From NCBI GenBank assembly GCA_037446255.1, contig JBBIIY010000002.1, positions 69,630 to 133,629 on the forward strand: DNA of 64,000 bases. The letters run 5' to 3'. The stretch is from Coprothermobacterota bacterium. Its GTDB lineage: Bacteria; Coprothermobacterota; HKB111. The notes beneath the pieces were generated by a model. That model did no database searches and was not told the DNA's origin. It saw nothing but the letters and a program-made list of their open reading frames with translations. Position numbers and translations under genes: made by a program. This document shows positions 1 to 64,000 of the stretch, piece after piece (position 1 is the first letter of the stretch; the number at the start of each line of letters is the position of its first letter).

Positions 1-1590
1 CTGGAAATGAAGGGAGAAAATCCCTTTAAAATAAGAGCATATCAAAAAGCTGCGGGTGTTATTGATAATGATTTTTCACATTACGAAAGCGATGAGCTTC
101 TATATCAAATCAAATCTACTGCAGGTATTGGCGAAAAAATATATCTCTTAATATCCGAAATAATCCAAACAGGCAAATCTCAATTGCTTGAGAAATTAGA
201 AGAAGAAATAAACCCGGGTGTGTTATCTTTTTTAAAAATCCCCGGGGTTGGTCCTCGAACAGCCTATAATTTATACAAAAACCTATATTGTTATGACCTA
301 AAAAATCTCAAACACATACTTTTAACCTTTTCTGAACCCCTTCCCGGTATTTCTGAGAATCTCAGGAAAAAATTATTATCAGGGATTGAATTTGTGTTGA
401 ACAATGAACACTTACTTTTGCCATTAGAAATTGAAAATACTGTTTATAATTACATTCAGAAAATGAATCTGAATTCTATTAGATATGAAATAACCGGAGA
501 TTTTCGTCGGGGAGATTTAATTAGTAAGTCTGCCACGGTTGTAATTAAAGATTCAATTCGTTCTGAGCCTGAGTACTTAGAGATTGAAAACCCCATACCA
601 CTAAAAATTGTATTAACTCCCTCATTTATTCCATCACTTTTTTATCATACAGGTCCAGAAAGTGAATTTAAAAGATTAAAAGAAAAATTACTAACAAAAG
701 GATTTAATCTTACCCAAAATGATCTCTATTCGGTATCAGGGGATAAAATACCATTAGAATCAGAAGAAGAACTATACAACCTGGCAGAAACAAGCTACTA
801 CCCACCAGAATTGAGAGATGTGACATGGAGAAATGAGTACCAAAAAGATTTATTAATTGATTTAAACGACATTAAGGGGGATTTTCAAACTCATTCTACC
901 TGGAGCGATGGTACTCAGTCTTTACAAGAAATTCACAAAATAGCCTCTGTTCTTGGATACGAGTATATAGCCATAACTGACCATAGTAAATCATTAAAGA
1001 TTGCTGGTGGTTTAGATGAAGATGAATATTTAGAGTTGAAAAAAGAAATTGATTCTATAAACTCTAAAAACCAGGGAACTTACCTGTTATGGGGTGGTGA
1101 AATAGATATACTTAAAGATGGCACGCTTGATATAGAAGAGCATATATTAAAACATATGGATTGGGCGATCGGAGCAATTCATTCTAACTTTTCACTGGAT
1201 AAAGATAAAATGACCGAACGAATTGTCAGAGCAATTAGAAACCCCTATATTAAGGGTATTGCTCACCCTACAGGAAGAATTTTAAAAGAAAGATTACCTT
1301 ACCAGCTGGATATTGATTTTATAATTAAAGAAGCTGCTAAACATAACAAATACCTGGAAGTTAACTCACAACCTTTTCGCTTAGACCTGGATGTGGACAA
1401 CATCCGTAAAGTTAAGGCTGTAGAAGGCAAGGTATTCATAGGGACTGATGCTCATAGCCTTGCAGAACTTAACTATATTAAATACGGAGTTGCCATTCTT
1501 AAAAGGTCCTGTATGCCAAAACATGATATTTTAAACACCTATAATTTAAAAGAACTTAAGGCCATTATCCATGAACCAACACACACTTAA
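1..1590 (+). CDS. polX: DNA polymerase X family protein with C-terminal PHP (phosphoesterase) domain; 5' end lies outside the window
   Basis: ORF 7..1590 opens with a KGENPFKIRAYQKAA motif that normally sits about 20 residues into PolX. HhH GIGEKI motif; C-terminal PHP-like QTHSTWSDG...AITDH...GTDAHS motifs. Confidence 0.8.
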   Translation: MEMKGENPFKIRAYQKAAGVIDNDFSHYESDELLYQIKSTAGIGEKIYLLISEIIQTGKSQLLEKLEEEINPGVLSFLKIPGVGPRTAYNLYKNLYCYDLKNLKHILLTFSEPLPGISENLRKKLLSGIEFVLNNEHLLLPLEIENTVYNYIQKMNLNSIRYEITGDFRRGDLISKSATVVIKDSIRSEPEYLEIENPIPLKIVLTPSFIPSLFYHTGPESEFKRLKEKLLTKGFNLTQNDLYSVSGDKIPLESEEELYNLAETSYYPPELRDVTWRNEYQKDLLIDLNDIKGDFQTHSTWSDGTQSLQEIHKIASVLGYEYIAITDHSKSLKIAGGLDEDEYLELKKEIDSINSKNQGTYLLWGGEIDILKDGTLDIEEHILKHMDWAIGAIHSNFSLDKDKMTERIVRAIRNPYIKGIAHPTGRILKERLPYQLDIDFIIKEAAKHNKYLEVNSQPFRLDLDVDNIRKVKAVEGKVFIGTDAHSLAELNYIKYGVAILKRSCMPKHDILNTYNLKELKAIIHEPTHT

Positions 1591-3919
1591 AACCTTTGAA
1601 TATTATTCTATTTTAGAGAAAGTTAAGGAATACTCACTCACCGAAGAAGGTAAAACTTTTATTCTGAACATCAAACCTTACACAGATTTTGCGGATGTTG
1701 AAAAGCTTCTCCTGGAAACAGGTGAGGCTATGACTTTCCTTAACAATAACAGTCATCCTTTAAGAGGGTTAAAAAGCATCAAAGAGCCTTTGGCAATTCT
1801 TGCACATAACGGGATTATATCTCCGATTGAATTATGGAATATTGCTAACAACATGCAAATAATCAGTAATTTCCAACAAACTATGAAAGATCGCGTTAGT
1901 TATCCTTACTTAAATAAAATTATAAAATCAATTGCTGAATTTCCAGATTTGTCCAGAAACATAATGGATTCTATTTCAGAAGATGGAACTGTACTGGATA
2001 AGGCTTCATTAGAGTTAAAAACCATAAGGAAAAAAATAGTTATACTTAAAGAAAGGTTAAGGTCAGCCATTGAAGGAATTGTAAATAGTTCTAATTACAA
2101 AACTTACCTCCAGGATTCTTACATTACTGAGAGAAATGGCCGCTGGGTAGTTCCTGTAAAAAGCGATTTAAAAAATAATTTTCCCGGAATTGTTCATGAC
2201 ATCTCTTCCAGCGGGTCAACTGTATTCATGGAACCTTTAACTACTATACCTCTTAGTAATGAAATTGTAACTTTAGAAAAAAAAGAAATAGAAGAAATAA
2301 GGCGTATATTAAAAGATTTTTCAGAAAAATTAAAATCTCATTTATCCGAACTGGAAAATCTACTTCAAAGCACTATATACCTGGAATCCTTATTTGCACG
2401 CGCACTTTTTGGAGCATCGTTTCGGGGAGTTATACCAGAACTGGTAAAAGATAAAAAGATTGAAATAATTGGAGGAAAACACCCTCTTTTAAATGTGGAA
2501 GCAGTACCTGTTGATATTGAGATAGGTTCTTCTTATCGCACTCTGATTATTACCGGACCAAACACCGGAGGTAAAACAGTTACTTTAAAAATGGTAGGGC
2601 TTTTTACGCTTCTCGTTCAAAGTGGTTTTCCCATCCCGGCTTTTAAAGCTACTTTCGGGGTATTTCCAAAAGTATTCGCTGATATAGGTGATGAACAATC
2701 AATCACCCAAAATATGAGCACTTTTTCTTCTCACATAGGTAATATTAGCTCCTTTATAAATGATGTTGATGAGAATTCACTGGTGATACTTGATGAATTA
2801 GGCGCTGGAACAGATCCTCAAGAAGGTTCGGTCTTAGCCTATTCCATAACTTCCTATATTCATTCTTTAAAACCTTTGTTAATAATTTCCACGCACCATG
2901 GAAACCTGAAAACATTCCCCTACAGCTTTCCTCAATCAGCTAATGGTTCTATGGAGTTTAACCTGGAATCATTAAAACCCACTTACAGATTAATAATAGG
3001 CGTTCCTGGCAGAAGTTATGCACTTTTTATTGCTTCTAACCTGGGAATTCCTGAAACTATAATCGTCCAAGCGAACTCATATTTACCAGAAAGCCAAAAA
3101 GAGTTTTCTGAATTAGTAAAAAACCTGGAGGAAGCTAGGTTATCTTACGAAGCAAAGCGAAAGGAATATGACCGTTTATCAATTGAATCAGAGAATATTA
3201 TTACTTATTATAATAACCAAACAAAAGAGCTTAAATTAAAAAAACAAAAGATTCTCTCAGAAATCAGGTCAGAAAATAAAAATGAAATTGACAAAATATT
3301 AATCTCCATGAAAGAAGGTCTAAAAAGCTTAATTGACCAGAATGTATCTTTAAAAGTCGCTCAAAAAATATACCAGGAACAAAAAGAACAAGCTGAATCT
3401 TTTTTAAATACGCTCCAAACCAAAGAGCAAGAAACAGTTAAACCTCAGGATTTGAAAACTCCTGAAGAGATAATTCCTGGAAATGAAGTTTTTGTAGAAA
3501 CATTGGGTAAATTTGGTTCAGTTTTAAAAATATTTTCAACTAGAAATACCGCTTTGGTACAAATTGGAGCACTTAACACTGAGATTCCTTTCAAATCAAT
3601 TAAAGTAAGGACTAATCCCTTAAAGAATCAGGAAAGATTGGCAGATAAAAATTATACACCCATGGTTACTTATCAAAATATACCTCCTACAATAGATCTG
3701 CATGGCATGAGAGGTGAAGAAGCCATGATTTTGCTTGATCAGTATATTGAACAATCTTATCTTTCAAATTATTTACAGGTAAGGATAATTCATGGTATCG
3801 GTAAAGGTATATTAAAAAGATTAGTTAGAAATTATTTGAAAAAACATCCTTATATTTCTCATTTCTCCACCGATCCTGATGAAGGCGAAGGAGTTACCCT
3901 GGTTTTTTTCAATCGTTAA
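1571..3919 (+). CDS. mutS2: Endonuclease MutS2 (MutS domain V ATPase + C-terminal Smr domain)
   Basis: 782 aa; Walker A GPNTGGKT; DELGAGTDP motif; C-terminal Smr motif IDLHGMRGEEA...IHGIGKGIL. Confidence 0.9.
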   Translation: MNQHTLKTFEYYSILEKVKEYSLTEEGKTFILNIKPYTDFADVEKLLLETGEAMTFLNNNSHPLRGLKSIKEPLAILAHNGIISPIELWNIANNMQIISNFQQTMKDRVSYPYLNKIIKSIAEFPDLSRNIMDSISEDGTVLDKASLELKTIRKKIVILKERLRSAIEGIVNSSNYKTYLQDSYITERNGRWVVPVKSDLKNNFPGIVHDISSSGSTVFMEPLTTIPLSNEIVTLEKKEIEEIRRILKDFSEKLKSHLSELENLLQSTIYLESLFARALFGASFRGVIPELVKDKKIEIIGGKHPLLNVEAVPVDIEIGSSYRTLIITGPNTGGKTVTLKMVGLFTLLVQSGFPIPAFKATFGVFPKVFADIGDEQSITQNMSTFSSHIGNISSFINDVDENSLVILDELGAGTDPQEGSVLAYSITSYIHSLKPLLIISTHHGNLKTFPYSFPQSANGSMEFNLESLKPTYRLIIGVPGRSYALFIASNLGIPETIIVQANSYLPESQKEFSELVKNLEEARLSYEAKRKEYDRLSIESENIITYYNNQTKELKLKKQKILSEIRSENKNEIDKILISMKEGLKSLIDQNVSLKVAQKIYQEQKEQAESFLNTLQTKEQETVKPQDLKTPEEIIPGNEVFVETLGKFGSVLKIFSTRNTALVQIGALNTEIPFKSIKVRTNPLKNQERLADKNYTPMVTYQNIPPTIDLHGMRGEEAMILLDQYIEQSYLSNYLQVRIIHGIGKGILKRLVRNYLKKHPYISHFSTDPDEGEGVTLVFFNR

Positions 3920-3921
3920 AA

Positions 3922-5973
3922 TCAATGCATATTACAATATTCTTTTGGTGAGGATGAAGGAAAAAATACTTCTCTTCTAATAATGTTTGCAGGACAGGAG
4001 GGAGTTGCAATCATCCTTGAGATATTACAGATAAATAATTCTTCCACTCCTGGTGGTTTGGGAAAATCTAACACTTCCCTACCTGATAAATACGGTACTA
4101 CGGCATGCTGCCATATCTTTTGAGCAAACAATCCAGAATTGTAGACCATATTGGCTTCAGCTATCTCATTATCCATACCAGTCCATACTCCTACTAATAA
4201 GTTAGGGGAGTAACCGATAAACCAGGCATCTCTATGTTTATCACTGGTTCCTGTCTTACCCGCTGAAGGGAATTTTACCTTCATTCCACCTCGCAACTCT
4301 TTTTTTGCTATATCTTTAAAAATATCTGTAAGAATATAAGCAGCTTCTTCGCTTAATACTTTTGATTTAACTGTGGTAAATTCCTTAATTTTAACCCCTT
4401 TGGCAGTAGTAACCAGCTTAACAGGTAGGGGCTCAACCTTATACCCGGCATTCGCTAATACCGAATAGGCAAAAGATAAATCAAATAAAGTAACCTCATT
4501 GCTACCTATAGGAAGAGAATATATTTCTTCTAATTTTGAGTTAACCCCCATTCTTTGGGCATAAGAGATTATATCTGCTAATCCTCTGGCTAAAGCAACT
4601 TTTATGGCTACTATGTTAGATGAGCGAACTAAGGCATCCCTGATATCCATAGGTCCATAAAAATTTTTTCCTTCAATTCTCACATATTCCGTTGGTGTCC
4701 AGGTACCTGCTGGTGTTTCCAGAGTTATTGGCTCAGAATCAAGGATGGTAAGAGGAGTTACTAATTTTGATTCTATCGCTGCAGCATATACAAAAGCCTT
4801 AAAAGTTGACCCGGGCTGTCTTAAGGAAAAAACACGGTTTAAAGGTGTTTCTTTATAATTCCTACCTCCAACCATACCTAATATTTCTCCTGTTTTCGGG
4901 TTTATAGCCATTAAAGCTCCTTGAGGCTGTCGTACATCTTTTTCATCCTTATATTCTTTTATTGTTTTTTCTTTAACAAGATTTTCTAACTGACTGTTTA
5001 ATGCTTTTTCCAGATTAACCTGCACTTCATGGTTAAGATTGGTGTAAATTTTTAATCCTCCTCCAAATAAAATATCCCGGGGTAATATTTTTTGCAAATA
5101 TTCTTTTACATAGTCAGTAAAATATTGAACAGAGGAGGTAAATGTTTCCTCTAATGATTTAACTATGGGAGGATTTTCTTTAGCTTGAGTATATTCTTCG
5201 TCTGATATTGCCATATTTTTAAGCATCATATTAAGTACGACCATCATTCTATTTTTTGCTCCTTCATAATTAGCTTTTGGATTTAACTTGGAAGGAGCGG
5301 TAAAAATACCAGCTATCATAGCTGATTCAGCTAAAGTTAAATCTTTACTTGATTTTCCAAAATAATAGCGGGAAGCGGCCTCCACACCATAATTGCCTTC
5401 TCCAAGAAAATAAATATTTAAATACATTTCCAGAATTTCATCTTTAGAATATTCTTTTTCCAATTGAAGAGCAATAATAATTTCTTTAGTTTTCCTTTCC
5501 CAGGTTTTTTCCAGGGTAAGATTAAACAGATCTCGAGCTAACTGCTGAGTTATAGTTGATCCCCCTTCAGCAATCTTGCCTGTTCGTAAATTCACCCATA
5601 AAGCTCTAACAATACCTCTTAAATCTATACCATAATGATTATAAAAACGAACATCTTCGGTAGTGACAATAGACTTGATTAAAAAAGGAGAAATATCTTT
5701 CAACTGAGTGTAGAAACGCCTTTCTCCAAGGTGGATAATAGCTATTAGATTTCCTTCAGAATCAAAAATCTGGGAAGCTTCAGGTACATTCATAGACAAT
5801 TCTTCCATGATTAAGGGGATTTTTTGAACATTTTTAGATAGAGACCTTGCATAACTAAAAACAAAAAAGGAAACTATTGTTAATAATCCAATTAAAATAA
5901 AGATAGAAATTATTAAAAATGTTCTTTTATTTTTGTTAATTTTTTTTCTTTTTTTTATTTTAATATTAGACAT
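3922..5973 (-). CDS. Class A penicillin-binding protein (bifunctional GT51 transglycosylase / transpeptidase, PBP1A type)
   Basis: 683 aa; N-terminal TM helix; GT51 motifs EDVRFYNHYGIDLRG and GGSTITQQL; transpeptidase STFK and KTGT motifs. Confidence 0.9.
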   Translation of the reverse strand: MSNIKIKKRKKINKNKRTFLIISIFILIGLLTIVSFFVFSYARSLSKNVQKIPLIMEELSMNVPEASQIFDSEGNLIAIIHLGERRFYTQLKDISPFLIKSIVTTEDVRFYNHYGIDLRGIVRALWVNLRTGKIAEGGSTITQQLARDLFNLTLEKTWERKTKEIIIALQLEKEYSKDEILEMYLNIYFLGEGNYGVEAASRYYFGKSSKDLTLAESAMIAGIFTAPSKLNPKANYEGAKNRMMVVLNMMLKNMAISDEEYTQAKENPPIVKSLEETFTSSVQYFTDYVKEYLQKILPRDILFGGGLKIYTNLNHEVQVNLEKALNSQLENLVKEKTIKEYKDEKDVRQPQGALMAINPKTGEILGMVGGRNYKETPLNRVFSLRQPGSTFKAFVYAAAIESKLVTPLTILDSEPITLETPAGTWTPTEYVRIEGKNFYGPMDIRDALVRSSNIVAIKVALARGLADIISYAQRMGVNSKLEEIYSLPIGSNEVTLFDLSFAYSVLANAGYKVEPLPVKLVTTAKGVKIKEFTTVKSKVLSEEAAYILTDIFKDIAKKELRGGMKVKFPSAGKTGTSDKHRDAWFIGYSPNLLVGVWTGMDNEIAEANMVYNSGLFAQKIWQHAVVPYLSGREVLDFPKPPGVEELFICNISRMIATPSCPANIIRREVFFPSSSPKEYCNMH

Positions 5974-6010
5974 TTCTCAAGATTATACCATAGTTAATAT
6001 GATTTAATTT

Positions 6011-6040
6011 TTAACATCTCCTTGACAAAACAGGTATAAT
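6011..6040 (+). promoter_or_regulatory. Putative sigma70-type promoter of the rib operon (-35 TTAACA 6011-6016, 18-nt spacer, -10 TATAAT 6035-6040)
   Basis: Hexamers read directly; positioned just upstream of the FMN riboswitch. Confidence 0.4.
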
Positions 6041-6047
6041 AATTATG

Positions 6048-6192
6048 AACTCTTTGGGGTTAGGTGTAATTCCTTACCGGCGGTAAAAGCCCGCGAGCCA
6101 ATTATTGGTTGAACCGATGTGATTTCGGTGCCGACGGTTAAAGTCCGGATGGGAAAAGGGTCAAGCATATACATTCATGCCTTTTCCCCCTT
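6048..6192 (+). ncRNA. FMN riboswitch (RFN element) in the ribD leader
   Basis: Conserved RFN core: AGGTGtAATTCC...ACCGGCGGTAaAAGCCCGCGAGC...GGTGCCGACGGTtAAAGTCCGGATGGgAaAAGG. Followed by a GGGAAAAGGG...CCTTTTCCCCC helix next to the ribD ATG. Confidence 0.85.
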
Positions 6193-6200
6193 GAACAAAT

Positions 6201-7328
6201 ATGAACATTGACAATTATTATATGAAAAAAGCTATAAACCTGGCAAAATACGGTAAGGGAAGGGTAAGTCCAAATCCTCTGGTTGGTGCTTTAGTTATAA
6301 AAAATAATGAAATCATTGGAAGAGGATATCATCATAAAGCAGGAGAACCTCATGCCGAAGTCCTGGCTTTGAAAGAAGCTGGTTCAACTGCAAAAGGAGC
6401 AACTTTAGTAGTAAATTTAGAACCCTGCTGTCATTATGCTAAAACACCACCATGTACTAAAGTGATAATTGAATCAGGTATCATAAAAGTCGTTTCAGGA
6501 ATGGAAGATCCCAACCCACTAGTTTCGGGCAAAGGTTTTGCTGAATTACGAAACGCTGGGATAGAAGTTAAAACCGATGTCCTTAAAAAGCAATGTACCA
6601 AGCTTAATGAAGTATTTATAAAATACATTACCTCAAAAAAACCTTTTGTAACTTTAAAGGGTGCAATAAGCCTTGATGGAAAGGTTTCCTCTGCAACTGG
6701 TGAATCTAAATGGATAAGTAATGAAAAATCAAGAAAGATAACTCATAAACTTAGAAGTTTACACGATGCCATTTTAGTTGGAGTTGATACTATTATTAAA
6801 GACAACCCTCAGTTAACCTGCAGGCTGGATAAAAATAGTAAAAATCCAATTAGAATAATTCTGGATAGCACTTTAAGGATTCCCCTTTCCAGCCAGGTAA
6901 TACAATTATCCAGAAAATCATCATCACCAACTATTATTGTCACTACTGAACAATCTACACCAGATAAAATAAAAATTATGGAAAAGGAAGGAGTACAGGT
7001 ATTAGTTACCAGAAGTAATTCCGATTTACAAATTGACCTTAATAATTTGTTAATGATCCTCGGCGAACAAAATATTACCAGTATATTAATTGAAGGTGGT
7101 CCAACAGTAAATGCCAGCTTTCTTCAGGCAGGTATTGTAGATAAACTCATTTTATTTATTGCTCCTATTTTAATAGGCGGTAAAACTACTCCTTCTTTGA
7201 TTGGAGGAACTGGTATTAAAAAACTTGCAGATGCTATTAACCTTACAGATTTTACAATCAGGAAAATTGATAACAATTTTCTTTTTGAAGGTTATATAAG
7301 AAAACAAAAATTATGTTTACAGGACTAA
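6201..7328 (+). CDS. ribD: Bifunctional diaminohydroxyphosphoribosylaminopyrimidine deaminase / 5-amino-6-(5-phosphoribosylamino)uracil reductase
   Basis: 375 aa; CMP/dCMP deaminase zinc motif HAEV...LEPCCHYAKTPPC; C-terminal RibD reductase domain; first gene after the FMN riboswitch. Confidence 0.9.
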   Translation: MNIDNYYMKKAINLAKYGKGRVSPNPLVGALVIKNNEIIGRGYHHKAGEPHAEVLALKEAGSTAKGATLVVNLEPCCHYAKTPPCTKVIIESGIIKVVSGMEDPNPLVSGKGFAELRNAGIEVKTDVLKKQCTKLNEVFIKYITSKKPFVTLKGAISLDGKVSSATGESKWISNEKSRKITHKLRSLHDAILVGVDTIIKDNPQLTCRLDKNSKNPIRIILDSTLRIPLSSQVIQLSRKSSSPTIIVTTEQSTPDKIKIMEKEGVQVLVTRSNSDLQIDLNNLLMILGEQNITSILIEGGPTVNASFLQAGIVDKLILFIAPILIGGKTTPSLIGGTGIKKLADAINLTDFTIRKIDNNFLFEGYIRKQKLCLQD

Positions 7329-7960
7329 TTGAAGAACTTGGTACAGTAAAAAATATCCAGTTTGTTAACCAGGGTTCAAAAATAACTTTTTTGGCTTCAT
7401 TGTCCGAATTTCTGAAAGTGGGCGATAGCGTTTCAGTCAACGGGGTCTGTCTAACAGTTACCCATTGTACCCAAAATATTTTTACAGTTGAGGTTATGGG
7501 TGAAACCTTATCCAGAACAAACCTGGTATTATTAACTCCAAATCAAAAAGTAAATCTTGAAAGAGCTTTATTATTAAAGGATAGAATAGCAGGACACCTG
7601 GTATCAGGACATGTAGATGAGATAGGTACGATTATTAAAAAAATGAGCACTGGCTTGTCAATGGTAATAGAAATCAGTGCTTCAGGAAACCTCTTAAGCA
7701 TGGTGGTCAGTAAAGGGTCAATAACTGTTGATGGGATAAGCCTAACTGTAGTTGAAGTAAAGGATTCAAGCTTTTCAGTTCACCTGATTTCTCATACTCT
7801 GGAAAATACGACCCTGGGTTTTAAGGGTGTTGGTTCAAAAGTAAACCTGGAAAGTGACATTCTGGCGAAATATGTAAATAAATTGTCAGGCTTTCACAGA
7901 ATTAGTAGTGATAACTATAAAACTATTACCGAAGAATTTCTCAAGGAAAATGGGTTTTGA
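7313..7960 (+). CDS. ribE: Riboflavin synthase (alpha subunit)
   Basis: 215 aa; N-terminal MFTGLIEELG; duplicated lumazine-binding repeats (SVNGVCLTV / ITVDGISLTV); overlaps the ribD stop. Confidence 0.9.
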   Translation: MFTGLIEELGTVKNIQFVNQGSKITFLASLSEFLKVGDSVSVNGVCLTVTHCTQNIFTVEVMGETLSRTNLVLLTPNQKVNLERALLLKDRIAGHLVSGHVDEIGTIIKKMSTGLSMVIEISASGNLLSMVVSKGSITVDGISLTVVEVKDSSFSVHLISHTLENTTLGFKGVGSKVNLESDILAKYVNKLSGFHRISSDNYKTITEEFLKENGF

Positions 7961-7994
7961 TAATTTCAAAACGGAGGTTAATATATATTAATTT

Positions 7995-9197
7995 ATGAGT
8001 ATTATTTTCAATTCAATACCAGAAGTTCTTGATGATTTAAGTCAAGGTAAAATGATAATCGTGGTGGATGATGAACATCGTGAAAATGAAGGCGATTTGA
8101 TAATGGTAGCAGAATTAGTGACCCCAGAAGCTATAAATTTTATGGCAACTTATGGTAAAGGGCTAATTTGTGTGCCACTGTCTGAAACCCGACTCAAAGA
8201 ATTAGACCTTCCAATGATGGTACCTGGGGGAAATTATATATGCGATACTGCCTTCACCATTTCAGTAGATGCAATAAATACTACCACCGGTATTTCAGCT
8301 TTTGAGCGTGCTCAAACCGTTAAAATTCTTACAGATCCAAAATCTAAAAGCGAAGATTTCAAAAAACCAGGCCACATTTTTCCTTTAAAAGCTAAAAAGG
8401 GAGGTGTACTTAAAAGACCCGGACACACAGAAGCGGCTGTTGATTTAGCTTCTTTAGCTGGTCTTTATCCTGCAGGAGTTATCTGTGAAATTATGAACGA
8501 TGATGGGACCATGTCCCGATTACCACAACTCCTTGAATTTTCCAAAAAGCATAGTTTAAAAATAATTACCATTGCAGAATTAATTAAATTTAGATTTAAG
8601 CAGGAAAAATTGGTAACTAAAATAACCACTGCTAATTTACCGACAAAGTATGGAACATTTAAATTATTGACCTATGAAGATGACCTGGAAAATAATTATC
8701 ATATCGCCCTCCAAAAAGGAAATTTCAAGCCTGACGAACCCATCCTAGTAAGAATCCACTCAGAATGTTTAACTGGAGATGTATTTGGTTCAATAAGATG
8801 TGATTGTGGAGAGCAGCTTTCAGCTGCCCTAACCATGATTGAAAAAAATCAAAATGGTTTGCTTCTTTATATGAGGCAGGAAGGCAGAGGAATTGGTCTC
8901 ATGAATAAAATAAAAGCTTATAAACTTCAGGATGAGGGTAAGGATACCGTAGAAGCAAACCTTGCTCTGGGTTTTTCAGCTGACTTAAGGGACTATGGGT
9001 TTGGTGCCCAAATACTAAAAGATTTAGGGATTAATAAAGTCAGGCTGATAACTAATAATCCTCAAAAAATTTCGGACTTAAATGAATATGGGATTGAAGT
9101 CGTAGAAAGAATACCTCTATCCGTTTGTCCTCAACCTGCAAATTTAAAATATTTAAAGACTAAAAAAGAAAAATTAGGTCATTTTTTAGATTTATAA
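7995..9197 (+). CDS. ribBA: Bifunctional 3,4-dihydroxy-2-butanone-4-phosphate synthase / GTP cyclohydrolase II
   Basis: 400 aa; DHBP synthase motif [11 protein letters not shown]; GTP cyclohydrolase II CDCG zinc motif and RQEGRGIGL. Confidence 0.9.
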
Positions 9198-9224
9198 GAT
9201 TTACACTTAAAGGAGGAAACAACA

Positions 9225-9692
9225 ATGAGTAAAGTATTTGAAGGAAATCTGTTAGGAGAAGGTTTAAAATTTGCGATAGTAGTCAGCAGGTTCAATGAGT
9301 TCATAACTTCTAAATTATTAGATGGGGCTAAGGACTGTTTAGTAAGACATGGAGTAAAAGAAAGCGATATTGATATTTTCTGGACACCTGGTTCATATGA
9401 AATACCCTTGATTGCCAAAGAAATTGCCAGAAGAAAAAAACACCAAGCTATTATTTGTCTTGGTACAGTTATTAGAGGTAGTACTCCTCATTTTGAGTAT
9501 GTGGCTAATGAAGCTGCCAAAGGAATTGCACAAGTTAATCTGGAAATGGGGATACCTGCTATTTTCGGGATTATCACTGCTGATAATTTAGAACAAGCCA
9601 TAGAGAGGGCAGGAACAAAAGCTGGCAATAAAGGATGGAGTTCAGCTTTAAATGCTATTGAAATGGTAAATCTTATTAAAACTCTGGATTGA
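9225..9692 (+). CDS. ribH: 6,7-dimethyl-8-ribityllumazine synthase
   Basis: 155 aa; typical N-terminus ([15 protein letters not shown]); good SD AAAGGAGG upstream. Confidence 0.9.
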
Positions 9693-10180
9693 AAGTTATA
9701 GTTGTTTTTGGTCAGCATAAAACGGGTAAAACTACTGTAGTAGAGTCTCTTATCAGAGGGCTGTCCGATAATGGTTTTTCGGTAGCTACCATTAAAGATA
9801 TTCACTCACCTGACTTTACGCCAGACACTCAGGGTACGGATACTTTTAGACATATTTCCGCAGGAGCTAAGATAACTGTGGGTTTAGGTCTAAATAAGAC
9901 CGCTATTTTCACTCCCCGGAGAATTAAAATAGATAAGTTATTGGAATTTATTGATTGCGATTACTTGATTATTGAAGGGAATTTACCTGTTAAAGGAGTA
10001 AAAATTTTTTGTGCCCATTCTCCAGAAGAATTACCCTCAACAGATCCAGCTGTAATTGCTATATCTGGATTGGTTTCTAATTTAAATACTGATTCTTCTA
10101 AAATCCCTATCCTCCATCCAATATTACAAAGAAGTGAATTGGTCAATCTGGTTTTAAAAAATAGTAAAGAAATAAAATAA
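9689..10180 (+). CDS. MobB-like P-loop NTPase (molybdopterin-guanine dinucleotide biosynthesis protein B family), TTG start overlapping the ribH stop
   Basis: 163 aa; Walker [10 protein letters not shown]; MobB-like IKDIHSPDF and LIIEGN motifs. Confidence 0.6.
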
Positions 10181-10212
10181 ATACTTAAATATGTTGAATA
10201 ATTACTGATAAA

Positions 10213-11058
10213 TCATTCAGACTGTTTAAGATTACTTAAAGTAAGCGATACTTGCGACCCTAATTTAGCGTTATTAAGTAATAGACTTTTATTAGACTTT
10301 AAAGATATACCTTTAGAATAGTAATTAATCTTTTTAAGAAGATAGGGTGTCAGATCCTTACCTTTAATACCAGCAGATTTTGCATCATCTACTGCTTTAT
10401 TTATGTATATTTGCATTTCATTAAAAGGAATATTTGATGTTTCCGGAGGTGGATTAAGAACTAAAATGGATTTCTTCTGGTCAAGCACAGATTGTATCAC
10501 CAGGTAATCAATAAGACTGTTAATATCCATAAAAAATGAGTTTAATTCGTAAGGAGTATCATATGAATAGAAGGCAGGAAAGTATTTTGTCTGATAACCA
10601 ACCACCGGTATTCCTAAAGTTTCTAAAAGTTCAATCGTTTTTGGTATATCCAGTATAGCTTTTACACCCGTAGAAATGATAGTGGCTTCATATTGAGACA
10701 TCATCATCAAATCTTGAGATATATCTATAATCCCCTCTTCCCAACCCCTATGAACTCCGCCAATCCCGCCTGTGGAAAATACTTTTAAACCGCTTTGGTA
10801 AGAAATAAATAAGGTAGCGGAAACAGTAGTTCCTCCGGATAGTTTTTTAGCCATAGCATAAGAAAGGTCTCCTGCAGATAGTTTAACAACATCTTTTTCT
10901 TTACCTAAAAATTCAATTTCATCTAATGCAAGACCTACCTTTATTTGGCCTTTAATAACCCCGATGGTAGCCGGGATTACACCAGTTGATTTTACGACAC
11001 TTTCTAAAGCCAGAGATAATTCCACATTGTCAGGAAAAGGTAAACCATGTGTTAACAC
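10213..11058 (-). CDS. psuG: Pseudouridine-5'-phosphate glycosidase
   Basis: 281 aa; hallmark GGIGGVHRG motif. Confidence 0.7.
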   Translation of the reverse strand: MLTHGLPFPDNVELSLALESVVKSTGVIPATIGVIKGQIKVGLALDEIEFLGKEKDVVKLSAGDLSYAMAKKLSGGTTVSATLFISYQSGLKVFSTGGIGGVHRGWEEGIIDISQDLMMMSQYEATIISTGVKAILDIPKTIELLETLGIPVVGYQTKYFPAFYSYDTPYELNSFFMDINSLIDYLVIQSVLDQKKSILVLNPPPETSNIPFNEMQIYINKAVDDAKSAGIKGKDLTPYLLKKINYYSKGISLKSNKSLLLNNAKLGSQVSLTLSNLKQSE

Positions 11059-11143
11059 TGCAGTTTCCAGAGCTAAAACTGGTTTATTATTTAATAGGGC
11101 ATATTTTATTTCTGGAGATATATAAATAAGATCTTTTAAAATT

Positions 11144-11950
11144 TTAAACTCTCTTTTTTTCAGAAAGAAAAATATCTATGGGAAAGGATTTTTCTGATCC
11201 ATCATTTAATTTTATCAATAAAGTTGACTTAACCAGATTTTTCCCTGATACTATACCTTCACCTGTAGGTGTTTTAACTTTATCTCCTACTTTAGGTAGT
11301 TTTGCATCTAACTCTTCATAATAATCCAACTCATAGCGCAAGCAACACATTAAGCGGCCACATATACCCGATATTTTTTCTGGACTGACTAACAATCCTT
11401 GTATCTTAGCCATATTTACCCCAATAGAACTAAACTCGGTAATAAATCTATTACAACAGGCAACCTGCCCGCAAGGACCTATACCACCTAATAGCTTAGA
11501 TCTTTCTCTCTGATTTATCTGCCAGAGTTCAACCCTTTTTTTTAATTTCTTCGCTAAGTCTTTAACCATATCTCTGAAATCTACCCTTTCTTCGGAAAAA
11601 AAATAAAATACAATTTTATTTTCACCAAATGAGGGGATTGTTTTTATCAATTTAATAGGTAAATGGTGTTCTTTCAATAATTCCTGGAAAATATTGGTTG
11701 CTTCTTCTTTAGTTTCCTCAATTTTAGCAATTTTATCCTGATCAGATTCAGTAGGAAACCTTAAAATTCTGACCATATTTTTTTCAATAATTGAGGGTAT
11801 TAAAAAATGAGTTCTGATGATTTTTCCTACTTCCTCTTTATTCTCTTTATCCACTATCACCTGATCACCAGGGTGAATTTCCAGGTCAGTATGTTTAGAG
11901 AAAACTAATTCCATACCCTGATTTATTCTGATTACTACTAATTCATACAT
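11144..11950 (-). CDS. ricT: PSP1 C-terminal domain protein (RicT/YaaT-like)
   Basis: 268 aa; Cys cluster GPCGQVACC...GICGRLMCCLRYE; located downstream of holB as in Firmicutes. Confidence 0.75.
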   Translation of the reverse strand: MYELVVIRINQGMELVFSKHTDLEIHPGDQVIVDKENKEEVGKIIRTHFLIPSIIEKNMVRILRFPTESDQDKIAKIEETKEEATNIFQELLKEHHLPIKLIKTIPSFGENKIVFYFFSEERVDFRDMVKDLAKKLKKRVELWQINQRERSKLLGGIGPCGQVACCNRFITEFSSIGVNMAKIQGLLVSPEKISGICGRLMCCLRYELDYYEELDAKLPKVGDKVKTPTGEGIVSGKNLVKSTLLIKLNDGSEKSFPIDIFLSEKKRV

Positions 11951-12941
11951 GTATATAATCCTTTATTTTTATAGTGATTTTATCCCAAAAAAGAGAGGGA
12001 TTTACATTATAGTCTGTTGTTAATTTAATGGATTTATTAATAAAGCACAGACACTCCTGAATTAATTCAAAATTTAATCCTTCGCACATTTCTTTAATAT
12101 CTCTCTCCAGATCAATATTTATTATAAGATGCTTGAGTCCAGCAGAATACATTAATAGATCTCTTACTAACAGACTTAAAATCTCTAATTTTTTTAACGA
12201 TTCTTCCCTGCTATCCTTATCCTGGATTCCAAGGTTAGCAAAAGCATCAACTAACCTGTTGCTTTTTAAAAAATACAGATAATTCATTATTGATTTTCTT
12301 GTAATTATAAATGAGTCTCCGATTAGATATTTTACTCCTTTCTCCAGGCTCCCCAGTGATAAACCTGACAAAAGGTGAGCGCGACCCTCTGTAATTTCAT
12401 AATTTTTTAATAGAAATGATTCTATTTGCTCCTGAGAAAGAGAAAAAAATTGAATTTTTACTGCCCGAGAAAGAATAGTTGGTAACAATAAATGTGGTTG
12501 TGGAGAAGTAAGTATGACAGTAAGATATTCAGGTAAATCCTCAAGAATCTTTAATAGATTGTTAGCAGCTTCTGTAGTGAAATTGTGGGCATCTTTAATA
12601 ATAACTATTTTAAACCTACCTTCAAAGGGTACTGTACGAGCAAAATCATGTACTTTAAAGCTGTCCTCAATTTTGATGTTACCATTGGAGCTGCCATCAA
12701 TAATTAATAAATCCGGGTGTTTTAAATTAAGTGTCAATACACAGATTCTACAAGTTAAACAAGGGTTATTATCAGTTTTATCCATACAATTAATCCCCTG
12801 TGAAAAAACCAGGGCAGTAGTAAACTTTCCCGTTCCCTGAGGGCCATAAAAAAGAAAAGTCCTGTTGAATATTTTCCTTTTCAGAAAACCTTGTAAAATC
12901 ATCTTGGCTGTTTCTTGTCCTATAATATTATCGAAACTCAT
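11943..12941 (-). CDS. holB: DNA polymerase III delta' subunit
   Basis: 332 aa; Walker A GPQGTGKF; zinc-module Cys residues CMDKTDNNPCLTCRIC; start overlaps the tmk stop. Confidence 0.85.
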   Translation of the reverse strand: MSFDNIIGQETAKMILQGFLKRKIFNRTFLFYGPQGTGKFTTALVFSQGINCMDKTDNNPCLTCRICVLTLNLKHPDLLIIDGSSNGNIKIEDSFKVHDFARTVPFEGRFKIVIIKDAHNFTTEAANNLLKILEDLPEYLTVILTSPQPHLLLPTILSRAVKIQFFSLSQEQIESFLLKNYEITEGRAHLLSGLSLGSLEKGVKYLIGDSFIITRKSIMNYLYFLKSNRLVDAFANLGIQDKDSREESLKKLEILSLLVRDLLMYSAGLKHLIINIDLERDIKEMCEGLNFELIQECLCFINKSIKLTTDYNVNPSLFWDKITIKIKDYIHV

Positions 12942-13549
12942 TTCAGCCTATTAATAAAATCCAGAGCAACTCTCAAAATTGAAATATGAACTTCTTCTAT
13001 AGGTTTTTCTCCATCTATAATTTTGATTCTCTCTGGGAATTTTCTTAAAAGCCAATTATACCCTTCTTCAACTTTTGCATAATAACTGTCAGGTCTACTT
13101 TCTATCCTATCTTTTCCTCTCCTTTTCATACTCAATTCCAAACTAATATTAATATATAAAGTTAGCTGAGGCCAAAAAGCTGAAGTGTATCTTTCGTTAA
13201 TACTGAGAATTTCTTCTCCTCCCAAACCTAAACCAAAACCCTGATAGGCAATACTTGAATCAATGTATCTTGATGATATAACTATTTTTCCTTTTTCAAA
13301 AGCTGGTTTTATCACTTCCTCTAAATGAGAAACTCTTGCAGCCAAAAAAAGTAAAGCTTCAACTTTAGAGTTTATTCGTTGGTTTAGAATCATCTCTCTG
13401 ATTTTTTCAGCAACCTGAGTTCCACCTGGTTCTCGGGTCATGACAACTGGAAAACCAAGTTCATGAAGTCTTTTTGCCAGAAGATTAGCCTGTAATGACT
13501 TACCTGCTCCATCTAATCCTTCAATAGTGATAAAAATACCTTTACTCAT
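12938..13549 (-). CDS. tmk: Thymidylate kinase
   Basis: 203 aa; FITIEGLDGAGKS P-loop; TREPGGT motif. Confidence 0.9.
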   Translation of the reverse strand: MSKGIFITIEGLDGAGKSLQANLLAKRLHELGFPVVMTREPGGTQVAEKIREMILNQRINSKVEALLFLAARVSHLEEVIKPAFEKGKIVISSRYIDSSIAYQGFGLGLGGEEILSINERYTSAFWPQLTLYINISLELSMKRRGKDRIESRPDSYYAKVEEGYNWLLRKFPERIKIIDGEKPIEEVHISILRVALDFINRLK

Positions 13550-15036
13550 TTTGGGTATATAACTACTCTCCGAAAAGGTTCTTCTCCTTTGCTCTCAGAT
13601 TTTAATCCATATTTATCAATTAGTGTATGCTGTATTTTCCTGATCTGGGATCCCTGTGGCGATAATTCTTGAGGTTTATTTGTTCTAATCGTATCCAGTA
13701 TTTTACTTTTAGCTTCAGTCACCACATCTGAATTTTCACTATTATGCATGCAAATTAATTTTAAAAAAAGAACCATTTCTGGTACTGTATTGTTTTTAAT
13801 AGTATATACTGGTATTTTTAAATTATAAGCCATCTTCAAGGTTGTTGATTTACGCTTTAAATTTGATTTCAAGATAAAGAGAATATCGGCATTTTTAACA
13901 TCTTTAGCAAGTGTTATGGGAAATGAATTCTCTTGTATTGCTTTTTCAAGTTTGTGCTTATTAACACCAAAAGGAAACAGTTTAATTATAGAAGCCTCTA
14001 CTGGTTCACTTTCTTCAGGGATATTTGGTAATTCTTCTGAATATATTTGAATAATTCCCTTTTCAGTTCTCTTCCTAATTTCCGGTTTTGGTTCATAACC
14101 TCTTAAAAAAGCATCCACCACTTTACTAACATCATGGTGAACAGCAATTGTGTCGCGATCTTGAATCTCTATAAGAATATCAAAAGTAGGTGGAGCTTTT
14201 CTTTCCAGGACAGTTTTTTGAGTCCTCCTACGCTTGGCTTCTTCATCACCCAGAGTTACCGCGTGCACTCCCCCAACTAAATCTGATAATGTTGGATTTT
14301 GCAATAAATTCCCTAAAGTATTTCCATGAGCAGTAGCTATTAATACTACTCCCCTTTCAGCAATAGTTCTTGCTGCAGCGGTTTCTTCTTCTCTTCCAAT
14401 TTCATCGATTATGATAACTTCGGGCATGTGGTTTTCAACAGCTTCAATCATAATATCGTGTTGTTGATTGGGTTTAGGTACCTGCATTCGCCTTGAGTTT
14501 CCAATCGCTGGATGAGGAATATCACCATCACCACCAATTTCATTAGAGGTGTCCACAACAATAACTCTTTTACCTAACTCATCAGACAACACTCTAGCGC
14601 CTTCTCGTAAAAGGGTAGTTTTTCCTACTCCAGGTTTCCCCAGAAGTAGAATACTTTTTCCCAGAGACAGCTCTTCTCTGATAATAGCAATAGTTCCATA
14701 GAGTGCCCTACCTACCCTTAAGGTTAATCCAACAATATCACCTTTCCTGTTCCTGATAGCTGAAATTCGGTGCAAAGTTCTTTCAATACCTGCCCTATTA
14801 TCGTCCCCAAACTCTCCGATAAGACCTGTTATATAAGATATATCTTTTTTATCAACAATTTTATCTTTTAAAACCACAGTACGGTATAGCAGCCTAACCT
14901 CGACCGGTCTACCTAAATCAAAAATTATTTCCAACAAATCATTTAAGTCATTAAATGAGTAAACAATTTCAATTATCTCGGGAGGTAAGACTTCCAAAAG
15001 AATCTTAATATCATCAAGTGAATCTTGCATCTTCAA
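13546..15036 (-). CDS. SpoIIIAA-like AAA+ ATPase (Ycf45/R3H-associated family)
   Basis: 496 aa; Walker A GKPGVGKTT; VIVVDTSNEIGGDGDIPHPAIGNSRRMQV block typical of SpoIIIAA/Ycf45-type ATPases; C-terminal basic nucleic-acid-binding-like region. Confidence 0.5.
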   Translation of the reverse strand: MKMQDSLDDIKILLEVLPPEIIEIVYSFNDLNDLLEIIFDLGRPVEVRLLYRTVVLKDKIVDKKDISYITGLIGEFGDDNRAGIERTLHRISAIRNRKGDIVGLTLRVGRALYGTIAIIREELSLGKSILLLGKPGVGKTTLLREGARVLSDELGKRVIVVDTSNEIGGDGDIPHPAIGNSRRMQVPKPNQQHDIMIEAVENHMPEVIIIDEIGREEETAAARTIAERGVVLIATAHGNTLGNLLQNPTLSDLVGGVHAVTLGDEEAKRRRTQKTVLERKAPPTFDILIEIQDRDTIAVHHDVSKVVDAFLRGYEPKPEIRKRTEKGIIQIYSEELPNIPEESEPVEASIIKLFPFGVNKHKLEKAIQENSFPITLAKDVKNADILFILKSNLKRKSTTLKMAYNLKIPVYTIKNNTVPEMVLFLKLICMHNSENSDVVTEAKSKILDTIRTNKPQELSPQGSQIRKIQHTLIDKYGLKSESKGEEPFRRVVIYPK

Positions 15037-15040
15037 GCAA

Positions 15041-15649
15041 TTACCATTCTATACGATCTTTAAAAGCTATGCTCAGACTAACTTCATCTGCATACTCCAG
15101 GTCACTTCCTACTGATAACCCTTGAGCAATTCTGGTTACTTTATAGTTTAGCGGTTTAAGTAGTTTCATAAGGTAAATGGCAGTAGCTTCTCCTTCAACA
15201 TTGGGGTCGGTGGCTATGATAACTTCTTTGAAAAAGGAATTTGCAAATCTGTTAATCAATTCTTTCATTTTGAGATTATCGGGTCCTATTCCATCCATCG
15301 GAGAAAGAGCTCCCTGAAGTACATGATAAAGACCTTTATACTCCCCAGTCCTTTCTACGGTAATAATGTCCTGTGGTTGCTCAACTACACAAAGTATCGT
15401 TCTATCGCGGGAGTAGTCATTGCAGATAAAGCAAGGATCACTATCTGATAAGTTAAAACAAATAGAACATAGTTTTAAGTTTCGTTTAGCATCTACCAGG
15501 GCAGTAGATAATTCTTCAACCTTGCTGATAGGTAATTTAATTATGTGAAAGGCAAGCCTTCTGGCACTCTTATAACCAATACCCGGTAGTGATTGCAGTT
15601 GAGTAATTAACTTCCTTAAAGAAGGAGACTCACTTTTCATCTTCATCAA
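15041..15649 (-). CDS. recR: Recombination protein RecR
   Basis: 202 aa; HhH N-terminus; C4 zinc finger CSICFNLSDSDPCFIC; Toprim domain. Confidence 0.9.
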   Translation of the reverse strand: MMKMKSESPSLRKLITQLQSLPGIGYKSARRLAFHIIKLPISKVEELSTALVDAKRNLKLCSICFNLSDSDPCFICNDYSRDRTILCVVEQPQDIITVERTGEYKGLYHVLQGALSPMDGIGPDNLKMKELINRFANSFFKEVIIATDPNVEGEATAIYLMKLLKPLNYKVTRIAQGLSVGSDLEYADEVSLSIAFKDRIEW

Positions 15650-17150
15650 CCTTTCTTACAATCAGTGAACTTCCTTCAAATAGCTCCAGGGCTTTCTTTA
15701 CCAAAGGGTCCTGTCGTAAATCAAAATCCGAATTCTGCTCGGGTATATATTTCAGGGATATCGTAGAAGGAGTTTTAACAAATTCTGATAACATCTTTTC
15801 CAGATTGGACTTTTCTTTACTCAAAAATTCCAGCTGAGCTTTTTCTTTTACCCGAAAATATAGAGTTAAATCATTATTTATAAAGGAAAATTCTATTGCT
15901 AAACTCATCATAGATCCAAAAATAAAATGTTTTTTGGTTTCCTTTATGAAATTAATAAAATTATCAAGAGAAAAAGTGTTTTCAGTAATAGCAGATATGC
16001 TAATAGCTTTGGTATCAGTAATAATTTCATCATGTTTTGGAGTTACTACCCCTTCTTTAATAGGTAGTTTAATAGCTGCCGGGGAAGTTTCTTTCAAAGT
16101 AAACAATTCCAGGGTAAGCCTGGGGTCAAGGCTGAACCTAAGCTCATTTTCCAGTGAAATCAATCTATCCAGAACAATAATCATTTCTTCAATGGAAACA
16201 TTAGATGTGTTGGTTAGTAGTTCTTCGTCAACGAAAATCTTTTTGCTGTCCTCACCCATTCTTATAATAATCAGATTTCTTAGTTGGATTATTACCTGCC
16301 TGATACTCTGACGAAAATCCCTTCCCAAACTTACCAGTTCCTCTACTCTGTTAATTCCATTTTCTCTTCGCTTTAACAACAAATCTTGAAGGTAATCCTT
16401 CACCCAGGCAGGAGACGGAATTCCCAACACTACATAGACATCTTCATCCTTCATTTCTTTACCCGCAAATGATTCAACCTGCTCAAGATATGTTAGTGCA
16501 TCTCTAAGTGAACCCTGCGAAGCTTCAATAAGTATGGAAAGAGATTTCTCTTCGATGGAAAACCTTTCATGTTCGCATACTTTTTTTAATAGACTAACCA
16601 TGTCTTCTTCGCTGAGATTCCTAAAATCAAACCTCAAACATCTTGAGGCAATAGTTGGGGGGACCTTATGCGGTTCGGTTGTGGCTAAAACAAACACTAC
16701 AAAATTAGGTGGTTCTTCAAGCGTTTTTAATAAAGCATTAAATGCTTCTGCAGTAAGCATATGAACTTCATCAATGATGTACACTTTAAATTTAAAAAGA
16801 ACAGGAGCAAAATTAATTTTACTTCTTAAATCTTTTATTTCATCAATACCTCTATTAGAAGCAGCATCAATTTCTAATATATCCATACTGATACCACTTA
16901 ACACGTTATTGCAGGGAAGACATTTGCCACAGGGATTTCCCTCTAAAGGGTCCAGGCAGTTTATTGCTCGAGCTAATATTCTGGCAACACTGGTTTTACC
17001 AGTACCTCGTGGTCCAGTAAATAAGTAGGCATGATTTATTTTTCCACCTGCAACCATATTTTTTAATGTTTTAACTACATGTACCTGCCCTGCAACTTCA
17101 TTAAAATATTGAGGTCTCCATCTTCTATATAAGGATATTTCGGTGTCCAA
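15630..17150 (-). CDS. dnaX: DNA polymerase III subunit gamma/tau
   Basis: 506 aa; Walker A GPRGTGKTS; zinc-binding CLDPLEGNPCGKCLPC; SRC motif. Confidence 0.9.
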   Translation of the reverse strand: MDTEISLYRRWRPQYFNEVAGQVHVVKTLKNMVAGGKINHAYLFTGPRGTGKTSVARILARAINCLDPLEGNPCGKCLPCNNVLSGISMDILEIDAASNRGIDEIKDLRSKINFAPVLFKFKVYIIDEVHMLTAEAFNALLKTLEEPPNFVVFVLATTEPHKVPPTIASRCLRFDFRNLSEEDMVSLLKKVCEHERFSIEEKSLSILIEASQGSLRDALTYLEQVESFAGKEMKDEDVYVVLGIPSPAWVKDYLQDLLLKRRENGINRVEELVSLGRDFRQSIRQVIIQLRNLIIIRMGEDSKKIFVDEELLTNTSNVSIEEMIIVLDRLISLENELRFSLDPRLTLELFTLKETSPAAIKLPIKEGVVTPKHDEIITDTKAISISAITENTFSLDNFINFIKETKKHFIFGSMMSLAIEFSFINNDLTLYFRVKEKAQLEFLSKEKSNLEKMLSEFVKTPSTISLKYIPEQNSDFDLRQDPLVKKALELFEGSSLIVRKVDEDEK

Positions 17151-17152
17151 AA

Positions 17153-18871
17153 CTAATCCTCCACTTTTATATGCAAGTTTTTAAGCTGTTGGCACTCAAC
17201 CTCAGAGGGGGCATCTGTTAAAGGATCATAAGTTGAAGTCATTTTAGGAAAAGCAATAACCTCTCTAATTGATTCTTCTCCCATTAAAATAGCTACCAGC
17301 CTATCAAATCCCAAAGCTATTCCCCCGTGTGGAGGTGCTCCAAAAGAAAGAGCTTTCAAAAGAAACCCAAATTTTTCTTCTATATCTTTATCACTAAGGC
17401 CCAGAGTTTTGAACACTTCTTGTTGAATATTATTAGAAATAATTCTTGTGCTGCCGCCGCCTAATTCCACACCATTTACCACTATATCATAAGCTTGAGC
17501 TCTCATCATTAGAGGGTTGGTTAAAAATAACGGAATATCTTCATCCAGCGGTGAAGTAAAAGGATGATGTTTGGAAGTAATATTACCTTCTTTGCTTAAT
17601 TCAAAGAGAGGAAAGTCCACCACCCATACAAACTCAAATTCCTTATCAGGCTTGATTTTTTCCACTTCAATAATATTCTTTCTTAAAAGCCCGAGTAATT
17701 CCAGAGAGTCTAATTTTTCACCACCTATTACCAACAAAAGATCACCAGATTGCAAATCATATTTATTTCTAAGGATAGTAAATACTTCCAGGTCTTTTTC
17801 TTCCTCCTCAAATTTAAAAACTTTAACGCCTTTTCCTCCATGACTCTTTATGAATTCATCATAATTATGAAGGTATTTTCTACTGGTTTTAGAAGCTTTT
17901 CGGCAAATAATTCCTCCCACGAAGGATGCTTCTCGCAAATACTGAAAGGTGCTATATTGGAAAATAGAGGTTAGGTCTTCTATCTCTAAGCCAAACCTTA
18001 AATCAGGTTTATCGGTTCCATATCTACAAATAGACTCATCATAGGTCAATATTTTAAAGGGCTGGGGAAGATCAATATCCAGGATTTCTTTCCATAATAT
18101 ACCCAGAAGATTTTCTATTAAACTCATGATATCAAACTTATCAACAAAAGACATTTCTACATCTATTTGGGTAAATTCAATCTGACGATCCGACCTGGGG
18201 TCTTCATCTCTAAAACACTTAGACAATTGAAAATATTTATCAAAATTGGCAATCATCAACAATTGTTTGTAAATTTGGGGTGATTCAGCCAGAGCAAAGA
18301 ATTTCCCGGTAAATGAGCGACTGGGTACCAAAAAGTTTCTTGCTCCACCAGGCGTATATTTTACAATTAAAGGGGTTTCCACCTCTATAAAATCATTTTT
18401 ATGGAAATAATCTCTAACTAATTTAGAAATCTTTGACCTGTATAATATATTCTTATTAAGTGATTCTCTTCTTAAATCCAGATATCTGTATTTTAACCTC
18501 AAAGCTTCATTTATCTGAGTTTCTTTGGATATTTCAAAAGGTAAGGGGAGAGTTGAACTTATCAGATTAATTCCACTTCCAAGAATTTCTACCTCTCCTG
18601 TTTTCATTTGGTGATTAATGGATTCTTCAGGTCTTCTTCTTACAAACCCAGATATTTCTACTATCTCTTCTGGTTTTATAGTTATTAAAAGATCGGCATG
18701 GATACTGTTAAAATATTCAGGCCAAACAGTCTGTATAACCCCTTCCCTATCCCTGACATCCACAAAAAGGACACCACCATGATTTCTGATTTTTTGAACC
18801 CACCCTTTAATAATAATATGTTCACCTACATGCTTAATTGATACATTTCCAGCATATGTAGTTCTGTTCAA
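17153..18871 (-). CDS. aspS: Aspartate--tRNA ligase
   Basis: 572 aa; class II aaRS motifs (FRDEDPRSDRQIEFTQIDVEMSF; GGSTRI; GIALGFDRLV). Confidence 0.9.
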   Translation of the reverse strand: MNRTTYAGNVSIKHVGEHIIIKGWVQKIRNHGGVLFVDVRDREGVIQTVWPEYFNSIHADLLITIKPEEIVEISGFVRRRPEESINHQMKTGEVEILGSGINLISSTLPLPFEISKETQINEALRLKYRYLDLRRESLNKNILYRSKISKLVRDYFHKNDFIEVETPLIVKYTPGGARNFLVPSRSFTGKFFALAESPQIYKQLLMIANFDKYFQLSKCFRDEDPRSDRQIEFTQIDVEMSFVDKFDIMSLIENLLGILWKEILDIDLPQPFKILTYDESICRYGTDKPDLRFGLEIEDLTSIFQYSTFQYLREASFVGGIICRKASKTSRKYLHNYDEFIKSHGGKGVKVFKFEEEEKDLEVFTILRNKYDLQSGDLLLVIGGEKLDSLELLGLLRKNIIEVEKIKPDKEFEFVWVVDFPLFELSKEGNITSKHHPFTSPLDEDIPLFLTNPLMMRAQAYDIVVNGVELGGGSTRIISNNIQQEVFKTLGLSDKDIEEKFGFLLKALSFGAPPHGGIALGFDRLVAILMGEESIREVIAFPKMTSTYDPLTDAPSEVECQQLKNLHIKVED

Positions 18872-20124
18872 CTCAGTCCTCCTTTATCTGAAAAGAATGT
18901 CAGGACCTTTTCTTCTTCTTCATTTTCATATACTTTTTCTTCGCCAGTAGTAAGATTTTTCAAAACCATATCTTTCTCAAAAATTGTTAAAAAGAACTCA
19001 AAATTATCTTTATCTGCTGTTTTAACCTGGGATTTAAGACTTCGGTTTTGATAGTTACATTCTGCTTTTAACCCCTTGTTGCGCAAATTAAAAGTCATTT
19101 TAAACACTCTATCCCAAAGATCAGTTTCTGGGGACGATATATATACACCTTTTCTTACGATATTCAAAAACTCAGGATTACATAAAGTAACAACCTGATA
19201 AAGCCTATCAAACCCTAAGGCAAAACCCACTCCAGGGGTTTCTTTACCGCCAAGACAGGAAATTAGCAGGTCATATCTTCCTCCGCCAAGAATGCTGGTG
19301 CTCTCTCCTAAATGAGATGTAACTAATTCAAAGACTGTTCTGTTGTAATAATCAAGACCTCTTACCAGGTTGGGATTTTCCTGCCAGTTAATATTAAGGG
19401 TTTGTAATCCCTTTTTAACCTCATTATAATGCTGACTGCACGAAGGACAGAGATTTTCAGCCAATATTGGTAATTTATCAATTTGGTGTCTATCAATTTT
19501 ACAATCCAACACTCTTAAGGTATTAGTATTTAACCTTCTTTGACAGTCCTCACAATAAGAGGTAATTTCGTGTTTAAGCAAGTCGCGAAGTTTTACAATA
19601 TAGTGATTTCTACACTTGGAGCATCCTATGGAATTAATATATATCAGGTAATCCTTGATAGAAAAAGATTCTGCAGTATCTTTGCAAAGTGAAATCAGTT
19701 CCACATCCAGGAAAGGTGAATCTGACCCCAAAGCTTCCGCTCCGAATTGGTAAAACTCACGATACCTTCCCGATTGAGGCCTTTCATAGCGAAACATTGA
19801 CCCAAAATAATAATATTTAGATACTCCATTAAATTTATCAATGCCTTTCTCTACAAATAGCCTGGCTAAAGAAGCAGTTCCTTCCGGTCTTAAGGTTAAC
19901 CACCTGCCTTTTCTGTCTTGAAAAGTGTACATCTCTTTTTGAACAATGTCAGTATCTTCTCCAATACCCCTCCTGAAAAGTTCTGTATGTTCAAAAGTTG
20001 GAAAGATAACTTTTTTATAGCCGTATTTTTCAGCTCTATCATTTAGTTTACTTAAAATAACATCCCACCCCTCAGATTCCGGGGGTAAAATATCTCGTGT
20101 GCCTCGGGGTGCTCTGTATTCCAT
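18868..20124 (-). CDS. hisS: Histidine--tRNA ligase
   Basis: 418 aa; N-terminal RGTRD; class II motifs; GGGRYD and GFALGFDRL. Confidence 0.9.
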   Translation of the reverse strand: MEYRAPRGTRDILPPESEGWDVILSKLNDRAEKYGYKKVIFPTFEHTELFRRGIGEDTDIVQKEMYTFQDRKGRWLTLRPEGTASLARLFVEKGIDKFNGVSKYYYFGSMFRYERPQSGRYREFYQFGAEALGSDSPFLDVELISLCKDTAESFSIKDYLIYINSIGCSKCRNHYIVKLRDLLKHEITSYCEDCQRRLNTNTLRVLDCKIDRHQIDKLPILAENLCPSCSQHYNEVKKGLQTLNINWQENPNLVRGLDYYNRTVFELVTSHLGESTSILGGGRYDLLISCLGGKETPGVGFALGFDRLYQVVTLCNPEFLNIVRKGVYISSPETDLWDRVFKMTFNLRNKGLKAECNYQNRSLKSQVKTADKDNFEFFLTIFEKDMVLKNLTTGEEKVYENEEEEKVLTFFSDKGGLS

Positions 20125-20154
20125 AATTAAACCATCCTTAATAAGTATGTAAAA

Positions 20155-20183
20155 ATCTTATAATATTCATCATTAAATGTCAA
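20155..20183 (-). promoter_or_regulatory. Putative sigma70 promoter for hisS-aspS (-35 TTGACA 20183..20178, 17-nt spacer, -10 TAAGAT 20160..20155 on the minus strand)
   Basis: Hexamers read on the minus strand; the leader of about 25 nt ends in an AAGGATGG SD. Confidence 0.45.
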
Positions 20184-20255
20184 CCTTGTTCTATATTACC
20201 TGATTATTAATTTAGTTTAAAGGAAAAGAGCATTACATAAATACTTATTTGTTTA

Positions 20256-21839
20256 TCAGGAAAATAACTCCTGACGGGCCATCGCAGGAGCGATTGTTCC
20301 CAAAGAAAGTAGTTTATTATGAAAATCTTTCAAATTAAATTTTTCACCTTTTTTAATTTTATAGTCATTTACTAAACTGATAATCTCCCGCTTTCCGGTA
20401 AGATAAGAAAGAGGCTGTGCGGGATTATAAGTATATCTTTTAACTTCGGCTTCAGCCTCACTCCTTTCCAGATAAGCTTGTTCTATAAGAAAATTAATAC
20501 CTTCTTCAACTGTCATGCTCTGAGTGTGTAATTTAATATCAATAATTACCCGGGCGGCTCTCCAGAGTTGGTCTTTAAAGCGAATTAAACGAAAAACCGG
20601 GTCTGAAAGGTAACCCATATTGTCCATCAACTCCTCGCAGTAAAAAGCCCAACCTTCACTAAAAAGAGGTGAGTAAGATACTTTTCTAATCAAAGACTCA
20701 TTTGCACCGGAGGAAGATATCTGTAAATGATGTCCTGGGTAAGCTTCGTGCACTGCAGTAATAGGTATACTTTTTCGATAGTGGGTTTTCAATCTTTTAT
20801 CATCAGTGGGAGTTACCCAAAATCTTCCAGTTTGATTTTTCTGCAATAGAGGAGGTGAAACATAACCTACATAGGGAAAAATTGTTCGTGCAAACAGAGG
20901 GGTTTCTTCAATAATTAAACTCTCACTAAAAGGAAAGTCAACCAGATCTTTGTCCAGAACAAACTTCCTCACCCTGGAGGTCTCTTCTCTATACTCATTT
21001 AATAGGCTATCGGTTGAGGGGAAGTCATCTCTTAATTTCTCAAATATTTCCTGTGGAGAAAGTCCCGGCTCAAAAGAGTTACATAATCGCTCTAACTGAA
21101 CCTTGGTTTCTTTAAGCACCATTTCCCCCCAGGATAAAAGTTCTTCAGGGGTATAATAGATAAAATGGTCCTCTAACAATATCTTTCTAAACATCTCCTT
21201 TCCTACTGCGAAATCATCTTTAGTGGTTGGCAGTGTCTCCAAATAAGATAAAAAATTCCGTAGGGATTCACTTGCTTTTTCTATTAATCTATCTACCTCT
21301 AACCTCTGGTCATATTTTTCAAAGAGAGGAGGGATAACGAATTTTAAAAACACTAATCCACTTTGACCAATCTCCTGAGCAATTTTTATGAATGTTGCCG
21401 GTGGATCTACAAGGTTCATTTTTCCCTCACTTAAAACCCTGTTAATCTCTACCAGTCGATTCTTTATGTTTTTCAATCTTTCTTCTTTTGGCAAATAATC
21501 CCTGGCAATCAACAAATATAAACCATATAAAAAAGAATATATGTAAATTACTGGCAGTTTATTGGGTAATTTAAAATCTACAAGATTTCTTAATTTGGTG
21601 TTTAAGAAAGAATTAAATATTTTATAATCTACTCTTTCACTGATAGATAATTCTTCTATTTTAATTTCCTTAAGTTTATCCTGATAATCTTCAAGAAATG
21701 AGATTTGAGAAGCGATACTAACTTTATCATACCGAGCTAAAAGATGGTCATAATGATGATTACCTTGCTGAGTTGATAAAACAGGGTTATAGTAAAAATA
21801 ATTTTCTAATCCCTCTTCAATTATTTTTTCCAGTTTCAT
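20256..21839 (-). CDS. DUF885 family protein with HExxxH-like motif (HEAYPGHH); putative zinc-dependent hydrolase
   Basis: 527 aa; DUF885-like layout; last gene of an apparent four-gene minus-strand operon. Confidence 0.6.
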   Translation of the reverse strand: MKLEKIIEEGLENYFYYNPVLSTQQGNHHYDHLLARYDKVSIASQISFLEDYQDKLKEIKIEELSISERVDYKIFNSFLNTKLRNLVDFKLPNKLPVIYIYSFLYGLYLLIARDYLPKEERLKNIKNRLVEINRVLSEGKMNLVDPPATFIKIAQEIGQSGLVFLKFVIPPLFEKYDQRLEVDRLIEKASESLRNFLSYLETLPTTKDDFAVGKEMFRKILLEDHFIYYTPEELLSWGEMVLKETKVQLERLCNSFEPGLSPQEIFEKLRDDFPSTDSLLNEYREETSRVRKFVLDKDLVDFPFSESLIIEETPLFARTIFPYVGYVSPPLLQKNQTGRFWVTPTDDKRLKTHYRKSIPITAVHEAYPGHHLQISSSGANESLIRKVSYSPLFSEGWAFYCEELMDNMGYLSDPVFRLIRFKDQLWRAARVIIDIKLHTQSMTVEEGINFLIEQAYLERSEAEAEVKRYTYNPAQPLSYLTGKREIISLVNDYKIKKGEKFNLKDFHNKLLSLGTIAPAMARQELFS

Positions 21840-21848
21840 ATCATGTAT

Positions 21849-22616
21849 TTATAATGCTCCATTAAATAAATCTTCCTCCGGGGTAAGTGATATTTCACTC
21901 ATTCCAACTTCGCTATCTTCCCAGGTTAGATTTTTGACTATAGAAACGGGAATTGCTTCTGTGGATTGACCGATTACTAATTCTGTGGCGGAAGCAATTT
22001 CATCAATAATAGCGGTGTTTTTGACTCTTAATTCTTTTCCATAAAGATCCCCTGTATGCCGATAATCTCTAAAAGGAAAAATACCCGAAAAGCCGATTGC
22101 TAAATCCACCTGACCTCTTCTGAAGGGTCGACTATAAGTATCGGTAATAATTACCGCTATTCTTTTATTAATTAATTTTTGTAAGCCTATTTTAATTAGT
22201 TTAGAAGATTCATCAGGATTTACCGGCAATAAAGAGTAAAGAGTATCGCCAGGTACATTAGATCTGTCTGCGCCTGCATTTAAACATACATTACCTTGAA
22301 TATTTCTAACAATCAGCCCTTCCGGTGTTGCTTTAACCACTTCAACAGTATCTGATAAAACCAACTCAATCAGTCTTGGATCACGTAAAGTTGCCTCACC
22401 TAATTCCAGAGCTTTTTTAGAAGGAATAATATTTTCCAGGTCATATACCCTTCCTTCAGCTTTAGACACTATCTTTTGGGTTACCACTATAATGTCGCCA
22501 TCTTCAATATTTACACTTTCTCTTTTACATGCCTCAACTATTATAGCTGGTATATCATCTCCTTCTTTAATTATAGGTATAGTTTGTAACCCGGTGATTG
22601 TTAATGTTTTTGCCAT
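21849..22616 (-). CDS. CofE-like protein (coenzyme F420-0:L-glutamate ligase / gamma-glutamyl ligase family)
   Basis: 255 aa; N-terminus TITGLQTIPIIKEGDDI...GDIIVVTQKIVSKAEGR characteristic of the CofE/FbiB N-domain fold. Confidence 0.6.
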   Translation of the reverse strand: MAKTLTITGLQTIPIIKEGDDIPAIIVEACKRESVNIEDGDIIVVTQKIVSKAEGRVYDLENIIPSKKALELGEATLRDPRLIELVLSDTVEVVKATPEGLIVRNIQGNVCLNAGADRSNVPGDTLYSLLPVNPDESSKLIKIGLQKLINKRIAVIITDTYSRPFRRGQVDLAIGFSGIFPFRDYRHTGDLYGKELRVKNTAIIDEIASATELVIGQSTEAIPVSIVKNLTWEDSEVGMSEISLTPEEDLFNGAL

Positions 22617-22643
22617 TCTCGCCTCCGTTTTATTTCCTGATTA

Positions 22644-23792
22644 TTATAACTTCTTACCAAAAATAAAGAACTTCTTATAAGGTACTCCCCCAGCATTTTT
22701 AATTACATTATTTATTCCCCAGTTATCTTCAAGAGTCATTGAGGCTTCTCCCCAAGTATAACCTTTTTTACTAACTTCTAAAGCAGTTTTGGTATATAAT
22801 AGCGCACTTAAACCCCGGTTTCTATATTCTTCCAATACACCAAGAATAAATACTCTCATTGATTTCATTTTTCTAAACTTTAATCTATAAAGCAATTTGG
22901 CCAGGTTCCAGGGAGAAATATTACCATTAAAATCGCTTATAAATTCATTTATATTGGGTAAAGTTACTGATACTCCCACTGGCTGTCCATCAATATAAGC
23001 GAATAAGATTAAGTTCGGGTCAATAATACTCTTAAGTTTTGAGCCTACATATTTTACATCATCGTCAGTAATTGGAGTAAAGCCCCAGTTATTTTTCCAG
23101 CATTCATTATAAAGATATTTGATTATTTGCAATTCCTCGTCAAATTTCTTCATATTCACATTTCTAATTTCTACCTGAAATCTCTTTTCCAGGTTATTAG
23201 TTACACTCTTTAACCAGCCTTCTTTTTCAGTAAAAGCTTTTATTTCTACTTGCCAGGCATACCAGGTTTTAACTATTTCAAATTCGCAGTTAACTAATAA
23301 ATCTGGATAATATGGAGGATTATATCCCGTTAGTATAACCGGCGCTGAAAAACCTTCTGCTAAAACTCCTATTTCATCGCTCATGGTTGGACTTATTGGC
23401 CCTATTACATCGGTCATTCCTTTTTCTTTTATCCAGTTACAAGAATTCTCTAAAAGAAGTTTACTCGCATCTAAATCATTAACGCATTCAAAAAAACCAA
23501 AATATCCAGTTTTAGACTGATGATAATCCACATATTGAAAATCTATATGAGCAGAGACCCTACCAATTATTTTACCTTTAAACTCAACCATGAATAAATG
23601 CATTTGACCATGCTTAAAAAAGGGATTTAAAGAAGGAGAAAAACTTTGTGATAATTCTACCCTAAGAGGGTGTATATAATTCCTGTCACCTTTATATATT
23701 TCATTTTTGTAAGTGAAATCAATAAATTTATTTAAATTATTTTTATCATTTACTGGAAAGTCAATAATTCTATAATTATTCATATATTTCAC
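22644..23792 (-). CDS. Tandem GNAT-fold acyltransferase-like protein
   Basis: 382 aa; C-terminal half carries the acyl-CoA binding signature (EEYRNRGLSALLY); the N-terminal half looks like a second, degenerate GNAT-like domain. Confidence 0.5.
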   Translation of the reverse strand: MKYMNNYRIIDFPVNDKNNLNKFIDFTYKNEIYKGDRNYIHPLRVELSQSFSPSLNPFFKHGQMHLFMVEFKGKIIGRVSAHIDFQYVDYHQSKTGYFGFFECVNDLDASKLLLENSCNWIKEKGMTDVIGPISPTMSDEIGVLAEGFSAPVILTGYNPPYYPDLLVNCEFEIVKTWYAWQVEIKAFTEKEGWLKSVTNNLEKRFQVEIRNVNMKKFDEELQIIKYLYNECWKNNWGFTPITDDDVKYVGSKLKSIIDPNLILFAYIDGQPVGVSVTLPNINEFISDFNGNISPWNLAKLLYRLKFRKMKSMRVFILGVLEEYRNRGLSALLYTKTALEVSKKGYTWGEASMTLEDNWGINNVIKNAGGVPYKKFFIFGKKL

Positions 23793-23823
23793 CTTATAGT
23801 ACTTAGGATATAATCAATCAAAA

Positions 23824-25284
23824 TCACTTTATTCTATTTATATTTCTAATAAACAAAACATAGAATTGTACCATCTTAACCAGATCTACAATCGGTATCC
23901 TTTCATTAATGCCATGAACACGCTTCATATCCTCCAAAGAAATAATAAGCGGGCGAAACCGATAAATATTATCACTAACAGATAAAAAATGTCTTGAGTC
24001 TGTAGCTCCAAGCACTAAATTGGGAATGACGGGTACTCCAGGAAATAATTGATTTATCGTTTTAGATAAAATTGCATATCCTTCATTATCTATACCTGAT
24101 ATTTTTGAAGGATCCCAGCTTTGACCATATTTTTCAACTTTAATGCCTGTATTCTTAACAATTTTTCTTGAATGATTTAACACTCCTTCAACAGTATTTC
24201 CAGGGATAATGCGAAAGTTTACTATTGCTTTAGCAGTGGTTGGTAAAATATTATCTTTAACTCCTGCTTCCGCCATAGTAACCGCAGTTGTGGTTCTAAT
24301 CATTGCTTTAATAAGAGGCGTAGAAACATAAGAACTCAAAAGTGGCCAAAACAGCCATAGGTTAGACATAACAATCTTATACGAGTAGGAAATATAAGGT
24401 ATTAAACTTTCCAGAAATAATTTAGTCACCCTACTAAGTGTCGGTGAGCATTGCTTATTTTCTAAATTGACAATTGCCTGGCTTAACATTCCGATACTGG
24501 AATTTTTGGTAGGCATTGATGAATGACCTCCACTACTTTCTGAAGTTAATTCAATACTAATATAACCTTTTTCTGCAATACCTACTGTGGCTAATGGTTT
24601 CTTAATAAATTTGTTAAAACCACTAACAATTGCTCCACCCTCATCAAGAACATAATCAATTTTAATATTCTTTTCTTTGAGCATTTGAGATATCTGGTAA
24701 GCTCCCTCCCTTCCACCTATTTCCTCATCATGACCAAACGCCAGATATATAGTATCATCAGGTTCAAACCCCTTTTTTAACAGGCACTCTACAGCATATA
24801 AAGTAGAGATAACACCAGCTTTATCGTCTATTGCTCCTCTACCCCAGATGAATCCATCCGCAACTGTTCCCTCAAAAGGGTTGTAAATCCACTCTCCTTC
24901 GGTGATACCCTCAACCGGAACTACATCATAATGCCCCATCAGTAATATAGTCTTATTTTTTACTTTACCTTCCCAGGTATAAAATAGGCTATAGTTGTTT
25001 ATTATTTCTTTTTTCAACTTGCTATGCACCAGGGGGAAAGTTAATTCAAGGTAATTAAGAAAGTTATGAAAGTGTGTTTTATTAACTTCAAAGTAATCTT
25101 TTTGAGATATAGTAGTGTATTGAAGAGATTGGCTAAATATCAAAGTAATATCGTCAACATCAAGGTTTTCTATCTCACAATCATATTTAACATCCTTTTT
25201 GAAATTGAGCTTGTTAGTGCGAAACATAAGGATAGCAACTAAAATAAAAATTATTGTTAATATAAAATACAAACCTATAATCAT
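23824..25284 (-). CDS. M20 family metallopeptidase (ArgE/DapE/carboxypeptidase G2-like) with N-terminal membrane anchor
   Basis: 486 aa; metal-binding motifs GHYDVVPV, DDKAG, HDEEIGG; N-terminal hydrophobic helix. Confidence 0.8.
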   Translation of the reverse strand: MIIGLYFILTIIFILVAILMFRTNKLNFKKDVKYDCEIENLDVDDITLIFSQSLQYTTISQKDYFEVNKTHFHNFLNYLELTFPLVHSKLKKEIINNYSLFYTWEGKVKNKTILLMGHYDVVPVEGITEGEWIYNPFEGTVADGFIWGRGAIDDKAGVISTLYAVECLLKKGFEPDDTIYLAFGHDEEIGGREGAYQISQMLKEKNIKIDYVLDEGGAIVSGFNKFIKKPLATVGIAEKGYISIELTSESSGGHSSMPTKNSSIGMLSQAIVNLENKQCSPTLSRVTKLFLESLIPYISYSYKIVMSNLWLFWPLLSSYVSTPLIKAMIRTTTAVTMAEAGVKDNILPTTAKAIVNFRIIPGNTVEGVLNHSRKIVKNTGIKVEKYGQSWDPSKISGIDNEGYAILSKTINQLFPGVPVIPNLVLGATDSRHFLSVSDNIYRFRPLIISLEDMKRVHGINERIPIVDLVKMVQFYVLFIRNINRIK

Positions 25285-25403
25285 AATTTATCTCCTTAAG
25301 CTATAAATAAGATTAACATTCTATATTATAAAATGTATTTATACATTTTGTTCTTATAAAGAATAGTGTTAAAATTTAAATAATAATTGGATAGGGAGGA
25401 ATT

Positions 25404-27842
25404 ATGGTTAAGTTAGTTTCTACACAAGTAACCTGTAAATGCTTATCTGAAGAATTTACTTTTACTACCACCAATGATGTTTCACCCCTGGAAGTAACTA
25501 TAGGACAGGACAGGGCTATAAAAGCTATTGAGGTGGCTTTGAATATGAAAACCAAGGGATTCAACCTGTATATTGCTGGTCCTCGCGGAGTAGGTAAAAC
25601 TTCAGCTATTAAATCTCTCTTAACTAAAAGGGCACCCAAAGAACCGGTTCCTCCTGATATTGTTTATGTTTTCAACTTTAAATTCCCCGAATCTCCCAAG
25701 CCCTTAATATTGAAAGCGGGTTTAGGGAAAATTCTTTCTCAAGAAATGGTCAATTTTACTAATGAACTTAAAAACGATATTTCCCAGATTTTTGAAAGTG
25801 ATGATTACGAAAAAAGAAAATCAAAAATTATTAATAAAACCCAATCTGAAAAAGAAAAATTTATTAACCATGTCCAAAATCTGGCTAAAGATGAAGGTTT
25901 CACTCTCCAAATAACACCTCAGGGTATTTTTACCATGCCTATGAAAAATGGCACTCCACTCTCCCCCGAAGAATATCAATCACTATCCGAGGAAGATAAA
26001 AAAGCCCTGGAAACAAAAAACAAAAAAGTCATAGAAGAAATAAACCGTACTCTGCGTAATATAAAAAAAATTGAAAGAGATGCTCTGATTGAGTTGAACA
26101 AACTGGATATTGAATTAGTAAAGTTTCTCTTAACCAATTTGAGTGCAGAAATTAAATCGTTATTCAATAATGAACCAAATATTCTAAGTTATATAAATGA
26201 GGTAGAAGAAGAAATTTTGTCTAAAATCAACGAATTAAAAACTCCCAAAGAAACTTCATCTCTAACTCCTTCACCCTTTCCCCTTATAGTAACTGACCCC
26301 TTTGCAAAATACCAGATTAATGTAATTGTTGACAATTCAAACACTGAAGGAGCACCAATTGTTTTTGAAAATAATCCTACTTATTCCAACCTGATTGGTA
26401 GAATCGAGTTTAAATCACAGTATGGTGTCACAACTACCAGTTTTGACCTTATAAAATCGGGATCATTATTAAAAGCTAATGGTGGTTACCTCGTTATTCA
26501 AATATTGGATATATTAAAAAATCCTTATGCCTGGGAAGCCTTAAAAAAATCTTTACAGAATAATGAGGTCAAAATTGAAAATATCGGTGATCAGTTGAGA
26601 ATGGATCCGGTAGTAACACTTAAGCCAGAATCCATCCCGTTGATTAACTGTGAGGTTATTCTCATAGGAAGCTTGCAACACTATTATCTTCTTTATAATT
26701 ACGACGAGGATTTCAGAAAACTTTTCAAAATAAGGGCAGATTTTGATACAGAAATGGATAGAAACTATAACTCAATTTCTAAGTATGCGTCATTTATCAG
26801 TTCCAGGGTTAAAGAAGAAGGTTTAAATCCTTTTAACAGAGAAGCTGTAGGAACGGTTATTGACTATGGTACAAGATTAGCTGGCAACCAGAAGAAACTT
26901 TCTACCAGGTTTAGCGATATATCGGACCTGATCTCTGAAGCTAATTACTGGTCAATGCAGGAGAACAAACAGATAGTTGAACAAGCACATGTCTTTAAAG
27001 CTCTCCAGGAAAAAATATATCGTTCTAATTTAATTGAAGAAAAAATTATGGAACTAATCAAAGAAGGTACAATACTACTTGACATTTCAGGAAGTAAAAT
27101 TGGCCAAGTTAATGGCCTTTCCATTTTAGGCCTGTCAGACTATTCTTTTGGAAAACCTTCCAGAATTACCGCCTCGGTATCTTTAGGAAACCAGGGAATT
27201 ATAAACTTAGAGAGAGAAGTTGCGATGAGTGGTCCTATCCATAGCAAAGGAGTTCTAATTCTTACGGGCTTTCTCAGGGATAAATTTGCCCGCACCCACC
27301 CCTTATCTCTTAATGCCAGTTTGGTATTTGAGCAACTTTATGAGGAAATAGAGGGGGATAGCGCTTCCAGTGCTGAACTATATGCTTTATTATCTGCCAT
27401 TGCATCTGTTCCCTTAAAGCAAAACCTGGCTGTTACCGGTTCAGTAAATCAAAAAGGTGAGGTCCAACCTGTAGGGGGTGTAACCAGAAAAATAGAGGGC
27501 TTTTACGATATATGTAAAGTAAAAGGATTAACCGGTGATCAGGGAGTTATTATCCCTATTCAGAACATAAACAACCTGATACTTAGAGAAGATGTGGTTA
27601 AAGCTATTGAAGAAAACAGATTCCATCTTTATGCTATTGAGAGCATAGATGAAGGAATAGAACTCCTTACTTCAATGAAAGCAGGTGTGAAAGACGATAA
27701 GGGAAATTATGAAGAATGTTCTTTTTATCACATACTTGAAAAACAATTATATCAAATGGCATTAAGCCTGAAAGAGTATGATAAAGAAAAGAAAAGCCGG
27801 GTTAATACCTCCAGAAAGCTCCAACGCCCCCATAAGCCATAA
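25404..27842 (+). CDS. Lon-like ATP-dependent protease (AAA_32 / COG1067-type, with a long helical insertion in the ATPase domain)
   Basis: 812 aa; Walker A GPRGVGKTS. C-terminal Lon S16 proteolytic domain with Ser (GDSASSAELYALLSAI) and Lys (VGGVTRKIEGF) dyad context. Roughly 150-aa K/E-rich helical insert. Confidence 0.75.
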   Translation: MVKLVSTQVTCKCLSEEFTFTTTNDVSPLEVTIGQDRAIKAIEVALNMKTKGFNLYIAGPRGVGKTSAIKSLLTKRAPKEPVPPDIVYVFNFKFPESPKPLILKAGLGKILSQEMVNFTNELKNDISQIFESDDYEKRKSKIINKTQSEKEKFINHVQNLAKDEGFTLQITPQGIFTMPMKNGTPLSPEEYQSLSEEDKKALETKNKKVIEEINRTLRNIKKIERDALIELNKLDIELVKFLLTNLSAEIKSLFNNEPNILSYINEVEEEILSKINELKTPKETSSLTPSPFPLIVTDPFAKYQINVIVDNSNTEGAPIVFENNPTYSNLIGRIEFKSQYGVTTTSFDLIKSGSLLKANGGYLVIQILDILKNPYAWEALKKSLQNNEVKIENIGDQLRMDPVVTLKPESIPLINCEVILIGSLQHYYLLYNYDEDFRKLFKIRADFDTEMDRNYNSISKYASFISSRVKEEGLNPFNREAVGTVIDYGTRLAGNQKKLSTRFSDISDLISEANYWSMQENKQIVEQAHVFKALQEKIYRSNLIEEKIMELIKEGTILLDISGSKIGQVNGLSILGLSDYSFGKPSRITASVSLGNQGIINLEREVAMSGPIHSKGVLILTGFLRDKFARTHPLSLNASLVFEQLYEEIEGDSASSAELYALLSAIASVPLKQNLAVTGSVNQKGEVQPVGGVTRKIEGFYDICKVKGLTGDQGVIIPIQNINNLILREDVVKAIEENRFHLYAIESIDEGIELLTSMKAGVKDDKGNYEECSFYHILEKQLYQMALSLKEYDKEKKSRVNTSRKLQRPHKP

Positions 27843-28965
27843 GTTTTTTACCTGCATCACTTCCTACAACTTCCAATTTTGCTCCAAAACTGAGTACTAA
27901 GGGTGGTAGAAAGCTCTTAGATGAGCCTTCAGTAAAATCAGTTGAATTGCAATTAGAACAGGGTTTCTCACCTGCAATTTCATGGTAATTACATTTATGG
28001 CATTTCTTTAGGTTTTGATTGAAAACTCTGGAAATTATTACCTTATCAACCCTGCCAGTCTGTATTGATTTTAAAGTGGAATCAAATCCAACACAGGCAA
28101 GAATTCCCGAAGATGACCGTTCTAAAAGATTTTCCACCAAAGTTTTTTCTCTAGCTCTTTCATAGCTCCAAAATACCGAAAGTGCTTGAACCATTATATC
28201 CTTAGGATTGGTATCTACAGGAATGGGTATGTTTCCTACAAACATACCCATCTGTTCTTTACTGAAAAGTTTAAAGTATTTCTCATAAATAACTTCTGAC
28301 CCGCTTAAAACAAATTCTCTGATAGAATGTTCTTTGGCTATAGAATTGAAATGGCTGATAGTATTTTTAAAAAATCGTAATTGATTGGCTTCAATCCTAT
28401 CTTCATAAGCCTCTACCCTATCACCTCCACCTATACTTCCCCGGATAGATCCCTCTCTTGGAGAGGAAGGGGGCATAATTGTTTGTTTCCTCCAATCAGA
28501 AGTATCCAGATCCAGGTTAAAAGATTTAATCTTTTCTATTTTGTTGAGATATACTTTGTATATTTCTACCATATTAGAATCAACCATAAATACACCAAAA
28601 GGTCTATATTCCTCAATTATCCAGATAAGCTGGCCTAAATTTGGTTTACCAAAATATATTTCATTCTCCACATTAACTTGAGATGGCAATAATTCTGTAA
28701 TTTCCTTACTTAAAAATAGAATTATAGATTTATGTTTAAACAAAGTGCCTTCAATCAAAGATTTTGCTTCATCTTCAATAGTTTCCAGATAATCTTTTTT
28801 AAAAGGCTCTATTTTCTCTTTCAGGTCTTTAAAAGCAGTTTTTAACCAGATTAAAGAAGGAGCTCTACCGCCATCGCTGGAAGATGGGTCAATATTTAAA
28901 TAAATGCTTAGAACATCGTTATATTCAGATTTTAAGAGTTCTTCAATCTTTATTGCATCAATCAT
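27802..28965 (-). CDS. eRF1/Pelota-like (baeRF-type) protein with GGG in place of GGQ and a CxxC...CxxC zinc ribbon
   Basis: 387 aa; central region resembles eRF1 domain 2 (FGVFMVDSN...; GSIRGSIGGGDRVEAYEDRIEANQLRF versus eRF1 GRGGQSALRFARLR); C-terminal region resembles eRF1/Pelota domain 3 (ILACVGFDSTLKSIQTGRVDKVII); zinc ribbon CHKCN...CSNC. Confidence 0.5.
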   Translation of the reverse strand: MIDAIKIEELLKSEYNDVLSIYLNIDPSSSDGGRAPSLIWLKTAFKDLKEKIEPFKKDYLETIEDEAKSLIEGTLFKHKSIILFLSKEITELLPSQVNVENEIYFGKPNLGQLIWIIEEYRPFGVFMVDSNMVEIYKVYLNKIEKIKSFNLDLDTSDWRKQTIMPPSSPREGSIRGSIGGGDRVEAYEDRIEANQLRFFKNTISHFNSIAKEHSIREFVLSGSEVIYEKYFKLFSKEQMGMFVGNIPIPVDTNPKDIMVQALSVFWSYERAREKTLVENLLERSSSGILACVGFDSTLKSIQTGRVDKVIISRVFNQNLKKCHKCNYHEIAGEKPCSNCNSTDFTEGSSKSFLPPLVLSFGAKLEVVGSDAGKKLMAYGGVGAFWRY

Positions 28966-29039
28966 TGGTTCACCTCCAGAAGTTCTTTTTATAAGATTAC
29001 CACATTTTAGAGTATTTAAAAAAGAGTATAATTATTCTT

Positions 29040-30800
29040 ATGTATTTAATTTTATTAAAATTCGTAAAGAAACAATTCTTTATTTACCTATCAGGAATCT
29101 TGCTATTAATTTCTGTAGATTTAGTGCAACTCTTAATTCCACAAATTTTAAGACAGGTAACTGATGAATTTAGTAAAATGACTGCCAGCATATCCAGTAT
29201 TTCTAAGTATGCTCTGACCATTGCTATCCTGGCAATTTTTATGATAATTCTCAGGTATGGCTGGAGAATGCTTATCTGGGGAACTTCCAGAAAAGTGGAA
29301 AAACTGATTAGAGAAGAATTTTATAAAAAATTACAAACTCTTGATGCTAATTATTATAACTACCATAAAACCGGAGACCTGATGGCTCTGGCAACCAACG
29401 ATATCAATGCAGTCAGAATGGCTATGGGCGAAGGTTTGCTTCTTATAACTGACTCTTTATTCATGACTATTCTCGGCATCTATTACCTCATCAATATCAA
29501 CTTTAACCTCTTTTTGGCTGTTTTTATCCCACTTCCTATTATAACTATGGTGGTTCTTTTTTTTGGCAGACTTATACACCATCGATTTAAACGAGCCCAG
29601 GAAGGCTTTGCTCAACTAACTTCCCGTGTTCAAGAATCAATATCGGGTATCAGGGTTATTAAAGCCTATGGACAGGAAGAAGGAGAGTTAGAAATATTTA
29701 AAGAAACTGCCGGTGATTTAGTTAATCGTAACCTGGATTTAGTCAGAATATGGGGGGTATTTACTCCCTTAGTTCAGTTCTTATCTTCTATCAGCCTTTT
29801 CATAACCCTTATTTACGGGGGTAGATTGGTTATTTTAGGGGTGGTTACTCTCGGTGATTTTATCGCTTTTCATGCTTACTTAGGACTCTTAACCTGGCCG
29901 ATGATGGCTCTGGGATGGGTTGCCAATATTTTACAGCGTGGAAAAGCATCTATGCAGCGGATTAATGAGGTTTTCAACCAGGTACCGGATATCAAGGACT
30001 TACCCGAAGTTAATTTTGCAATTGTAAATTTAGAAGGTAAAATTGAGTTCAAAGAAGTAACTTTTCAATATCCCGGAAGAGAAAGCCCCGCTTTAGAAAA
30101 TCTTTCATTTACCATAAAACCTGGTGAAACTCTGGGGATAATTGGAAAGTTGGGAAGTGGTAAATCAACTTTATTAAACTTAATTCCCAGGTTGTATGAC
30201 CCCAAAGAGGGAGAAATATTTATTGATGATTATAATATTAAGAGCATTCCTCTTCGGGTTTTGCGTAAAAGTATTGGTTTTGTTCCGCAAGAAACCTTCC
30301 TCTTCTCGGACAGCATAAGAGAAAATATTGCTTTCAGTCACCCATATAGTTCTCTGGACTCTATAGAAGAAGTATTGAAAAAGGCACAATTTTACGATGA
30401 TATTATGTCCTTTCCGGAAAATCTAGAAACTGAAATTGGAGAAAGAGGAGTTACTCTGTCAGGGGGACAAAAACAAAGAGCTACCATTGCCCGAGCCTTA
30501 CACATAAATCCCAAAATACTGATACTGGATGATTCCTTCTCTTCTCTGGATATTCAAACAGAAGAGAAGTTAATTAAAGCAATTATTGAATACAACAGGC
30601 AGATATGTTGCACAACCCTGATATCCTCTCATCGGGTTTCTTGTCTAAAACATTCAGATTACATAATCGTTATTGACAATGGCAGGATTATTGAATCAGG
30701 CACACACGAAACCTTAGTTAAGCAGTCTGGTTTATATTCCCATCTTTTTGAGCTTCAACAGCTGGAAAAGGAGGATAACAGTCTTTATGAAAAACCTTAG
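29040..30800 (+). CDS. ABC transporter permease/ATP-binding protein (type I exporter half-transporter, heterodimer partner 1)
   Basis: 586 aa; six N-terminal TM helices; Walker A GKLGSGKST; signature LSGGQKQR; Walker B ILILDDSFS. Confidence 0.85.
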   Translation: MYLILLKFVKKQFFIYLSGILLLISVDLVQLLIPQILRQVTDEFSKMTASISSISKYALTIAILAIFMIILRYGWRMLIWGTSRKVEKLIREEFYKKLQTLDANYYNYHKTGDLMALATNDINAVRMAMGEGLLLITDSLFMTILGIYYLININFNLFLAVFIPLPIITMVVLFFGRLIHHRFKRAQEGFAQLTSRVQESISGIRVIKAYGQEEGELEIFKETAGDLVNRNLDLVRIWGVFTPLVQFLSSISLFITLIYGGRLVILGVVTLGDFIAFHAYLGLLTWPMMALGWVANILQRGKASMQRINEVFNQVPDIKDLPEVNFAIVNLEGKIEFKEVTFQYPGRESPALENLSFTIKPGETLGIIGKLGSGKSTLLNLIPRLYDPKEGEIFIDDYNIKSIPLRVLRKSIGFVPQETFLFSDSIRENIAFSHPYSSLDSIEEVLKKAQFYDDIMSFPENLETEIGERGVTLSGGQKQRATIARALHINPKILILDDSFSSLDIQTEEKLIKAIIEYNRQICCTTLISSHRVSCLKHSDYIIVIDNGRIIESGTHETLVKQSGLYSHLFELQQLEKEDNSLYEKP

Positions 30801-32739
30801 AGAATATGACCCTGAAAGTAAGGCTCCTGACTTAATTCTTTTAAAACGACTTTCCTCTTTCGCCAGACCTTATTCTAAAACAATGCTGATTGCGCTACTA
30901 CTTATCATCATGTCCACCTTAACTGACCTGGCCATTCCCTATATAACCAAAATAGGCATTGATACATATATAAACCCTTACAAAAATATTGAAGGAGTTC
31001 CTTACTATCTTATTAGTAAGGAGCACCTGGAAGAGGTCAAACAAAATTACCCTGTGCTATACCATTCTCTGAAAAATGAATTAAAAATAGAAAACAATAC
31101 CTATCTATTAGAACAGAAATTTATTCATTCACTGAATACTGACGACCTATCCAGGTTAAGAAATTATGACTTATCTAATATTACCAAAATTTCTCTTCTG
31201 TTTCTAATTATGATAATTACTAATTTCCTACTCAACTACGGACATGTAATTTTATTAAGCATCGCCAGCCAAAAAATAATATACGATTTGAGGATAACCA
31301 TTTTTTCCCATCTCCAGGCATTACCTTTTTCCTTTTTTGATAAAAATCCTGTAGGGAGATTGGTTACCAGGGTCACTAACGATACAGACGCTATACAAGA
31401 AATGTTCAGCAATGTCATAATCACAATTATTAAAGATCTCTTGCTGGTTGTGGGTATCATTACCATTATGTTCATACTTAATACAACTTTAGCGATTGTT
31501 TCTATTTCACTTTTTCCCATATTAATAATTCTTACCATCGCTTTTAGACTTAAAGCACGGGAAATATACCGTAATGTAAGAACCCTGTTGGCTCGAATAA
31601 ATGCTTACCTCGCTGAAAACATATCTGGTATGAAAATTATTCAACTATTTCTCAGGGAAGAAGAAAACCTTGAAAGATTCAAAAATATTAATAACCTCTA
31701 TTTCCAATCAACCATAAGAAATCTCAAATTAAATTCTGTTTACAGACCAGCAATAAATGCTTTAAGCTCATTTGCTTTAGCCCTTATTGTCTATTATGGG
31801 GGTAGAGAATTTCTTAAAAATAAAATAGAGATCGGGATGTTATTTCTTTTCTTCTCCTATGTGCAAACTCTTTTCCGCCCTATTCAGGATATTGCTGAAA
31901 AATATGACTTATTACAAAGTGCTATGGCTTCAACCGAGAGAGTTGTAGGTTTGCTTAATGAGCCTATTTCTATAACCAACTCCGGCAATCCCATTGGTCT
32001 TGACTCAGCCAAGGGAACGATAGAATTTAAGAATGTATGGTTTTCTTACAATAACGATGAATGGGTTCTTAAAAATGTCTCTTTTAAGATTCATCCAGGC
32101 GAAAGCGTGGGTTTTGTGGGAGCTACCGGAGCTGGCAAAACCTCAATTATCAACCTGCTTTGCCGTTTTTATGAAGCACAGAAAGGCGAAATACTTATAG
32201 ATGGGATTAACATAAAGAACCTTACTTTGAAAGACCTGAGGAAAAACATCGCTGTTATCTTTCAGGACGTGTTTCTTTTTGCTACAGATATTAAAGAAAA
32301 CATCCGTCTTAATAACCGTGATATTTCTGATGAAGAAGTGCAAGAAGCTGCCCGAAAAGTTCAAGCACACCTGTTCATTGAAGAGTTACCTTATAAATAT
32401 GATGAAAGAATGGAAGAAAGAGGCATCACCCTTTCTTCGGGTCAAAGACAACTCATTTCTTTTGCCAGGGCGCTGGTTTTTAACCCAAGAATTCTTGTTC
32501 TTGATGAAGCAACTTCCAATGTTGATTCTGCTACAGAAGCACTTATCAACGATGCTATGAAAGTTGTAATTAAAGGAAGAACCAGTATTTTAATTGCTCA
32601 TAGGCTTTCAACTCTGGAAAGTGTAAATAAAATCATCATTTTAAGCAATGGGAAAGTTGTTGAGATGGGAACTCATGCAGAATTAATAGCGAAAAAAGGT
32701 TTTTACTACCACTTTTACAATGTTCAAAAACTTGATTAA
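30787..32739 (+). CDS. ABC transporter permease/ATP-binding protein (heterodimer partner 2)
   Basis: Start chosen at MKNLREYD (ATG 30787), which is preceded by AAGGAGG and overlaps the partner's stop by 14 nt. Walker A GATGAGKTS; signature LSSGQRQL; Walker B LVLDEATS. Confidence 0.8.
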   Translation: MKNLREYDPESKAPDLILLKRLSSFARPYSKTMLIALLLIIMSTLTDLAIPYITKIGIDTYINPYKNIEGVPYYLISKEHLEEVKQNYPVLYHSLKNELKIENNTYLLEQKFIHSLNTDDLSRLRNYDLSNITKISLLFLIMIITNFLLNYGHVILLSIASQKIIYDLRITIFSHLQALPFSFFDKNPVGRLVTRVTNDTDAIQEMFSNVIITIIKDLLLVVGIITIMFILNTTLAIVSISLFPILIILTIAFRLKAREIYRNVRTLLARINAYLAENISGMKIIQLFLREEENLERFKNINNLYFQSTIRNLKLNSVYRPAINALSSFALALIVYYGGREFLKNKIEIGMLFLFFSYVQTLFRPIQDIAEKYDLLQSAMASTERVVGLLNEPISITNSGNPIGLDSAKGTIEFKNVWFSYNNDEWVLKNVSFKIHPGESVGFVGATGAGKTSIINLLCRFYEAQKGEILIDGINIKNLTLKDLRKNIAVIFQDVFLFATDIKENIRLNNRDISDEEVQEAARKVQAHLFIEELPYKYDERMEERGITLSSGQRQLISFARALVFNPRILVLDEATSNVDSATEALINDAMKVVIKGRTSILIAHRLSTLESVNKIIILSNGKVVEMGTHAELIAKKGFYYHFYNVQKLD

Positions 32740-32805
32740 TTACCACGATAAAAATATAATTAGTATCATAATTATTTAGTAATTTAAACGTATAGGAGGT
32801 TTATC

Positions 32806-33612
32806 ATGAAATTTTATATATCTGTGGACTGGGAAGGAATATCAGGCGTTGTATCCTGGGAGATTCAGGATGACATTAAATCACCTTCCTACATGGAAAC
32901 TCGTCATAGAATGACCAAAGAGGTTAATGCTGTAGTGGAAGGCTTATTTGATGGTGGAGCAACTTATGTGTTAGTCAATGATTCCCATGGAAATATGACT
33001 AATCTTTTAATAGATGACCTGGATCCTCGAGTAGAGTTGATAATGGGAAGCCCAAAGCCTTTTTCTATGGTTGAAGGGTTAACCTCTGATTTTAATGGGG
33101 CATTGTTGCTTGGTTACCACCCTAGCGCTGGAACTTATCGTGGAATCATGGACCACACTTATTCAGGTTCATCCATCTACGAAATTAGAGTTAATGGAGA
33201 GCCTTTTTCGGAAGGTGATATAAATGGTAGTTTTGCTGGCTCCCTGGGTGTTCCAGTTGTTCTGGTATCTGGAGATAAATCAGTAGTTGAATCCTTGATG
33301 CTCAGGTTTAAGGGTTCCCTTGGTGTTATAAGTAAGATCGCCTTGGGAAGATCCACCGCTCGTTTGTACCATCCCACAAAAGTTTATGAGGAATTAAAGA
33401 AAAAAGCCAGGGAAGCTGCCAAATACACAACTAACTTAAAACCATATTGCCCGGACTTTCCCATAACTATGGAAATTGATTTTACAACTACTCAAAAGAC
33501 TGATGTAGCCTCTATTCTTCCCGAAGCGGAAAGAATTGGACCAAGAACGGTAAAAATAATTTCCCCGGATATGCAAACCGCCTTTAGAAGATTGCTGGTG
33601 CTACTAAGATAA
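32806..33612 (+). CDS. dppA: D-aminopeptidase DppA (peptidase M55 family)
   Basis: 268 aa; N-terminus MKFYISVDWEGISGV characteristic of M55; GGAGG RBS upstream. Confidence 0.75.
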   Translation: MKFYISVDWEGISGVVSWEIQDDIKSPSYMETRHRMTKEVNAVVEGLFDGGATYVLVNDSHGNMTNLLIDDLDPRVELIMGSPKPFSMVEGLTSDFNGALLLGYHPSAGTYRGIMDHTYSGSSIYEIRVNGEPFSEGDINGSFAGSLGVPVVLVSGDKSVVESLMLRFKGSLGVISKIALGRSTARLYHPTKVYEELKKKAREAAKYTTNLKPYCPDFPITMEIDFTTTQKTDVASILPEAERIGPRTVKIISPDMQTAFRRLLVLLR

Positions 33613-33624
33613 ATTTTTTGAAGT

Positions 33625-35328
33625 TTAGCGGTGGTTATTTTTAGAGTTATTTATATAAGCTTCGGAAATGTACCGGTTAAGCATCCGGTGGCTATTGAAG
33701 TAATGAGATATCTTACCAATAGAATTTTTCATAACTTTAACCCAATCATTATGCTTATAGTAAAACATAGGTAAAATTATATATTCCAATTTAGAATAAA
33801 GGTCGTCTATTTCTTTTCTGAAAGACTCATCAGCAGAAACTATCGCATCGGGATGATAACCGATGCACCAACCGGTGATACCCTCTATCCACCCTTCAAT
33901 CCACCAGCCATCAAGAACGCTGAAGTTTACAACACCGTTGTGAGCCGCTTTCATACCACTTGTCCCGGAAGCCTCTAAAGGTCTTTGTGGTGTGTTTAAC
34001 CATAAATCAACACCAGCAACCATTTTTGTTGCTATATTTATATTGTAATCTTCAAGATATACAACTTTAATTTCCTCTTTCAAATATTTAATTTTATTTA
34101 TTATTTCATTTATTATTGTCTTACCTGAATCATCCATTTTATGAGCTTTCCCAGAGAAAATAATTTGAATTTTATTCTGTTTATTTATCTTTTTTAATCT
34201 TTCTAAATCGGTAAAAATAAGATTAGCACGCTTATAAGCTGTGGCGCGCCTGGCAAAACCTATGGTGAAAGTTTCATAATCCATTTGAACCTGGTGATTT
34301 TGATTTACATAATCAATCAGTTCTTTTTTTGCATCTTGGTGAGCTTTCCAGATTTCCCAATCAGGAATTAAATCAGCTTTGAAAAGTAAATCGGGTTCTC
34401 CAATCCACCCTGGTATATATTTATCAAACAGGTTCCTGAAGCTCTTTGCCGACCAGCTATGGGAATGGACACCATTAGTTATAGAATGGATATTATATCC
34501 AGGAAACATAATTTTAGTAACTTCTCTGTGCTTTCTGGCAACTCCATTTATATAATTACTCAGGTTTAAAGCCAGTAAGGTCATGTTAAGATGTTCATTA
34601 CCACCAAATTTTTTTATATCATCAAGAGACATGTAGTCTCCAAGGTTTTTTTGTATCATCTGGTAATCAAATATATCGTGACCTGCCTCTATAGGGGTAT
34701 GAGTGGTAAAAACACACAAATCTCTTACCTTATCTATATTCATATCATTCATCTTTAAAAGTTCAAGGGCTAAAAAACTGGAGTGTCCTTCGTTCATATG
34801 ATATTTTTCAATATTTAAATTGAATGCTTTAAGTATTCTTACTCCCCCTATTCCCAGAACTATTTCCTGTTTCAACCGGTAATTCTTATCTCTATCATAT
34901 AAATAGGAAGTTATTTCCCTGTCTTCGGCATGATTATCTAAAACATCTGTATCCAGAAATAATATGGGCACTTCATGACCAAGGATACTTCTTGTAGAAT
35001 ACAGCCAGGTTTTAATCTTGACTTCCCTTCCTTCAATTGCAACCGAGGTACTAATTGGCAATAACTCCATTTTTTCAACGGGGTTCCATTCTTGAGGCAA
35101 TTCATACTGGTTTCCCTCTGCATCAATATACTGTTTGAAGTAACCTTTGCTACTTATCAATGTCACGGCAATAAGTGGAAGGCCTAAATCAGCAGCTGTT
35201 TTAACAGTATCTCCAGCGAGAACACCAAGTCCGCCTGCATAGGTTGAAATAGAACTTTCAATGCCTATTTCCATTGAAAAGTAGGCAATTTTTGACTTGT
35301 TTAATATCATATTATGTTTATCAATCAC
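33625..35328 (-). CDS. glgP: Alpha-glucan (maltodextrin/glycogen) phosphorylase, short GT35 type
   Basis: 567 aa; PLP-site region EASGTSGMKAAHNGVVNFSVLDGWW. Confidence 0.8.
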   Translation of the reverse strand: MIDKHNMILNKSKIAYFSMEIGIESSISTYAGGLGVLAGDTVKTAADLGLPLIAVTLISSKGYFKQYIDAEGNQYELPQEWNPVEKMELLPISTSVAIEGREVKIKTWLYSTRSILGHEVPILFLDTDVLDNHAEDREITSYLYDRDKNYRLKQEIVLGIGGVRILKAFNLNIEKYHMNEGHSSFLALELLKMNDMNIDKVRDLCVFTTHTPIEAGHDIFDYQMIQKNLGDYMSLDDIKKFGGNEHLNMTLLALNLSNYINGVARKHREVTKIMFPGYNIHSITNGVHSHSWSAKSFRNLFDKYIPGWIGEPDLLFKADLIPDWEIWKAHQDAKKELIDYVNQNHQVQMDYETFTIGFARRATAYKRANLIFTDLERLKKINKQNKIQIIFSGKAHKMDDSGKTIINEIINKIKYLKEEIKVVYLEDYNINIATKMVAGVDLWLNTPQRPLEASGTSGMKAAHNGVVNFSVLDGWWIEGWIEGITGWCIGYHPDAIVSADESFRKEIDDLYSKLEYIILPMFYYKHNDWVKVMKNSIGKISHYFNSHRMLNRYISEAYINNSKNNHR

Positions 35329-35396
35329 GATTATTTTTCATAATTTCTTAATAAAAAGACCCTAATAGTATATCAAATAATTGTTTTAACGCATCC

Positions 35397-36254
35397 TCAA
35401 ACAGATGCCCACTCTTCTTTAAGTATCTCTCCTTGAATACCTACTACGATAAATTTAAGGGGAATTTTCCTTTTTGATTGTGTAATAGCAAGTTTTGCAA
35501 GTTGCAATAATCCCATACAACAGGGTACTTGCATAATCATTACTGTAAGAGTGTTAATTTTAGCTGTTTCGATCAAATCTTTTAACTTTTCCAGGTAAAC
35601 ATCCTGCCCCTCATCAAGTTTAGGGCAGGCTATAGTTAAAGATTTACCTTTCAAATAATCAGAATGGAAATTTCCCAGTGCATAAGCTACGCAATCAGCT
35701 GCTAAAAGTAAGTCAGCATTCTCAAAATAAGGGGCCCGTGGTGACACCAGATGTAATTGTACTGGCCACTGTCTTAATTGAGATTTAATTTTTACTGTTG
35801 ACTCAATTTCATCAATTTGCTCTCTAAAATCCATAGCTTTAGACCCCGGGCAACCCGATTGTTCATAAGTATGCAAACAAGGCGATTCGCTCTCTATATC
35901 CTGGGGAATTTTGTAATCATGTTCTCTAAGGTAATCTAATGCTTGATTAAACAGTTCTTTTTCTCCATGCTCTTTAAGATGAAGCAGGTGGGCTTTAATT
36001 ACATTATCTCCCTGTTTGACAATATTTTCCATTACCTGGTATTCATCATAAGGCTCTGCTTCCCTTTCTATAATTTCAATAGCACCTTCAGGACAATACC
36101 CCAGGCAAGCTCCCAGGCCATCACAGAATAAATCACTGATTAACCTCGCTTTACCATCAATTACCTGTAAAGCTCCTTCAGGACAGTTGGGAATGCATAA
36201 TCCACAACCATTGCACTTTTCTTCCTTAATCTTGATAATACTTCTTACAGACAT
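35397..36254 (-). CDS. 4Fe-4S dicluster domain protein with Cys-rich C-terminal domain
   Basis: 285 aa; two ferredoxin motifs CNGCGLCIPNCP and CDGLGACLGYCP; further Cys pairs (CPKLD, VPCCMG). Confidence 0.6.
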   Translation of the reverse strand: MSVRSIIKIKEEKCNGCGLCIPNCPEGALQVIDGKARLISDLFCDGLGACLGYCPEGAIEIIEREAEPYDEYQVMENIVKQGDNVIKAHLLHLKEHGEKELFNQALDYLREHDYKIPQDIESESPCLHTYEQSGCPGSKAMDFREQIDEIESTVKIKSQLRQWPVQLHLVSPRAPYFENADLLLAADCVAYALGNFHSDYLKGKSLTIACPKLDEGQDVYLEKLKDLIETAKINTLTVMIMQVPCCMGLLQLAKLAITQSKRKIPLKFIVVGIQGEILKEEWASV

Positions 36255-36268
36255 TTTAACTCTCCTAT

Positions 36269-36673
36269 TTATTCTAATAGTGAAGCCAGAGTTATGGCTT
36301 TTAATTCATTTAATATTTTTTCTTCTAATAACAACATTTTTATGCGTAATATACATTTATTCCTGTCAGGGCAAATATTTTTTCTAAATACACATTCACT
36401 AACTCCTATTGGTCCTTGAAATAACTCTAACAATTCTATTAAAAATATTTTTTCTGCTTCTCTAACAGTAATAAAACCACCGCCCTTTCCTTTCTGAGAA
36501 TGTAAAATTCCTCCTTTATTTAACTTCTGTAATATTTTCCTCAAAAAAGGTCGGGGTATTGAAAGGTTTTTTTCAATATCTTCAGCAGTATAAATATTTT
36601 TGACTGCCCTGTACATAAAACCAAGGACTCTAATAGCATAATCAGTTTCTCTATTTATTAACCTGTTTCTCAT
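36269..36673 (-). CDS. Rrf2 family transcriptional regulator (IscR/NsrR-like)
   Basis: 134 aa; N-terminal wHTH (ETDYAIRVLGFM); C-terminal Cys residues (C-x7-C-x5-C) for an Fe-S cluster. Confidence 0.8.
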   Translation of the reverse strand: MRNRLINRETDYAIRVLGFMYRAVKNIYTAEDIEKNLSIPRPFLRKILQKLNKGGILHSQKGKGGGFITVREAEKIFLIELLELFQGPIGVSECVFRKNICPDRNKCILRIKMLLLEEKILNELKAITLASLLE

Positions 36674-36792
36674 AATAACTATATGATACTATAATAGTAT
36701 CATTATTGTCAAGTATTTTTTGCTATCAGTTTTTATTTCGATTAATTTTGTATCAAAACTATCTCTTATGGTATAAACTAAATATTATAAAA

Positions 36793-37539
36793 ATGACAGA
36801 ATTTGAATTTGAGAAAGTATTTGATTTAGAAGATTATTTTTTTATTTATGGTCCCTTGCTTACACAAGAAGTAAATGAAACACAATCAAACTTTATTGAT
36901 GAAGTACTGGGGTTAGAAAAGGGTTCTAAAATCCTTGATTTATGCTGTGGTTTCGGAAGAATCACCAACATCCTGGCTGAAAAAGGGTACTCCATGTCAG
37001 GATTAGATAACTCAGCAGAGTTTTTGCAAATAGCACGACAGGAAGCTGAGAAAAAACAGTTAAGGGTCAATTACTACCAGAATGACATGCGAAATCTTGA
37101 ATTTTTTGAAGAATTTGATGCAGTTATTAATATTTTTACAAGTTTTGGCTATTTTTGCGATGAAGATAACTTCAAAGTTTTGCAGGGTATTTCAAACTCT
37201 CTAAAAAAAGGTGGTAAATTTCTTCTGGAAATGTTCAATCGTGAATATATCTTAAAAAATTACCTGCCCTATATTGTCACCAAAAGAGAAGAGGGTTATG
37301 TTGCTGATATTAATTCTTTTGACATTATAAACTCAAGAAATTGCACAGAAAGGATTCTATTTAGAGATGGCAAAATTAAAAAAGCCAACTTTTTCGTGAG
37401 AGCCTACACTTTTACAGAAATTAAATGTCTCTTAAGCAAAGTAGGATTAAAAGTAACCTCAACTTTTGGGAACTTTAAAATTGATGAGCCTTACACCCTG
37501 AACTCCAGGCGAATGATAGTGTTGGTTATTAAAGTTTAA
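36793..37539 (+). CDS. Class I SAM-dependent methyltransferase
   Basis: Motif I ILDLCCGFGRIT; start moved to the MTEFEFEK ATG at 36793, because the ORF-track start at 36706 would add a junk hydrophobic extension and remove the divergent promoter region. Confidence 0.7.
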   Translation: MTEFEFEKVFDLEDYFFIYGPLLTQEVNETQSNFIDEVLGLEKGSKILDLCCGFGRITNILAEKGYSMSGLDNSAEFLQIARQEAEKKQLRVNYYQNDMRNLEFFEEFDAVINIFTSFGYFCDEDNFKVLQGISNSLKKGGKFLLEMFNREYILKNYLPYIVTKREEGYVADINSFDIINSRNCTERILFRDGKIKKANFFVRAYTFTEIKCLLSKVGLKVTSTFGNFKIDEPYTLNSRRMIVLVIKV

Positions 37540-38333
37540 TCAGCTAAAATTCTCTGTAAATTTTCCCGGCTAATTATTATATCGTTAATAGAGTCTTTAA
37601 AAGAAAATATTTCCATTATGGCTGTTCCCTGAAAACCCTTAAGAAAGCTCTTGTAATTATTGTAGGGTAAGGAGCCGGTCCCTACCGGAAGATGTTCATC
37701 AGCAAATCCATAATTATCATGTAGATGAAGATGTTTAATATACGGTTTAAGAGTGTCAATGAATTCCTGGGTTAATTTAGCTATATGAGCATGTCCGAAA
37801 TCCAGGGTAACTTTTAATTCCGAGTTAAAAGTATTCATTAATTTGAGCATCTTATCAGGTTTATTTACCATCCAGGTATCTTCAATTCCCAGGTTCTCTA
37901 CAGCTATGGTAATGTCAAGAGAATTTGCTATTATCAATAAATCACCAAGTAGTTTTTCCATCCGTTCTTCCACAACTTCCAGAACAGGTTGAAAACAAAT
38001 AGGAGCAAAGGCTGGATGAAAAACAGATAGTTTAACCCCTACTTCAGCAGCAAAATTTAAAGCAATGATATTTTCTTCTCTGGTTAATTTATAAATACCA
38101 GCATTCAAACTACCGGTGTTAAAGTCTAACGCTGGAAGATGTAATGTTAATTCCACCCCTTCCTCTCTTGCCACTTTACCAATTTCTTTTGATGTTTCCT
38201 TAAAGGGGAAGTTATCAATAAACAAAAAATCTCCAAATATCTCCACCAGTTCAAAATCCAATTCACGGGCTTTTTTAATAGCTTCAGTTATTTTAAGATG
38301 ACCTGTGGATAGAGCAGAAATACCTATTTTCAT
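37536..38333 (-). CDS. Sugar phosphate isomerase/epimerase (xylose isomerase-like TIM barrel)
   Basis: Start taken at MKIGISAL (ATG complement of 38331..38333) with GGAGG RBS; the ORF-track extension to 38393 would run to within ~30 nt of tRNA-Leu and lacks an RBS. Confidence 0.7.
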   Translation of the reverse strand: MKIGISALSTGHLKITEAIKKARELDFELVEIFGDFLFIDNFPFKETSKEIGKVAREEGVELTLHLPALDFNTGSLNAGIYKLTREENIIALNFAAEVGVKLSVFHPAFAPICFQPVLEVVEERMEKLLGDLLIIANSLDITIAVENLGIEDTWMVNKPDKMLKLMNTFNSELKVTLDFGHAHIAKLTQEFIDTLKPYIKHLHLHDNYGFADEHLPVGTGSLPYNNYKSFLKGFQGTAIMEIFSFKDSINDIIISRENLQRILAD

Positions 38334-38363
38334 AATATTCCTCCTGAATTTAAATGCAAAAAA

Positions 38364-38451
38364 TGGTGCCGGGGAAGGGAATCGAACCCCCACGAGGTTT
38401 ACCCTCAGCGGATTTTAAGTCCGCTGCGTCTGCCTGTTCCGCCACCCCGGC
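38364..38451 (-). tRNA. tRNA-Leu (anticodon UAA), CCA encoded
   Basis: Cloverleaf read on the minus strand: GCCGGGGTGGCGGAAC...GGACUUAAAAUCCGC...long variable arm...GGGGGTTCGATTCCCTTCCCCGGCACCA; 88 nt. Confidence 0.85.
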
Positions 38452-38460
38452 ATTGTCTTC

Positions 38461-38537
38461 TGGAGGCGAGGGCCGGATTTGAACCGGCGGATAGCGATTT
38501 TGCAGACCGCCGCCTTAGGCCACTTGGCTACCTCGCC
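38461..38537 (-). tRNA. tRNA-Cys (anticodon GCA), CCA encoded
   Basis: GGCGAGG acceptor; anticodon loop CUGCAAA; T-arm GCCGGTTCAAATCCGGC; 77 nt. Confidence 0.85.
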
Positions 38538-38651
38538 ATAAATACTTTATAATTATATAATAAAGATGCAATATTATTACCAACCTTAAGCAATTGATTC
38601 GCAAAAATAAGGGTAAAATAGATTACCTTACTAAATTTAAAGGGGTAAATA

Positions 38652-39047
38652 ATGAAAAGAGTGGAATTTACCATTAATTCTAAAACAAATATTGAATCAA
38701 TTGATATAACTGCAAAAATTAACAATTTCTTGAGAAATAATGATTTTTCCGCAAATGTGTGTAATATTTTTATACCTCACACCACTGCTGGAGTTTCCAT
38801 CAATGAAAACACTGACCCTGAGGTTATGAATGATTTTTTAAATAAAATCAATCAGTTAATCCCGGTAAATGATCAATACCACCATTTAGAAGGCAATTCA
38901 CCGGCTCATATAAAGACAGTGCTCTGTGGTAACAGCCTGATGGTACCAGTTAAAGAAAACAGATTATTATTAGGAACATGGCAGGGTATATTCCTGCTGG
39001 AATTTGATGGTCCGCGAGAAAGAAAAATCGTTTTAACTTTTTTATAA
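38652..39047 (+). CDS. yjbQ: YjbQ/UPF0047 family protein (secondary thiamine-phosphate synthase-like)
   Basis: 131 aa; conserved IPHTTAG, GNSPAHIK and LGTWQGIFLLEFDGPR blocks. Confidence 0.8.
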   Translation: MKRVEFTINSKTNIESIDITAKINNFLRNNDFSANVCNIFIPHTTAGVSINENTDPEVMNDFLNKINQLIPVNDQYHHLEGNSPAHIKTVLCGNSLMVPVKENRLLLGTWQGIFLLEFDGPRERKIVLTFL

Positions 39048-39162
39048 CTAGTCTGGAAAAATTATACACAACTCACTTAGTCTCTCTGGTTTTTTTGTAT
39101 TAAATTTATTAATTATAAGATATACCTTGTTATCTGACACATTACCTTGATAAGCTAAAGAG

Positions 39163-39238
39163 ATGGAGCGGGAAACGGGATTCGAACCCGCGACCCTCAG
39201 CTTGGGAAGCTGATGCTCTACCGGCTGAGCTACTCCCG
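39163..39238 (-). tRNA. tRNA-Gly (anticodon CCC), CCA encoded
   Basis: GCGGGAGTAGCTCAGCCGGTAGAGC...loop UUCCCAA...GGGTTCGAATCCCGTTTCCCGCTCCA; 76 nt. Confidence 0.85.
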
Positions 39239-39247
39239 CATAAGAGG

Positions 39248-39323
39248 ATGGTGCCGAGAGACGGAATTGAACCGCCGACGCAGGGATTTTCAGTCCCTCG
39301 CTCTACCAACTGAGCTATCTCGG
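39248..39323 (-). tRNA. tRNA-Phe (anticodon GAA), CCA encoded
   Basis: GCCGAGATAGCTCAGTTGGTAGAGC...loop CUGAAAA...GGTTCAATTCCGTCTCTCGGCACCA; 76 nt. Confidence 0.85.
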
Positions 39324-39365
39324 CACAACAGATGTATTATATCATTAATAGGTTTAAAATTTGAT

Positions 39366-39635
39366 TTATATAGCCCTATTATTATCTATTACTTTAAAAA
39401 CTACATCTCCCCTTTTTACAGGTTCAAGAACTTTTAAACCAATATTCTCTCCTAAGAGAGCTTCTTCAACATTTTTATGTTCTACTTGCATACTGCTTAC
39501 TTTTTGAAACAAATCTGATTCTTTTCCTTCAATTCGTAAATCATCGCCAATTTTTAGGGTAGCCCCTTCTATTTTGAGGACAGCAACACCAATCTTTTTG
39601 AAATAATTTGTGATAATTCCTACTTTAATATCCAA
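39366..39635 (-). CDS. Small hypothetical protein (89 aa), possible beta-barrel domain
   Basis: AGGAGG RBS 7 nt upstream; no recognisable catalytic motif; co-directional and tightly linked to the upstream 150-aa ORF and the Fe-ADH. Confidence 0.4.
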   Translation of the reverse strand: MDIKVGIITNYFKKIGVAVLKIEGATLKIGDDLRIEGKESDLFQKVSSMQVEHKNVEEALLGENIGLKVLEPVKRGDVVFKVIDNNRAI

Positions 39636-39678
39636 GGCATTTACCTCCTGTTTTTTATTATATCAGGATTCAAGAAAG

Positions 39679-40131
39679 TTAAAAAGCTTTTTTGGCGACT
39701 CTTCTTATGCCAGGGCGAAACTGATTTAGTACGGCCCCACCTTTACCATTAACTGCTTCTCCGTTAATTAGTTTTACATGCCAATCCCTTAATACCTCCT
39801 TAACCTTAGAACCAATTGCTTCTACCTTTTCCATAGCATTTATCCATGATAAATCAAAAGGTAGTTCTATGACCAACTTCAAGTTTCCGTTAACTGAGAC
39901 TTCTATATCTACGAAATCATCAAATTCAGTTCTCAGAGCCTCGGTATAAATTCCACATAGATTCTTATTAATTTTTTGGAAAAGGACATCATTAAAAATT
40001 CCTACCCTGCTTTCTTTTTTTTCACGAGTTAATATTGTTACCCTTTTTAATATCTTCTCGTCTAAAGTAGGATGGTAACCATTTTCTACTACATAATTAA
40101 TGCCCAATATATCAACCTTTTTCATCTCCAT
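39679..40131 (-). CDS. Hypothetical protein (150 aa)
   Basis: Start overlaps the stop of the Fe-ADH gene by 10 nt; no recognised domain. Confidence 0.4.
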   Translation of the reverse strand: MEMKKVDILGINYVVENGYHPTLDEKILKRVTILTREKKESRVGIFNDVLFQKINKNLCGIYTEALRTEFDDFVDIEVSVNGNLKLVIELPFDLSWINAMEKVEAIGSKVKEVLRDWHVKLINGEAVNGKGGAVLNQFRPGIRRVAKKAF

Positions 40132-41231
40132 TGTAATTTCCTGTATAAATTAATGACTTCTTCTTTCTCGGGTGTTTTTGGTGCAGACATCATAAATCTC
40201 TTGTTATTAATCACTTCCTCTGCATAGTTATCAATAATTTCCTCAGAAATATTGGAAAACCCGGATATGAAAGGTTCTATCTCAGATATTTTATTTAAAG
40301 CTATCAATCCTTCGCATAAATCATCATAACCAAGAATATCAGAAGCTTCTTTATATTTCTTTATTATCTCAGACTTCTGCCAGAAAAATAAATGAGGCAT
40401 TATCATAGCATTTGCTCTACCGTGTGGAACCTCAAAATTAGAAGTCAAAGGATATCCTATGGCGTGAGCCAGACCTGAACCAGCAGTATTGATAGTAAGT
40501 CCGCCTAATAATGAAGCCATAGATAAACCTTCGCGGTATTTATAATCTCCTGTTGCTAATAAACCCTCGTAATTATACTTGAACCATCTTAACCCTTCCC
40601 TGGCATAGGCATCGCTAATCGACGAAGATGACCGAGAAAAAAATCCTTCCAGTAAATGAGATAGAGCATCTAATCCGGTATCAATAGTTATATTACGCGG
40701 TAAATCCAGGGTTAATTCAGGGTCAACTATTGCCAATAAAGGGATTATATGGGTAGATACCAGGGATATTTTTTTATGATTCATTGTCAGAACTGAATAT
40801 TTAGTTACTTCTGAGCCAGTACCGGAAGTCGTAGGGATAGCAATTATGGGTAAGGCATTTTTTACTTTATCAATACCCAATAGTTCTTCTATAATAGTGT
40901 CCGAACCTATGGAAGCAGCGATAGCTTTTGCAGCATCCAGAGGAGAGCCACCACCAACAGCAATTACCATATCTACCTGTTCCTGAAGGGCTAATAAAAT
41001 ACCCGCCCTGACAGTTTCTATGCTTGGATTGGGCTCTACCTGAAAAAAGGGCACAACCTGAAAACCATCTGTTTCTAAAGTTTTCACAATTTCCTTTCCC
41101 AGGATAGAAGTTTTACCTTTACCAGAGACGAGGAGAACTTTTTCACCATATTTTGTAATCTCCTGGGGTAATAAAGAAAGGCTGCCTTTTCCAAAAATTA
41201 TTTTAGCTGGCATCTGATAGGTAATCAGCAT
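40122..41231 (-). CDS. Iron-containing alcohol dehydrogenase family protein
   Basis: 369 aa; GGGSPLDAAKAIA NAD/iron-binding motif; metal-binding His in the C-terminal half. Confidence 0.8.
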   Translation of the reverse strand: MLITYQMPAKIIFGKGSLSLLPQEITKYGEKVLLVSGKGKTSILGKEIVKTLETDGFQVVPFFQVEPNPSIETVRAGILLALQEQVDMVIAVGGGSPLDAAKAIAASIGSDTIIEELLGIDKVKNALPIIAIPTTSGTGSEVTKYSVLTMNHKKISLVSTHIIPLLAIVDPELTLDLPRNITIDTGLDALSHLLEGFFSRSSSSISDAYAREGLRWFKYNYEGLLATGDYKYREGLSMASLLGGLTINTAGSGLAHAIGYPLTSNFEVPHGRANAMIMPHLFFWQKSEIIKKYKEASDILGYDDLCEGLIALNKISEIEPFISGFSNISEEIIDNYAEEVINNKRFMMSAPKTPEKEEVINLYRKLQWR

Positions 41232-41326
41232 CTTTTATCCTCCTGAAAATAACATTATTTGTTTTATATCAAGACTTTAAGGATTAATTTTATTTAATAA
41301 TTTTACCATGTGCTATAATCGTATTT

Positions 41327-42427
41327 ATGGTAAACATTTACGACCTCAAAACGAATAAAGTTGAATCAGTAATATTTGAAATCTTGAAACCTTTTGAACC
41401 ATCCGTTAATAAAAAAGAAGTACTTATTAAACCTAATCTTCTGGGTGCCTATGATCCCGAACATGGTGCTACCACCCATCCCGAAGTAGTGAAACATATA
41501 TATCAACAATTAAAGGTGCTAGGAGCTAACCCCATTGGAGGTGATTCCCCCGGAGGAACTGTAACTGATTTTGATTTTGCCGCTTCAATTTCAGGCTTAA
41601 AACAAGCCTGCGAGGGGAATTTTATCTCATTAACCCGTGAGGTAACTGAAGTTAACCTGCCTGCTAATAAAAAAATTCCTTCAATTTTTATATCTGATTT
41701 TTTTAAAAATGCTCCCTTTGTAATAAATGTTCCCAAAATGAAAACTCATACTTTAACCACAATTACCGGAGCAATCAAAAACCTTTATGGAATAATCCCG
41801 GGTAGTTTGAAGTTAAAGCTTCATTCAGAAGCACCCTCAATAGAAGAATTTTCCAGCCTTTTGATAGATATTCTCCAGATTAGACCTCCAGATATAAACA
41901 TTATGGAAGCCATTATTGCTATGGAGGGTGATGGTCCTGCTCATGGAAGTACAAGAAAAACCAACCTTATATTATTTTCCACCAATGCTGTAGAACTTGA
42001 TGCTATAGCAGCCTACATGATGGGTATTGAGCCAAGAAAAGTCCACCATTTAAGAATTGCTTATCAGAGAGGTTTGGGAGAGATTAACCCGGAAAAAATA
42101 AAAGTGACAGGTAATTTATTTCGCATTCCTTCATTCAAGCCACCTTCCACCTACAAAACCTTTTTGGAACGTACCTTAAACCGATTTGCTAATATAATTG
42201 CTCTAACCCCTGACATTAATAACAAAATTTGTAACAAATGCGGTGATTGTATAAAGAATTGCCCGAAAAATGTTATTACAATGAAAGAATACCCCTTTAT
42301 TAACCGCACAGATTGCATTTCCTGCTTTGTGTGTGCAGAAAATTGCCCTATGGGAGCAATATATATACCTAAAACCATTAAGGATGAATTTAATGCCAGA
42401 ATAAAAAGGAGAATGAGTATAAAATGA
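41327..42427 (+). CDS. DUF362 domain protein with C-terminal 2x[4Fe-4S] ferredoxin domain
   Basis: 366 aa; C-terminal CNKCGDCIKNCP and CISCFVCAENCP motifs. Confidence 0.6.
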   Translation: MVNIYDLKTNKVESVIFEILKPFEPSVNKKEVLIKPNLLGAYDPEHGATTHPEVVKHIYQQLKVLGANPIGGDSPGGTVTDFDFAASISGLKQACEGNFISLTREVTEVNLPANKKIPSIFISDFFKNAPFVINVPKMKTHTLTTITGAIKNLYGIIPGSLKLKLHSEAPSIEEFSSLLIDILQIRPPDINIMEAIIAMEGDGPAHGSTRKTNLILFSTNAVELDAIAAYMMGIEPRKVHHLRIAYQRGLGEINPEKIKVTGNLFRIPSFKPPSTYKTFLERTLNRFANIIALTPDINNKICNKCGDCIKNCPKNVITMKEYPFINRTDCISCFVCAENCPMGAIYIPKTIKDEFNARIKRRMSIK

Positions 42428-43305
42428 ACATTTCTTTAATTGTAAATCCTATCGCAGCTTCTGGTAAAGCCAAAAAATTGGTCATACCCGCTGCCAAGCT
42501 ATTAGAAAAAAGTGGTTGTCAGATAGACCTGCAATACAGCCGTTTCGCCGGGCATTCAATTGAACTTTCACGAGAAGCCCTGAAAAAGAACTCAGATTTA
42601 GTAGTAGCAGTTGGTGGCGATGGAACCGCTTCCGAGGTAGCTAACCCACTGGTTGGCACAACCACCCCCCTGGGTATTCTACCTTTTGGCAGAGGAAACG
42701 ATATCGCTACCAGCCTTGATATCCCTAAACAGACAGAAGAAGCGGTGAATTGCCTCTTGAAAGACGACATTAGAACAATAGATGTAGGAAAAGTAAAAGA
42801 TAGATATTTTTTAGGCATTGGAGGAGTGGGTTTTGATGGTGAGGTAGTAAATATGGCTAATAGAAATCGTAAATATTTACCCCTCCCTTTTCTTGCTTAT
42901 TTTGTAGGTGTGTTCGTACAAATTGCTGTTTTTAACCCCAAAAAAATTACTCTTGATATTGATGGCGTTAAACACGAGGTCCGTGCTTATATGGTAGCTA
43001 TCGGAAATGGTCCACGATATGGTGGGGGAATGATTGCCCTTCCTTATGCTTCCCTTGATGATGGAGAATTAGATTTATGCATGGTCAGAGATATTTCCAA
43101 AATTGATTTCTTGATGACCCTTCCTAAAGTCTTTACTGGTGCTCATATTCGCCACCCCGGTGTTTCTCTCTTCAAAGGTAAAAAGATAAGTGTAGAGTCA
43201 GAAGCAAACTTATTCGTGCATGCTGATGGAGAAATTTTAGGAAGGTTACCTGCTACTTTTGAAATAGCTTCCGAAAAACTTAATGTTAGAAAGGGAAAGG
43301 CTTAA
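42424..43305 (+). CDS. Diacylglycerol kinase-family lipid kinase (YegS/DagK-like)
   Basis: 293 aa; DAGK catalytic motif VAVGGDGT; start ATGA-overlaps the upstream gene. Confidence 0.75.
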   Translation: MNISLIVNPIAASGKAKKLVIPAAKLLEKSGCQIDLQYSRFAGHSIELSREALKKNSDLVVAVGGDGTASEVANPLVGTTTPLGILPFGRGNDIATSLDIPKQTEEAVNCLLKDDIRTIDVGKVKDRYFLGIGGVGFDGEVVNMANRNRKYLPLPFLAYFVGVFVQIAVFNPKKITLDIDGVKHEVRAYMVAIGNGPRYGGGMIALPYASLDDGELDLCMVRDISKIDFLMTLPKVFTGAHIRHPGVSLFKGKKISVESEANLFVHADGEILGRLPATFEIASEKLNVRKGKA

Positions 43306-43311
43306 CTAATT

Positions 43312-44712
43312 TCAGATATCCCCTGAAGAGTAAACAACTTTTCCACGAGTTACCGTCATCAAAGGTTTAAGGCCTAATATTTCCTGGGGATTAATTTTGT
43401 AGGGATCACCGTTTAAAACAACCAGATCTCCAACTTTTCCTACCTCTAAAGACCCTCCTTTTCTTTCTGCACCAGCGGCAAACCAACCATTAGCAGTAAA
43501 CATGTTAATAGCTTCCTTAACTTTTACCCTCTCGTTTTCGTTAGGATGATTAACAGCTGAATAAATTCCCAGTATTGGATTAATGGGAGTAACAAAAGAA
43601 TCAGAGCCTCCTGCAATGGTAATCCCTTTTTTAACAATAGTTTTCAAAGGATTGGTATCATCTATTCTGCTACCTAACCGCTTTTCATACATTTTCCCCC
43701 GACCACCCCAGTAGTATTCAAAGACTGGCTGCATACTAAGAACAATACCCAATTGACTGGCTTGTTCTATGTGTTCTTTCTTTGGTAGTTCAAAGTGTTC
43801 AATTCTATGTCTCAAATTTCGTCGTGGACTTTTCTTGATAGCTCTGGAATAGGCTCTAATAAGCTCATCTATAGCTTCGTCTCCAATGGCATGCATAGCT
43901 ATCTGGAGATTCAAAGAGTGAGCTTCAATAATAAAACCTTCTAATCTTTTAGAATCAAAATACAAAACACCTCTTTGTTGAGGTAAATCAGAATAAGGCT
44001 CTTTTATTCGGGCGGTGTGTGAGCCAAAAGATCCATCTATTAACAAACATCCTCCAATCCTTTTAAGTCCTAATTGAAGTACTTCACGGATATTCAAAGT
44101 TTGATAGTATAAAGTAACTCTCATAGGTAGAGTATTTTTTGTTTTTATAAGGGAGTCTACTGCCAGGGCGGGTGAAGTAAAACCACCTTCAAGAGCATGA
44201 ACAAAAGTCACTCCTTGCTTCACTATTTCTTGTGAAAAAAGTTTCAAAGCTTTTTGAATATCATCTCTGGTTAAGGAGTTGTAAAAAGTTGAAACCGCGT
44301 TATTATACTGTTCCCTTATTAGAACAGGAGAATTATTATCTTTGATTCTCAGCATTTCCAGCCCTTTTGAATTGGTGATAGCTGAATGACCGTCTATTCT
44401 GCTAATCAAAATAGCTTTCTCCCTGGAAACTTCATCCAGTTCAGAAAGAACAGGAATAGTTTCACCGAAACGGGAAGGATCTAATCCCCAGCCAAAAATA
44501 ACCTGCCGATCATCTTTTAAGGCCTCTATTTCCACTTTTTTTAATAATTCGCCTGAGGAGTTTATTTTTGAAAAATCAACCTCCTGGTTTTTTATAGCAC
44601 TCATTACCAGGTGAACATGAGAATCAACAAACCCAGGTAGAACAGTTCTGCCCTTGAGGTCAATAATTTCACTACTCTTCCCTAACAGCTTAGAAGTTTG
44701 ATTATCACCCAT
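43312..44712 (-). CDS. Amidohydrolase family (metal-dependent hydrolase, amidohydrolase_3-like)
   Basis: 466 aa; metal-binding GFVDSHVHL near the N-terminus; TIM-barrel hydrolase pattern. Confidence 0.7.
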   Translation of the reverse strand: MGDNQTSKLLGKSSEIIDLKGRTVLPGFVDSHVHLVMSAIKNQEVDFSKINSSGELLKKVEIEALKDDRQVIFGWGLDPSRFGETIPVLSELDEVSREKAILISRIDGHSAITNSKGLEMLRIKDNNSPVLIREQYNNAVSTFYNSLTRDDIQKALKLFSQEIVKQGVTFVHALEGGFTSPALAVDSLIKTKNTLPMRVTLYYQTLNIREVLQLGLKRIGGCLLIDGSFGSHTARIKEPYSDLPQQRGVLYFDSKRLEGFIIEAHSLNLQIAMHAIGDEAIDELIRAYSRAIKKSPRRNLRHRIEHFELPKKEHIEQASQLGIVLSMQPVFEYYWGGRGKMYEKRLGSRIDDTNPLKTIVKKGITIAGGSDSFVTPINPILGIYSAVNHPNENERVKVKEAINMFTANGWFAAGAERKGGSLEVGKVGDLVVLNGDPYKINPQEILGLKPLMTVTRGKVVYSSGDI

Positions 44713-44825
44713 AAAAACAACGATCCCCTTATCAATAACTAATGAGGGAACCGGTGTTTTCGAATTACCTGAGTATATTTTTCCATTAATTAGAGTTAAT
44801 TTATGATTGTAAATCTCTCTTTCCT

Positions 44826-44987
44826 CTATCTTTTTTTCTTTATCCTCTTTCTTCTTAAAACTGAGGGTGGTTCAAAATACTCGTGTTTTTTCATGTCTCT
44901 AAAGATTCCTTCTTTTTCGCATTGCTTGCGGAATCTTTTAACGAGATTATCTAAACTTTCGTTATCTTTCCTTACAACCTCTGACAT
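44826..44987 (-). CDS. rpsU: 30S ribosomal protein S21 (bS21); below the ORF-track size cutoff
   Basis: Manual translation of the minus strand gives MSEVVRKDNESLDNLVKRFRKQCEKEGIFRDMKKHEYFEPPSVLRRKRIKKKR (53 aa), the classic S21 pattern; GGAGG RBS 8 nt upstream. Confidence 0.8.
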   Translation of the reverse strand: MSEVVRKDNESLDNLVKRFRKQCEKEGIFRDMKKHEYFEPPSVLRRKRIKKKR

Positions 44988-45169
44988 TCATCACTACCTC
45001 CCTTCTTGGGGGTTTTATCCTAACTCCAAAACCCAAGTATTTGGAGAGAATTAATAATCTTGGTTTCTTAATTTCAAGTTTCAAAACATAAATTATTAAC
45101 AAATAAATATATCATAAGCTTAAAATAATTACAAGGTATAGCTAACAAAGTTTGCAAGGTTAAATAAAT

Positions 45170-46627
45170 TTAATCTTTTGGAATCCTAACAATCTGAATC
45201 CAGGTTTGACCATACACTCGTTCTAACTCACGCCCATCCTGGAAATAAAAACGCGTTGGTGAAGTGTTATTATCTTTTACCCAGGTCCCGCTGAAATGCT
45301 GTCCCTGTGAATAGAAGTCAATTTTTCCTTTACCAACTAAATTAGGAGTAGGTCTTCCAAGAATATCCAGTCCATGAGGTGCATACTGAACGATAATGTT
45401 ACGGGCGAGAACCTCTTCTTTAGTGGCATCACGGTGAAGCACACCATTGATATAGCGTCTATAAACACCATTATTTGATAGATAAGCATATCTGACCTGG
45501 TAATTTGAGCTGTATTCCAGAATCACTTCGGATATTTCCTTACCCTCTCTACTTATATATGCGGGTCGTACAACTACTTCTTTGGAAGGTTCTTCTACGC
45601 CCAGGGTGGATAGATTTACATAAAGATTATAGGGAGCCTTTCGAGAAGAATCACGGAAGAAACCGGGATTACCTGAAGTTATAGCATTCGTACTGTTTAC
45701 TTTCCAATCTTTGATTTGAATCAGGATATCGGTACCAGCACTGGCATAAATATAATTAACACTGTTTTCCATAGCCAATATTATGCTGTGACTCCGAGCA
45801 CTTCGTATGGGCCCTACTTTCGTAGGGAAGGATGAAAAAAGAGCTAAATAGCGCGTTATTCCTCCTTCCACTTCATACTCATATATCAGGCTTGCTTTAG
45901 CTAAACCGTGTTGAGGCCTGGCACTAGGGTAATTGTCAATTACAATACCATATACAGGCTTACGCTCTGCCTGTGGTGTAATTTTTACTAATTCAACAGC
46001 CAATCTTTTTTTAGCTGCTTCCAGAAGGTTGTCTTTCACGCGAAGCTGGTCAATGAGATTTTTGTATTCTCCATCTTTCTGACTCCTTAGTTCAAGAAGC
46101 AATTGCCTTTTGCTGGTAATTTCTGTTTTTTGCTTAATTATTAAAGCCTGTTCATTCTTAACATAACTGATCAGTTCCGCATCCCTATTCAGAATTCTCG
46201 TTAAGTACCCCACCCAGACAATAACATCACCTAAATTTTCTGATTTTAGCAATAACTCCAGGTAAGAAATCCTTCCTCTGATATAAGCACTACGGACGCG
46301 ACTGGCGAAAATCCGATTTTTCTCTTTTAATCTGGATTCTGATTGGGTAAGTTCAGTTTCTAACCTTGATAACTGAATTTCTGTTTCCAGATATTCCTGG
46401 TTTAGTTCTTTAATCCTTCTTTCTCTATTGTTGATGGAATCATCTAAGGCTTTTATTACTTTTTCCAGTTCAGCTATTTCTGTTTTAGTTATTTCAACTT
46501 TCTTTCTAATATCTTCAAGAGAAGCATAGGTAGTGTTATAAAACCCACTTAACATAGATATAATTAAAACGACCAATAAGACAGTTGAAATCCAGAAAAG
46601 GTATAATTTAGAATTCCGTATTTCCAT
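45170..46627 (-). CDS. Coiled-coil protein with C-terminal DUF3048 (YerB-like) domain, encoded immediately downstream of ftsEX
   Basis: 485 aa; N-terminal TM helix; about 170-aa coiled coil; C-terminal blocks PVYGIVIDNYPSARPQHGL...YEYEVEGGITRYLALF...GPIRSARS typical of DUF3048. Confidence 0.6.
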   Translation of the reverse strand: MEIRNSKLYLFWISTVLLVVLIISMLSGFYNTTYASLEDIRKKVEITKTEIAELEKVIKALDDSINNRERRIKELNQEYLETEIQLSRLETELTQSESRLKEKNRIFASRVRSAYIRGRISYLELLLKSENLGDVIVWVGYLTRILNRDAELISYVKNEQALIIKQKTEITSKRQLLLELRSQKDGEYKNLIDQLRVKDNLLEAAKKRLAVELVKITPQAERKPVYGIVIDNYPSARPQHGLAKASLIYEYEVEGGITRYLALFSSFPTKVGPIRSARSHSIILAMENSVNYIYASAGTDILIQIKDWKVNSTNAITSGNPGFFRDSSRKAPYNLYVNLSTLGVEEPSKEVVVRPAYISREGKEISEVILEYSSNYQVRYAYLSNNGVYRRYINGVLHRDATKEEVLARNIIVQYAPHGLDILGRPTPNLVGKGKIDFYSQGQHFSGTWVKDNNTSPTRFYFQDGRELERVYGQTWIQIVRIPKD

Positions 46628-46629
46628 TG

Positions 46630-47529
46630 TTAGACCTGCAAATGTTTATGTATAGACACCATACTACCTAATCCACCCAGTAAAGTTCCCATAACTAACA
46701 AACCTATAATAAGGGGTATTAGAATTTCTAAATCTGTTACCGGCTGTATAAAAAATGCCAGAGCTTCCTGATTAAGAGAGACTACCAACCGGTAATAAAC
46801 TGCACTAAGTACTGAAACAGCCAAAAGAGTTCCAATCCATCCTATTACTATTCCTTCCAGAATAAAGGGAAAACGGATAAATGAGTTGCTCGCACCTAAG
46901 TATTTCATAATCCCAATTTCTTCTTGACGAGACATAACAGAAATACGGATGGTAGTTATAATCAAGAATATTGCTCCCAAAGAAAGAAGAGTGCTCAAAA
47001 CCAAAAAAGCTGTATTCAACCACCCGGTAACTCTATTCAACAAATCTATTAATTGTTCTCCATATTCCACAGTCTCAACCCCAGGATAACCTTGAATTTC
47101 TCGAGCCAGTTCAGGAACCATTTCAGCCTTCACTACTCTAACTCTAAAAAGGTCTGGTATAGGGTTATTTTCGCCGCTTAACCCTTCTAAAGGTATCCTG
47201 TTATTCATTGATTTGCTAAAATCCTCCAACCCCTGTTCCTTAGATACATAAGTGTAGTTTTTAACACCTTTAAGATTATCAAGTTTAAACTGTATTTCTT
47301 TCACATCAGCATCATTATGTAGAAAAACACCTATCTCAACATTAGACTCTACATTGGTGATAATTTGACCGGTATTTATAACTACCAGAAGAAACCCGCC
47401 GAAGATGGAAAGAGAAACAGCAATTATTCCTGCTGTAACTAAAACCAGCCAAATATTTCTGAAAATTGAAACAAAACTCTGTCGCAAACAGTATCTCAAT
47501 GAATTAATATTCAGTGCTGTAACCTCCAT
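46630..47529 (-). CDS. ftsX: Cell division permease FtsX
   Basis: 299 aa; four TM helices with a large extracellular loop; overlaps ftsE. Confidence 0.85.
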   Translation of the reverse strand: MEVTALNINSLRYCLRQSFVSIFRNIWLVLVTAGIIAVSLSIFGGFLLVVINTGQIITNVESNVEIGVFLHNDADVKEIQFKLDNLKGVKNYTYVSKEQGLEDFSKSMNNRIPLEGLSGENNPIPDLFRVRVVKAEMVPELAREIQGYPGVETVEYGEQLIDLLNRVTGWLNTAFLVLSTLLSLGAIFLIITTIRISVMSRQEEIGIMKYLGASNSFIRFPFILEGIVIGWIGTLLAVSVLSAVYYRLVVSLNQEALAFFIQPVTDLEILIPLIIGLLVMGTLLGGLGSMVSIHKHLQV

Positions 47530-48193
47530 TTTGCTCGTCTCTAATAATACGCCCTTTTTTTAGAGCTATTACTCTTTTTTGCATGCGGTCTACTAAATCC
47601 CAGGCGTGTGTGGCAACAATTACTGTAGTTCCACCTTCGTTTATACTTTCAAAAAGTTTCATAAGCTGTTTTGAATTATCTCTGTCCACATTTCCTGTAG
47701 GTTCATCAGCCAGGATAATTAAGGGATCTTTAACAATAGCCCTGGCAATTCCTACTCTTTGCGCTTCTCCTCCAGATAACTCGGAAGGGAAAGCCTTCTC
47801 CTTGCCTGTTAGACCAACTTTCTCTAAGGCTAAAGGTACTTTTTGCCTGACTTTCCTGGGAGATTGCCCTAAAACCTCCAGGGCAAAAGCTACATTTTCA
47901 TAAACAGTTTTTTGTTTCAATAACCGAAAGTCCTGAAAGACCATCCCAATCCGCCTGCGATATCTGATAAGTTCGCTCTCCATAAAATCGTTAATATTTC
48001 TTTTTAAAAAAAATATTGTACCCGCGGTGGGCATAACTTCCCGAAATAATAATTTAATAAGTGTACTCTTCCCTGCTCCACTGGGACCAACCAGAAAAAT
48101 AAATTCCCCTCGTTCTATGTGTAACGAAATACTTGCTACAGCTGGATGATTACCATCATTATAAGACTTGGTCACATTCCTGAATTCAATCAA
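47504..48193 (-). CDS. ftsE: Cell division ATP-binding protein FtsE (TTG start)
   Basis: 229 aa; Walker A GPSGAGKST; signature LSGGEAQR; Walker B ILADEPTG. Confidence 0.85.
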   Translation of the reverse strand: MIEFRNVTKSYNDGNHPAVASISLHIERGEFIFLVGPSGAGKSTLIKLLFREVMPTAGTIFFLKRNINDFMESELIRYRRRIGMVFQDFRLLKQKTVYENVAFALEVLGQSPRKVRQKVPLALEKVGLTGKEKAFPSELSGGEAQRVGIARAIVKDPLIILADEPTGNVDRDNSKQLMKLFESINEGGTTVIVATHAWDLVDRMQKRVIALKKGRIIRDEQNGGYSTEY

Positions 48194-48228
48194 GATAAAA
48201 CTCCTTTTTCCTCATTGTCGCAAGTATA

Positions 48229-48234
48229 ATTATA
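48229..48234 (-). promoter_or_regulatory. Candidate -10 element (TATAAT) for ftsEX in the selB-ftsE intergenic region
   Basis: TATAAT hexamer on the minus strand about 35 nt upstream of the ftsE TTG; no convincing -35. Confidence 0.25.
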
Positions 48235-48386
48235 ACCCAGATTTAAGTACTGGTCTAAATAACCCTGTAAATATGCCTGATAAAATATAGAAAATAATTG
48301 ATTTATGTTATTAAATAGTTCAAAGTAAAAGTGCTGGCCGGCTTTCATTCTGACAATAAAATTAAAGCAGTTATCCTTAAAGATAA

Positions 48387-50297
48387 CTACTTTTGTTTGT
48401 TTCTTAATTTGCGAACATTTCCGTCCCGAAAAGTTATTTTCTGATTATCAAACCATTCAAGCAAAGGGATAGCGTATTTACGAGAAATATTAAACAAATC
48501 TTTAAAATCCCCCGGGCTAATTTCTTCTTTATTCATAAGATAATCAATAAATCCTTTTTTTATGTTTTCAATTACAGAGGTTAAGAACACTAACTCTTCC
48601 GAAACCTTAATAATATCGCCTGTTTCTGCCATAGCTTTAAGCAAACTGTGCAGTTTATCTTTTTTCCATCCTTCCTTATTCATTATTTCAACTAATTCTT
48701 TAATAGTGGGGGGGGTAAATTTATTTTCCCCTAATAATCTCAACAAGGTAGTTCTACCTTCCAGCCATTCACCACTAAACACAGCTTTCAACCCTTTTAA
48801 TCTTACTATTTGACCATTAACCTCCACCATACCTGAATCAACCAGGTACTTAATAAAAATACGAAACTGCTTCACATCTAAACCGATAAGTTTATTCCTT
48901 AGCTCTTCCAGTAAAAAACCTGGAGAATGAGGATTGGCCTGATGATAATCATGCAATTTTTGTTCCACAAATAATTTATTTTCTTCAAACCTTGATTTCA
49001 AGGAGACATATAATGGTTGTTCCGGGGGAAGTAAAACAAGTTTATCGGAATTTACCACTTCTTTAATTATTTCTTCTTCCTCTTTTTGGGAAATAAAGGA
49101 AAGTGCTGGAATATCAATCATAAAACTATCTTCATTATTAAGAATTTTTATTAACCTTGTAGAAGGATCTTCTAAATTTACTGCCGAGCTGAAAAGGGTT
49201 TTTTTTCTTCTTTTAATGGCATAGGGATCAAGTATACATCCTCCTCCAATGGTATTTATCGGAGAGTAACTTCTAATTATAAACCTATCTCCTTCACGGG
49301 CAACCACAGGTTCCTCAAGATAAATCTGTGCATAATTGGTTTCAGTTGGAAGAATTTCTTTTAAACCTGCAAATAAAACTCTTCCTAATACTTCGCTAGA
49401 CCCATGGTAAAACCTTACTCTCTGACCGTGTTTCAACAGGATATTTTTTTTGGTTGGGAGTAATTCAATTTTTAAATCAAGTAAAGATGTAGGTTTATAT
49501 GATTGTGGAGTACAAATTACCTCACCTCTCTTTATCTGACTAACTTTTACATCAGGTAAATTCAAGGCTGCCCTTTCACCAGCAATTGCTTCTTCCACAG
49601 ACTGATAGTGAACTTCTATAGACCTAACTTTTGAATTAAGCCCTTCTGGAAGTATTTCTATGCTCTGACCTTTTTTGACCATCCCATTAAATGTTGTACC
49701 GGTAACTACTGTACCAAAACCTGGCAGAGAAAAAACCCTATCAACAAAAAGGCGAAATGGTCCTGTGGTATCTCTAACCGGTAGAGAAAGAGAAAAATTA
49801 TCAATTAATTCAATCAGATTAGCTATACCCGTATTGTTCACTGTTGAAGTATAGACTATGGGAGCATTTTCTAAAAAACTATTTTTTACTCCCTCCCTGA
49901 TCTCTTTTTCCAGGATTGGCAAGTCAATTTCACTCACCAGGTCAATTTTAGTTACAACTACAGTTCCCTTTTTTAATCCTAATAAATTCAAAATTGCCAG
50001 ATGCTCGTTAGTTTGAGGCATAAATCCTTCATCAGCAGCTACAATCAGTAAAGCTAAATCTATACCATAGCAACCGCTGATCATCTTCCTCACTAACCGT
50101 TCGTGTCCTGGTACATCAATAAATCCAGCAATAACTCCTGAAGGCAGTTTTAAGTAAGCATAACCAAGTTCTATGGATATTCCTCTTTCTCTTTCTTCCT
50201 TCAGACGGTCAGTTTCGATACCTGTTAGGGATTTAACTAACCGGGTTTTACCATGATCAATATGACCTGCAGTACCAACCACCATATAGTTTCGCAC
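48387..50297 (-). CDS. selB: Selenocysteine-specific translation elongation factor SelB
   Basis: 636 aa; GTPase motifs GHIDHGKT, DVPGHE, TKID; long C-terminal winged-helix SECIS-binding extension; last gene of the sel operon. Confidence 0.9.
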   Translation of the reverse strand: MRNYMVVGTAGHIDHGKTRLVKSLTGIETDRLKEERERGISIELGYAYLKLPSGVIAGFIDVPGHERLVRKMISGCYGIDLALLIVAADEGFMPQTNEHLAILNLLGLKKGTVVVTKIDLVSEIDLPILEKEIREGVKNSFLENAPIVYTSTVNNTGIANLIELIDNFSLSLPVRDTTGPFRLFVDRVFSLPGFGTVVTGTTFNGMVKKGQSIEILPEGLNSKVRSIEVHYQSVEEAIAGERAALNLPDVKVSQIKRGEVICTPQSYKPTSLLDLKIELLPTKKNILLKHGQRVRFYHGSSEVLGRVLFAGLKEILPTETNYAQIYLEEPVVAREGDRFIIRSYSPINTIGGGCILDPYAIKRRKKTLFSSAVNLEDPSTRLIKILNNEDSFMIDIPALSFISQKEEEEIIKEVVNSDKLVLLPPEQPLYVSLKSRFEENKLFVEQKLHDYHQANPHSPGFLLEELRNKLIGLDVKQFRIFIKYLVDSGMVEVNGQIVRLKGLKAVFSGEWLEGRTTLLRLLGENKFTPPTIKELVEIMNKEGWKKDKLHSLLKAMAETGDIIKVSEELVFLTSVIENIKKGFIDYLMNKEEISPGDFKDLFNISRKYAIPLLEWFDNQKITFRDGNVRKLRNKQK

Positions 50298-50301
50298 TCT
50301 G

Positions 50302-51663
50302 TTAAACCTCGTTCAGTAAACTTATCAGCTCTTCATCCTGTGTCTCTAAAATCGTTCTCAGGTCAATAGTAAAAGAATCATTACTTATAGTGCCGATCAA
50401 AGGAGGGCTGGTATTTCTAAAATAAATGGACAATCCCTCAGCTGTTTTATCTTCTTTTTTAACTGCAATCAGTATGGTGGGAATAACGCAATCTGGTAAG
50501 GAACCTCCCCCGGTAGTTGAGGTGCCTTCAATAATCTCAAAATTTTTTTTATTATCAACTTTTCTTAAAATATAGCGAGCTCTTTTTCTTAATTCGCTAA
50601 CATCCATTAATAACATTCTGAAAAGAGGTGATTCTAAAAATAATCTATTTTCATCAAAGTATAATTCCAGAACTGCCTCCAGCGCCACTACAGTCATTTT
50701 GTCTATTCTCAAGGCTCGTGATAGTGGATGTTGTTTTAATATTTTAATTAATTGATTTTTACCAATTATTATTCCGCATTGAGGACCACCTAATAATTTA
50801 TCGCCTGAAAAAAGAACCAGATCTACTCCTGCTTTAAGGCTGCCCTCGACTGTTGGTTCAGTTTTTAAATATTCTATAGGGTAATTTTTTAATAACCCGC
50901 TTCCCAGGTCTTCAATAGTTATAAGATTCCTTTCTCTCCCTAAACTTGTCAATTTTTTTAAATCAACCTGCTGGGTAAATCCCTTGATAGAAAAATTACT
51001 GGGGTGCACTTTAAGCAGAGAAGAAGTGTTTTCATTAATGGCTTTGGAATAATCGCTAATCCGGGTGATATTGGTTGTTCCAACTTCTATTAATTTAGCA
51101 CCACTTTGCAGCATAATGTCCGGTACGCGAAATGAACCCCCTATTTCAACTAACTCTCCACGAGAAACCAGGACCTCTTTTTCTCGGCAAAGAGCAGAAA
51201 GAACCAACAAAACAGCACCAGCATTATTATTTACCACGAAAGCTGACTCTCCCCCTGTCAATTTAGTTAACATATATTCAATATTTTCCAGTCTGCTTCC
51301 TCGTTCTCCTGAACTTAGATTATATTCCAAGTTAGAATAAGAGCTCATCACATCCAAAACATTTATGCAGGATATCATCGGTAGTGGGCTTCTTCCCAGG
51401 TTTGTATGAAGTAACACTCCGGTACCATTTAAAACTTTCCTGATTCTTCTTTTTGAAATGAATTGTTTTACTTCATAAATGATGGTTTGTATGGAAATAT
51501 CCAATTCAGGATTGCTTTTAGACTGAAGTCTTAATTTTACTAATTTATCATTTATAGCTTCTTTTACCAGATTCCTTGGGTACTGTTTGAAAAGTTCTCT
51601 AACCTCAGGATTAGATAAAATAGTTTCCATTGAAGGCAATTTCCTCAACTGATTTTCTTTCAT
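50302..51663 (-). CDS. selA: L-seryl-tRNA(Sec) selenium transferase (selenocysteine synthase)
   Basis: 453 aa; SelA family pattern including the PLP-lysine region (FSGDKLLGGPQCGII). Confidence 0.9.
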   Translation of the reverse strand: MKENQLRKLPSMETILSNPEVRELFKQYPRNLVKEAINDKLVKLRLQSKSNPELDISIQTIIYEVKQFISKRRIRKVLNGTGVLLHTNLGRSPLPMISCINVLDVMSSYSNLEYNLSSGERGSRLENIEYMLTKLTGGESAFVVNNNAGAVLLVLSALCREKEVLVSRGELVEIGGSFRVPDIMLQSGAKLIEVGTTNITRISDYSKAINENTSSLLKVHPSNFSIKGFTQQVDLKKLTSLGRERNLITIEDLGSGLLKNYPIEYLKTEPTVEGSLKAGVDLVLFSGDKLLGGPQCGIIIGKNQLIKILKQHPLSRALRIDKMTVVALEAVLELYFDENRLFLESPLFRMLLMDVSELRKRARYILRKVDNKKNFEIIEGTSTTGGGSLPDCVIPTILIAVKKEDKTAEGLSIYFRNTSPPLIGTISNDSFTIDLRTILETQDEELISLLNEV

Positions 51664-52812
51664 TTAATCCCTCCTTAAAATCTCATTTAGAGATTTAGAA
51701 AAATATTGTATTTCATCATGAGTATTAAAAATACTAAAACTACATCTTATAGTGCCAATGGGAAAGGTACCCAGGCTTTTGTGGGCAAGAGGAGAACAAT
51801 GCAGACCTGCCCTGACCATTATCCCATAATCTCTGTCAAGAATATTGGTAATTGTGGATATATCTTTGTTTTTTATATTAAAAGAAAGAATCCCTGTGGT
51901 TTTCTTTGAGTCCAAGGGTCCGAATAAATTAATACTTTTTTCGCTTACTAATTTCTCTATTAAAAAATCACGAAGTTTCCTTTCGTGTAAAACAACTGAA
52001 GATATTCCCATTTCTAATAGAAAATCTACTCCTGCTCCCAAACCTATTATTCCTACGGAATTCAAGGTACCTGACTCAAATTTATCCGGTAAAAAATCAG
52101 GTTGATATTCTTCTTCTGATTGACTGCCAGTTCCTCCTTCAATGAGTGGTTCTAATATACCAGCAAGCCTGGGTGATAGAACCACTCCTCCAGTCCCTTG
52201 AGGTCCATATAACCCTTTATGACCGGTAAAAGCAAAAGCATCTATATGCCAATTATCTGCTTCTATGGTTTCAAAACCAGCTAATTGCGCTCCATCTACT
52301 AAAAAAAGGATATCATTAGAATGAGCTATTTTTCCAATCTTGGCTAAGGGTTGAATAGTTCCAGATACATTAGAAGCTCCCAAAACCGTAATCAGTTTTG
52401 CTCCCATTTGCGCCTGATTTTTCAGGGTTTCCAAGTCAATTAACCCCTCGGAGTTGGAAGGTATAAAAACAAGTTTAACGCCTTTCCTTTCAAGATTTCT
52501 AAGCGGTCTTATTACAGCATTATGTTCCATTGAAGACAGTATTACCCTGTCCCCGGGTTTTAATAATCCTTTTAAAACCATGTTTATGGCATAGGTTGAA
52601 TTATAGGTGAAAATAACCCTCAGAGGGTCATTTACACCAAATAGTTGGGCAACTTTGCATCTAACTCCATAAACTTTCTTGCTTGTCTCTATAGCCCATT
52701 GATAGTGACCCCTTCCTGTGCTGCCACCAATACTTTTCAAATGGTAGTCAATAGTCTCAATAACCTTTTCTGGCTTAGGATAGGTGGTAGCGGCATTATC
52801 CAGGTAAATCAA
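51664..52812 (-). CDS. Class V aminotransferase (cysteine desulfurase / selenocysteine lyase-like)
   Basis: 382 aa; N-terminus MIYLDNAATTYP; PLP-lysine region (AFTGHKGLYGPQGTGG); embedded between yedF and selA. Confidence 0.75.
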   Translation of the reverse strand: MIYLDNAATTYPKPEKVIETIDYHLKSIGGSTGRGHYQWAIETSKKVYGVRCKVAQLFGVNDPLRVIFTYNSTYAINMVLKGLLKPGDRVILSSMEHNAVIRPLRNLERKGVKLVFIPSNSEGLIDLETLKNQAQMGAKLITVLGASNVSGTIQPLAKIGKIAHSNDILFLVDGAQLAGFETIEADNWHIDAFAFTGHKGLYGPQGTGGVVLSPRLAGILEPLIEGGTGSQSEEEYQPDFLPDKFESGTLNSVGIIGLGAGVDFLLEMGISSVVLHERKLRDFLIEKLVSEKSINLFGPLDSKKTTGILSFNIKNKDISTITNILDRDYGIMVRAGLHCSPLAHKSLGTFPIGTIRCSFSIFNTHDEIQYFSKSLNEILRRD

Positions 52813-52814
52813 AC

Positions 52815-53033
52815 CTAATCACTAACCTTTTGTAAACTATCAACAGGTATCTCATTGGTTTCCAGGAGTTTAACTGTCTTCTCCAGTATTGTTTCAGCTA
52901 TGAGAATAGAAAGGTTGCAGGAAGGGTCAAGTTCCCGGGGAGTAGGAATTATTTGATGGGGAATTTTCTCCTTCTCTAATATATGGTTCACTTTTAATAC
53001 CAAGTTGGTAGTAGGGAGTTGAATTAAAATCAT
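52815..53033 (-). CDS. DUF3343-like small protein (putative Se/S carrier partner of YedF)
   Basis: 72 aa; size and position immediately downstream of yedF match the known YedF-DUF3343 pairing. Confidence 0.5.
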   Translation of the reverse strand: MILIQLPTTNLVLKVNHILEKEKIPHQIIPTPRELDPSCNLSILIAETILEKTVKLLETNEIPVDSLQKVSD

Positions 53034-53590
53034 AAGGAGGTTACATTCCCAAGTAAAAGGTATTTCAGTATTTCAAACATATTGGAAATATTTCCTGCTT
53101 TAAGTTCGTTTTCCAGGTTAAAATACTTCAAGCAAGTCCCGCATACCAGGATATTTACACCCATTTCTGCCAATTTTTGAAGAGGTTGACAGCAGTTTTC
53201 ATCACAGGCTAAATACACTCCTGTATTCATCAGTACTAAAGTTTCAGGGAGAATCGGAGATTGAATTAGAGTATTCAGGAAGGACTTCATTAATAATCCA
53301 CCCAGCTCGTCATCCCCTTTACCCAGGCATCGCGATGAAAGAAACAATGTTTTACCATGATTGTCTTTATCTATTTTTGGGGTTTTCATTTCATTTTCCA
53401 GTCGTATTTTATAAATTCCCTCTTCCATTGTCCAATCGGCAGTAATATCTCTACTGCTGGCAAACCTGAGCAGGTTATTTAAAGTAGTTTCGTTGTCAAC
53501 TATTACCTCTAAACAATTGATTCCTTCTTCCAGAGCTTTTTTAACTCTAATAACCGGTTGAGGACAGGGTAAACCTCTTAAATCCATCAA
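53030..53590 (-). CDS. yedF: Selenium metabolism protein YedF (TusA-like N-domain + DsrE-like C-domain)
   Basis: 186 aa; TusA-type CPxP motif (DLRGLPCPQPVIRVKKAL); C-terminal DsrE-like region. Confidence 0.8.
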   Translation of the reverse strand: MMDLRGLPCPQPVIRVKKALEEGINCLEVIVDNETTLNNLLRFASSRDITADWTMEEGIYKIRLENEMKTPKIDKDNHGKTLFLSSRCLGKGDDELGGLLMKSFLNTLIQSPILPETLVLMNTGVYLACDENCCQPLQKLAEMGVNILVCGTCLKYFNLENELKAGNISNMFEILKYLLLGNVTSL

Positions 53591-53611
53591 TAACCTAATA
53601 TCCCCCTCAAA

Positions 53612-54652
53612 TCAGATAATTTCTATTTTTTCTTCTTCATCTTTAACAAATGAGCCTATGATAGAGGCAGTTGAAAATCCTGCTTCCTTTAAAATCAACA
53701 AAAGAAGTTCAGCATTATTTTCCTCAACCACCACCAGCAATCCCCCTGAAGTTTGTGGGTCATAAAGTAGAATCGGGTCAAAAATCATATTATCATGAGT
53801 AATATTATTAATTACCTTTGGCGATGCCCATTTTTCATTTCTATAAGCTCCTCCGGGAACAAACCCGCTTAGAGCTAATTCATTAGCTTTTTTAAAAATA
53901 GGTATTTCACGAGCAATCATTTTAATACCTAACTTTGACTTATTTATCATGCTGAGAGCGTGAACTATCAAACCAAAGCCAGTAACATCGGTACAAGCCT
54001 TAATTTTAATCTTATGATTTTTCAATAATACCGGTAAATTGTTTAGTTTCTTCATGGAATAAGCTACACTATTTATTATATCCAGGGGGGCTTCGCCAGC
54101 TTTAAGAGCGGTAGAAACAATACCAGTGCCAATAGGTTTAGTAAGTATCAATACATCACCTTCATCAGCCCCGCCAACTCTCCACAGGTTATCTTTAGTA
54201 CCAAATCCTGTGACTACCATACCATATTTAATCTCTTCATCTTCTATGGTATGCCCTCCTCCAATTAATACTCCAGCTTCACCTGCTTTATCCTGCCCTC
54301 CAGCAAGTATCTGGCTCAAAACTTCTTTGGGTAATATAGAGCAAGGAAAAGCAATTATATTAAGTGCTAATTCAGGTAAACAACCCATGGTATAAATATC
54401 ACTTATCGCATTAGCTGCTACTACCTGCCCAAAATCATAAGGGTTATCAAGAATAGGGGTAATCATATCCACGGTTTGCACCAAAACCGAGTTTCCCTCG
54501 GTGGAATACACGGTGGCGTTTTCCCACCCTTCCCAATGAGAAAGCAGTTTGGAGTTATAAGGTAATTTTAAGCTGCTTAAGACCTCACCGAGGTCTCCTG
54601 GTCCAACTTTAGCAGCTCAACCAGCAGCTTTAGCAAAATCGGTTAACCTCAT
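53612..54652 (-). CDS. selD: Selenide, water dikinase SelD, itself a selenoprotein (in-frame TGA at codon 12, complement of 54617..54619)
   Basis: Minus-strand translation from the ATG at 54652 gives MRLTDFAKAAG-U-AAKVGPGDLGEVL, joining in frame to the ORF-track ORF (MYSTEGNSVLVQTVD...), i.e. the canonical SelD N-terminus with Sec at the Cys/Sec position. SD AGGAGG 7 nt upstream. Confidence 0.85.
54573..54616 (-). ncRNA. SECIS-like stem-loop immediately 3' of the selD UGA
   Basis: mRNA GCUGCUaAAG...GACCUC-GGU-GAGGUC...CUUaAGCAGC: outer stem about 9 bp with one mismatch; inner 6-bp stem with a small apical loop about 20 nt from the UGA. Confidence 0.6.
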
Positions 54653-54702
54653 TTTATCCTCCTGTAGACATAATTAACCTAATATTCAAAAACTTTATCG
54701 GC

Positions 54703-54731
54703 TTGACTTATGAGCATAAATATCTTATCAT
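54703..54731 (+). promoter_or_regulatory. Sigma70-type promoter of selC (-35 TTGACT 54703-54708, 17-nt spacer, -10 TATCAT 54726-54731)
   Basis: Consensus-like hexamers with ideal spacing, ending 7 nt upstream of the tRNA-Sec 5' end. Confidence 0.6.
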
Positions 54732-54738
54732 AAAAAAT

Positions 54739-54834
54739 GGGAGTAGATGGGGCGCTGGTGTCCCTCCTGGACTTCAAATCCAATGGCAGGTGTGTTCCAC
54801 CTGTGGTGGGTTCGATTCCCACATACTCCCGCCA
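54739..54834 (+). tRNA. selC: tRNA-Sec (selC), anticodon UCA, CCA encoded
   Basis: 96 nt; 8-position acceptor (GGGAGUAG); 6-bp D-stem with 4-nt loop (GGGGCG-CUGG-UGUCCC); anticodon loop CUUCAAA; long variable arm (CAGGUG-UGUUC-CACCUG); 5-bp T-stem with loop UUCGAUU; divergent from selD. Confidence 0.8.
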
Positions 54835-54915
54835 TATATTTTTGGAATATTTATTACTGAATCAGTATTCAATAAGTTAAATTATTGCTAATATCGAAAC
54901 TCTAAAAAGACTCTG

Positions 54916-56526
54916 TTATTCAACGGATATAAAATATTGATAATGAGGTTGCCCGCCATAATACCATTCAACTTCGGCTTTGAATCTTTTAATAATTTTC
55001 TCTCTCAAAATCCAATCCTCTTCAATGCCTTCACCAGCATATAAAGTAACTATGGACCCTTCCTGGCAGGGAGATTTCTTAAGAGTACCCAGGACTACTT
55101 CGTTTAAATCTTCATTTGAATATAATATTTCATCGTTGGAAGTAATGGAAATAAAATCACCGAGTTTATAGTCAGTTCCCCCCAGATTACCGTTTCTTTG
55201 AGCTATCGTTACTTCAGCTACCCAGGTATCAGCAATACTTTCATTCATTCTTTCTAAGTTCTCTTCTGGTTCTAAATCGGGATTAAATCTTAACAGAGCA
55301 GAAATTCCTTCTATCATATGGGTAGTATTTACCTGATAAACTTTAGACCGTGAAGCAATCTTAATTGCTTCTTCAGCAGCCATTTTTATATTCATATTAT
55401 TTATTATTAAAAAAATATTTTCTGAGTTTGCTTTCTTGATACCGGAAACAATTTCTTCCACGCTGGGATTCATAGTTTGGCCACCAGTAATCAATCCATC
55501 AGCTCCCAGGTTTTTATAAACCTCCTCCATTCCCTTTCCTAAAACAACCGCTATTATGGAATATTTTTTAGGAGTTAAATTTATGTCAGATTGGATCTCC
55601 GCTTTTTTGTATAGATACTCCTGGTGCTGCACTTTCATATTATCTATTTTTATATCCTGAATTTCCCCGGTACTCAAGGCATAAGCAAGAACCCTGTCTG
55701 GGTGGTTAGAATGTATATGTAATTTAATAATGGAAGCATCTCCAACAACTAACAAACTTCCACCAATCTCTGCTAAGATATTTTCCAGTTCTTCGGTAGT
55801 TTTATTAGGGTTTTTAATTAACAATTCAGTACAATAAGCAAACTCAAGGTCTTCTTCTACAACTGCTGGTAAAGGTTCTTTAAATTGTGAAGGCTCCAAA
55901 AGTACTATCTCAGGTACCGATTCTCCGGTTAAAGTTTTAACCATACCTTTGAAAATGTGGATTAACCCTAAACCTCCTGCATCTACGACCCCTGCTTCTT
56001 TCAACACTGGCAGCATATCAGGAGTTTTTTGAAGAGCGATATCTGCTTCCCTGATACCACCCAACAGTATTTTTATTATGTCATCGGAAACTACTCCTTG
56101 CGCTCCTTCTGCAAGAGAGCGAATTATGGTTAGCATAGTTCCTTCAACAGGTCTCATCACTGCTTTATAGGCACTCTCAGAACCCTGTTTTAGTGCTCTT
56201 TTTAGAATTTCTCCGTCAATCTGACTTTCATCATTAAAAACACTACATATACCTAAAATAATCTGGGATAGAATAACCCCGGAATTACCTCGAGCCCCCA
56301 TCAAAGAACCTCTTCTAAAAGCCAGAGACAACTCTTTTATAGTTTTAGGATTATTTTTGGAGATTTCATCAAGAGCTGATTGCATAGTCATAACCATATT
56401 AATTCCTGTATCACCGTCTGGAACAGGAAAAACATTTAAAGCATTAACTTCATCTTTATGAACAGCCAATTCATCAGAAGCACCTTTAATCATGTTGAGC
56501 AGGTCAGAAAAAACTAAGGCTCTCAT
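54916..56526 (-). CDS. yloV: DAK2 domain fusion protein YloV
   Basis: 536 aa; N-terminal Dak2 motif (PDGDTGINM). Confidence 0.8.
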   Translation of the reverse strand: MRALVFSDLLNMIKGASDELAVHKDEVNALNVFPVPDGDTGINMVMTMQSALDEISKNNPKTIKELSLAFRRGSLMGARGNSGVILSQIILGICSVFNDESQIDGEILKRALKQGSESAYKAVMRPVEGTMLTIIRSLAEGAQGVVSDDIIKILLGGIREADIALQKTPDMLPVLKEAGVVDAGGLGLIHIFKGMVKTLTGESVPEIVLLEPSQFKEPLPAVVEEDLEFAYCTELLIKNPNKTTEELENILAEIGGSLLVVGDASIIKLHIHSNHPDRVLAYALSTGEIQDIKIDNMKVQHQEYLYKKAEIQSDINLTPKKYSIIAVVLGKGMEEVYKNLGADGLITGGQTMNPSVEEIVSGIKKANSENIFLIINNMNIKMAAEEAIKIASRSKVYQVNTTHMIEGISALLRFNPDLEPEENLERMNESIADTWVAEVTIAQRNGNLGGTDYKLGDFISITSNDEILYSNEDLNEVVLGTLKKSPCQEGSIVTLYAGEGIEEDWILREKIIKRFKAEVEWYYGGQPHYQYFISVE

Positions 56527-56843
56527 ACCTTAACCTTGTATAAATAAAGTTTGATTTTAATATTATTTTGCTCGATACCAATCATTTTAGAGAGGACAAA
56601 CCTTAAAGTTTGCATGGTATTTTTGGCAACCTGCTGAAAAGGCAATTCCGGTTGAACCAAAAGAGAAAGTTGAAGTGTTAAAATGTCTCTCCTGGTTTTT
56701 ATTTTAATATCAGGAGGTTTTCCCTGAACTTTTTCCAATATGGTAGATTTATGTATCCCCACTACCCCATAACAATCATAAATAGTTTCTAAAACTATTT
56801 GTTCAATTGCTTTTTCACTGATTATAGTTCTTCCAATAATCAT
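56523..56843 (-). CDS. Asp23/Gls24 family protein (YloU-like alkaline shock protein)
   Basis: 106 aa; Asp23 family pattern; conserved pairing with yloV downstream. Confidence 0.7.
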   Translation of the reverse strand: MIIGRTIISEKAIEQIVLETIYDCYGVVGIHKSTILEKVQGKPPDIKIKTRRDILTLQLSLLVQPELPFQQVAKNTMQTLRFVLSKMIGIEQNNIKIKLYLYKVKV

Positions 56844-56847
56844 CTTT

Positions 56848-58656
56848 TCACTCCACCGTTACGGATTTTGCCAGATTTCGGGGCTTATCAATCGGTGCTC
56901 CACATTCACGAGCGGTGTAGTAGGCTAACAACTGAAGCACTAACCCATTCAATATAGGGCTGATCAACATATCTGAATCAGGCAGTTTCACTACCCTGTA
57001 AGATGTATCTTTTAAATCCAGGGTGGTAAACAGGTATATTTTACCCCCGCGAGACCTTACTTCCTCAAAATTTGACAACATTTTTGGAGCAATAGATTTA
57101 TTGCTTAAAAAAGCAATAACCGGGGTGTTATTTTCTATTAACGCCAGGGGTCCATGTTTTAACTCTCCTCCAGCATAAGCTTCGGCATGAATATAAGATA
57201 TTTCTTTCATCTTCAAGGCTCCCTCAAGAGCAGTATAGTAATCCTGCAATCTACCAAGGAAGAATAAATGTTTTGCTTCTTTCAATTCTCTGGCTATTTC
57301 TAAAAATACTTCGGATTTATCAAGGATCTGCTGAGCCTTGAAAGGCAATTCTTTTAATTCCTTTATATAATGCCTTTCTTTTTCATAATTTAGCTTATTT
57401 CTTTTTTTAGACCAGCTAAGAGCTAATAACAATAAAGTCAGCATCTGACTGGTATATGCTTTAGTTGAGGCTACGCTTATTTCTGGTCCAGCACGAGTAT
57501 AAATAGTCCTGTCGGATTCACGAGAAACACTGCTTCCTATAACATTAGTTATACCTATTACCGGATAGCTAAGGTCTTTTAACCGGGTTAACACCCCCAG
57601 AGTATCTGCAGTTTCACCTGACTGACTGACGATTATTCCCACAGCAGGTTTTACCCAGGGGACATCACGATACCTGAACTCAGAAGCCGCTTCTGTCTCA
57701 GCTTCCAGGTCACAAAGAGTCTCTAAGTAATATTTGCCTACTAAAGTAGCATGATAAGCAGTCCCACAAGCTCCAAAATACACTTTTCTAAGGTTAGGGA
57801 TTAAGTCGCCAAAATCAGCTTCATCTAATAAAAGCCGGTCTTCAGATATTCTTTCTCTCAGGGTATCTTTCAAAACAGTAGGTTGCTCATAAATTTCTTT
57901 TAACATAAAATGTGGATAACCACTCTTTTCTGCTAATCGGGCATCCCAGTTAGTTTCAATTACTTCAACTTTTCTTTCCTTTCCCTCAGTATTTATAACC
58001 TGAAAACCATTTTTTCCCAGAATGCCGATGTCTCCCTCTTCCAGAATTACTATTTTTTTGGTATAGGGTAAAAGGGCAGGTATATCTGAAGCAGCGTAGC
58101 ACTCACCCTCTCCAACACCTATTATCAAGGGGCTTTGTTTTCTTACGAGAACAATTTTCTCCTCTTGAACGGAAATTACTGCCAGAGCATATGCTCCCTG
58201 CAAATCTTTGATTCCCTTGATTACTGCTTCTTCAAGATTCCCCTTGTAATATTTTTCTAAAATGTGCACCACAATCTCGGTGTCTGTTTCAGAAATAAAC
58301 TTATGCCCCTCATTTAATAATTGCTCCCTGAGTTCTTTATAGTTTTCAATGATTCCATTATGAACCAGAGTCAATTTGTTGTCACAACTGGCATGAGGAT
58401 GAGCATTGATATCTGAAGGAACTCCATGAGTAGCCCAACGGGTATGTCCGATGCCATACACTGCCAGGTGTTTGCTCTCTTTCAGTAAATCTGATAGGCT
58501 GTCTACACTTCCCTTAGTTTTTATGATGTTCAATTCTCCTTCTTCAACCAGAGCAATACCAGCCGAGTCATACCCTCTATATTCCAACCGCTGTAATCCC
58601 TGAATTAATATTGGCATTACTGGTTTATTACCTATATAAGCGATAATTCCACACAC
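56848..58656 (-). CDS. glmS: Glutamine--fructose-6-phosphate aminotransferase
   Basis: 602 aa; N-terminal MCGIIAYIG (Ntn Cys); two SIS domains; C-terminal KSVTVE. Confidence 0.9.
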   Translation of the reverse strand: MCGIIAYIGNKPVMPILIQGLQRLEYRGYDSAGIALVEEGELNIIKTKGSVDSLSDLLKESKHLAVYGIGHTRWATHGVPSDINAHPHASCDNKLTLVHNGIIENYKELREQLLNEGHKFISETDTEIVVHILEKYYKGNLEEAVIKGIKDLQGAYALAVISVQEEKIVLVRKQSPLIIGVGEGECYAASDIPALLPYTKKIVILEEGDIGILGKNGFQVINTEGKERKVEVIETNWDARLAEKSGYPHFMLKEIYEQPTVLKDTLRERISEDRLLLDEADFGDLIPNLRKVYFGACGTAYHATLVGKYYLETLCDLEAETEAASEFRYRDVPWVKPAVGIIVSQSGETADTLGVLTRLKDLSYPVIGITNVIGSSVSRESDRTIYTRAGPEISVASTKAYTSQMLTLLLLALSWSKKRNKLNYEKERHYIKELKELPFKAQQILDKSEVFLEIARELKEAKHLFFLGRLQDYYTALEGALKMKEISYIHAEAYAGGELKHGPLALIENNTPVIAFLSNKSIAPKMLSNFEEVRSRGGKIYLFTTLDLKDTSYRVVKLPDSDMLISPILNGLVLQLLAYYTARECGAPIDKPRNLAKSVTVE

Positions 58657-60021
58657 TTATTCCTCCTCTATCTCTAAAATTTTACTCATCATCCTATTAA
58701 TAATTGGTTTTATAACATCATGTTCCTTTGCTTCAACCATAACTCTTATCATAGGTTCAGTTCCTGAAGCCCTGATAATAATTCTACCTCTAACTCCAAG
58801 TTCTTTATTTATTTCTTCTACATACTCCTGTAATTTAGGATTTCTAAGAATTTCATGTTTCTTTGTGGTATGGTGATTTATTTCTCCCTGAGGAAATTCA
58901 TTTAGTATAGTTTTAAGTTTTGATAAGGGAGTACCACTTGAAGAAAGTGCATCCAATAATTCAAGCGAAGTAATAATTCCATCACCAGTTGTTGACTTAT
59001 CCATGATAACCAGGTGACCGGACCTTTCTCCTCCGAGAATGAGCTGTTTATTCCTTAAAGTTTGTACTATATTTCTATCCCCAACATCAACCCGAAGCAA
59101 ATTCACACCTAAACGATTAAATATCTCTTCCAATCCCTGGTTGGAAAGTATAGTGCCTACCACTGTAGAACCTGGTAACCTGCACGAATTTATCATATTA
59201 GAGGCAATAATAGCCAATAAGTGATCTCCATTAAGTACATCGCCTTTTTCATCAACCACGATTACCCTGTCTCCATCTCCGTCAAAAGCAAAACCAACAT
59301 CAGCGTTATTTTCAATAATGACTTTTTGTATTTTCTGAGGATTAGTGGACCCGCAATTAACATTAATTAAGTTACCATTAAATTCTCCATGAACAACCGT
59401 TACCTTTGCTCCTAATCTCCTGAATACTTCTGGAGCTACCTTAGAAGTTGCACCATAGGCAGTATCTATAACTAAAGATAAATTTTCCAGGTTAAATGGA
59501 TATTTTTCTAAGAGATATTCTATATAATAGTTCTGGGCTTCACTAAAATCGCGTAATTTTCCTACTGAAACTCCATACGAACGAGCTATTAAATCAGTCA
59601 TTCCCAGATTAAGTTCAATAAGGTCTTCATCTTCATCGCTGATTTTAAATCCACTTGAATCAAAAAATTTAAAACCATTATCCTCAACTGGGTTATGAGA
59701 AGCTGAACAAACTACCCCAAAATCAAAACCATATTTTACTGTAAGCATAGAAACAGCTGGCGTAGGAATTATATTAGCATCATAAACATCTATTCCCAAA
59801 GCCATAAGACCTGAGGAGAGTGCTTGAGATAACATTTCTCCCGAAATGCGACTGTCTTTTCCCAGGATAACCTTCCTTTTATCCTTCACTAACACATGTC
59901 CGGCAGATAATCCCAGTTTCAATGAAAATTCGGGAGTTAATTCTTTACCTGCAATCCCTCTTATACCATCAGTCCCAAATAAACGATAATTCTGCATTAA
60001 TATTTTCTCCTGACTGTTCAA
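58657..60021 (-). CDS. glmM: Phosphoglucosamine mutase
   Basis: 454 aa; FGTDGIRG; active-site SASHNP; GDGDR metal-binding. Confidence 0.9.
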   Translation of the reverse strand: MNSQEKILMQNYRLFGTDGIRGIAGKELTPEFSLKLGLSAGHVLVKDKRKVILGKDSRISGEMLSQALSSGLMALGIDVYDANIIPTPAVSMLTVKYGFDFGVVCSASHNPVEDNGFKFFDSSGFKISDEDEDLIELNLGMTDLIARSYGVSVGKLRDFSEAQNYYIEYLLEKYPFNLENLSLVIDTAYGATSKVAPEVFRRLGAKVTVVHGEFNGNLINVNCGSTNPQKIQKVIIENNADVGFAFDGDGDRVIVVDEKGDVLNGDHLLAIIASNMINSCRLPGSTVVGTILSNQGLEEIFNRLGVNLLRVDVGDRNIVQTLRNKQLILGGERSGHLVIMDKSTTGDGIITSLELLDALSSSGTPLSKLKTILNEFPQGEINHHTTKKHEILRNPKLQEYVEEINKELGVRGRIIIRASGTEPMIRVMVEAKEHDVIKPIINRMMSKILEIEEE

Positions 60022-60113
60022 CTTCAGTTTTAGCAGTTTTATAACTTAATAATTATATTATAATTACCAATGTAGTTTATTAATAATCAAAATGAGTAAT
60101 CAAAGATACAGCA

Positions 60114-60935
60114 TTAACTTTGAGGCTCAGAGATAACCTGATAAATTGCACGGAGAATATCGCGAAGCTCCATAGTGGTTATAAACCTCATAAGTTTTCC
60201 TTCGTGAGAAACTGAAATAGAGCCGTTTTCTTCCGAAACTACAATAGCCAAGCAGTCTGTTTCTTCGGTGATTCCCAGTGCAGCTCTATGTCTTAGCCCA
60301 ATCTCCTCTCCCCCGGGAGTCATTTCCCGAGATACAGGCATTACACAGCGAGCAGCCACTATCTTATCATTTTTAATAATCAAAGCTCCGTCATGAAGCG
60401 GAGATGTAGGTAAAAAAATTGACACTATCAGTTCTGCGTGAACATCACTGTTTATCTGCACTCCCTGATTGGTATATTCTTTTAGGTTTATCAATTTTTC
60501 CAATACAATCAGGGAGCCGCACTTCTTCAAGCTCAGTGTTTGTACCGCTTTTATTATCTCTTCTATGGTTATCTCCAAAAAAGAGGTGATAATTGTATGG
60601 GAAAGAATTTTTTTACTTCCAATATATTCAAGAGCACGCCTTAATTCAGGTTGAAACACAATAGGAATAGCTACAATAATAGCTACCGTAAGATACCTTA
60701 CTATCCAACCAGAAATTAGAAAAATCCCCAACTGTGAAGATAGTGTGTAGATTATACCGATGCCTACTATTACAATGAAAATACCTCTAATAAGCTGGTA
60801 AGTACGGCTTCCTTTAAGGAAAATAAATATTTTGTAAAAAATAATTGAGACCAGGGCTATATCTATTATATGAGCAATTAACTTCCACGGGGGAGCTGTA
60901 AGCAGTTCATTGGCAAAATCAATCAGGTTGTTCAT
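60114..60935 (-). CDS. cdaA: Diadenylate cyclase CdaA (membrane-anchored DAC domain)
   Basis: 273 aa; three N-terminal TM helices; DAC domain motifs (DGA, RHRAA...TDCLAIVVSEENG). Confidence 0.85.
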   Translation of the reverse strand: MNNLIDFANELLTAPPWKLIAHIIDIALVSIIFYKIFIFLKGSRTYQLIRGIFIVIVGIGIIYTLSSQLGIFLISGWIVRYLTVAIIVAIPIVFQPELRRALEYIGSKKILSHTIITSFLEITIEEIIKAVQTLSLKKCGSLIVLEKLINLKEYTNQGVQINSDVHAELIVSIFLPTSPLHDGALIIKNDKIVAARCVMPVSREMTPGGEEIGLRHRAALGITEETDCLAIVVSEENGSISVSHEGKLMRFITTMELRDILRAIYQVISEPQS

Positions 60936-60944
60936 TTAATCTAA

Positions 60945-61235
60945 TTACTTTCTCTTCTTCTTTTGTTTCTTCTTATAAAAACCAAGATACTCTTCATTAC
61001 TTTCCTTCATATATTTCTGAATCATATCTTCAAAATTTGGTTTATTATCCTTTTTATCAACCAAAAAAACTGGTTTACCATTGTGTTCTCTGTTAGCAGG
61101 TTCTACTTCCAGCATCTGCCCAATAGAATACTTCTTTAAATCACCCGCTTCATTAGAAAAAACAATCCCTTTACTGCCTTCTTCAGTTATAACTATTAAT
61201 CCATCTTTACTTATAAAGGAGACCAAACACCTCAT
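60945..61235 (-). CDS. Hypothetical small protein with poly-Lys C-terminal tail
   Basis: 96 aa; start ATGA-overlaps the upstream ftsL-like gene; no recognised domain. Confidence 0.35.
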   Translation of the reverse strand: MRCLVSFISKDGLIVITEEGSKGIVFSNEAGDLKKYSIGQMLEVEPANREHNGKPVFLVDKKDNKPNFEDMIQKYMKESNEEYLGFYKKKQKKKRK

Positions 61236-61507
61236 GGCTTATCTAACTTTATTATAATCTCTCCTGGTTTAGCCATTTCTATTTTTTCTCTTATTGCCTG
61301 TTCTATCCCTTCTGGTGTTTTCAACTTCGCAATCTCCCTATCTAAATTCGAAATAACCTTCTTTTCATTTGTTATCTGCATTTCTAAGGTTTTCATCTCA
61401 TTTTTCATAACTAAATAATTACTGTAAGTCATAACAAAATTGAAAATAGAAGTGATGGCCAGTACCCAAATTGCAATTTCTACAATCTGAAAAAATGTTT
61501 TTTTCAA
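61232..61507 (-). CDS. Septum formation initiator family protein (FtsL/DivIC/FtsB-like)
   Basis: 91 aa; single N-terminal TM helix followed by a coiled coil (LEMQITNEKKVISNLDREIAKLK). Confidence 0.6.
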   Translation of the reverse strand: MKKTFFQIVEIAIWVLAITSIFNFVMTYSNYLVMKNEMKTLEMQITNEKKVISNLDREIAKLKTPEGIEQAIREKIEMAKPGEIIIKLDKP

Positions 61508-62922
61508 AGAGTATCACCAACTATGTGATACTTTATGGTGTTAGTACCGCCAGATAATCCAACATAAGTTCCTGAAGTAAAAATAACACAATCACCTACA
61601 TTTATTAATTTTTTAGCTATTAAAAGGTCTTCTGCTTTATGGTAAAGATCTTCAACAGAAGATACAGATGCCAAAATTATTGGTAATACTCCCCAAACAA
61701 GACAGAGTTGTCTATTTATTGTTTCATTAGTAGTTAGAGCTATTATCCGGGTGAAAGGACGAAATCTAGCAATTCTCCTGGCGCTTTTTCCAGTTTCTGT
61801 GGGAATAATCAAAGCTTGTGCTTTAAGATTATCAGCTAAAATACAGGCTGAATACGATAAAGCCTGGAGAGGGTTATCTTCAGCTTTTTCAAAAACATAA
61901 TTAGAAGGAATTGGTTGTTTTTCCATTTCCGCTTCAGTTTTAAATATAACCTGATTAACTGTGCTGATAACTTCAACAGGATAACAACCAACAGCAGTTT
62001 CCGAGCTGAACATAATGGAATCAGTACCCTGAATAATAGCTGTGGCAATATCATTTACCTCAGCCCGGGTGGGGAATGGATTATTTACCATTGATTCCAT
62101 AATCTGGGTAGCCACAATAACTGGCTTTCCTTTTAAACGACATTTTTTAATTATTTTTATCTGAGCCAAAGGTACTTCCTCCAGCGAAATTTCAACGCCT
62201 AAATCCCCTCTGGCAATTAATATAGCATCGGCTCGTTCAATTATTTCGTCAAGATTAAGCAGGGCTTCGTGTTTCTCAATTTTAGCAATAACAGGTAAAT
62301 TCTTACCTCTAACCTCTAATTCTGTTCGTAAATCATCTATATCCTTTGCTGACTTAACAAAAGATAAAGCTACATAGTCAATATCTTCTTTAATAGCAAA
62401 TTCTAAATCTTTTAAATCTTTCTCGGTTAAAGAATTAAGAGATAGTCCCTGGGATCTGATATTTACACCCTTATTTGCTAATATAATTCCTTCCCTGATA
62501 ACTTCACAAAAACATGAGTTTCCGGTATTTTGTTTTACTTTTAGTATTATTCTTCCATCATCAATAAAGACTAAATCTTCAGGTTGTAAGAATATAATAA
62601 CTGATGGTATGGAGATAGGGAATTCTGCTGAGCCAAGTTCAATAATATCCCCTATACGGAGTCTTTGTTCTTTGACTTTTCCAAGCCGTATTTTGGGACC
62701 GCATAAATCCTGGATAATTGCTACGGGTTTATGATATTTTCTGGATATCTTCCTGACAATTTCTAACCTTTCTTTATGCTCTTGATAGGTACCATGAGAA
62801 AAATTAAGTCGGAAAATATCAACTCCGTTAATAATCAGCTTCTCAATTATCTCTTCTGTGCTACTACCCGGCCCAAGGGTAGCAATTATCTTGGTTTTAC
62901 CCTCAAGAATTTCAGCAGTCAT
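61504..62922 (-). CDS. pyk: Pyruvate kinase
   Basis: 472 aa; N-terminal KIIATLGP; MVARGDLG motif; C-terminal regulatory domain. Confidence 0.9.
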   Translation of the reverse strand: MTAEILEGKTKIIATLGPGSSTEEIIEKLIINGVDIFRLNFSHGTYQEHKERLEIVRKISRKYHKPVAIIQDLCGPKIRLGKVKEQRLRIGDIIELGSAEFPISIPSVIIFLQPEDLVFIDDGRIILKVKQNTGNSCFCEVIREGIILANKGVNIRSQGLSLNSLTEKDLKDLEFAIKEDIDYVALSFVKSAKDIDDLRTELEVRGKNLPVIAKIEKHEALLNLDEIIERADAILIARGDLGVEISLEEVPLAQIKIIKKCRLKGKPVIVATQIMESMVNNPFPTRAEVNDIATAIIQGTDSIMFSSETAVGCYPVEVISTVNQVIFKTEAEMEKQPIPSNYVFEKAEDNPLQALSYSACILADNLKAQALIIPTETGKSARRIARFRPFTRIIALTTNETINRQLCLVWGVLPIILASVSSVEDLYHKAEDLLIAKKLINVGDCVIFTSGTYVGLSGGTNTIKYHIVGDTL

Positions 62923-62945
62923 CCCTATCTCCTCTTAGTCAACTA

Positions 62946-64000
62946 TTAACCTGCCCAACCTCTTAATTTCATAGCTTCTGCTAATCTCTTGATAGAATAA
63001 AGGTAAGCGGCAGTTCTCATATCAACTTTATACTGCTTGCTGATTTCCAATACCGCTTTAAAGGCTGCAGTCATTTTCTCATCAAGCCTTGAATCTACTT
63101 CTTCCTGAGTCCAGTAATAATTGGATAAGTTTTGCACCCATTCAAAATATGAAACTGTAACCCCTCCAGCATTAGCCAGAATATCAGGGAGCATAAACAC
63201 GCCATTTTTATAGAGAATCTCGTCAGCTTCGGGGGTAGTTGGTCCATTAGCCGCTTCTCCAATGATTTTTGCTTTAACATTATGAGCGTTAGCCTTGGTT
63301 ATAACTCCTTCAAGGGCTGCGGGTATTAAAACATCCACAGGTAGCTCCAGGAGCTCTTCATTGGTAATGGTAGTTGCTCCAGGATAACCTACTACCGAGC
63401 CAGTCTTTTCCTTATGTTCAAAAACTTTGTATGGGTCAAATCCTTCCTTGTTCAGGATTCCGCCTCGGGAATCACTCACTGCTACAAGTTTAGCACCTTT
63501 ATCATAAACTAACTTAGCAGCGAAAAATCCAGCATTTCCATAACCCTGTACAGCAACAGTTACATCTTTAAAAGTTTTTCCCATACTTTTAAGTGCTTCC
63601 CTGATAGTAATTACTGTTCCTGTGGCGGTGGCGGTATTTCTTCCCAAAGAACCTCCAACCGCTACGGGCTTACCGGTAATAACGCCAGGTGAGTAATAAC
63701 CCTTAAGCTTGCTAAATTCGTCCATCATCCAGGCCATCATTTGAGGAGTAGTGTAAACATCTGGAGCTGGAATATCTTTCTCTGGTCCCACGATCGAAGA
63801 AATAGCCTGGATATAACCTCGGCTTAATCTTTCCAGTTCACCAGGCGAGAGTTCCCTGGGATTGCAGGTGATACCACCCTTTCCTCCTCCATAAGGAAGA
63901 CCAACTACTCCGCATTTAAAAGTCATCCAGATGGAAAGAGCAATAGTTTCATCCATGCATACATCAGGGTGATAACGAATACCACCTTTAAAAGGTCCTA
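62946..64000 (-). CDS. gdh: Glutamate dehydrogenase (Glu/Leu/Phe/Val dehydrogenase family); N-terminal part lies beyond the window end
   Basis: Reading frame continues to the window edge; catalytic GGGKGG glycine-rich loop; NAD(P) Rossmann motif VAVQGYGNAG. Confidence 0.85.
   Translation of the reverse strand, partial: GPFKGGIRYHPDVCMDETIALSIWMTFKCGVVGLPYGGGKGGITCNPRELSPGELERLSRGYIQAISSIVGPEKDIPAPDVYTTPQMMAWMMDEFSKLKGYYSPGVITGKPVAVGGSLGRNTATATGTVITIREALKSMGKTFKDVTVAVQGYGNAGFFAAKLVYDKGAKLVAVSDSRGGILNKEGFDPYKVFEHKEKTGSVVGYPGATTITNEELLELPVDVLIPAALEGVITKANAHNVKAKIIGEAANGPTTPEADEILYKNGVFMLPDILANAGGVTVSYFEWVQNLSNYYWTQEEVDSRLDEKMTAAFKAVLEISKQYKVDMRTAAYLYSIKRLAEAMKLRGWAG

Follow-up and report, generated by a model that had tools for sequence, protein, structure and literature searches.

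Some described enzyme pairs set the C-terminal tail of a substrate by a ligase and a hydrolase acting on it, such as folylpolyglutamate synthase (FPGS) and gamma-glutamyl hydrolase (GGH), or tubulin tyrosine ligase and MATCAP. The M20 peptidase family includes the glutamate carboxypeptidase CPG2 and p-aminobenzoyl-glutamate hydrolase. The ligase CofE adds glutamate to a carboxylate in a GTP-dependent reaction that proceeds through an acyl phosphate (PMC8498797). Genes for F420 and, in Bacteroidota, for sphingolipids frequently lie dispersed over the genome, and the clustering of sphingolipid genes is not obligatory across all phyla (PMC11334938). For DUF885 proteins, no member with a demonstrated activity was found, and the term is absent from the titles and abstracts of the 17 papers found to mention it.

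The window analysed here, a stretch of 64 kb, comes from a relative of 'Candidatus Psychracetigena formicireducens' (Candidatus Lithacetigenota; NCBI name: candidate division WS2, hereafter WS2). The organism is uncultured, and its habitat is serpentinite springs. The window contains a cluster that is real and restricted to this phylum. Its conserved core is a tandem GNAT of the bCerS/YghO family followed immediately by an archaeal-type CofE, and a DUF885 gene is usually next. The combination of these three families with an M20 peptidase matches no known pathway, as had been stated in a sequence-only reading of this DNA. The affiliation of the GNAT, the archaeal type of the CofE, the metallocarboxypeptidase-like fold of the DUF885 protein and the pairing of DUF885 with a CofE-like gene on an unrelated contig are new in comparison with that reading. 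In its working principle only, the locus may be likened to FPGS/GGH and to tubulin tyrosine ligase/MATCAP, as a residue-adding NTP-dependent ligase is encoded beside a potentially residue-removing metallocarboxypeptidase-like enzyme. Unlike in FPGS/GGH, the opposing activities are putative here, and the protein families are unrelated to that pair.

Layout and boundaries of the four-gene block

Four ORFs occupy positions 20256-25284 of the minus strand. In ascending coordinates, they encode the DUF885 protein (20256-21839, 527 aa), the CofE-family ligase (21849-22616, 255 aa), the tandem GNAT (22644-23792, 382 aa with the GTG start as listed) and the M20 peptidase (23824-25284, 486 aa). The ORF list agrees with the sequence-only reading that the genes are co-directional and separated by only 9, 27 and 31 nt. 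Since the relatives of the GNAT are all 379 aa in length, its true start is probably the ATG at 23783, and the gap between the GNAT and M20 genes would then be 40 nt.

An AAGGAG ribosome-binding site is located 8 nt ahead of the M20 ATG. The M20 gene and a divergent LonC-like gene are separated by 119 nt (25285-25403), and the promoter of the four-gene unit presumably lies in this region; the sigma-70-like matches on the minus strand (25372-25345 and 25307-25280) are weak, with 9 of 12 positions matching. At the other end, a gap of 131 nt on the minus strand (20125-20255) precedes hisS, and a promoter-like TTGACA-17-TAAGAT is found ahead of hisS at 20183-20155. The terminator scan revealed no terminator-like sites in the intergenic gaps, including the 131-nt one, while two weak matches on the coding strand are within the DUF885 and M20 coding sequences. 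The total of seven terminator-like sites against 3.1 expected from shuffling is a modest excess.

The tight gaps had been taken to make co-transcription almost certain. The four genes are probably co-transcribed; however, the gap size carries little weight, since gaps of 9-31 nt are usual in this compact genome. About 94% of the genome is coding, the same-strand gaps in the window have a median of 9 nt, and 68% of them do not exceed 31 nt. The next genes on the same strand, hisS, aspS, dnaX and recR, overlap or are separated by 2-4 nt.

The main alternative to a joint function is that the four genes are unrelated neighbours packed together by the compact genome, each with the ordinary job of its family. 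CofE would extend the F420 tail, the GNAT would be a ceramide synthase, and M20 and DUF885 would be general peptidases of a host taken as a peptide- and amino-acid-using anaerobe. The median gap accords with this explanation, as does the run of hisS, aspS, dnaX, recR, tmk and holB, which is equally tight and conserved. We consider it only slightly less likely than a joint function.

The tandem GNAT and the CofE-family ligase

The only Pfam match of the GNAT is PF00583, and it is below the threshold (19.9 against 20.7 bits). The AlphaFold (AF2) model of the protein (pLDDT 92.9) matches the solved tandem GNATs 7q3a, 2wpw, 5kf1 and MshD with a Foldseek E of 1e-14, so the label 'tandem GNAT' is correct. 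The other three families named in the sequence-only reading were recovered by profile search (PF05960, PF01996 and PF01546). The CoA-type motif RxxGxS/A of the GNAT is represented by RNRGLS at residue 324. Its family is that of the bacterial ceramide synthases (bCerS/CerS, E. coli YghO), and an N-acyltransferase role is predicted for the protein. The search returned 90 homologues, and in the genome collection, examination of 600 stretches that fit the pattern confirmed at least 593 matches. The similarity with the Reyranella protein P0046 extends over 99% of the length (32% identity, E 5e-63); the level of identity with this protein and with the Sphingomonas and E. coli YghO members is 31-33% over 92-99% of the length. 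The family, the tandem GNAT fold and the CoA-type motif are shared with YghO and with bCerS/CerS (Caulobacter CC_1154), the Caulobacter link being made via the Reyranella, Sphingomonas and E. coli members and not via the CC_1154 sequence.

An Spt-like and/or CerR-like gene is located near the GNAT-family member in 54 of the 80 loci. The Reyranella, E. coli (yghO) and Sphingomonas homologues are found in aasR-cerR-acpR-spt clusters, which in the case of P0046 read, by domain, AMP-binding / Epimerase / ACP / Aminotran_1_2. These clusters of acyl-ACP synthetase, CerR-like epimerase, ACP and Spt agree with the Caulobacter gene set (PMC11324152). Unlike these loci, the flanks of the GNAT in five WS2 lineages contain no spt, cerR, acp or acyl-ACP synthetase genes, and a glutamate ligase is the constant neighbour; no Spt-like or CerR-like genes were detected by tblastn and Pfam, either within the window or around any other WS2 locus. 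In the tree of the bCerS family, the WS2 clade is nested among the spt/cerR-linked members and its branch is not unusually long, which favours four unrelated neighbours.

The CofE-family ORF has a full-length PF01996 domain (227 bits, E 2.5e-67). Its score of 249.7 bits with the F420 model TIGR01916 is over the equivalog cut-off of 180.65, while the score with the archaeal equivalog NF009809 (237.8) is under 274. The folate-type CofE-like ligase (TIGR04132) was rejected as an assignment, at 71.2 bits against a cut-off of 350. Together with PF01996, the matches to the A. fulgidus CofE structures 7ULD, 2G9I and 2PHN (E about 1e-45) bear out the CofE fold. The identity with A. fulgidus CofE (AF2256) is roughly 40%, and the protein retains the motifs NAGxDxSN and IITDT. 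Unlike AF2256, the protein of the window is bacterial, though its closest relatives are archaeal: the nearest ones outside WS2 show 53-58% identity, and all three inspected contigs are archaeal. The protein is thus of the archaeal type and, judging by its family, is predicted to be a GTP-dependent gamma-glutamyl ligase.

In the alignment, D117, D159 and T160 are invariant. Gln217 aligns with Glu210 of 7ULD_A, which we take to be a Mn ligand; in contrast to 7ULD_A, Gln occupies this position throughout the subfamily of the window protein, referred to here as Gln-type. All 27 loci at least 42% identical to the CofE of the window belong to this group, save two with Lys, and the nine loci with cofC neighbours have Glu-type CofE. 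Among its archaeal-type relatives, 103 columns show at least 90% conservation, and the protein retains 87 of them; the changes specific to its clade are conservative, with the exception of G187H. CofE shows no sign of altered specificity. This and the passing of the F420 equivalog model count against a joint function and in favour of an ordinary, conservative member of the subfamily beside unrelated genes.

The gene context of CofE is unusual. Pfam and NCBIfam searches of the 51 ORFs of at least 120 aa tiling the 64 kb window revealed no CofC, CofD, CofG/H or F420-dependent oxidoreductase, in line with the earlier statement that CofE lies outside an F420 context. F420 genes other than CofE are likewise absent from the WS2 loci examined, and neither the publication that described the phylum nor one of its supplementary files mentions F420. 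Unlike in all other CofE loci examined, CofE is paired here with a GNAT and a DUF885 gene. Both core genes appear to be out of their usual context, which we count for a joint function; the lack of F420 and spt/cerR genes in the window and the WS2 loci examined speaks against each protein doing its ordinary job, although the frequent scattering of such genes (PMC11334938) can be set on the other side.

The DUF885 and M20 hydrolases

The DUF885 protein has a full-length PF05960 domain (E 4.8e-90) and the fold of that family. Its metal motif had been read as HExxxH but is in fact HExxxxH(H), represented by HEAYPGHH (364-371) and followed by EGWAFYCEE (395-403); the site HExxxxHH...E is invariant. 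The fold is closest to the gluzincins that remove C-terminal residues (M32, Dcp and MATCAP). The identity with M32 metallocarboxypeptidases (Taq, Pfu and BsuCP), neurolysin, Dcp and MATCAP is only about 10%, and the M32 enzymes and related gluzincins have HExxH instead of HExxxxHH. The protein resembles M32 carboxypeptidases in fold and is a predicted metallohydrolase of the gluzincin type. It is cytoplasmic, whereas the three solved DUF885 structures are all of unannotated lipoproteins.

The closest homologue outside the phylum, P0215 (41% identity), adjoins a PF01996 protein (L157/L158). That neighbour is not orthologous to the CofE of the window (32% identity, under the TIGR01916 cut-off), the gene order is reversed, and the locus is one of only two extra-phylum DUF885 contexts examined; however, chance does not readily explain such an adjacency, the family being so rare. 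An independent pairing of this kind would be unexpected for a generic peptidase. On the other hand, no ligase was found close to the DUF885 gene in the Acetothermia locus, and no DUF885-ligase fusion was found among the best 150 representatives.

In the M20 protein, the profile search identified PF01546 (E 1.1e-31) and the PF07687 dimerisation domain (E 7.4e-13). The di-metal motifs are all intact (HYD118, GAIDDK150, HDEE185 and DEGG214), and H432 and H457 are near the C-terminus, in the region expected for the last ligand by position, not by alignment. The two domains and the motifs are common to the PRK08262-type M20A enzymes and, more distantly, to aminoacylase-1, DapE and carboxypeptidase G2; aminoacylase-1 and DapE are its closest relatives of known structure. 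Among NCBIfam models, the top matches are of the PRK08262-type 'M20 family peptidase', at 434.6 against a cut-off of 825 and 430 against 503. Every NCBIfam score is under its cut-off, so that the protein falls in no named equivalog (PRK08262-type, DapE, ArgE, CPG2 and others). It is a predicted M20A metallopeptidase or amidohydrolase.

The M20 enzyme had also been described as membrane-anchored. A single N-terminal hydrophobic helix (residues 2-21, by hydropathy) is real in the copy of the window, but in two related assemblies, L004 and L005, this segment is frameshifted by the loss of 1 nt from a T-run, and the anchor is not clearly conserved across relatives. The helix is followed by a K/R-rich stretch, and this charge pattern suggests a cytoplasm-facing tether and not an exposed domain. 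Further peptidases are encoded close by, an M55 peptidase at 32806-33612 in the window and an S9 peptidase in L001. Their presence is consistent with general peptidases among unrelated neighbours.

The properties of the two hydrolases also bear on the salvage or remodelling of a cofactor tail. F420 (or folate) from neighbouring archaea would be taken up, DUF885 and M20 would trim its oligoglutamate tail in the manner of carboxypeptidase G2 or gamma-glutamyl hydrolase on folates, and the CofE homologue would rebuild the tail intracellularly, with the GNAT uninvolved. The archaeal affinity of CofE, the lack of F420 biosynthesis genes close by, the carboxypeptidase-like fold of DUF885, the membership of CPG2 and p-aminobenzoyl-glutamate hydrolase in the M20 family and the recurring DUF885-ligase pairing all point in this direction. 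Nevertheless, the cluster is without a transporter, the window is without an F420-dependent enzyme, the folate-type score is far below its cut-off (about 71 bits against 350), and F420 salvage is unmentioned in the F420 review searched. Such salvage would also leave unexplained the GNAT, the partner conserved everywhere, and we regard it as improbable.

Distribution of the cluster and its possible function

The sequence-only reading had proposed the co-occurrence of the four genes in other genomes as a check, and the outcome bears it out only in part. All four are adjacent only in close relatives at about 80-91% protein identity (L004-L006 and L134), whereas a same-strand GNAT-CofE pair with 14-28 nt between the genes is present in each of the five lineages recovered, including the distant L001/L002, L092 and L093 of the same phylum. 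Across the five lineages, the level of identity is 54-87% for the GNAT and 67-91% for CofE. DUF885 is kept in three of the four lineages whose sequence runs beyond cofE (the L092 contig ends at cofE and was left out of this count). It directly follows CofE in the clade of the window and in the divergent L093, and is absent from the L001 lineage.

The gene upstream of the GNAT differs between lineages: it encodes M20 in the window, whereas L001 has a divergently oriented S9 peptidase gene, L093 a divergent gene for a 606-aa product of no assigned family, and L092 a gene for a type ISP restriction enzyme in the same direction. M20 is absent at the L001/L002, L092 and L093 loci and confined to the window's own clade; it is a late addition to the cluster, in one genus only. 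Outside the phylum, CofE, M20 and DUF885 were found within 10 kb of a GNAT-family member in none of the 80 loci, and GNAT, M20 and DUF885 were found near CofE in none of about 45. An operon conserved among unrelated genomes is thus not supported, the sole recurrence being the DUF885 gene with a CofE-like gene in L157/L158.

The restriction of the association to one phylum, gaps typical of the genome, the absence of DUF885 in L001, the Acetothermia locus and the lack of fusions count against a functional module. Moreover, synteny within the phylum extends just as well to hisS-aspS-dnaX-recR, the unrelated genes downstream, so the conserved adjacency of GNAT and CofE may simply reflect vertical inheritance.

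Nevertheless, we tentatively propose a module in which gamma-glutamyl tails are added and trimmed and N-acylation takes place, and for which we infer a shared substrate and the reaction directions. It would write and trim amide bonds on a small carboxylate-bearing molecule. As is established for CofE, the homologue would convert a terminal carboxylate into an acyl phosphate at the expense of GTP and attach L-glutamate to it. DUF885, with M20 where present, would act as a carboxypeptidase or amidohydrolase, removing the terminal residue or residues and thereby setting or recycling the tail. The GNAT would acylate an amine of this molecule or of a precursor, with acyl-CoA or acyl-ACP as the donor. 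The substrate may be an F420-type cofactor tail or an N-acylated amino acid that mimics such a tail with its N-acyl-glutamate end. In addition to the unusual context of both core genes, this proposal draws on the GNAT-CofE adjacency in five of five lineages despite differing upstream neighbours and on the position of DUF885 beside CofE in the window clade and L093, and of P0215 beside a PF01996 protein. It is also consistent with the invariant site and carboxypeptidase-like fold of DUF885 and with the intact catalytic motifs of M20.

Gene block and its distribution

The four minus-strand ORFs occupy exactly the positions proposed by the sequence-only reading, and the families that it gave for three of them were borne out by profile searches. 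In the order of transcription, the block encodes an M20 peptidase (23824-25284, 486 aa; PF01546 and PF07687), a tandem GNAT protein (22644-23792, 382 aa, GTG start), a CofE-family protein (21849-22616, 255 aa; PF01996, E 2.5e-67) and a DUF885 protein (20256-21839, 527 aa; PF05960, E 4.8e-90). The profile match of the GNAT protein is below the threshold (19.9 vs 20.7 bits); however, its AlphaFold model (pLDDT 92.9) matches the solved tandem GNATs 7q3a, 2wpw, 5kf1 and MshD in Foldseek with E about 1e-14, which shows that the original designation was correct. Its start is probably the ATG at 23783, since its relatives are all 379 aa in length.

The intergenic gaps inside the block are 9, 27 and 31 nt. 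About 94% of the window is coding, the median gap between same-strand neighbours is 9 nt, and 68% of these gaps are 31 nt or shorter (n = 37 neighbour pairs). Spacing alone tells little about a shared function. Co-transcription of the four genes is plausible. They form the head of a 14-kb co-directional run, which continues with hisS, aspS, dnaX, recR, an R3H ATPase gene, tmk, holB and a PSP1-domain gene (end at 11144), neighbouring genes of which overlap or lie a few bases apart. The block is limited upstream by a 119-nt divergent gap, with an AAGGAG ribosome-binding site ahead of the M20 gene, and downstream by a 131-nt gap with TTGACA-17-TAAGAT ahead of hisS. On the coding strand, a terminator scan revealed two weak terminator-like matches, which lie inside the DUF885 and M20 genes; the gaps between the genes contain none. 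No regulatory RNA was found in the flanking gaps by an Rfam search. The idea of a horizontally acquired island was rejected: the GC content is 0.32-0.35, as elsewhere in the window, without compositional anomaly.

The closest homologues fall in clusters whose members are labelled 'candidate division WS2 bacterium' and 'Candidatus Psychracetigena formicireducens'; accordingly, the window is assigned to Ca. Lithacetigenota. The description of this phylum comes from hyperalkaline springs hosted in serpentinite (PMC9751293). A literature search yielded no genomic study of WS2. The order M20-GNAT-CofE-DUF885-hisS is kept in the closest relatives, loci L004-L006, and in the fragment L134, with roughly 80-91% protein identity; the latter was the single WS2 fragment recovered by a metagenome scan with the CofE query. 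In three more distant WS2 lineages, where the GNAT proteins are 54-58% and the CofE proteins 67-69% identical, the GNAT-CofE pair is kept with a 14-nt gap. The surroundings of this pair differ. Loci L001/L002 have a divergent S9 peptidase gene upstream and hisS directly after CofE, and contain neither M20 nor DUF885. L092 has a type ISP restriction enzyme gene upstream, oriented in the same direction, and its contig stops at CofE. In L093, a divergent 606-aa gene without family assignment lies upstream, and a DUF885 gene (55% identical) follows CofE after 12 nt. This pattern indicates that the stable unit is GNAT-CofE; DUF885 is frequent in the cluster, and M20 is confined to a single genus.

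Outside WS2, the partners are separated. A genome scan for the GNAT family, built on 15 sequences, confirmed at least 593 relatives out of the 600 pattern-matching stretches examined; the 80 returned loci do not include the WS2 genomes themselves. Within 10 kb of these 80 best GNAT-family loci outside WS2, no homologue of CofE, M20 or DUF885 is encoded. The CofE loci of full length (about 45, at 35-58% identity) likewise all lack the GNAT, M20 and DUF885 partners. The sequence-only reading had made its proposal of a four-gene operon depend on co-occurrence in other genomes, and this was largely lacking. Its observation of the block stands; in place of a widely conserved operon, there is a phylum-restricted cluster with a core of two or three genes. 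Such a distribution is compatible with four unrelated neighbours performing their canonical roles, a serious if somewhat unlikely alternative: the association is confined to one phylum, and the housekeeping genes around the cluster show synteny that is just as well conserved.

The M20 protein has complete di-metal motifs, and its best matches are PRK08262-type models, all under their cut-offs. The membrane anchor noted earlier is present in the window as an N-terminal hydrophobic helix. There is no positive residue before the helix and there are five K/R after it, which suggests a cytoplasm-facing tether. An exposed, envelope-facing enzyme is not favoured, given this charge pattern. In L004 and L005, two independent assemblies of the closest relatives, a 1-nt deletion (a T missing from a T-run; about 1235-1290 in L004 and about 1139-1195 in L005, against 25284-25225 in the window) shifts the reading frame of the helix, with the result that gene callers begin at an internal Met (467 aa). 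This can be explained either by a real loss of the anchor or by a shared homopolymer error.

Archaeal-type ligase and ceramide synthase-family acyltransferase

The CofE-family protein scores 249.7 bits with TIGR01916, above the cut-off of 180.65, and the CofE of A. fulgidus aligns with it over the full length (E about 1e-45). A folate-type ligase was rejected (TIGR04132, 71 vs the cut-off of 350). Its nearest relatives outside WS2 are 53-58% identical. Three inspected contigs of these relatives carry TFIIB or Nop5/fibrillarin genes and are thus archaeal; one further relative is named Bathyarchaeia.

A comparison of loci L089-L133 revealed two types of CofE. Opposite Glu210 of 7ULD_A in the alignment, the loci at least 42% identical to the window protein have Gln (27) or Lys (2), and all 22 loci at 40% identity or below have Glu. 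The cofC gene (PF01983) adjoins nine Glu-type loci, closely related to each other, and no Gln-type locus; no F420 gene was found beside the Gln-type loci. Seven Gln-type loci have a RimK-like ATP-grasp neighbour and five a class-III aminotransferase; these may be LysX/LysJ, or the ATP-grasp genes may encode CofF, which would point to F420. The archaeal contig L090 encodes both types within 1.5 kb (6001-6774 and 7540-8319, 0.8 kb apart). The Gln-type CofE may be a functionally distinct subfamily. The Glu-to-Gln change was rejected as a sign of neofunctionalisation in WS2, as the nearest archaeal relatives have Gln too.

Of the 103 columns with at least 90% conservation among its 115 nearest relatives, the window CofE retains 87, and the clade-specific changes in WS2 are conservative, with the exception of G187H. 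Judging from this conservation, the WS2 enzyme probably shares the activity of the archaeal Gln-type enzymes; such a conservative sequence is also what unrelated neighbours would show. For the archaeal Gln-type enzymes, F420 glutamylation is assumed and, to our knowledge, has never been demonstrated. Profile scans of the 51 ORFs of at least 120 aa tiling the window detected no CofC, CofD, CofG/H or F420-dependent oxidoreductase, and F420 is not mentioned in the paper describing the phylum (PMC9751293) and one of its supplementary files. The label 'F420 ligase' in Lithacetigenota reflects homology to an uncharacterised Gln-type subfamily. Salvage or remodelling of cofactor tails by the cluster is an unlikely alternative, which leaves the always-present GNAT unexplained.

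Relatives of the GNAT protein in many phyla are found beside genes of sphingolipid type. An alpha-oxoamine synthase (Aminotran_1_2) is present in the flanks of 49 of the 80 GNAT-family loci and an NAD-dependent epimerase in 41; both occur together in 36 loci and at least one in 54. A PAP2_3 protein is encoded at a distance of up to 4 kb in 12 loci. In Reyranella, the homologue P0046 (32% identity over 99%) is encoded in a cluster with the order AMP-binding, epimerase, ACP, Aminotran_1_2, metallophosphoesterase, GNAT. This agrees with the ceramide genes of Caulobacter, aasR-cerR-acpR-spt, near which the N-acyltransferase CerS (CC_1154) is encoded (PMC11324152, PMC11087976). The homologues from E. 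coli (YghO) and Sphingomonas, 31-33% identical to the window GNAT, are encoded in clusters of this kind too, accompanied by a second lptF/lptG pair. Gene context and homology together assign the protein to the bCerS/YghO family of bacterial ceramide synthases. On the neighbour-joining tree, the WS2 clade is nested among spt/cerR-linked members, which again is in line with mere neighbours. Neither the window nor the WS2 loci contain an Spt-like or CerR-like gene. Even if the genes are mere neighbours, the annotation is better given as a bCerS/YghO-family N-acyltransferase.

Two loci of the family can be described in more detail. In a non-K-12 E. coli (L164, NZ_MG591698.1, 1328-9107), yghO lies beside genes for a fatty acyl-AMP ligase, an epimerase, ACP and an Spt-like aminotransferase and the second lptF/lptG pair, a full Caulobacter-type sphingolipid gene set. 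A Myxococcaceae locus (L077, 10001-12278) contains tandem paralogues with 36% and 28% identity to the window GNAT. The family members P0013 and P0014, of which P0014 is named Aquimarina sediminis, similarly have longest contigs of equal length. A literature search found nothing connecting 'dATP pyrophosphohydrolase' with ceramide and nothing useful on YghO.

DUF885 and the possible role of the cluster

The metal motif of the DUF885 protein is HEAYPGHH...EGWAFYCEE; the family was recognised correctly, and the motif is HExxxxHH, not HExxxH. About 8,800 representatives, one per 50%-identity cluster, make up the family, and we know of no activity for it; of the 17 papers in which DUF885 is mentioned, none names it in the title or abstract. 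The nearest relatives outside WS2 (about 40%) belong to Dehalococcoidia, Bipolaricaulota and TA06. The contexts of two non-WS2 relatives were inspected. The closest of them, P0215 (41%), is followed by a 322-aa PF01996 protein, 32% identical to the window CofE and scoring 156 bits, below the TIGR01916 cut-off. In this assembly (GCA_003551905.1; L157 2821-5579, L158 2455-5213), the divergent CofE-like protein has an insertion of about 30 residues and a C-terminal hydrophobic tail, and the pair is flanked by a WD40-repeat lipoprotein gene upstream and a PAS sensor kinase gene downstream. The second context inspected belongs to an Acetothermia relative and contains no ligase gene. Chance does not easily account for DUF885 lying next to a ligase once more, with a non-orthologous partner and the reverse gene order, and this gives the best indication of a functional link. 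Fusions of DUF885 with a ligase were not found in the best 150 matches from 1.84 billion representatives, where the long matches are tandem DUF885 proteins, and a scan of viral contigs with DUF885 gave distant, uninformative matches only.

The cluster is assembled from known enzyme families. It is possible, and we suggest it tentatively at less than even probability, that the conserved core acts as one module on a shared molecule. The CofE-type ligase would attach glutamate to a terminal carboxylate, the bCerS-family GNAT would N-acylate an amine on this molecule or on a precursor, and DUF885 would strip terminal residues, joined by M20 in one genus. Such cooperation would place DUF885 in a functional context for the first time, as an enzyme that trims behind a glutamate ligase, with a CofE-family ligase at work in a bacterium without a visible F420 pathway and a ceramide synthase-family acyltransferase employed outside sphingolipid synthesis.

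A more specific version of the shared-molecule reading is a long shot: the archaeal-type CofE would have been recruited in Lithacetigenota to a non-F420 substrate. The GNAT would make an N-acyl amino acid (e.g., N-acyl-glutamate), and the ligase would lengthen it with gamma-linked glutamates to an anionic lipo-oligoglutamate, with DUF885 (and M20 in one genus) as a dedicated trimming carboxypeptidase. N-acyl-glutamate is a possible substrate because its N-acylated glutamate end is the same as the tail of F420-1, which CofE extends. If true, DUF885 would gain its first function, and the product would be a glutamylated lipid or metabolite of a new class, possibly tied to life at pH 11-12. The value of the cluster lies in a testable DUF885-ligase hypothesis, the improved GNAT annotation and the Gln-type CofE subfamily.

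Other features of the window

The selenocysteine machinery encoded in the window fits the published description of the phylum. The selD gene (53612-54652, minus strand) itself encodes a selenoprotein: its ATG at 54652 has an AGGAGG ribosome-binding site, and an in-frame TGA (54619-54617) lies inside a G-U-A-A-K motif. The ORF finder gives only the portion downstream of this TGA. Near selD are selB (48387-50297), selA (50302-51663), a class-V aminotransferase gene (51664-52812) and a TusA-like gene (53030-53590); the tRNA-Sec gene is located on the plus strand at 54739-54834.

An FMN riboswitch (6046-6164, plus strand, 111 bits) precedes an operon for ribD, riboflavin synthase, ribBA and lumazine synthase (6201-10180, plus strand), which is followed by a MobB-like gene. 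An odd pairing is formed by a LonC/LonB-like AAA protease gene (25404-27842, plus strand) and an eRF1-like gene of baeRF family 5/10 (27802-28965, minus strand), which converge with a 41-nt overlap of their 3' ends. At 38364-39324 (minus strand), the tRNA pairs Leu-Cys and Gly-Phe lie on either side of an opposite-strand UPF0047 gene.

Follow-up and report, generated by a model that had tools for sequence, protein, structure and literature searches.

A candidate Balon-like hibernation factor with a zinc ribbon, encoded tail-to-tail with a LonC protease gene in Candidatus Lithacetigenota

Candidatus Lithacetigenota (NCBI "candidate division WS2") is a lineage of energy-starved hyperalkaline serpentinite waters. 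In a 64,000-nucleotide stretch of DNA from this lineage (the window), a gene for a Lon-like protease and a gene for a protein resembling the release factor eRF1 run towards each other and overlap at their ends. Do the two form a module in which a release-factor-like protein is coupled to a protease, as an earlier note on this DNA had proposed, or are they merely neighbors? We favor, at a probability of about 0.62, the reading that the eRF1-like protein is a Balon-like hibernation factor (here baeRF), that the Lon-like one is an unrelated protease of the LonC type and that the two are independent genes lying tail to tail.

Both open reading frames proposed earlier are present, with 3' ends that share 41 nt (27802-27842), and both genes have strong Shine-Dalgarno sites:

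25394..25399, plus strand: GGGAGG, the Shine-Dalgarno site preceding the LonC ATG, evident in the sequence itself
25404..27842, plus strand: LonC-type Lon-like protease gene, 812 aa
27798..27842, plus strand: 14-codon C-terminal LonC tail and stop, non-conserved, source of the 41-nt overlap at 27802-27842
27802..28965, minus strand: baeRF-1/Balon-like gene, 387 aa, three eRF1-type domains
28971..28977, minus strand: GGAGGTG, the Shine-Dalgarno site of baeRF, 5 nt before its ATG at 28965, likewise evident in the sequence itself

The genes are convergent, and therefore an operon is impossible. Nor are the two co-transcribed, since separate, divergent promoter regions and separate ribosome-binding sites serve them. 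Scanning the locus for promoters and terminators gave a result no better than shuffled sequence and found no terminator-like site at the junction. The 41-nt overlap is not a conserved trait. In a 99%-identical relative (L001), a TAG stands in place of the window's CGG, so that LonC stops 14 codons sooner and the two ends are separated by 1 nt with no overlap, while L015 has an overlap of 41 nt, L016 one of 7 nt and L017 one of 4 nt. Convergent gene ends lie close together throughout the window (six of six junctions, -41 to +32 nt), as is usual in this host genome.

The earlier note had itself named a lack of conserved linkage between the two families as grounds for rejecting a functional pairing, and outside this one lineage no linkage was found. 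LonC was absent from all 8 outside baeRF neighborhoods, and baeRF was absent from all 78 outside LonC loci, which span many phyla (69 of the 80 loci in the LonC scan had at least 1.5 kb of downstream sequence). We took either co-transcription or adjacency across distant genomes as the mark of a functional pair, and neither was found. Within the lineage, the convergent pair is kept in every examinable contig (the window, L001, L015, L018, L098, L016/L019 and L017) and persists down to 49-52% identity for baeRF and 60-62% for LonC. L098 was the one informative new locus from a metagenome scan with lineage-level alignment, and it has the same arrangement. Because the arrangement persists at ~50-60% protein identity, a functional tie specific to the lineage is possible. 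The pair belongs to a syntenic block of five genes in the lineage (LonC, baeRF, two ABC transporter genes and an M55 peptidase gene), within which the LonC/baeRF adjacency is no more conserved than that of the neighbors. Homologue searches also showed LonC to be far commoner than the window's baeRF subgroup. LonC and baeRF thus look like independent, monocistronic neighbors.

What, then, is the 387-aa protein? Its proposed eRF1/Pelota-like (baeRF-type) identity is upheld by Pfam, by profile alignments and by an AF2 model, and every peptide string quoted for it in the earlier note occurs in the protein. Pfam assigns it to baeRF_family5 (E 2.3e-15; 57.3 bits against a gathering threshold of 27) and baeRF_family10 (E 6.8e-11; 43.1 bits against 27.1), with eRF1_3 marginally below cutoff; of 40 relatives, 39 match family10 and 38 match family5. 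Word-indexed protein searches returned only 4 and 17 relatives, so that an exhaustive HMMER search was needed; the conservation counts given below are for the 136 closest relatives gathered in this way. The family profile aligned to Msmeg1130 over all three domains (E 8.2e-29), to Rv2629 (E 8.6e-11), to Balon (E 2.2e-6) and, over the M and C domains only, to archaeal aRF1 (PDB 4af1; E 1.3e-16), giving no alignment in the aRF1 N domain. The AF2 model, built on a 40-sequence alignment, has a pLDDT of 87.6 and bears out the predicted fold: it shows the aeRF1-superfamily architecture of an N domain (residues ~1-120), an RNase-H-like M domain (~121-262) and a Pelota/L7Ae-like C domain (~263-387). 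It resembles ribosome-bound Balon overall, and aRF1 ranks fourth among its structural matches. The only full-length NCBIfam match is the MSMEG_1130 ribosome hibernation factor model (NF052288), at 55.6 bits, far short of the equivalog cutoff of 480.

The features that bear on its activity lie in the M and C domains:

28423..28488, minus strand: long flexible M-domain loop, residues 160-181, ...PPSSPREGSIRGSIGGG, at the site of the eRF1 GGQ loop and the Balon lasso loop
28420..28431, minus strand: G179-G180-G181-D182, of which G180-G181-D182 pair with the GGQ of aRF1 (profile alignment to 4af1)
27949..28002, minus strand: C4 zinc ribbon C322/C325/C336/C339, inserted in the C-terminal Pelota-like domain

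Motif searches of the protein found neither a GGQ nor a NIKS string. The loop had been read as GGG instead of GGQ; the catalytic Gln is indeed missing, but the register was off by one. In the alignment to archaeal aRF1, G181 falls opposite the middle residue of GGQ, and D182 stands where the catalytic Gln would be. Of this motif, only G181 is conserved across the family (110 of 136 relatives). At R183, the residue after the GGQ-Gln position, a Gln is found in just 32 of the 136 and never in the window's lineage. Within the lineage, the loop PPSSP...GGGDRVEAF is strongly conserved, being kept in L016 and L017 at ~50% overall identity, which hints at a specific contact or activity; in the AF2 model, its residues 173-181 have low pLDDT. 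In the helix that follows the loop, R190 is conserved (86/136); basic residues in this helix have been tied to large-subunit rRNA contact (Burroughs & Aravind, PMC6514570). The C4 zinc ribbon was correctly recognized in the earlier note, and all four Cys are present in 93 of the 136 relatives. It aligns with the zinc-ribbon region of aRF1 and with a Cys-less segment of Msmeg1130. The "IHPL" of Msmeg1130, which is only a putative HP motif, aligns with "LGQL" of the window protein.

The protein is a member of the bacterial aeRF1 (baeRF-1) clade, in a zinc-ribbon-bearing subgroup under Pfam families 10 and 5. It shares with that clade, as described by Burroughs & Aravind in 2019 (PMC6514570), direct Pfam membership, the full set of three aeRF1 domains, a Pelota domain interrupted by a zinc ribbon, a basic residue in the post-loop helix (a conserved Arg) and a patchy distribution across bacteria. 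With archaeal aRF1 and eukaryotic eRF1, it shares homologous M and C domains, the latter carrying an inserted zinc ribbon, and a Gly-Gly at the loop tip.

Its closest hibernation factors are Msmeg1130, Rv2629 and Balon (Helena-Bueno et al. 2024, PMC10901736; PDB 8v9l, 8v9k, 8rd8). Balons have been defined operationally as bacterial aeRF1 homologues of at least 300 aa, found by iterative HMM search, that lack NIKS and GGQ (PMC10901736), and this 387-aa iterative-profile homologue of aeRF1 lacks both. From this likeness we infer that the protein binds the ribosome and is probably a non-catalytic hibernation factor of the A site. Having entered the A site, it would place its N domain at the decoding center and its M-domain loop by the peptidyl-transferase center. 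By steric block it would keep the ribosome silent and protected in starvation or stress, without hydrolyzing peptidyl-tRNA. It differs from Balon and Msmeg1130 in several respects. It is only 8-17% identical to the solved Balons. No RaiA, Hsp20 or RtcB-type stress genes neighbor it at the window locus, and no RaiA/HPF-type hibernation partner gene adjoins it there. The C4 zinc ribbon occupies the segment that, in Balon and Msmeg1130, forms the Cys-less β-hairpin contacting EF-Tu; with this hairpin replaced, its partner binding may differ from that of Balon.

The 812-aa protein is a typical LonC:

25578..25601, plus strand: canonical Walker A GPRGVGKT, residues 59-66
25755..26303, plus strand: LonC helical insertion, residues ~118-300 (Pfam LonC_helical), in 17/17 aligned homologues
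26481..26504, plus strand: degenerate Walker-B-like GGYLVIQI, without Asp-Glu
27354..27536, plus strand: protease active site, with GDSA (Ser653), K696 in KIEGF and the insertion C704-KVK-GL-T-G

It matches Meiothermus taiwanensis LonC (MtaLonC; PDB 4fwd) at E 4.7e-85, has the Pfam domains AAA_32, LonB_AAA-LID, Lon_C and LonC_helical, and belongs with 1176 homologues of ~800 aa from many phyla. The Ser-Lys dyad, reported as intact in the earlier note, is confirmed as Ser653 and K696; it lies in a LonB-like active-site consensus, and both GDSA Ser653 and K696 are invariant across our LonC alignment (A3). C704-KVK-G-L-T-G follows the LonC-specific insertion consensus CX3GLX(G/E) (PMC3391209). 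The helical insertion that had been singled out in this gene is present, but it is a trait of the entire LonC family. There is no transmembrane segment (maximum 19-residue Kyte-Doolittle value 1.34, with no span at or above 1.6). In its Ser-Lys dyad, CX3GLX(G/E) insertion, helical insertion, Walker B without catalytic Glu and lack of a transmembrane segment, it resembles both MtaLonC and Thermus thermophilus TTC1975 (PMC3391209, PMC13069640). Characterized LonC has no ATPase activity and takes only unfolded proteins as substrates, and ATP-independent breakdown of these is known for MtaLonC and TTC1975 only (PMC3391209). The window LonC joins a Ser-Lys active site to a nucleotide-binding AAA-like ring, probably without ATP hydrolysis, and by analogy with MtaLonC would break down unfolded proteins without energy use. 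MtaLonC has a degenerate Walker A (GPPSLGKH) beside a Walker B, GYLILDA, that lacks the catalytic Glu (PMC3391209). Because the Walker A of the window LonC is canonical, unlike that of MtaLonC, ATP binding or some hydrolysis is possible.

There are several other ways to read these two genes. The baeRF protein, taken by itself, might be an active rescue or release factor that splits ribosomes in the manner of Dom34/Pelota or hydrolyzes peptidyl-tRNA. Burroughs & Aravind (PMC6514570) flagged the Pfam family-10-like group as possibly catalytic, family 10 being notable for a conserved Gln and a potential activity as a hydrolase. Many relatives of the window protein have G-[S/T]-Q, aRF1 is its fourth-best structural match, its aRF1-type zinc ribbon is retained and the Gly-rich loop tip is conserved in the lineage. 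However, the conserved catalytic-loop Gln that is the putative hydrolase feature of family 10 has been lost in the window and its lineage, which have GGGDRVE in place of G[S/T]QRD, and we consider an active factor unlikely. Still less can be said for the module with which we began, in which baeRF would spot a stalled ribosome and free or expose the nascent chain for the Lon-like protease to degrade. A released nascent chain would be an unfolded polypeptide of the kind that LonC degrades (PMC3391209), and the convergent adjacency is kept throughout the examinable contigs of the lineage. Yet this adjacency belongs to the five-gene block; convergent genes form no operon; linkage is absent from the 8 outside baeRF contexts and the 78 outside LonC loci; LonC is much wider in distribution than the baeRF subgroup; and baeRF lacks the catalytic Gln, while its nearest characterized relatives are hibernation factors that prevent peptide release and do not trigger it (PMC10901736). 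Such a coupling of rescue to proteolysis would be the more interesting if true, but the evidence gives it no support, and we regard it as quite improbable.

Two further possibilities would tie the genes together within the lineage. Convergent transcription could interfere between them, making LonC and baeRF expression mutually exclusive in growth and dormancy, because 3' ends that abut or overlap leave no room for terminators. All lineage members have such ends (-41, +1, -7 and -4 nt), and the junction has no terminator-like site. Against this, none of the window's convergent junctions, six in all, is any looser, which points to general genome compaction, and overlap length varies between strains; of the readings considered here, we find antisense coupling the hardest to credit. 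A zinc-ribbon baeRF with a lineage-invariant PPSSP...GGGDRVEAF loop and LonC could also be a dormancy pair peculiar to Lithacetigenota. In such a pair, baeRF could park ribosomes, LonC could clear unfolded or incomplete proteins, or baeRF itself on wake-up, probably ATP-free, and expression could be antisense-coupled through the tail-to-tail overlap. We think this reading very unlikely, together with its broader form, in which the zinc-ribbon subgroup would stand between aRF1 and Balon in evolution and have a partner interface unlike Balon's EF-Tu hairpin. A role in defense was also considered and rejected: PADLOC gave no match for baeRF and weak generic ones for LonC (mad8, 23.8 bits; BrxL, 16.3 bits).

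With a Balon-like hibernation factor beside an independent LonC as the preferred reading, the locus would add a divergent zinc-ribbon representative of the Balon/baeRF-1 hibernation factors, from a phylum that has not been cultivated and lives in extreme habitats where energy is limited. The subgroup that it stands for, the 93 of 136 closest relatives with the zinc ribbon, has no experimental or structural representative. An aRF1-like zinc ribbon at the site where Balon contacts EF-Tu could shed light on the conversion of a release factor into a hibernation factor.

The two convergent ORFs described in the earlier note, a protease gene (LonC) and an eRF1-like gene (baeRF), were both located in the window sequence, as were all the peptide strings quoted there, and the 3' ends of the two ORFs share 41 nt. 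The pair and its flanking genes are arranged as follows:

23824..25284, minus strand: M20/M28 peptidase gene, divergent upstream neighbour of LonC
25404..27842, plus strand: LonC ORF, 812 aa, read from sequence; strong Shine-Dalgarno GGGAGG before ATG 25404
27802..28965, minus strand: baeRF ORF, 387 aa, read from sequence; strong Shine-Dalgarno GGAGGTG before ATG 28965
29040, plus strand: ABC transporter gene, divergent upstream neighbour of baeRF

Since each has its own Shine-Dalgarno sequence and a divergent upstream neighbour, LonC and baeRF are two monocistronic units facing one another. The overlap differs between strains: at L001, a locus carrying relatives, the window's CGG is replaced by a TAG stop, so that the 14-codon LonC tail is missing and the two genes lie 1 nt from each other. 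Tight packing is common to all six convergent junctions in the window, two of which are overlaps (3919/3922, +2 nt; 10180/10213, +32; 27842/27802, -41; 33612/33625, +12; 37539/37536, -4; 43305/43312, +6), and convergent genes of this genome appear in general to have no intrinsic terminators between them. The nearest reference genome is Candidatus Lithacetigena glycinireducens of the phylum Ca. Lithacetigenota, whose source is hyperalkaline serpentinite systems (PMC9751293); near-identical relatives are labelled "candidate division WS2" in older NCBI records.

The 812-aa protein is a standard LonC. It matches M. taiwanensis LonC (MtaLonC; PDB 4fwd) at E 4.7e-85, carries the Pfam domains LonC_helical, AAA_32, LonB_AAA-LID and Lon_C, and has 1176 homologues of ~800 aa at 43-48% identity in many bacterial phyla and some archaea. 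As had been claimed, the Ser-Lys dyad is intact, with Ser653 of GDSA and K696 invariant among the aligned homologues. The helical insertion of roughly 150 aa is also present, but it is a trait of the whole LonC family in this alignment and is not special to this gene. The LonC-specific insertion CX3GLX(G/E) reads C704-KVK-GLTG, the Walker-B-like segment (GGYLVIQI) is without Asp-Glu, and no transmembrane segment was found in the protein. MtaLonC is without ATPase activity and takes unfolded proteins as its only substrates (PMC3391209), and it has a chaperone function too (PMC13069640); the window LonC differs from it in its canonical Walker A (GPRGVGKT).

The eRF1-like fold proposed for the 387-aa protein was confirmed by structure prediction and by profile matching. 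Its Pfam matches are baeRF_family5 (2.3e-15) and baeRF_family10 (6.8e-11), with eRF1_3 slightly below cutoff, and its sole full-length NCBIfam match, "MSMEG_1130 family ribosome hibernation factor", scored 55.6 bits where the cutoff is 480. A word-indexed search returned near-identical relatives only; by exhaustive HMMER search we obtained 763 relatives, 19 of them below 1e-30. The AlphaFold model, built from a 40-sequence alignment of relatives (A1), reached pLDDT 87.6 and pTM 0.79; residues 173-181 form its single loop of low confidence. Foldseek against the PDB ranked 70S-bound Msmeg1130 (Balon) first (E 9e-23, TM 0.71/0.73), followed by archaeal aRF1, P. urativorans Balon, eRF1 and Pelota/Dom34. 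The A1 profile aligned with all three domains of Msmeg1130 (8.2e-29, residues 8-383) and with the M and C domains only of aRF1 (1.3e-16, residues 175-385). The nearest characterised proteins are hibernation factors, not release or rescue factors.

Judged by predicted fold, family and motif loss, baeRF is best explained as a putative Balon-type factor that would act in the A site without catalysis. Neither an NIKS nor a GGQ string was found in the 387-aa protein. The earlier reading of GGG in place of GGQ was off by one residue in register and right about the missing Gln: profile alignment with aRF1 pairs the second Gly of GGQ with invariant G181 and the catalytic Gln position with D182. Among 136 full-length relatives, G181 is kept in 110 and many have G-[S/T]-Q-R-D; a Gln one residue beyond the GGQ-Gln position occurs in only 32, the window protein having Arg there. 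A rescue or hydrolase role is unlikely. Burroughs & Aravind considered that family 10 might be catalytic, on the strength of a conserved Gln (PMC6514570); this Gln is lost in the window lineage. R190, in the helix after the loop, is widely conserved among relatives, in agreement with their argument for large-subunit rRNA contact (PMC6514570). Of the 136 relatives, 93 retain the C4 zinc ribbon (C322, C325, C336, C339 in the window protein), which is aligned to the zinc ribbon of aRF1 and, in Msmeg1130, to a segment without Cys. At the position of the zinc ribbon, many baeRF-1 families have an insert of two strands (Burroughs & Aravind, PMC6514570), and we infer that this position is also that of the EF-Tu-binding β-hairpin insertion of the Balon C domain (PMC10901736). 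In its zinc ribbon and in its loop, which is conserved and specific to the lineage, the window protein truly differs from the Balons of known structure.

LonC and baeRF are most likely two unrelated genes. The order LonC/baeRF/ABC/ABC is the same at L001, L015, L018 and L098 (baeRF identity 83-99%), and the closest non-identical LonC orthologues (60-62% identity; L017 and L016/L019, the last two being the same contig) both have a convergent baeRF. The baeRFs of L016 and L017 are 49-52% identical to the window protein, the overlaps there are 7 and 4 nt, and an ABC-ABC-(CDF)-M55 block also follows; the gene upstream of LonC differs. LonC was absent beside the next-closest baeRFs, P0005 (35%), P0006 (34%), P0007 (34%) and P0008 (31%), whose neighbours are unrelated (e.g., aminotransferase, phosphodiesterase, phosphofructokinase, phosphoglycerate mutase), and beside four more distant relatives, which have a CBS-domain gene directly upstream in three cases and a Usp gene upstream in one. 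Among 80 LonC-centred reference-genome loci (at least 1.5 kb of DNA downstream of LonC in 69, at least 5 kb in 50), two held an ORF matching the baeRF profile, both from lineage members; none of the other 78 did (40-49% identity, from many groups of bacteria and archaea). The suggested release-factor and protease module therefore failed the linkage test outside the lineage (0/8 baeRF contexts, 0/78 LonC loci). Adjacency within the lineage is that of a five-gene block retained by descent. A lineage-specific functional tie, for which this shared order would speak, is very improbable; the LonC-baeRF junction is conserved no better than the neighbouring junctions. A defence-system reading was unsupported by PADLOC.

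The distant baeRFs paired with a CBS-domain gene are P0155, P0156 and P0157; the 151-aa CBS genes lie directly upstream on the same strand (L002 7460-7915, L004 164-619, L005 7461-7916), and in two of these loci SpoIIE/STAS partner-switching genes and a glycogen phosphorylase gene follow. Fusions of HPF with CBS modules occur among archaeal hibernation factors (PMC13324472), so the CBS and baeRF genes may have a real and conserved link. The organism of P0005 has consecutive genes for a RuBisCO large-subunit homologue, a glycosyl-transferase-family-3/PYNP_C phosphorylase and an IF-2B-family protein (L009 10663-14260; L011 4005-7602). We take this row to resemble the archaeal-type AMP salvage pathway.

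Elsewhere the window holds the following features, including a complete selenocysteine machinery cluster (48387-54834):

1571-3919, plus strand: MutS2/Smr-domain protein (MutS_V and Smr)
6046-6164, plus strand: FMN riboswitch (Rfam RF00050, 111 bits)
38364-38537, minus strand: tRNA pair Leu-TAA and Cys-GCA
39164-39324, minus strand: tRNA pair Gly-CCC and Phe-GAA
48387-50297, minus strand: SelB
50302-51663, minus strand: SelA
51664-52812, minus strand: class-V aminotransferase of the selenocysteine cluster
53030-53590, minus strand: TusA-domain protein of the same cluster
53612-54511: SelD of the same cluster, ORF as listed
54739-54834, plus strand: tRNA-Sec

The true start of SelD is very probably ATG 54652, with codon 12, an in-frame TGA (54617-54619), being read through (MRLTDFAKAAG*AAKVGPGDL), so that SelD would itself be a selenoprotein. 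The gene run downstream of the riboswitch starts at 6201, contains lumazine synthase (9225-9692) and is probably a riboflavin biosynthesis operon. tRNA-Leu (38364-38451) overlaps the 5' end of a 285-aa ORF (37536-38393) by ~30 nt, which suggests that the GTG start of this ORF is probably placed too far upstream. The B. subtilis homologue of the MutS2/Smr protein is a ribosome-collision and rescue factor; the gene here is unlinked to baeRF, as it lies ~24 kb away with many unrelated genes intervening.

The locus is a new, divergent representative of already known families: a catalogue of the baeRF-1 families appeared in 2019 (PMC6514570), their hibernation role was demonstrated in 2024 (PMC10901736), and the characterisation of LonC dates from 2012 (PMC3391209). 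Its chief remaining value is the zinc-ribbon baeRF subgroup, which is without experimental study. A Balon-like baeRF would silence and protect ribosomes under starvation, and such a hibernation role, if true, would fit an organism of an extremely energy-limited habitat.

Follow-up and report, generated by a model that had tools for sequence, protein, structure and literature searches.

The window (the whole stretch of DNA analysed here, 64,000 nucleotides) was confirmed to carry a real, complete and compact cluster for selenocysteine (Sec) synthesis and insertion, including three accessory "selenium delivery" genes. We consider it very probable (about 0.85) that a relative of Ca. Psychracetigena formicireducens carries here a self-contained selenium-utilisation operon, in which a selenium-delivery trio feeds SelD. 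This type of cluster is already known from other bacteria, and the present one is an ordinary, if well-preserved, case and no discovery.

Gene content and order of the sel cluster

Six densely packed genes occupy the minus strand at 48387-54652 in the order selD, yedF, DUF3343, TIGR01977 desulfurase, selA and selB. They form a contiguous unit of ~6.3 kb with no inserted genes, and selC lies beside selD in the divergent orientation. All six score above the curated Pfam and NCBIfam cut-offs of their families (E-values from 1e-14 to 1e-163), which upholds each of the identities that the first-pass annotation had given to these co-directional, tightly packed genes. The selenophosphate synthetase SelD (53612-54652, 346 codons) reaches 310 bits against a cut-off of 125 with TIGR00476, computed with Cys substituted for Sec, the two-domain YedF (53030-53590) 180 bits against 110 with TIGR03527, and the 72-aa DUF3343 protein (52815-53033; Pfam Se_S_carrier, PF11823) 53.2 bits against 25. 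They are followed by a class V aminotransferase, a candidate Sec lyase/Cys desulfurase (51664-52812; TIGR01977, 438 bits against 377), by the L-seryl-tRNA(Sec) selenium transferase SelA (50302-51663; TIGR00474, 545 bits against 268; Pfam SelA and Se-cys_synth_N) and by SelB (48387-50297; TIGR00475, 369 bits against 242). SelB has the Pfam GTP_EFTU, SelB beta-barrel and SelB wing 2 and 3 domains, and its C-terminal winged-helix SECIS-binding domains, PF09106 and PF09107, lie at residues 447-500 and 586-631. SelA, SelB and SelD each exceed the curated equivalog cut-off by which the Sec-decoding trait is recognised.

The presence of six selenium-related families in consecutive genes next to tRNA-Sec is far beyond chance. 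The gene junctions from selD to selB (+21, -4, +2, 0 and +4 nt), with the DUF3343 start overlapping the yedF stop by 4 nt, fit a single operon. A terminator-like hairpin of 13 pairs with a T-rich tail (48364-48393, minus strand) overlaps the selB stop codon and may be used as a terminator at the selB 3' end; the match is weak, with 3 G-C pairs, and hairpins of this kind are no more frequent here than in shuffled sequence. The ftsE start lies 190 nt beyond this hairpin, with its own promoter-like sites upstream.

The closest relatives fall within Candidatus Lithacetigenota, in the vicinity of Ca. Psychracetigena formicireducens. The metabolism published for this phylum of serpentinite springs relies on the selenoprotein glycine reductase, and Sec utilisation, required for that enzyme, has been described as one of the core traits of the phylum (Nobu et al. 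2022). L083/L084 (64% identity) and L085 (61%) share the order of the six genes with the window but have other genes at the flanks. A divergent selC was found in the closest relative only (L082), where the tRNA-Sec is broken by an assembly gap; neither ARAGORN nor Rfam detected a tRNA-Sec adjoining selD in L083-L085.

The candidate selenium-delivery genes

The product of 51664-52812 is a candidate selenocysteine lyase/cysteine desulfurase, group-II NifS-like in its motifs, with a PLP lysine (GHK199) and an active site that reads RAGLHC339S; K199, R334, G336, H338 and C339 do not vary among 20 members of the family. Its N-terminus is short, beginning at MIYLDNAAT, which is equivalent to about residue 22 of SufS, and the nearest solved structure is B. 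subtilis SufS (E = 4e-57). TIGR01977 (model am_tr_V_EF2568) is named after EF2568, the E. faecalis Sec lyase SclA, which prefers Sec over Cys (bioRxiv 10.1101/2020.02.07.939272; PMC13188914). Cys inhibits this enzyme, the one characterised member of the family (bioRxiv 10.1101/2020.02.07.939272). With the SclA exception model NF040779 the desulfurase scores 339.6 bits, below the cut-off of 525; it shares the family of the E. faecalis enzyme without being closely orthologous to it. At the position of SclA His99-His100 it has His-Asn, a pair that is invariant in 20 family members; the SclA H100N variant is fully active (bioRxiv 10.1101/2020.02.07.939272).

The surroundings of the TIGR01977 desulfurase were surveyed in 80 species-representative GTDB loci with flanks of 10 kb. 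DUF3343 was nearby in 48, two-domain YedF in 22 and SelD in 15, and 29 loci had SelD, SelA, SelB or two-domain YedF nearby. DUF3343 is the tightest neighbour of the desulfurase (within 500 bp in 34/80) and is commoner near it than any sel gene. All five families (SelD, SelA, SelB, two-domain YedF and DUF3343) were missing from 27 loci, 11 of which have a flank shorter than 3 kb, so TIGR01977 is linked strongly, not exclusively, to selenium genes. The enzyme does not appear to be the generic IscS/NifS that had been considered: it is a TIGR01977 member, and its gene is part of the sel operon both here and in each of the four close relatives retrieved.

YedF has an N-terminal TusA domain and a C-terminal DsrE-like domain (Pfam: TusA, weak DsrE). 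Its translation contains CPQP at residues 9-12 and CGTC at about 150-153, corresponding to the CPxP and CGxC motifs defined by Lin et al. 2015 (PMC5322559). Cys39 of DUF3343 is invariant in 7 homologues, and a conserved Cys in this protein was reported in the same study, which also connected the two proteins, YedF and DUF3343, with Sec lyase and with SelD (Lin et al. 2015, PMC5322559). The AF2 model of DUF3343 has a beta-alpha-beta-beta-alpha-beta fold, confident in just one of five models. PDB sequence searches with YedF and DUF3343 gave nothing useful except one single TusA-like domain, and no biochemical data on either protein were found in the searchable literature. We tentatively suggest, as a possibility that we would not yet call probable, that DUF3343 is a dedicated perselenide/persulfide acceptor of the TIGR01977 subfamily, in the role that SufE/SufU play for SufS, with a relay that would run from the enzyme to DUF3343, then to YedF and then to SelD.

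We infer every chemical step of the delivery module, and the order of its carriers, as follows. A single minus-strand transcript would encode SelD (itself a selenoprotein), YedF, DUF3343, the TIGR01977 PLP enzyme, SelA and SelB, with tRNA-Sec transcribed divergently. The PLP enzyme would strip selenium from free L-selenocysteine, and possibly sulfur from cysteine, and hold the perselenide on Cys339. The selenium would then be handed via DUF3343 Cys39 and the CPxP/CGxC thiols of YedF to the Sec12/Lys15 loop of SelD, which would produce selenophosphate. SelA would turn Ser-tRNA-Sec into Sec-tRNA-Sec, and SelB would bring the latter to UGA codons with a SECIS hairpin; the UGA of selD itself would be among them, so that the gene at the head of the operon would be under positive feedback from the operon itself. 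The passage of selenium from a Sec lyase through carrier proteins to SelD is a reasonable interpretation and is the comparative-genomics model of Lin et al. 2015 (PMC5322559). The clustering of the YedF/DUF3343/Sec-lyase module with sel genes was published in that study, so its novelty had been overstated in the first-pass annotation.

Several observations count against the reading of the locus as a self-contained operon with a dedicated delivery trio. These are the family loci without any of the five families and the small number with selD, the occurrence of DUF3343 in organisms that lack SelD, the score of the desulfurase under the SclA-specific model and its Asn at the place of SclA His100, the counts of promoter-like and terminator-like sites, which are at chance, and the lack of a selenoprotein consumer in the window.

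The module could instead salvage Sec from degraded selenoproteins or shield reactive selenide, and not be the primary supply from the environment to SelD, which we consider rather unlikely. A Sec lyase does require free Sec, which comes mainly from protein turnover, its main source in the case of the mammalian SCL, and no uptake gene such as yedE was detected in the Pfam survey of the window. Recycling and detoxification roles of these genes have also been discussed (Lin et al. 2015, PMC5322559). That the trio is co-translated with selD, selA and selB, however, suits a role in biosynthesis. Both routes end at SelD, and sequence does not separate salvage from supply.

We find it improbable that the csd-DUF3343-yedF trio is mainly a sulfur relay (for thiolation or Fe-S assembly) that lies beside the sel genes without a dedicated selenium role. 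Most DUF3343-desulfurase pairs of the survey are indeed without selD within 10 kb, the closest solved structures to the enzyme are the cysteine desulfurases SufS and CsdA, and the TusA and DsrE domains are classical sulfur carriers. DUF3343 is also found in organisms that lack SelD (Lin et al. 2015, PMC5322559), and the delivery module may therefore serve sulfur too. Nevertheless, the trio, whose reading frames overlap or abut, sits between selD and selA and stays there in relatives with different flanking genes, and the single characterised TIGR01977 member prefers Sec and is inhibited by Cys. The two-domain YedF, in addition, is almost confined to SelD-containing genomes (P = 2.2e-16; Lin et al. 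2015, PMC5322559). The delivery of selenium to SelD remains our preferred reading.

The UGA codon of selD and the divergent tRNA-Sec

The ORF finder alone reports selD as 53612-54511. Reading through one TGA (54617-54619, codon 12) extends the gene to an ATG at 54650-54652 that is preceded by an AGGAGG ribosome-binding site, and the extended protein regains the N-terminal ...AAG-U-AAKVGPGDL motif and aligns to the SelD model from position 1. A selD match was obtained in 19 other loci, and 13 of them have the G-U-A-A-K motif as well. The idea that this loop, without a second Cys, is unusual was rejected, as TGA-containing selD genes of Collinsella, Symbiobacterium and others have it too.

A SECIS-like stem-loop lies just 3' of the selD UGA (54561-54622, minus strand). 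Its fold (-22.3 kcal/mol, z = -2.82) was equalled by 3 of 200 shuffles, and its apical hairpin, at 54579-54597 on the minus strand, is GAGACCUC-GGU-GAGGUCUU. By the bSECISearch rule, the apical loop should lie 16-37 nt 3' of the UGA and contain a G; in selD the loop (GGU) begins 27 nt past the in-frame UGA, with GG. The hairpin core is invariant in L082-L085 and is altered on both sides in L010 (GACCUG...CAGGUC); because the region is also protein-coding, this conservation is ambiguous. The earlier reading of a Sec codon in selD is sustained by the in-frame TGA, the conserved loop and the hairpin. A true stop at the TGA, with a start at the internal GTG (54511) and hence a shortened or non-functional enzyme, or else a locus in decay, would agree with the mechanical ORF list, but we give it almost no weight, as it is already contradicted by the strong ribosome-binding site before the upstream ATG, by the hairpin 3' of the TGA, by the fit of the full-length protein to the SelD model and by the 47 codons 5' of the GTG, whose in-frame conservation continues through the TGA in L082-L085, catalytic G-U-x-x-K loop included.

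We also rejected a programmed read-through of the TGA that ends selD into yedF, which lies in the same frame; relatives have TAA, and the frame is different in L083. No convincing sigma-70 promoter for selD was found in the 86-bp spacer that it shares with tRNA-Sec, where a weak TTTATG-17-TAAAGT was noticed by eye (TAAAAT in L082). A scan of the window for long frames interrupted by TGA gave selD alone, and no Fdh, Grd, Prd or similar genes were present in a Pfam survey of 46 window ORFs, which are most of those of at least 100 aa; both results agree with the first-pass annotation, which had seen no selenoprotein consumer besides SelD in the window. The frame at 9961-11175, with an 83-codon tail, was rejected as a selenoprotein gene: it is a full-length Indigoidine_A, and opposite the tail the complementary strand carries a genuine mobB gene.

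The 96-nt tRNA-Sec predicted beside selD was found at 54739-54834 on the plus strand, encoded CCA included, by two methods, ARAGORN and Rfam RF01852 (68.3 bits against a gathering score of 47), with the anticodon UCA. It has the bacterial Sec architecture (8/5 acceptor/T-stem, 6-bp D-stem, long variable arm). The acceptor consists of 7 Watson-Crick pairs plus G8.A85, the D-stem has a 4-nt loop, the T-stem is of 5 bp and the variable arm of 7 bp. The G.A mismatch at the 8th acceptor position is also found in L016, L066 and L074, and L044 has G.G there; two non-standard pairs (C.A and C.U) lie at the base of the anticodon stem.

Upstream of selC, on the plus strand (54703-54731), TTGACT (54703-54708) and TATCAT (54726-54731) are separated by 17 nt and match the sigma-70 consensus at 10 of 12 positions. 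The motif that had been put forward as the selC promoter is therefore present; promoter-like sites occur at chance frequency in this AT-rich stretch (19 found, 22.4 expected), so the assignment rests on position and on conservation in one relative, L082, which keeps both hexamers as TTGACA-17-TATCAT. We regard it as a putative promoter. Since in both the window and L082 exactly 7 nt separate the end of the -10 hexamer from G1 of the tRNA, selC transcription may begin at the mature 5' end or 1 nt before it. Little or no leader would then be left for RNase P.

Comparison with known systems

The locus shows the full Sec machinery in a clean and minimal form, together with a candidate selenium-delivery module, in a deep-branching serpentinite-spring phylum, and the proposed energy metabolism of Ca. 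Lithacetigenota (glycine reduction) relies on a selenoprotein, which makes the locus well suited to supply genes for tests of YedF and DUF3343. It leaves the knowledge of selenium metabolism unchanged.

The same six protein families are clustered in Slackia heliotrinireducens, Coprococcus comes and Lachnospiraceae (Lin et al. 2015, PMC5322559), although the host of the window belongs to a different, deep-branching phylum. The selD-yedF-DUF3343-csd order of those clusters recurs in Collinsella (L055, L064, L066, L074, L079 and L080) and in Oscillospiraceae (L043). Collinsella belongs to Coriobacteriia, as does Slackia. L066 and L074 have the full set of six families, but there selA and selB are 3-4 kb away, with tRNA genes and other ORFs intervening and selC after selB, whereas the six genes of the window are contiguous.

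The window desulfurase shares with E. faecalis SclA (EF2568), which is encoded in a selD-containing operon, the TIGR01977 family, the group-II RxGxHC site, the PLP lysine, the short N-terminus and the adjacency to selD. It differs by its place under the SclA-specific cut-off (340 bits against 525) and by His-Asn instead of His99-His100. Its context is Sec decoding, whereas the E. faecalis SelD serves a selenium-dependent molybdenum hydroxylase and, to our knowledge, E. faecalis has no selA or selB.

The four core components of the E. coli sel system are the same as in the window, as is the proposed hand-over from desulfurase to SelD, the NifS-like CsdB/SufS being the in vitro selenium donor to SelD in E. 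coli. In that organism selAB, selC and selD are scattered over separate loci, and we know of no dedicated desulfurase within one of its sel operons. E. coli SelD has Cys17 in place of Sec and a second cysteine, Cys19, whose position is Ala in the G-U-A-A-K loop of the window SelD, and E. coli YedF is a single TusA-like domain. Finally, the SufS-SufE, SufS-SufU and CsdA-CsdE pairs, like the window, place a type-II desulfurase gene beside the gene of a small cysteine-bearing acceptor.

Six-gene sel operon and divergent selC

The first-pass annotation had described six co-directional, tightly packed minus-strand genes, and ORF calls and family scores bore this out. The genes lie head to tail and each score exceeds the curated cut-off: selD (53612-54652; TIGR00476, 310 vs 125), a two-domain yedF (53030-53590; TIGR03527, 180 vs 110), a DUF3343 gene (52815-53033; PF11823, now named Se_S_carrier, 53 vs 25), the class V PLP enzyme (51664-52812; TIGR01977, 438 vs 377), selA (50302-51663; TIGR00474, 545 vs 268) and selB (48387-50297; TIGR00475, 369 vs 242), which has both SelB winged-helix domains. 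Because the intergenic gaps are only +21, -4, +2, 0 and +4 nt, the arrangement carries the signature expected of one operon with translational coupling. The motifs GHK199 and RAGLHC339S (PLP enzyme), CPQP and CGTC (YedF), Cys39 (DUF3343) and G-U-A-A-K (SelD) are all present.

Two independent methods, ARAGORN and the tRNA-Sec model of Rfam (68.3 bits against a gathering score of 47), detected the claimed divergent 96-nt tRNA-Sec at 54739-54834 (+). Fitted to the bacterial Sec cloverleaf, the sequence agreed with the Sec-specific architecture. The acceptor stem has seven Watson-Crick pairs and G8.A85 as its eighth, the D-stem has 6 bp and closes a loop of 4 nt, the T-stem has 5 bp and the variable arm 7 bp, and both G73 and the CCA are encoded. 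A purine-purine mismatch at the eighth acceptor position is not peculiar to this tRNA: G.A is found in the tRNA-Sec of an uncultured Eubacteriales (L016) and of two Collinsella-type loci (L066 and L074), all distant bacteria, and G.G in that of a Lachnospiraceae (L044). The base of the anticodon stem is formed by C29.A45 and C28.U46; L082, the closest relative, has G at position 45, restoring a C-G pair.

The consensus-like promoter proposed for selC held up in part. TTGACT-17-TATCAT is present at 54703-54731, ending 7 nt 5' of tRNA base 1, but in a sequence of 35% G+C such motifs are no more common than chance predicts (19 against 22.4 expected). L082 keeps both hexamers and their spacing (TTGACA-17-TATCAT), and the selD-proximal part of the spacer has diverged. 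Position and this conservation, one comparison at about 88% identity, are suggestive only, and favour the motif as a candidate selC promoter.

A 13-pair hairpin (48364-48393) overlapping the selB stop codon could be the operon end; ftsE starts 190 nt beyond it. The genes at 45170-48193 (-) are ftsE, ftsX and one for a 485-aa protein with a PcsB-type coiled coil and DUF3048 N- and C-terminal domains. FtsEX partners usually have a CHAP or M23 hydrolase domain where this protein has DUF3048, and could represent an unusual kind of effector under FtsEX control. Elsewhere in the window, an FMN riboswitch (111 bits) precedes an ordinary ribD-ribE-ribBA-ribH operon (6046-9692, +), and a 382-aa ORF without a Pfam match (22644-23792, -) lies between genes for an M20 peptidase and a CofE-like F420-0:gamma-glutamyl ligase. 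At 25404-28965, a plus-strand gene for a LonB/LonC-like AAA protease runs at its 3' end 41 nt into a convergent gene whose product belongs to the bacterial aeRF1-like release factors (baeRF family 5/10).

The selD UGA codon and the predicted selenium route

The ORF finder called selD too short, placing its start at an internal GTG. Upstream translation meets one TGA (54617-54619) and then an open frame to the ATG at 54650-54652, with an AGGAGG site ahead. Extension through the TGA gives back the catalytic loop KAAG-U-AAKVGPGDL, in line with the first-pass reading of selD as Sec-containing. The 68 nt from 3 nt 5' of the UGA fold at -22.3 kcal/mol (z = -2.82, equalled by 3 of 200 shuffles). Downstream of the UGA is an apical hairpin, GAGACCUC-GGU-GAGGUCUU, whose loop starts 27 nt past that codon. 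The core of this SECIS-like hairpin is unchanged in all four relatives (L082-L085); since the same stretch encodes the conserved GPGDLGEVL peptide, hairpin conservation alone does not separate RNA from protein constraint. In the Symbiobacterium selD hairpin (GACCUG...CAGGUC) both stem sides are altered. At the other end of the gene (53591-53614, -), yedF follows the TGA stop of selD in-frame 21 nt on; we regard this as coincidental, because the relatives have TAA and the frame differs in L083.

Components, catalytic motifs, reading-frame coupling, tRNA and SECIS-like fold can be read from the sequence; the chemical and delivery steps from Sec to UGA would follow established knowledge of NifS-like enzymes, SelD, SelA and SelB. 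Selenium would be taken from Sec as an enzyme perselenide and passed via carrier thiols to SelD, which would make selenophosphate; Sec-tRNA-Sec would be formed from Ser-tRNA-Sec and brought by SelB to UGA. Because selD needs the Sec pathway itself, the first gene of the operon would require the proteins encoded by its last two. The desulfurase-DUF3343-YedF module may have a role in supply, salvage or detoxification.

The desulfurase family and its gene neighbours

Scanning a single genome for each GTDB species with a 20-sequence family alignment gave 80 desulfurase loci at 37-49% identity, whose flanks (up to 10 kb per side) were searched with profiles derived by iteration from the proteins of the window. 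Two-domain YedF was found near the desulfurase in 22 loci (17 within 500 bp), SelD in 15 (5 within 500 bp), and SelB and SelA in 6 and 4 (none within 500 bp). SelD, YedF and DUF3343 occur together in 10 of the 80, and all six families in two (L066 and L074). DUF3343 was the most frequent neighbour (48 loci); in 34 of the 80 species it lies less than 500 bp from the TIGR01977-type desulfurase, frequently with no selD in reach, and it therefore looks like the main partner of the desulfurase, whether or not the Sec trait is present. Chance association is unlikely because the matches are concentrated directly beside the desulfurase. The family is thus probably not a generic IscS/NifS, the concern raised in the first-pass annotation: its association with DUF3343, YedF and SelD is strong, but its tie to selenium is not exclusive, as 27 of the 80 loci had none of the five partner families nearby (11 of these 27 with a flank under 3 kb).

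NCBIfam assigns the window enzyme to TIGR01977 (model am_tr_V_EF2568). SclA (EF2568), the Sec lyase of Enterococcus faecalis, prefers selenocysteine, and cysteine is a competitive inhibitor (bioRxiv 10.1101/2020.02.07.939272; also PMC13188914). The window enzyme falls below the SclA-specific model (340 bits vs 525) and has His97-Asn98, a pair invariant across the 20 aligned members, where SclA has His99-His100. This difference is no argument against lyase activity, since the SclA H100N mutant is among the most active variants. A PDB sequence search with the desulfurase returned SufS and CsdA; those with YedF and DUF3343 gave nothing informative.

Lineage, selenoprotein consumers and known systems

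The exact desulfurase sequence also occurs on a Logan contig of run SRR11582151, and an 81%-identical protein cluster has members labelled "candidate division WS2" and others labelled "Candidatus Psychracetigena formicireducens", a genus that NCBI taxonomy places under Candidatus Lithacetigenota. This phylum was described from two serpentinite spring sites, Hakuba Happo and The Cedars, with selenocysteine utilisation among its core functions and a proposed H2-driven glycine reduction via selenoprotein glycine reductase (Nobu et al. 2022, PMC9751293). On that proposal, glycine reductase is the likely one among the selenoprotein consumers that the first-pass annotation expected elsewhere in the genome. 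The Cedars MAGs are reportedly without formate dehydrogenase. A mobB gene in the window (9689-10180, +; molybdopterin guanine dinucleotide synthesis) is a hint that the genome also encodes a Mo/W-bis-PGD enzyme.

The six genes and their order are retained in L083 and L084 (64% identity) and L085 (61%), with different flanks: purine biosynthesis genes upstream in L085, FMN reductase and H+-pyrophosphatase genes downstream in L083, and GrdX some 3 kb downstream from selB in both L083 and L084. ARAGORN and Rfam found no tRNA-Sec at these three loci. L082 shares the window's fakA-selC-selD arrangement; its tRNA-Sec is missed by tRNA finders because an assembly gap, an N run, falls inside the gene (7626-7790, GCA_002581605.1), where neighbouring genes are fragmented. 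As the six-gene order extends to relatives at 61-64% identity and the selC arrangement is seen in L082 only, divergent selC is a feature of the Psychracetigena-like sub-lineage and the operon is older.

The integrated selenium trafficking route suggested by the first-pass annotation is supported, but it is already the field's standing hypothesis. Clusters that unite all Sec-decoding genes with those for a Sec lyase and for a SirA-like protein have been described, and from gene neighbourhoods YedF (CPxP and CGxC motifs) was proposed to be a selenium-related redox protein and DUF3343, with its conserved Cys, a chaperone for selenium or sulfur (Lin et al. 2015, PMC5322559). Later reviews restate these proposals and Pfam renamed DUF3343 accordingly; our literature search found no experimental studies of YedF or DUF3343. 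Compared with these known clusters, the window contributes a new phylum and an uninterrupted, especially compact operon rather than a new kind of system.

Follow-up and report, generated by a model that had tools for sequence, protein, structure and literature searches.

The locus analysed here raises the question whether a selenophosphate synthetase gene depends on selenium for its own translation, in other words whether a TGA near the 5' end of selD (encoding selenide, water dikinase) is read as selenocysteine (Sec) or ends the protein. The window, i.e. the whole analysed stretch of 64,000 nucleotides, carries on its minus strand a full-length selD frame of 346 codons plus stop (53612..54652), which starts at ATG 54652..54650 and ends at TGA 53614..53612. 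Its sole interruption is the TGA at 54619..54617, which constitutes codon 12 and follows ten sense codons past the ATG. The initial annotation regarded selD as truncated in the list of open reading frames and proposed the N-terminus MRLTDFAKAAG-U in frame with the listed gene. Direct reading of the minus strand confirmed this N-terminus (MRLTDFAKAAG-*-AAKVGPGDLGEVL...), and the full frame indeed begins at ATG 54652, not at 54511. The latter position had been described as an internal Met, which turned out to be incorrect; the codon is GTG and encodes Val48 of SelD. A Shine-Dalgarno sequence, AGGAGG (54658..54663, minus strand), is located 5 nt before ATG 54652 with the spacer ATAAA and is unchanged in all four close relatives. 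Between the preceding stop codon and the TGA, 18 codons are open, seven of them before the ATG, and no in-frame start codon other than ATG 54652 was found in this segment. Taken together with the comparisons presented below, the gene very probably encodes a Sec-containing selenophosphate synthetase in which UGA codon 12 is read as selenocysteine.

When the TGA is read through, the product matches the SelD family profile TIGR00476 with 309.6 bits (cutoff 125) over residues 2-313 and profile positions 1-310 of 311; a full-length match was obtained only in this way. Both Pfam domains, AIRS (PF00586, 75.6 bits) and AIRS_C (PF02769, 77.9 bits), were detected, and the SelD chains 2yye and 3u0o in the PDB were matched with E-values of 3.6e-55 and 6.3e-46, respectively. 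The alignment of the read-through product begins at residue 1 with E. coli SelD (3u0o) and at residue 4 with Aquifex aeolicus SelD (2yye). It places the TGA (54617..54619, motif G-U-A-A-K) on E. coli Cys17 with Lys20 at +3, in agreement with the earlier proposal that this codon occupies the catalytic Cys/Sec position. The Gly-rich loop of SelD hence reads G11-U12-A-A-K15 in the window, and the motif G-U-A-A-K-V-G-P-G-D-L is identical to that of the A. aeolicus enzyme (PDB 2yye/2zod). Overall, the product shares about 40-47% identity with anything outside its own lineage.

At the codon aligned with UGA12, TGA was found in 134 of the 160 related loci that were compared, and the remaining 26 carry TGC or TGT. 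At the codon level, the evidence that this Sec/Cys pairing exceeds chance is overwhelming. With TGA counted as equivalent to Cys, none of the 159 sequences deviates at the positions of E. coli C17 and K20, and an N-terminal peptide of the type [MVIL]RLT...G is kept in frame upstream of the Sec/Cys codon across the related selD loci. Reading frame, homology and the Sec/Cys pairing across homologues thus agree with a SelD bearing an in-frame UGA at codon 12. Among the close relatives, ATG, Shine-Dalgarno sequence and TGA are identical in four independently assembled loci (L001, L002, L081 and L082), the latter two being the only further close relatives with the N-terminus that a metagenome scan yielded. 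One selD locus each was found in two Lithacetigenota genomes by a scan that depends on the peptide pattern.

These comparisons also bear on the idea that the TGA is a true stop and that a truncated SelD is made from the internal codons GTG 54511 or ATG 54466, which we regard as very improbable. It can draw on the fact that public databases store just such truncated products, with entries of 299 and 284 aa for the sequence of this gene and of 290 aa for proteins named 'Selenide, water dikinase' from Ca. Lithacetigena; an exact look-up of full-length SelD with X at codon 12 in the public protein collection returned no entry. However, truncation at UGA is built into gene callers, and the truncated forms would be devoid of the Gly-rich loop with its catalytic Sec/Cys and Lys. 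A selD-deficient E. coli is not complemented by SEPHS2 constructs shortened at the N-terminus (PMC7595633). In addition, the protein segment encoded by the 47 codons before GTG 54511 is conserved across the 160 loci, and a perfect Shine-Dalgarno sequence and an ATG stand in front of it; the segment 5' of the TGA is SelD-like and kept in frame in the 159 other loci, as the initial annotation had assumed. A start at the internal codon, which would have spoken against that annotation, is not kept either, since GTG 54511 is GTA in both closest relatives, L001 and L002.

The surroundings of selD encode the Sec machinery. Divergently upstream lies selC (54739..54834, plus strand), a tRNA-Sec with anticodon UCA, which was found with Rfam RF01852 (68.3 bits; gathering score 47) and called tRNA-SeC(tca) by ARAGORN; its 5' end adjoins selD in L001 and L002 as well. 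Downstream on the minus strand, selD is followed by yedF (53030..53590), coding for a sulfurtransferase-like selenium metabolism protein (TIGR03527, 180.1 bits, cutoff 110; Pfam TusA) with ATG 53587 as its likely start, and by a gene for a putative Se/S carrier of 72 aa (52815..53033; PF11823, 53.2 bits), whose first 4 nt overlap the stop of yedF. Next come a cysteine desulfurase family gene (51664..52812; TIGR01977, 438.1 bits, cutoff 377), which is SclA-like yet stays under the SclA cutoff (NF040779, 339.6 bits versus 525), selA for L-seryl-tRNA(Sec) selenium transferase (50302..51663; TIGR00474, 545.1 bits, cutoff 267.9) and selB for the Sec-specific elongation factor (48387..50297; TIGR00475, 369.1 bits, cutoff 242.25). 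The match of selB spans profile positions 1-580 of 581, and the gene is full-length with its C-terminal part included. From selD to selB, the gaps amount to 21, -4, 0, 0 and 4 nt, and the unit is presumably transcribed as an operon; where selB ends, a 13-bp hairpin resembling a terminator (48364..48393, minus strand), found by consensus scan only, likely marks the end of this unit. The genes selC, selA and selB are encoded beside selD, all within 6.5 kb.

This neighbourhood weighs against a second alternative to Sec insertion, according to which UGA12 is decoded as Trp or Gly by a reassigned code, or as Cys or another residue via a near-cognate or mis-charged tRNA. UGA is reassigned in some uncultured lineages, and in other systems the Sec machinery inserts Cys under selenium shortage; such Cys insertion could even help to start a feedback loop of the type discussed below. 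Nevertheless, a dedicated tRNA-Sec, selA and selB adjoin selD, and homologues show only TGA or Cys codons at the position in question. A reassignment of UGA was rejected, as TGA stops 17 of the 45 long ORFs of the window, selD included. We therefore give non-Sec decoding hardly any chance. Among all same-frame ORF pairs across a TGA in the window, no credible TGA-split gene besides selD was found. Finally, a selD pseudogene or an assembly or sequencing error at the TGA, conceivable for a window from a metagenome-type assembly, is practically negligible given that five assemblies of the lineage, made independently of each other, share this TGA and are 100% identical around it, and that 134 of the 160 homologous loci have it too, while the remaining frame is intact and its divergence from L001 is mostly synonymous (57 synonymous versus 27 non-synonymous differences over the whole gene).

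We thus infer that Sec is actually inserted at UGA12. Translation of selD would begin at ATG 54652, and the stem-loop at 54597..54579 would recruit SelB·GTP·Sec-tRNA(Sec) at UGA 54619..54617, yielding an enzyme of 346 residues that supplies SelA with selenophosphate. In absence of selenium, translation would stop after 11 residues. In this scheme selD would act as first gene of a tight unit with the tRNA-Sec transcribed divergently. The arrangement would be self-reinforcing, because SelD cannot be made without Sec-tRNA(Sec), whose formation depends on selenophosphate. The earlier reading of a positive feedback, in which SelD synthesis requires its own product, is logically sound, yet it is not new: Guimaraes et al. 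(1996, PNAS 93:15086) posed it as a question in the title of their paper, and SelD feedback in bacteria has been discussed (PMC1794560).

How would the ribosome distinguish this UGA from a stop? Downstream of the codon, we found a SECIS-like upper stem-loop, GAGACCUC-GGU-GAGGUCUU (54579..54597, minus strand; 19 nt), in which 54597..54590 pair with 54586..54579 to form an 8-bp stem with a 3-nt loop. Folded alone, the hairpin reaches -9.9 kcal/mol; within a 26-mer the value is -11.0 kcal/mol (z -3.55). The pair probability is 0.93-1.0, and it is the sole hairpin located 8-50 nt 3' of the UGA. The bSECIS model (PMC13188914) demands a loop of 3-9 nt on a stem of 4-16 bp, a G within the first two loop positions that is usually followed by G or U, a distance of 16-37 nt from UGA to the apical loop and an energy of at most -7.5 kcal/mol. 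The hairpin conforms to this published model in all four respects; the GGU loop begins 27 nt past UGA12, which also bears out the SECIS-compatible distance claimed earlier, and the folding check proposed for it likewise ended in a conforming structure. The initial annotation described a compound hairpin with an inner stem of 6 bp and a 9-bp outer stem. The inner stem comprises 8 bp rather than 6; the AAG/CUU part of the outer stem requires C54581, U54580 and U54579, which are already used by the inner stem, so that both pairings cannot coexist.

Support for the hairpin itself as a SECIS element is moderate. Synonymous recoding of the same peptide produced a model-conforming hairpin in 5.4% of cases and an equally stable one in 1.4%. 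This rarity speaks against a mere consequence of the encoded peptide, and so does the lack of synonymous differences from L001 in codons 1-47, given 57 such differences over the gene as a whole (Poisson P about 4e-4). Within the upper hairpin, the relatives differ only in the loop or by changes that wobble pairing tolerates; L001 shares the GGU apical loop of the window, and L002, L081 and L082 have GGA instead. In total, the five sequences show three substitutions at stem positions, two of which are wobble-compatible and one of which breaks a terminal pair. RNAalifold revealed no covariation among these five sequences, which are 96% identical (0 of 41 predicted pairs doubly changed). Across the wider set, hairpins of the model type occur in 62 of 134 Sec loci compared to 1 of 26 Cys loci (Fisher 1.5e-5), a difference that is suggestive only, since the loci are phylogenetically clustered and most Cys loci belong to Bacillales; the enrichment is inflated by shared ancestry, with 45 of the 62 being a single hairpin type. 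Folding energy over the 72 nt from the Sec/Cys codon did not distinguish 102 Sec loci from 26 Cys loci (median z -0.15 versus -0.48, P = 0.70) when each gene was resampled synonymously with its own codon usage, and the window's own z against such gene-specific resampling was only -1.4. As Sec and Cys loci do not differ in total minimum free energy (MFE), we set this quantity aside as SECIS evidence and used the model hairpin instead. An Rfam scan of 50000..60000 (E <= 10) gave no SECIS match over the hairpin region; this silence was not counted against the hairpin, because bacterial SECIS elements share too little sequence. SelB would be expected to bind the stem-loop at 54597..54579.

Around the upper hairpin, a lower SECIS helix is possible between UGAGCUGCU (54619..54611) and AGCAGCUUA (54577..54569), which would include the UGA and enclose the hairpin (54569..54619, minus strand). 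It comprises 6 bp (GCUGCU/AGCAGC), or 9 bp once the UGA is counted in. In E. coli fdhF, the UGA is drawn into the lower SECIS helix, and the same would be possible for selD. Lower helix and upper hairpin together form the MFE structure of a 55-nt segment (-20.9 kcal/mol, z -3.91), and the terminal pair of the lower helix is broken in L002 and L082. Within the full 5' end, an upstream AGCUGCU copy (54629..54623) out-competes this helix; the pair probabilities of the helix drawn in the initial annotation are about 0, compared to 0.59-0.98 for the alternative. The resulting extended 5' fold (54557..54652, minus strand) is predicted to enclose both the UGA and the SECIS-like hairpin by pairing AUGAGGU (54652..54646) with ACCUUAU (54563..54557), GAUUUUG (54640..54634) with UUAAAAU (54570..54564) and AGCUGCU (54629..54623) with AGCAGCU (54577..54571). 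The MFE of 54665..54545 is -42.6 kcal/mol, and the energy of the extended fold was reached by 5 of 1000 synonymous recodings, or by 8 of 1000 if only the flanking codons were recoded. No covariation was found in this fold among the five close sequences.

The extended fold leads to a regulatory idea that we consider improbable. The first ~105 nt of the selD mRNA might fold the AUG region (54652..54646) onto codons 30-32, thereby enclosing UGA and hairpin, and binding of SelB·Sec-tRNA or read-through might gate initiation according to the selenium status, and the whole Sec-synthesis operon by polarity after termination at codon 12. Such an operon-wide effect of UGA12 decoding is conceivable because selD heads a presumed operon with selA and selB. 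Compatible with this idea are the stable fold, the tight gene packing and the fact, mentioned above, that codons 1-47 are synonymously frozen relative to L001.

From a broader perspective, a Sec-type selD is an ordinary and long-known bacterial arrangement, and only one bacterial selenoprotein family is more widespread than SelD. Published surveys place it among the top two in this respect (PMC1794560; PMC13188914), and its Sec type is known in Clostridia and Deltaproteobacteria (PMC1794560). As in other Sec-containing bacterial SelD, the hairpin lies 3' of the UGA inside the coding sequence and the enzyme would depend on its own product selenophosphate. The distance from UGA to hairpin loop varies, being 27 nt in the window, 33 nt in the largest group of relatives and 16-20 nt in others. 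Cys-type SelD (E. coli 3u0o; Bacillales, Paenibacillus) has the same fold and domains as the SelD studied here and likewise the catalytic Lys and the residues at E. coli D68, N87, D91 and D227. It differs in carrying TGC or TGT and the motif G-C-G-C-K in place of TGA and G-U-A-A-K, and it does not need a SECIS element. Compared to bacterial SECIS elements in general (Zhang and Gladyshev model, via PMC13188914; fdhF prototype), the candidate is likewise situated in the ORF 3' of the UGA, and its small apical loop likewise begins with two G residues. In sequence it does not resemble other SECIS elements, a bulged U was not identified in the hairpin, and either of two GCUGCU copies could form the lower helix. 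The eukaryotic and archaeal SEPHS2/SPS2 systems follow the same logic, since selenium is activated there, too, by an enzyme that is a selenoprotein; their SECIS resides in the 3' UTR and the factors are EFSec/SBP2 and PSTK/SecS, whereas here SelA, SelB and an in-ORF SECIS-like hairpin are present.

The gene belongs to Ca. Lithacetigenota, a lineage of serpentinite springs for which selenocysteine utilisation has been described as a core function and whose proposed energy metabolism rests on a selenoprotein glycine reductase (PMC9751293). The main value of our analysis is a correction of annotation: the stored fragments of 284-299 aa are devoid of the catalytic loop, and a reconstruction of selenium metabolism from these entries would show a defective SelD in the lineage. 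With the corrected gene, the whole Sec pathway appears intact and clustered (selC, selD, yedF, Se/S-carrier gene, desulfurase gene, selA, selB) and would be selenium-dependent at its own first step. What is new is local, as one more lineage is added to a known selenoprotein family and no concept is changed.

A minor observation concerns the active site. Besides the invariant catalytic pair, E. coli SelD has D51, D68, N87, D91 and D227, conserved residues with acidic or amide side chains that we assign to the ATP/metal site. At the position of D51, Asn (Asn45) occurs only in the window and its four close relatives, in contrast to Asp in the other 154 of 159 sequences. Nothing that maps onto this residue was found in the literature on the Asp51 position, PMC7595633 included. 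We assume that the Asn-bearing SelD is catalytically competent; the residues aligned with D68, N87, D91 and D227 are conserved in its sequence.

The selD gene of the window extends further upstream than the mechanical ORF call (53612..54511) suggests. Read directly from the sequence, its full frame runs on the minus strand from an ATG (54652..54650) to a TGA stop (53614..53612) and is preceded by the Shine-Dalgarno motif AGGAGG (54663..54658) and the spacer ATAAA. The ATG is followed by ten sense codons and an in-frame TGA as codon 12 (54619..54617), after which the frame stays open to the stop, yielding the translation MRLTDFAKAAG*AAKVGPGDLGEVL.... The minus-strand transcription in the initial annotation matches the sequence from 54680 to 53600, and the called start at 54511 is indeed internal, but it is not the methionine codon it was taken for: the codon is GTG (Val48 of the long frame), which is replaced by GTA in the close relatives Ca. 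Lithacetigena glycinireducens (L001, 92% amino-acid identity) and Ca. Psychracetigena formicireducens (L002, 88%). No second start codon occurs in this frame from the preceding stop up to the TGA.

Read-through of the TGA yields a product that matches the SelD equivalog profile TIGR00476 with 309.6 bits (cutoff 125) over positions 1-310 of 311 and contains both AIRS domains. It aligned from residue 4 with SelD of Aquifex aeolicus (2yye; E 3.6e-55), in which the stretch G-x-AAKVGPGDL is identical, and from residue 1 with SelD of E. coli (3u0o; E 6.3e-46). E. coli Cys17 falls opposite the TGA and Lys20 opposite the window's lysine three residues further on, which places the TGA at the catalytic Cys/Sec position, as had been proposed. 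Public copies of the window protein are shortened to 284 aa (NCBI, on a 200,339-bp contig; 53612..54466) or 299 aa (Logan; 53612..54511), and the entries MBT9164236.1 and MBT9174510.1 from Ca. Lithacetigena glycinireducens/'candidate division WS2' comprise 290 aa. Since all these entries are truncated, the Sec form of SelD is unrecorded in this lineage. N-terminally truncated selenophosphate synthetases were found not to complement a selD mutant (PMC7595633) and by analogy the annotated short forms would thus be inactive.

For comparison, selD loci (n = 160; 159 of them span the N-terminus) were collected from species-representative genomes and from metagenome contigs, each scanned once. With the window included, 134 sequences carry TGA at the position of codon 12 and 26 carry TGC or TGT, and the upstream peptide [MVIL]RLTxxxxxxG is kept in frame in all sequences covering this region. 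Selenoprotein genes are classically recognised by such an alternation between Sec and Cys. The possibility that the upstream segment is unconserved or not SelD-like was thereby checked and did not apply. The motif differs by type, with G-U-A-[AC]-K in Sec-type and G-C-G-C-K in Cys-type genes. In the four close relatives (L001, L002 and the metagenome contigs L081 and L082), the region from the Shine-Dalgarno motif to codon 16, TGA included, is identical to that of the window. A reassigned genetic code, in which TGA would be an ordinary sense codon, is excluded because TGA serves as stop of 17 of the 45 long ORFs in the window, selD among them, and no other TGA-interrupted gene is visible there. 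The in-frame TGA in selD is confirmed and, apart from small corrections, the analysis supports the interpretation of the gene as a Sec-encoding selD with a SECIS-like hairpin. A SelD with Sec is a textbook case; the window gene adds an under-studied candidate phylum to this very well-known kind.

The gene context is that of a complete selenium cluster (48387..54834), in which selC lies divergent from a tightly packed selD-to-selB unit. The tRNA-Sec gene selC (54739..54834, plus strand; anticodon UCA; Rfam 68.3 bits, gathering score 47) is located 86 nt upstream of selD on the opposite strand. Five genes 3' of selD share its strand: yedF (53030..53590), a gene for a PF11823 Se/S-carrier protein of 72 aa (52815..53033), a cysteine desulfurase gene that resembles SclA, the selenocysteine lyase, without reaching the cutoff of the SclA model (51664..52812), selA (50302..51663) and selB (48387..50297). 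The intergenic gaps from selD through selB amount to 21, -4, 0, 0 and 4 nt; after selB, the unit ends at a 13-bp terminator-like hairpin (48364..48393). As selC, selA and selB adjoin selD, all four dedicated Sec components are found within 6.5 kb. A promoter-like TTGACT-17-TATCAT (54703..54731, plus strand; 10 of 12 matches) was seen 8 nt before the tRNA-Sec gene, a count not above regional shuffle expectation. In Ca. Lithacetigenota, selenocysteine utilisation belongs to the core functions and is required by glycine reductase (PMC9751293).

RNA folding revealed only one simple hairpin 8-50 nt 3' of the UGA (54597..54579, minus strand), with an 8-bp stem (GAGACCUC/GAGGUCUU) and a GGU loop. Folded as a 26-mer it reaches -11.0 kcal/mol (z -3.55); when the whole 5' end is folded, its bases pair with probabilities of 0.93-1.0. 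It fits the consensus bacterial SECIS model (PMC13188914) on all four counts: the apical loop has 3 nt (model 3-9 nt), the upper stem 8 bp (4-16 bp), the UGA-to-loop spacing is 27 nt (16-37 nt) and the free energy -9.9 kcal/mol (<= -7.5 kcal/mol). The compound hairpin described in the initial annotation thus lies at a SECIS-compatible distance, but its 9-bp outer stem does not hold, as three bases of its AAG/CUU part already belong to the inner stem. GCUGCU/AGCAGC forms the lower helix, which extends to 9 bp when the UGA is included; an upstream AGCUGCU copy (54629..54623) competes for its partner and wins in the full-5'-context ensemble. Among Sec-type loci, the distance of the model-conforming hairpin from the UGA varies by clade (33 nt in 45 loci, 20 nt in 8, 27 nt in 5 from the window's lineage, 17 nt in 3 and 16 nt in 1), indicating that the SECIS position is not conserved within one protein family.

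The evidence for this hairpin as SECIS is moderate. When the same peptide was recoded synonymously 20,000 times with codon frequencies taken from nine neighbouring genes, any model-conforming hairpin appeared in 5.4% of trials and one of at least native stability in 1.4%. The window and L001 show 57 synonymous differences over the whole gene, but codons 1-47, for which 7.7 would be expected, have none (Poisson P about 4e-4). Substitutions among close relatives in the hairpin and lower helix comprise one loop change, two wobble-compatible exchanges (A-U to G·U, G-C to G·U) and, at the end of the lower helix, the loss of one terminal pair. Three results weaken the case: no compensatory change was found in this region across the window and its four close relatives, total folding energy did not separate Sec-type from Cys-type loci, and the contrast in strict model hairpins (62 of 134 Sec loci versus 1 of 26 Cys loci) is inflated by shared ancestry. 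The case for Sec is therefore carried mainly by SelD homology, the Sec/Cys comparison and gene context, with the hairpin as the only, model-conforming, candidate SECIS.

By analogy with the established bacterial system (PMC13188914), SelB·GTP·Sec-tRNA(Sec) would bind the hairpin at its apical part, and at UGA12 the ribosome would take Sec-tRNA rather than release factor 2. Full-length SelD would then bear Sec in its flexible N-terminal loop, and its selenophosphate would allow SelA to convert Ser-tRNA(Sec) to the Sec-tRNA(Sec) needed for SelD synthesis. As SelD would need Sec-tRNA(Sec) made from its own product, a self-reinforcing loop may result, possibly primed by inherited protein, by the occasional insertion of Cys or by another selD copy in the genome; under selenium shortage, translation would end after 11 residues. 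Guimaraes et al. 1996 reportedly made the question of autoregulation the title of their paper. A larger 5' fold from -13 to codon 36 (54545..54665, minus strand; -42.6 kcal/mol) is predicted as a three-way structure in which the AUG region is paired with codons 30-32 and the UGA and the hairpin lie enclosed. Its stability was reached by 5 of 1000 full synonymous recodings and by 8 of 1000 with only flanking codons recoded, i.e. it exceeds 99.2-99.5% of recodings, and no covariation behind it was detected in the window and four close relatives. A role of UGA12 decoding in gating the entire operon by selenium, through this extended fold and the place of selD as the first gene, appears highly improbable to us.

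Six catalytic-site columns are invariant in the 159 sequences (E. coli positions C17/U, K20, D68, N87, D91 and D227). At codon 45 (54518..54520, minus strand), Asn stands opposite E. coli Asp51, which we take to be a metal/ATP ligand in crystal structures, only in the window and its four close relatives (5 of 159); the other 154 carry Asp. In the preceding Asp50 column, the window's lineage has Glu. Elsewhere in the window, an FMN riboswitch (RF00050, 111.4 bits; 6046..6164, plus strand) lies directly 5' of a 377-codon ORF with an N-terminus RibD-like in appearance, and four tRNA genes (Leu-UAA, Cys-GCA, Gly-CCC and Phe-GAA) form a cluster at 38364..39324 on the minus strand.
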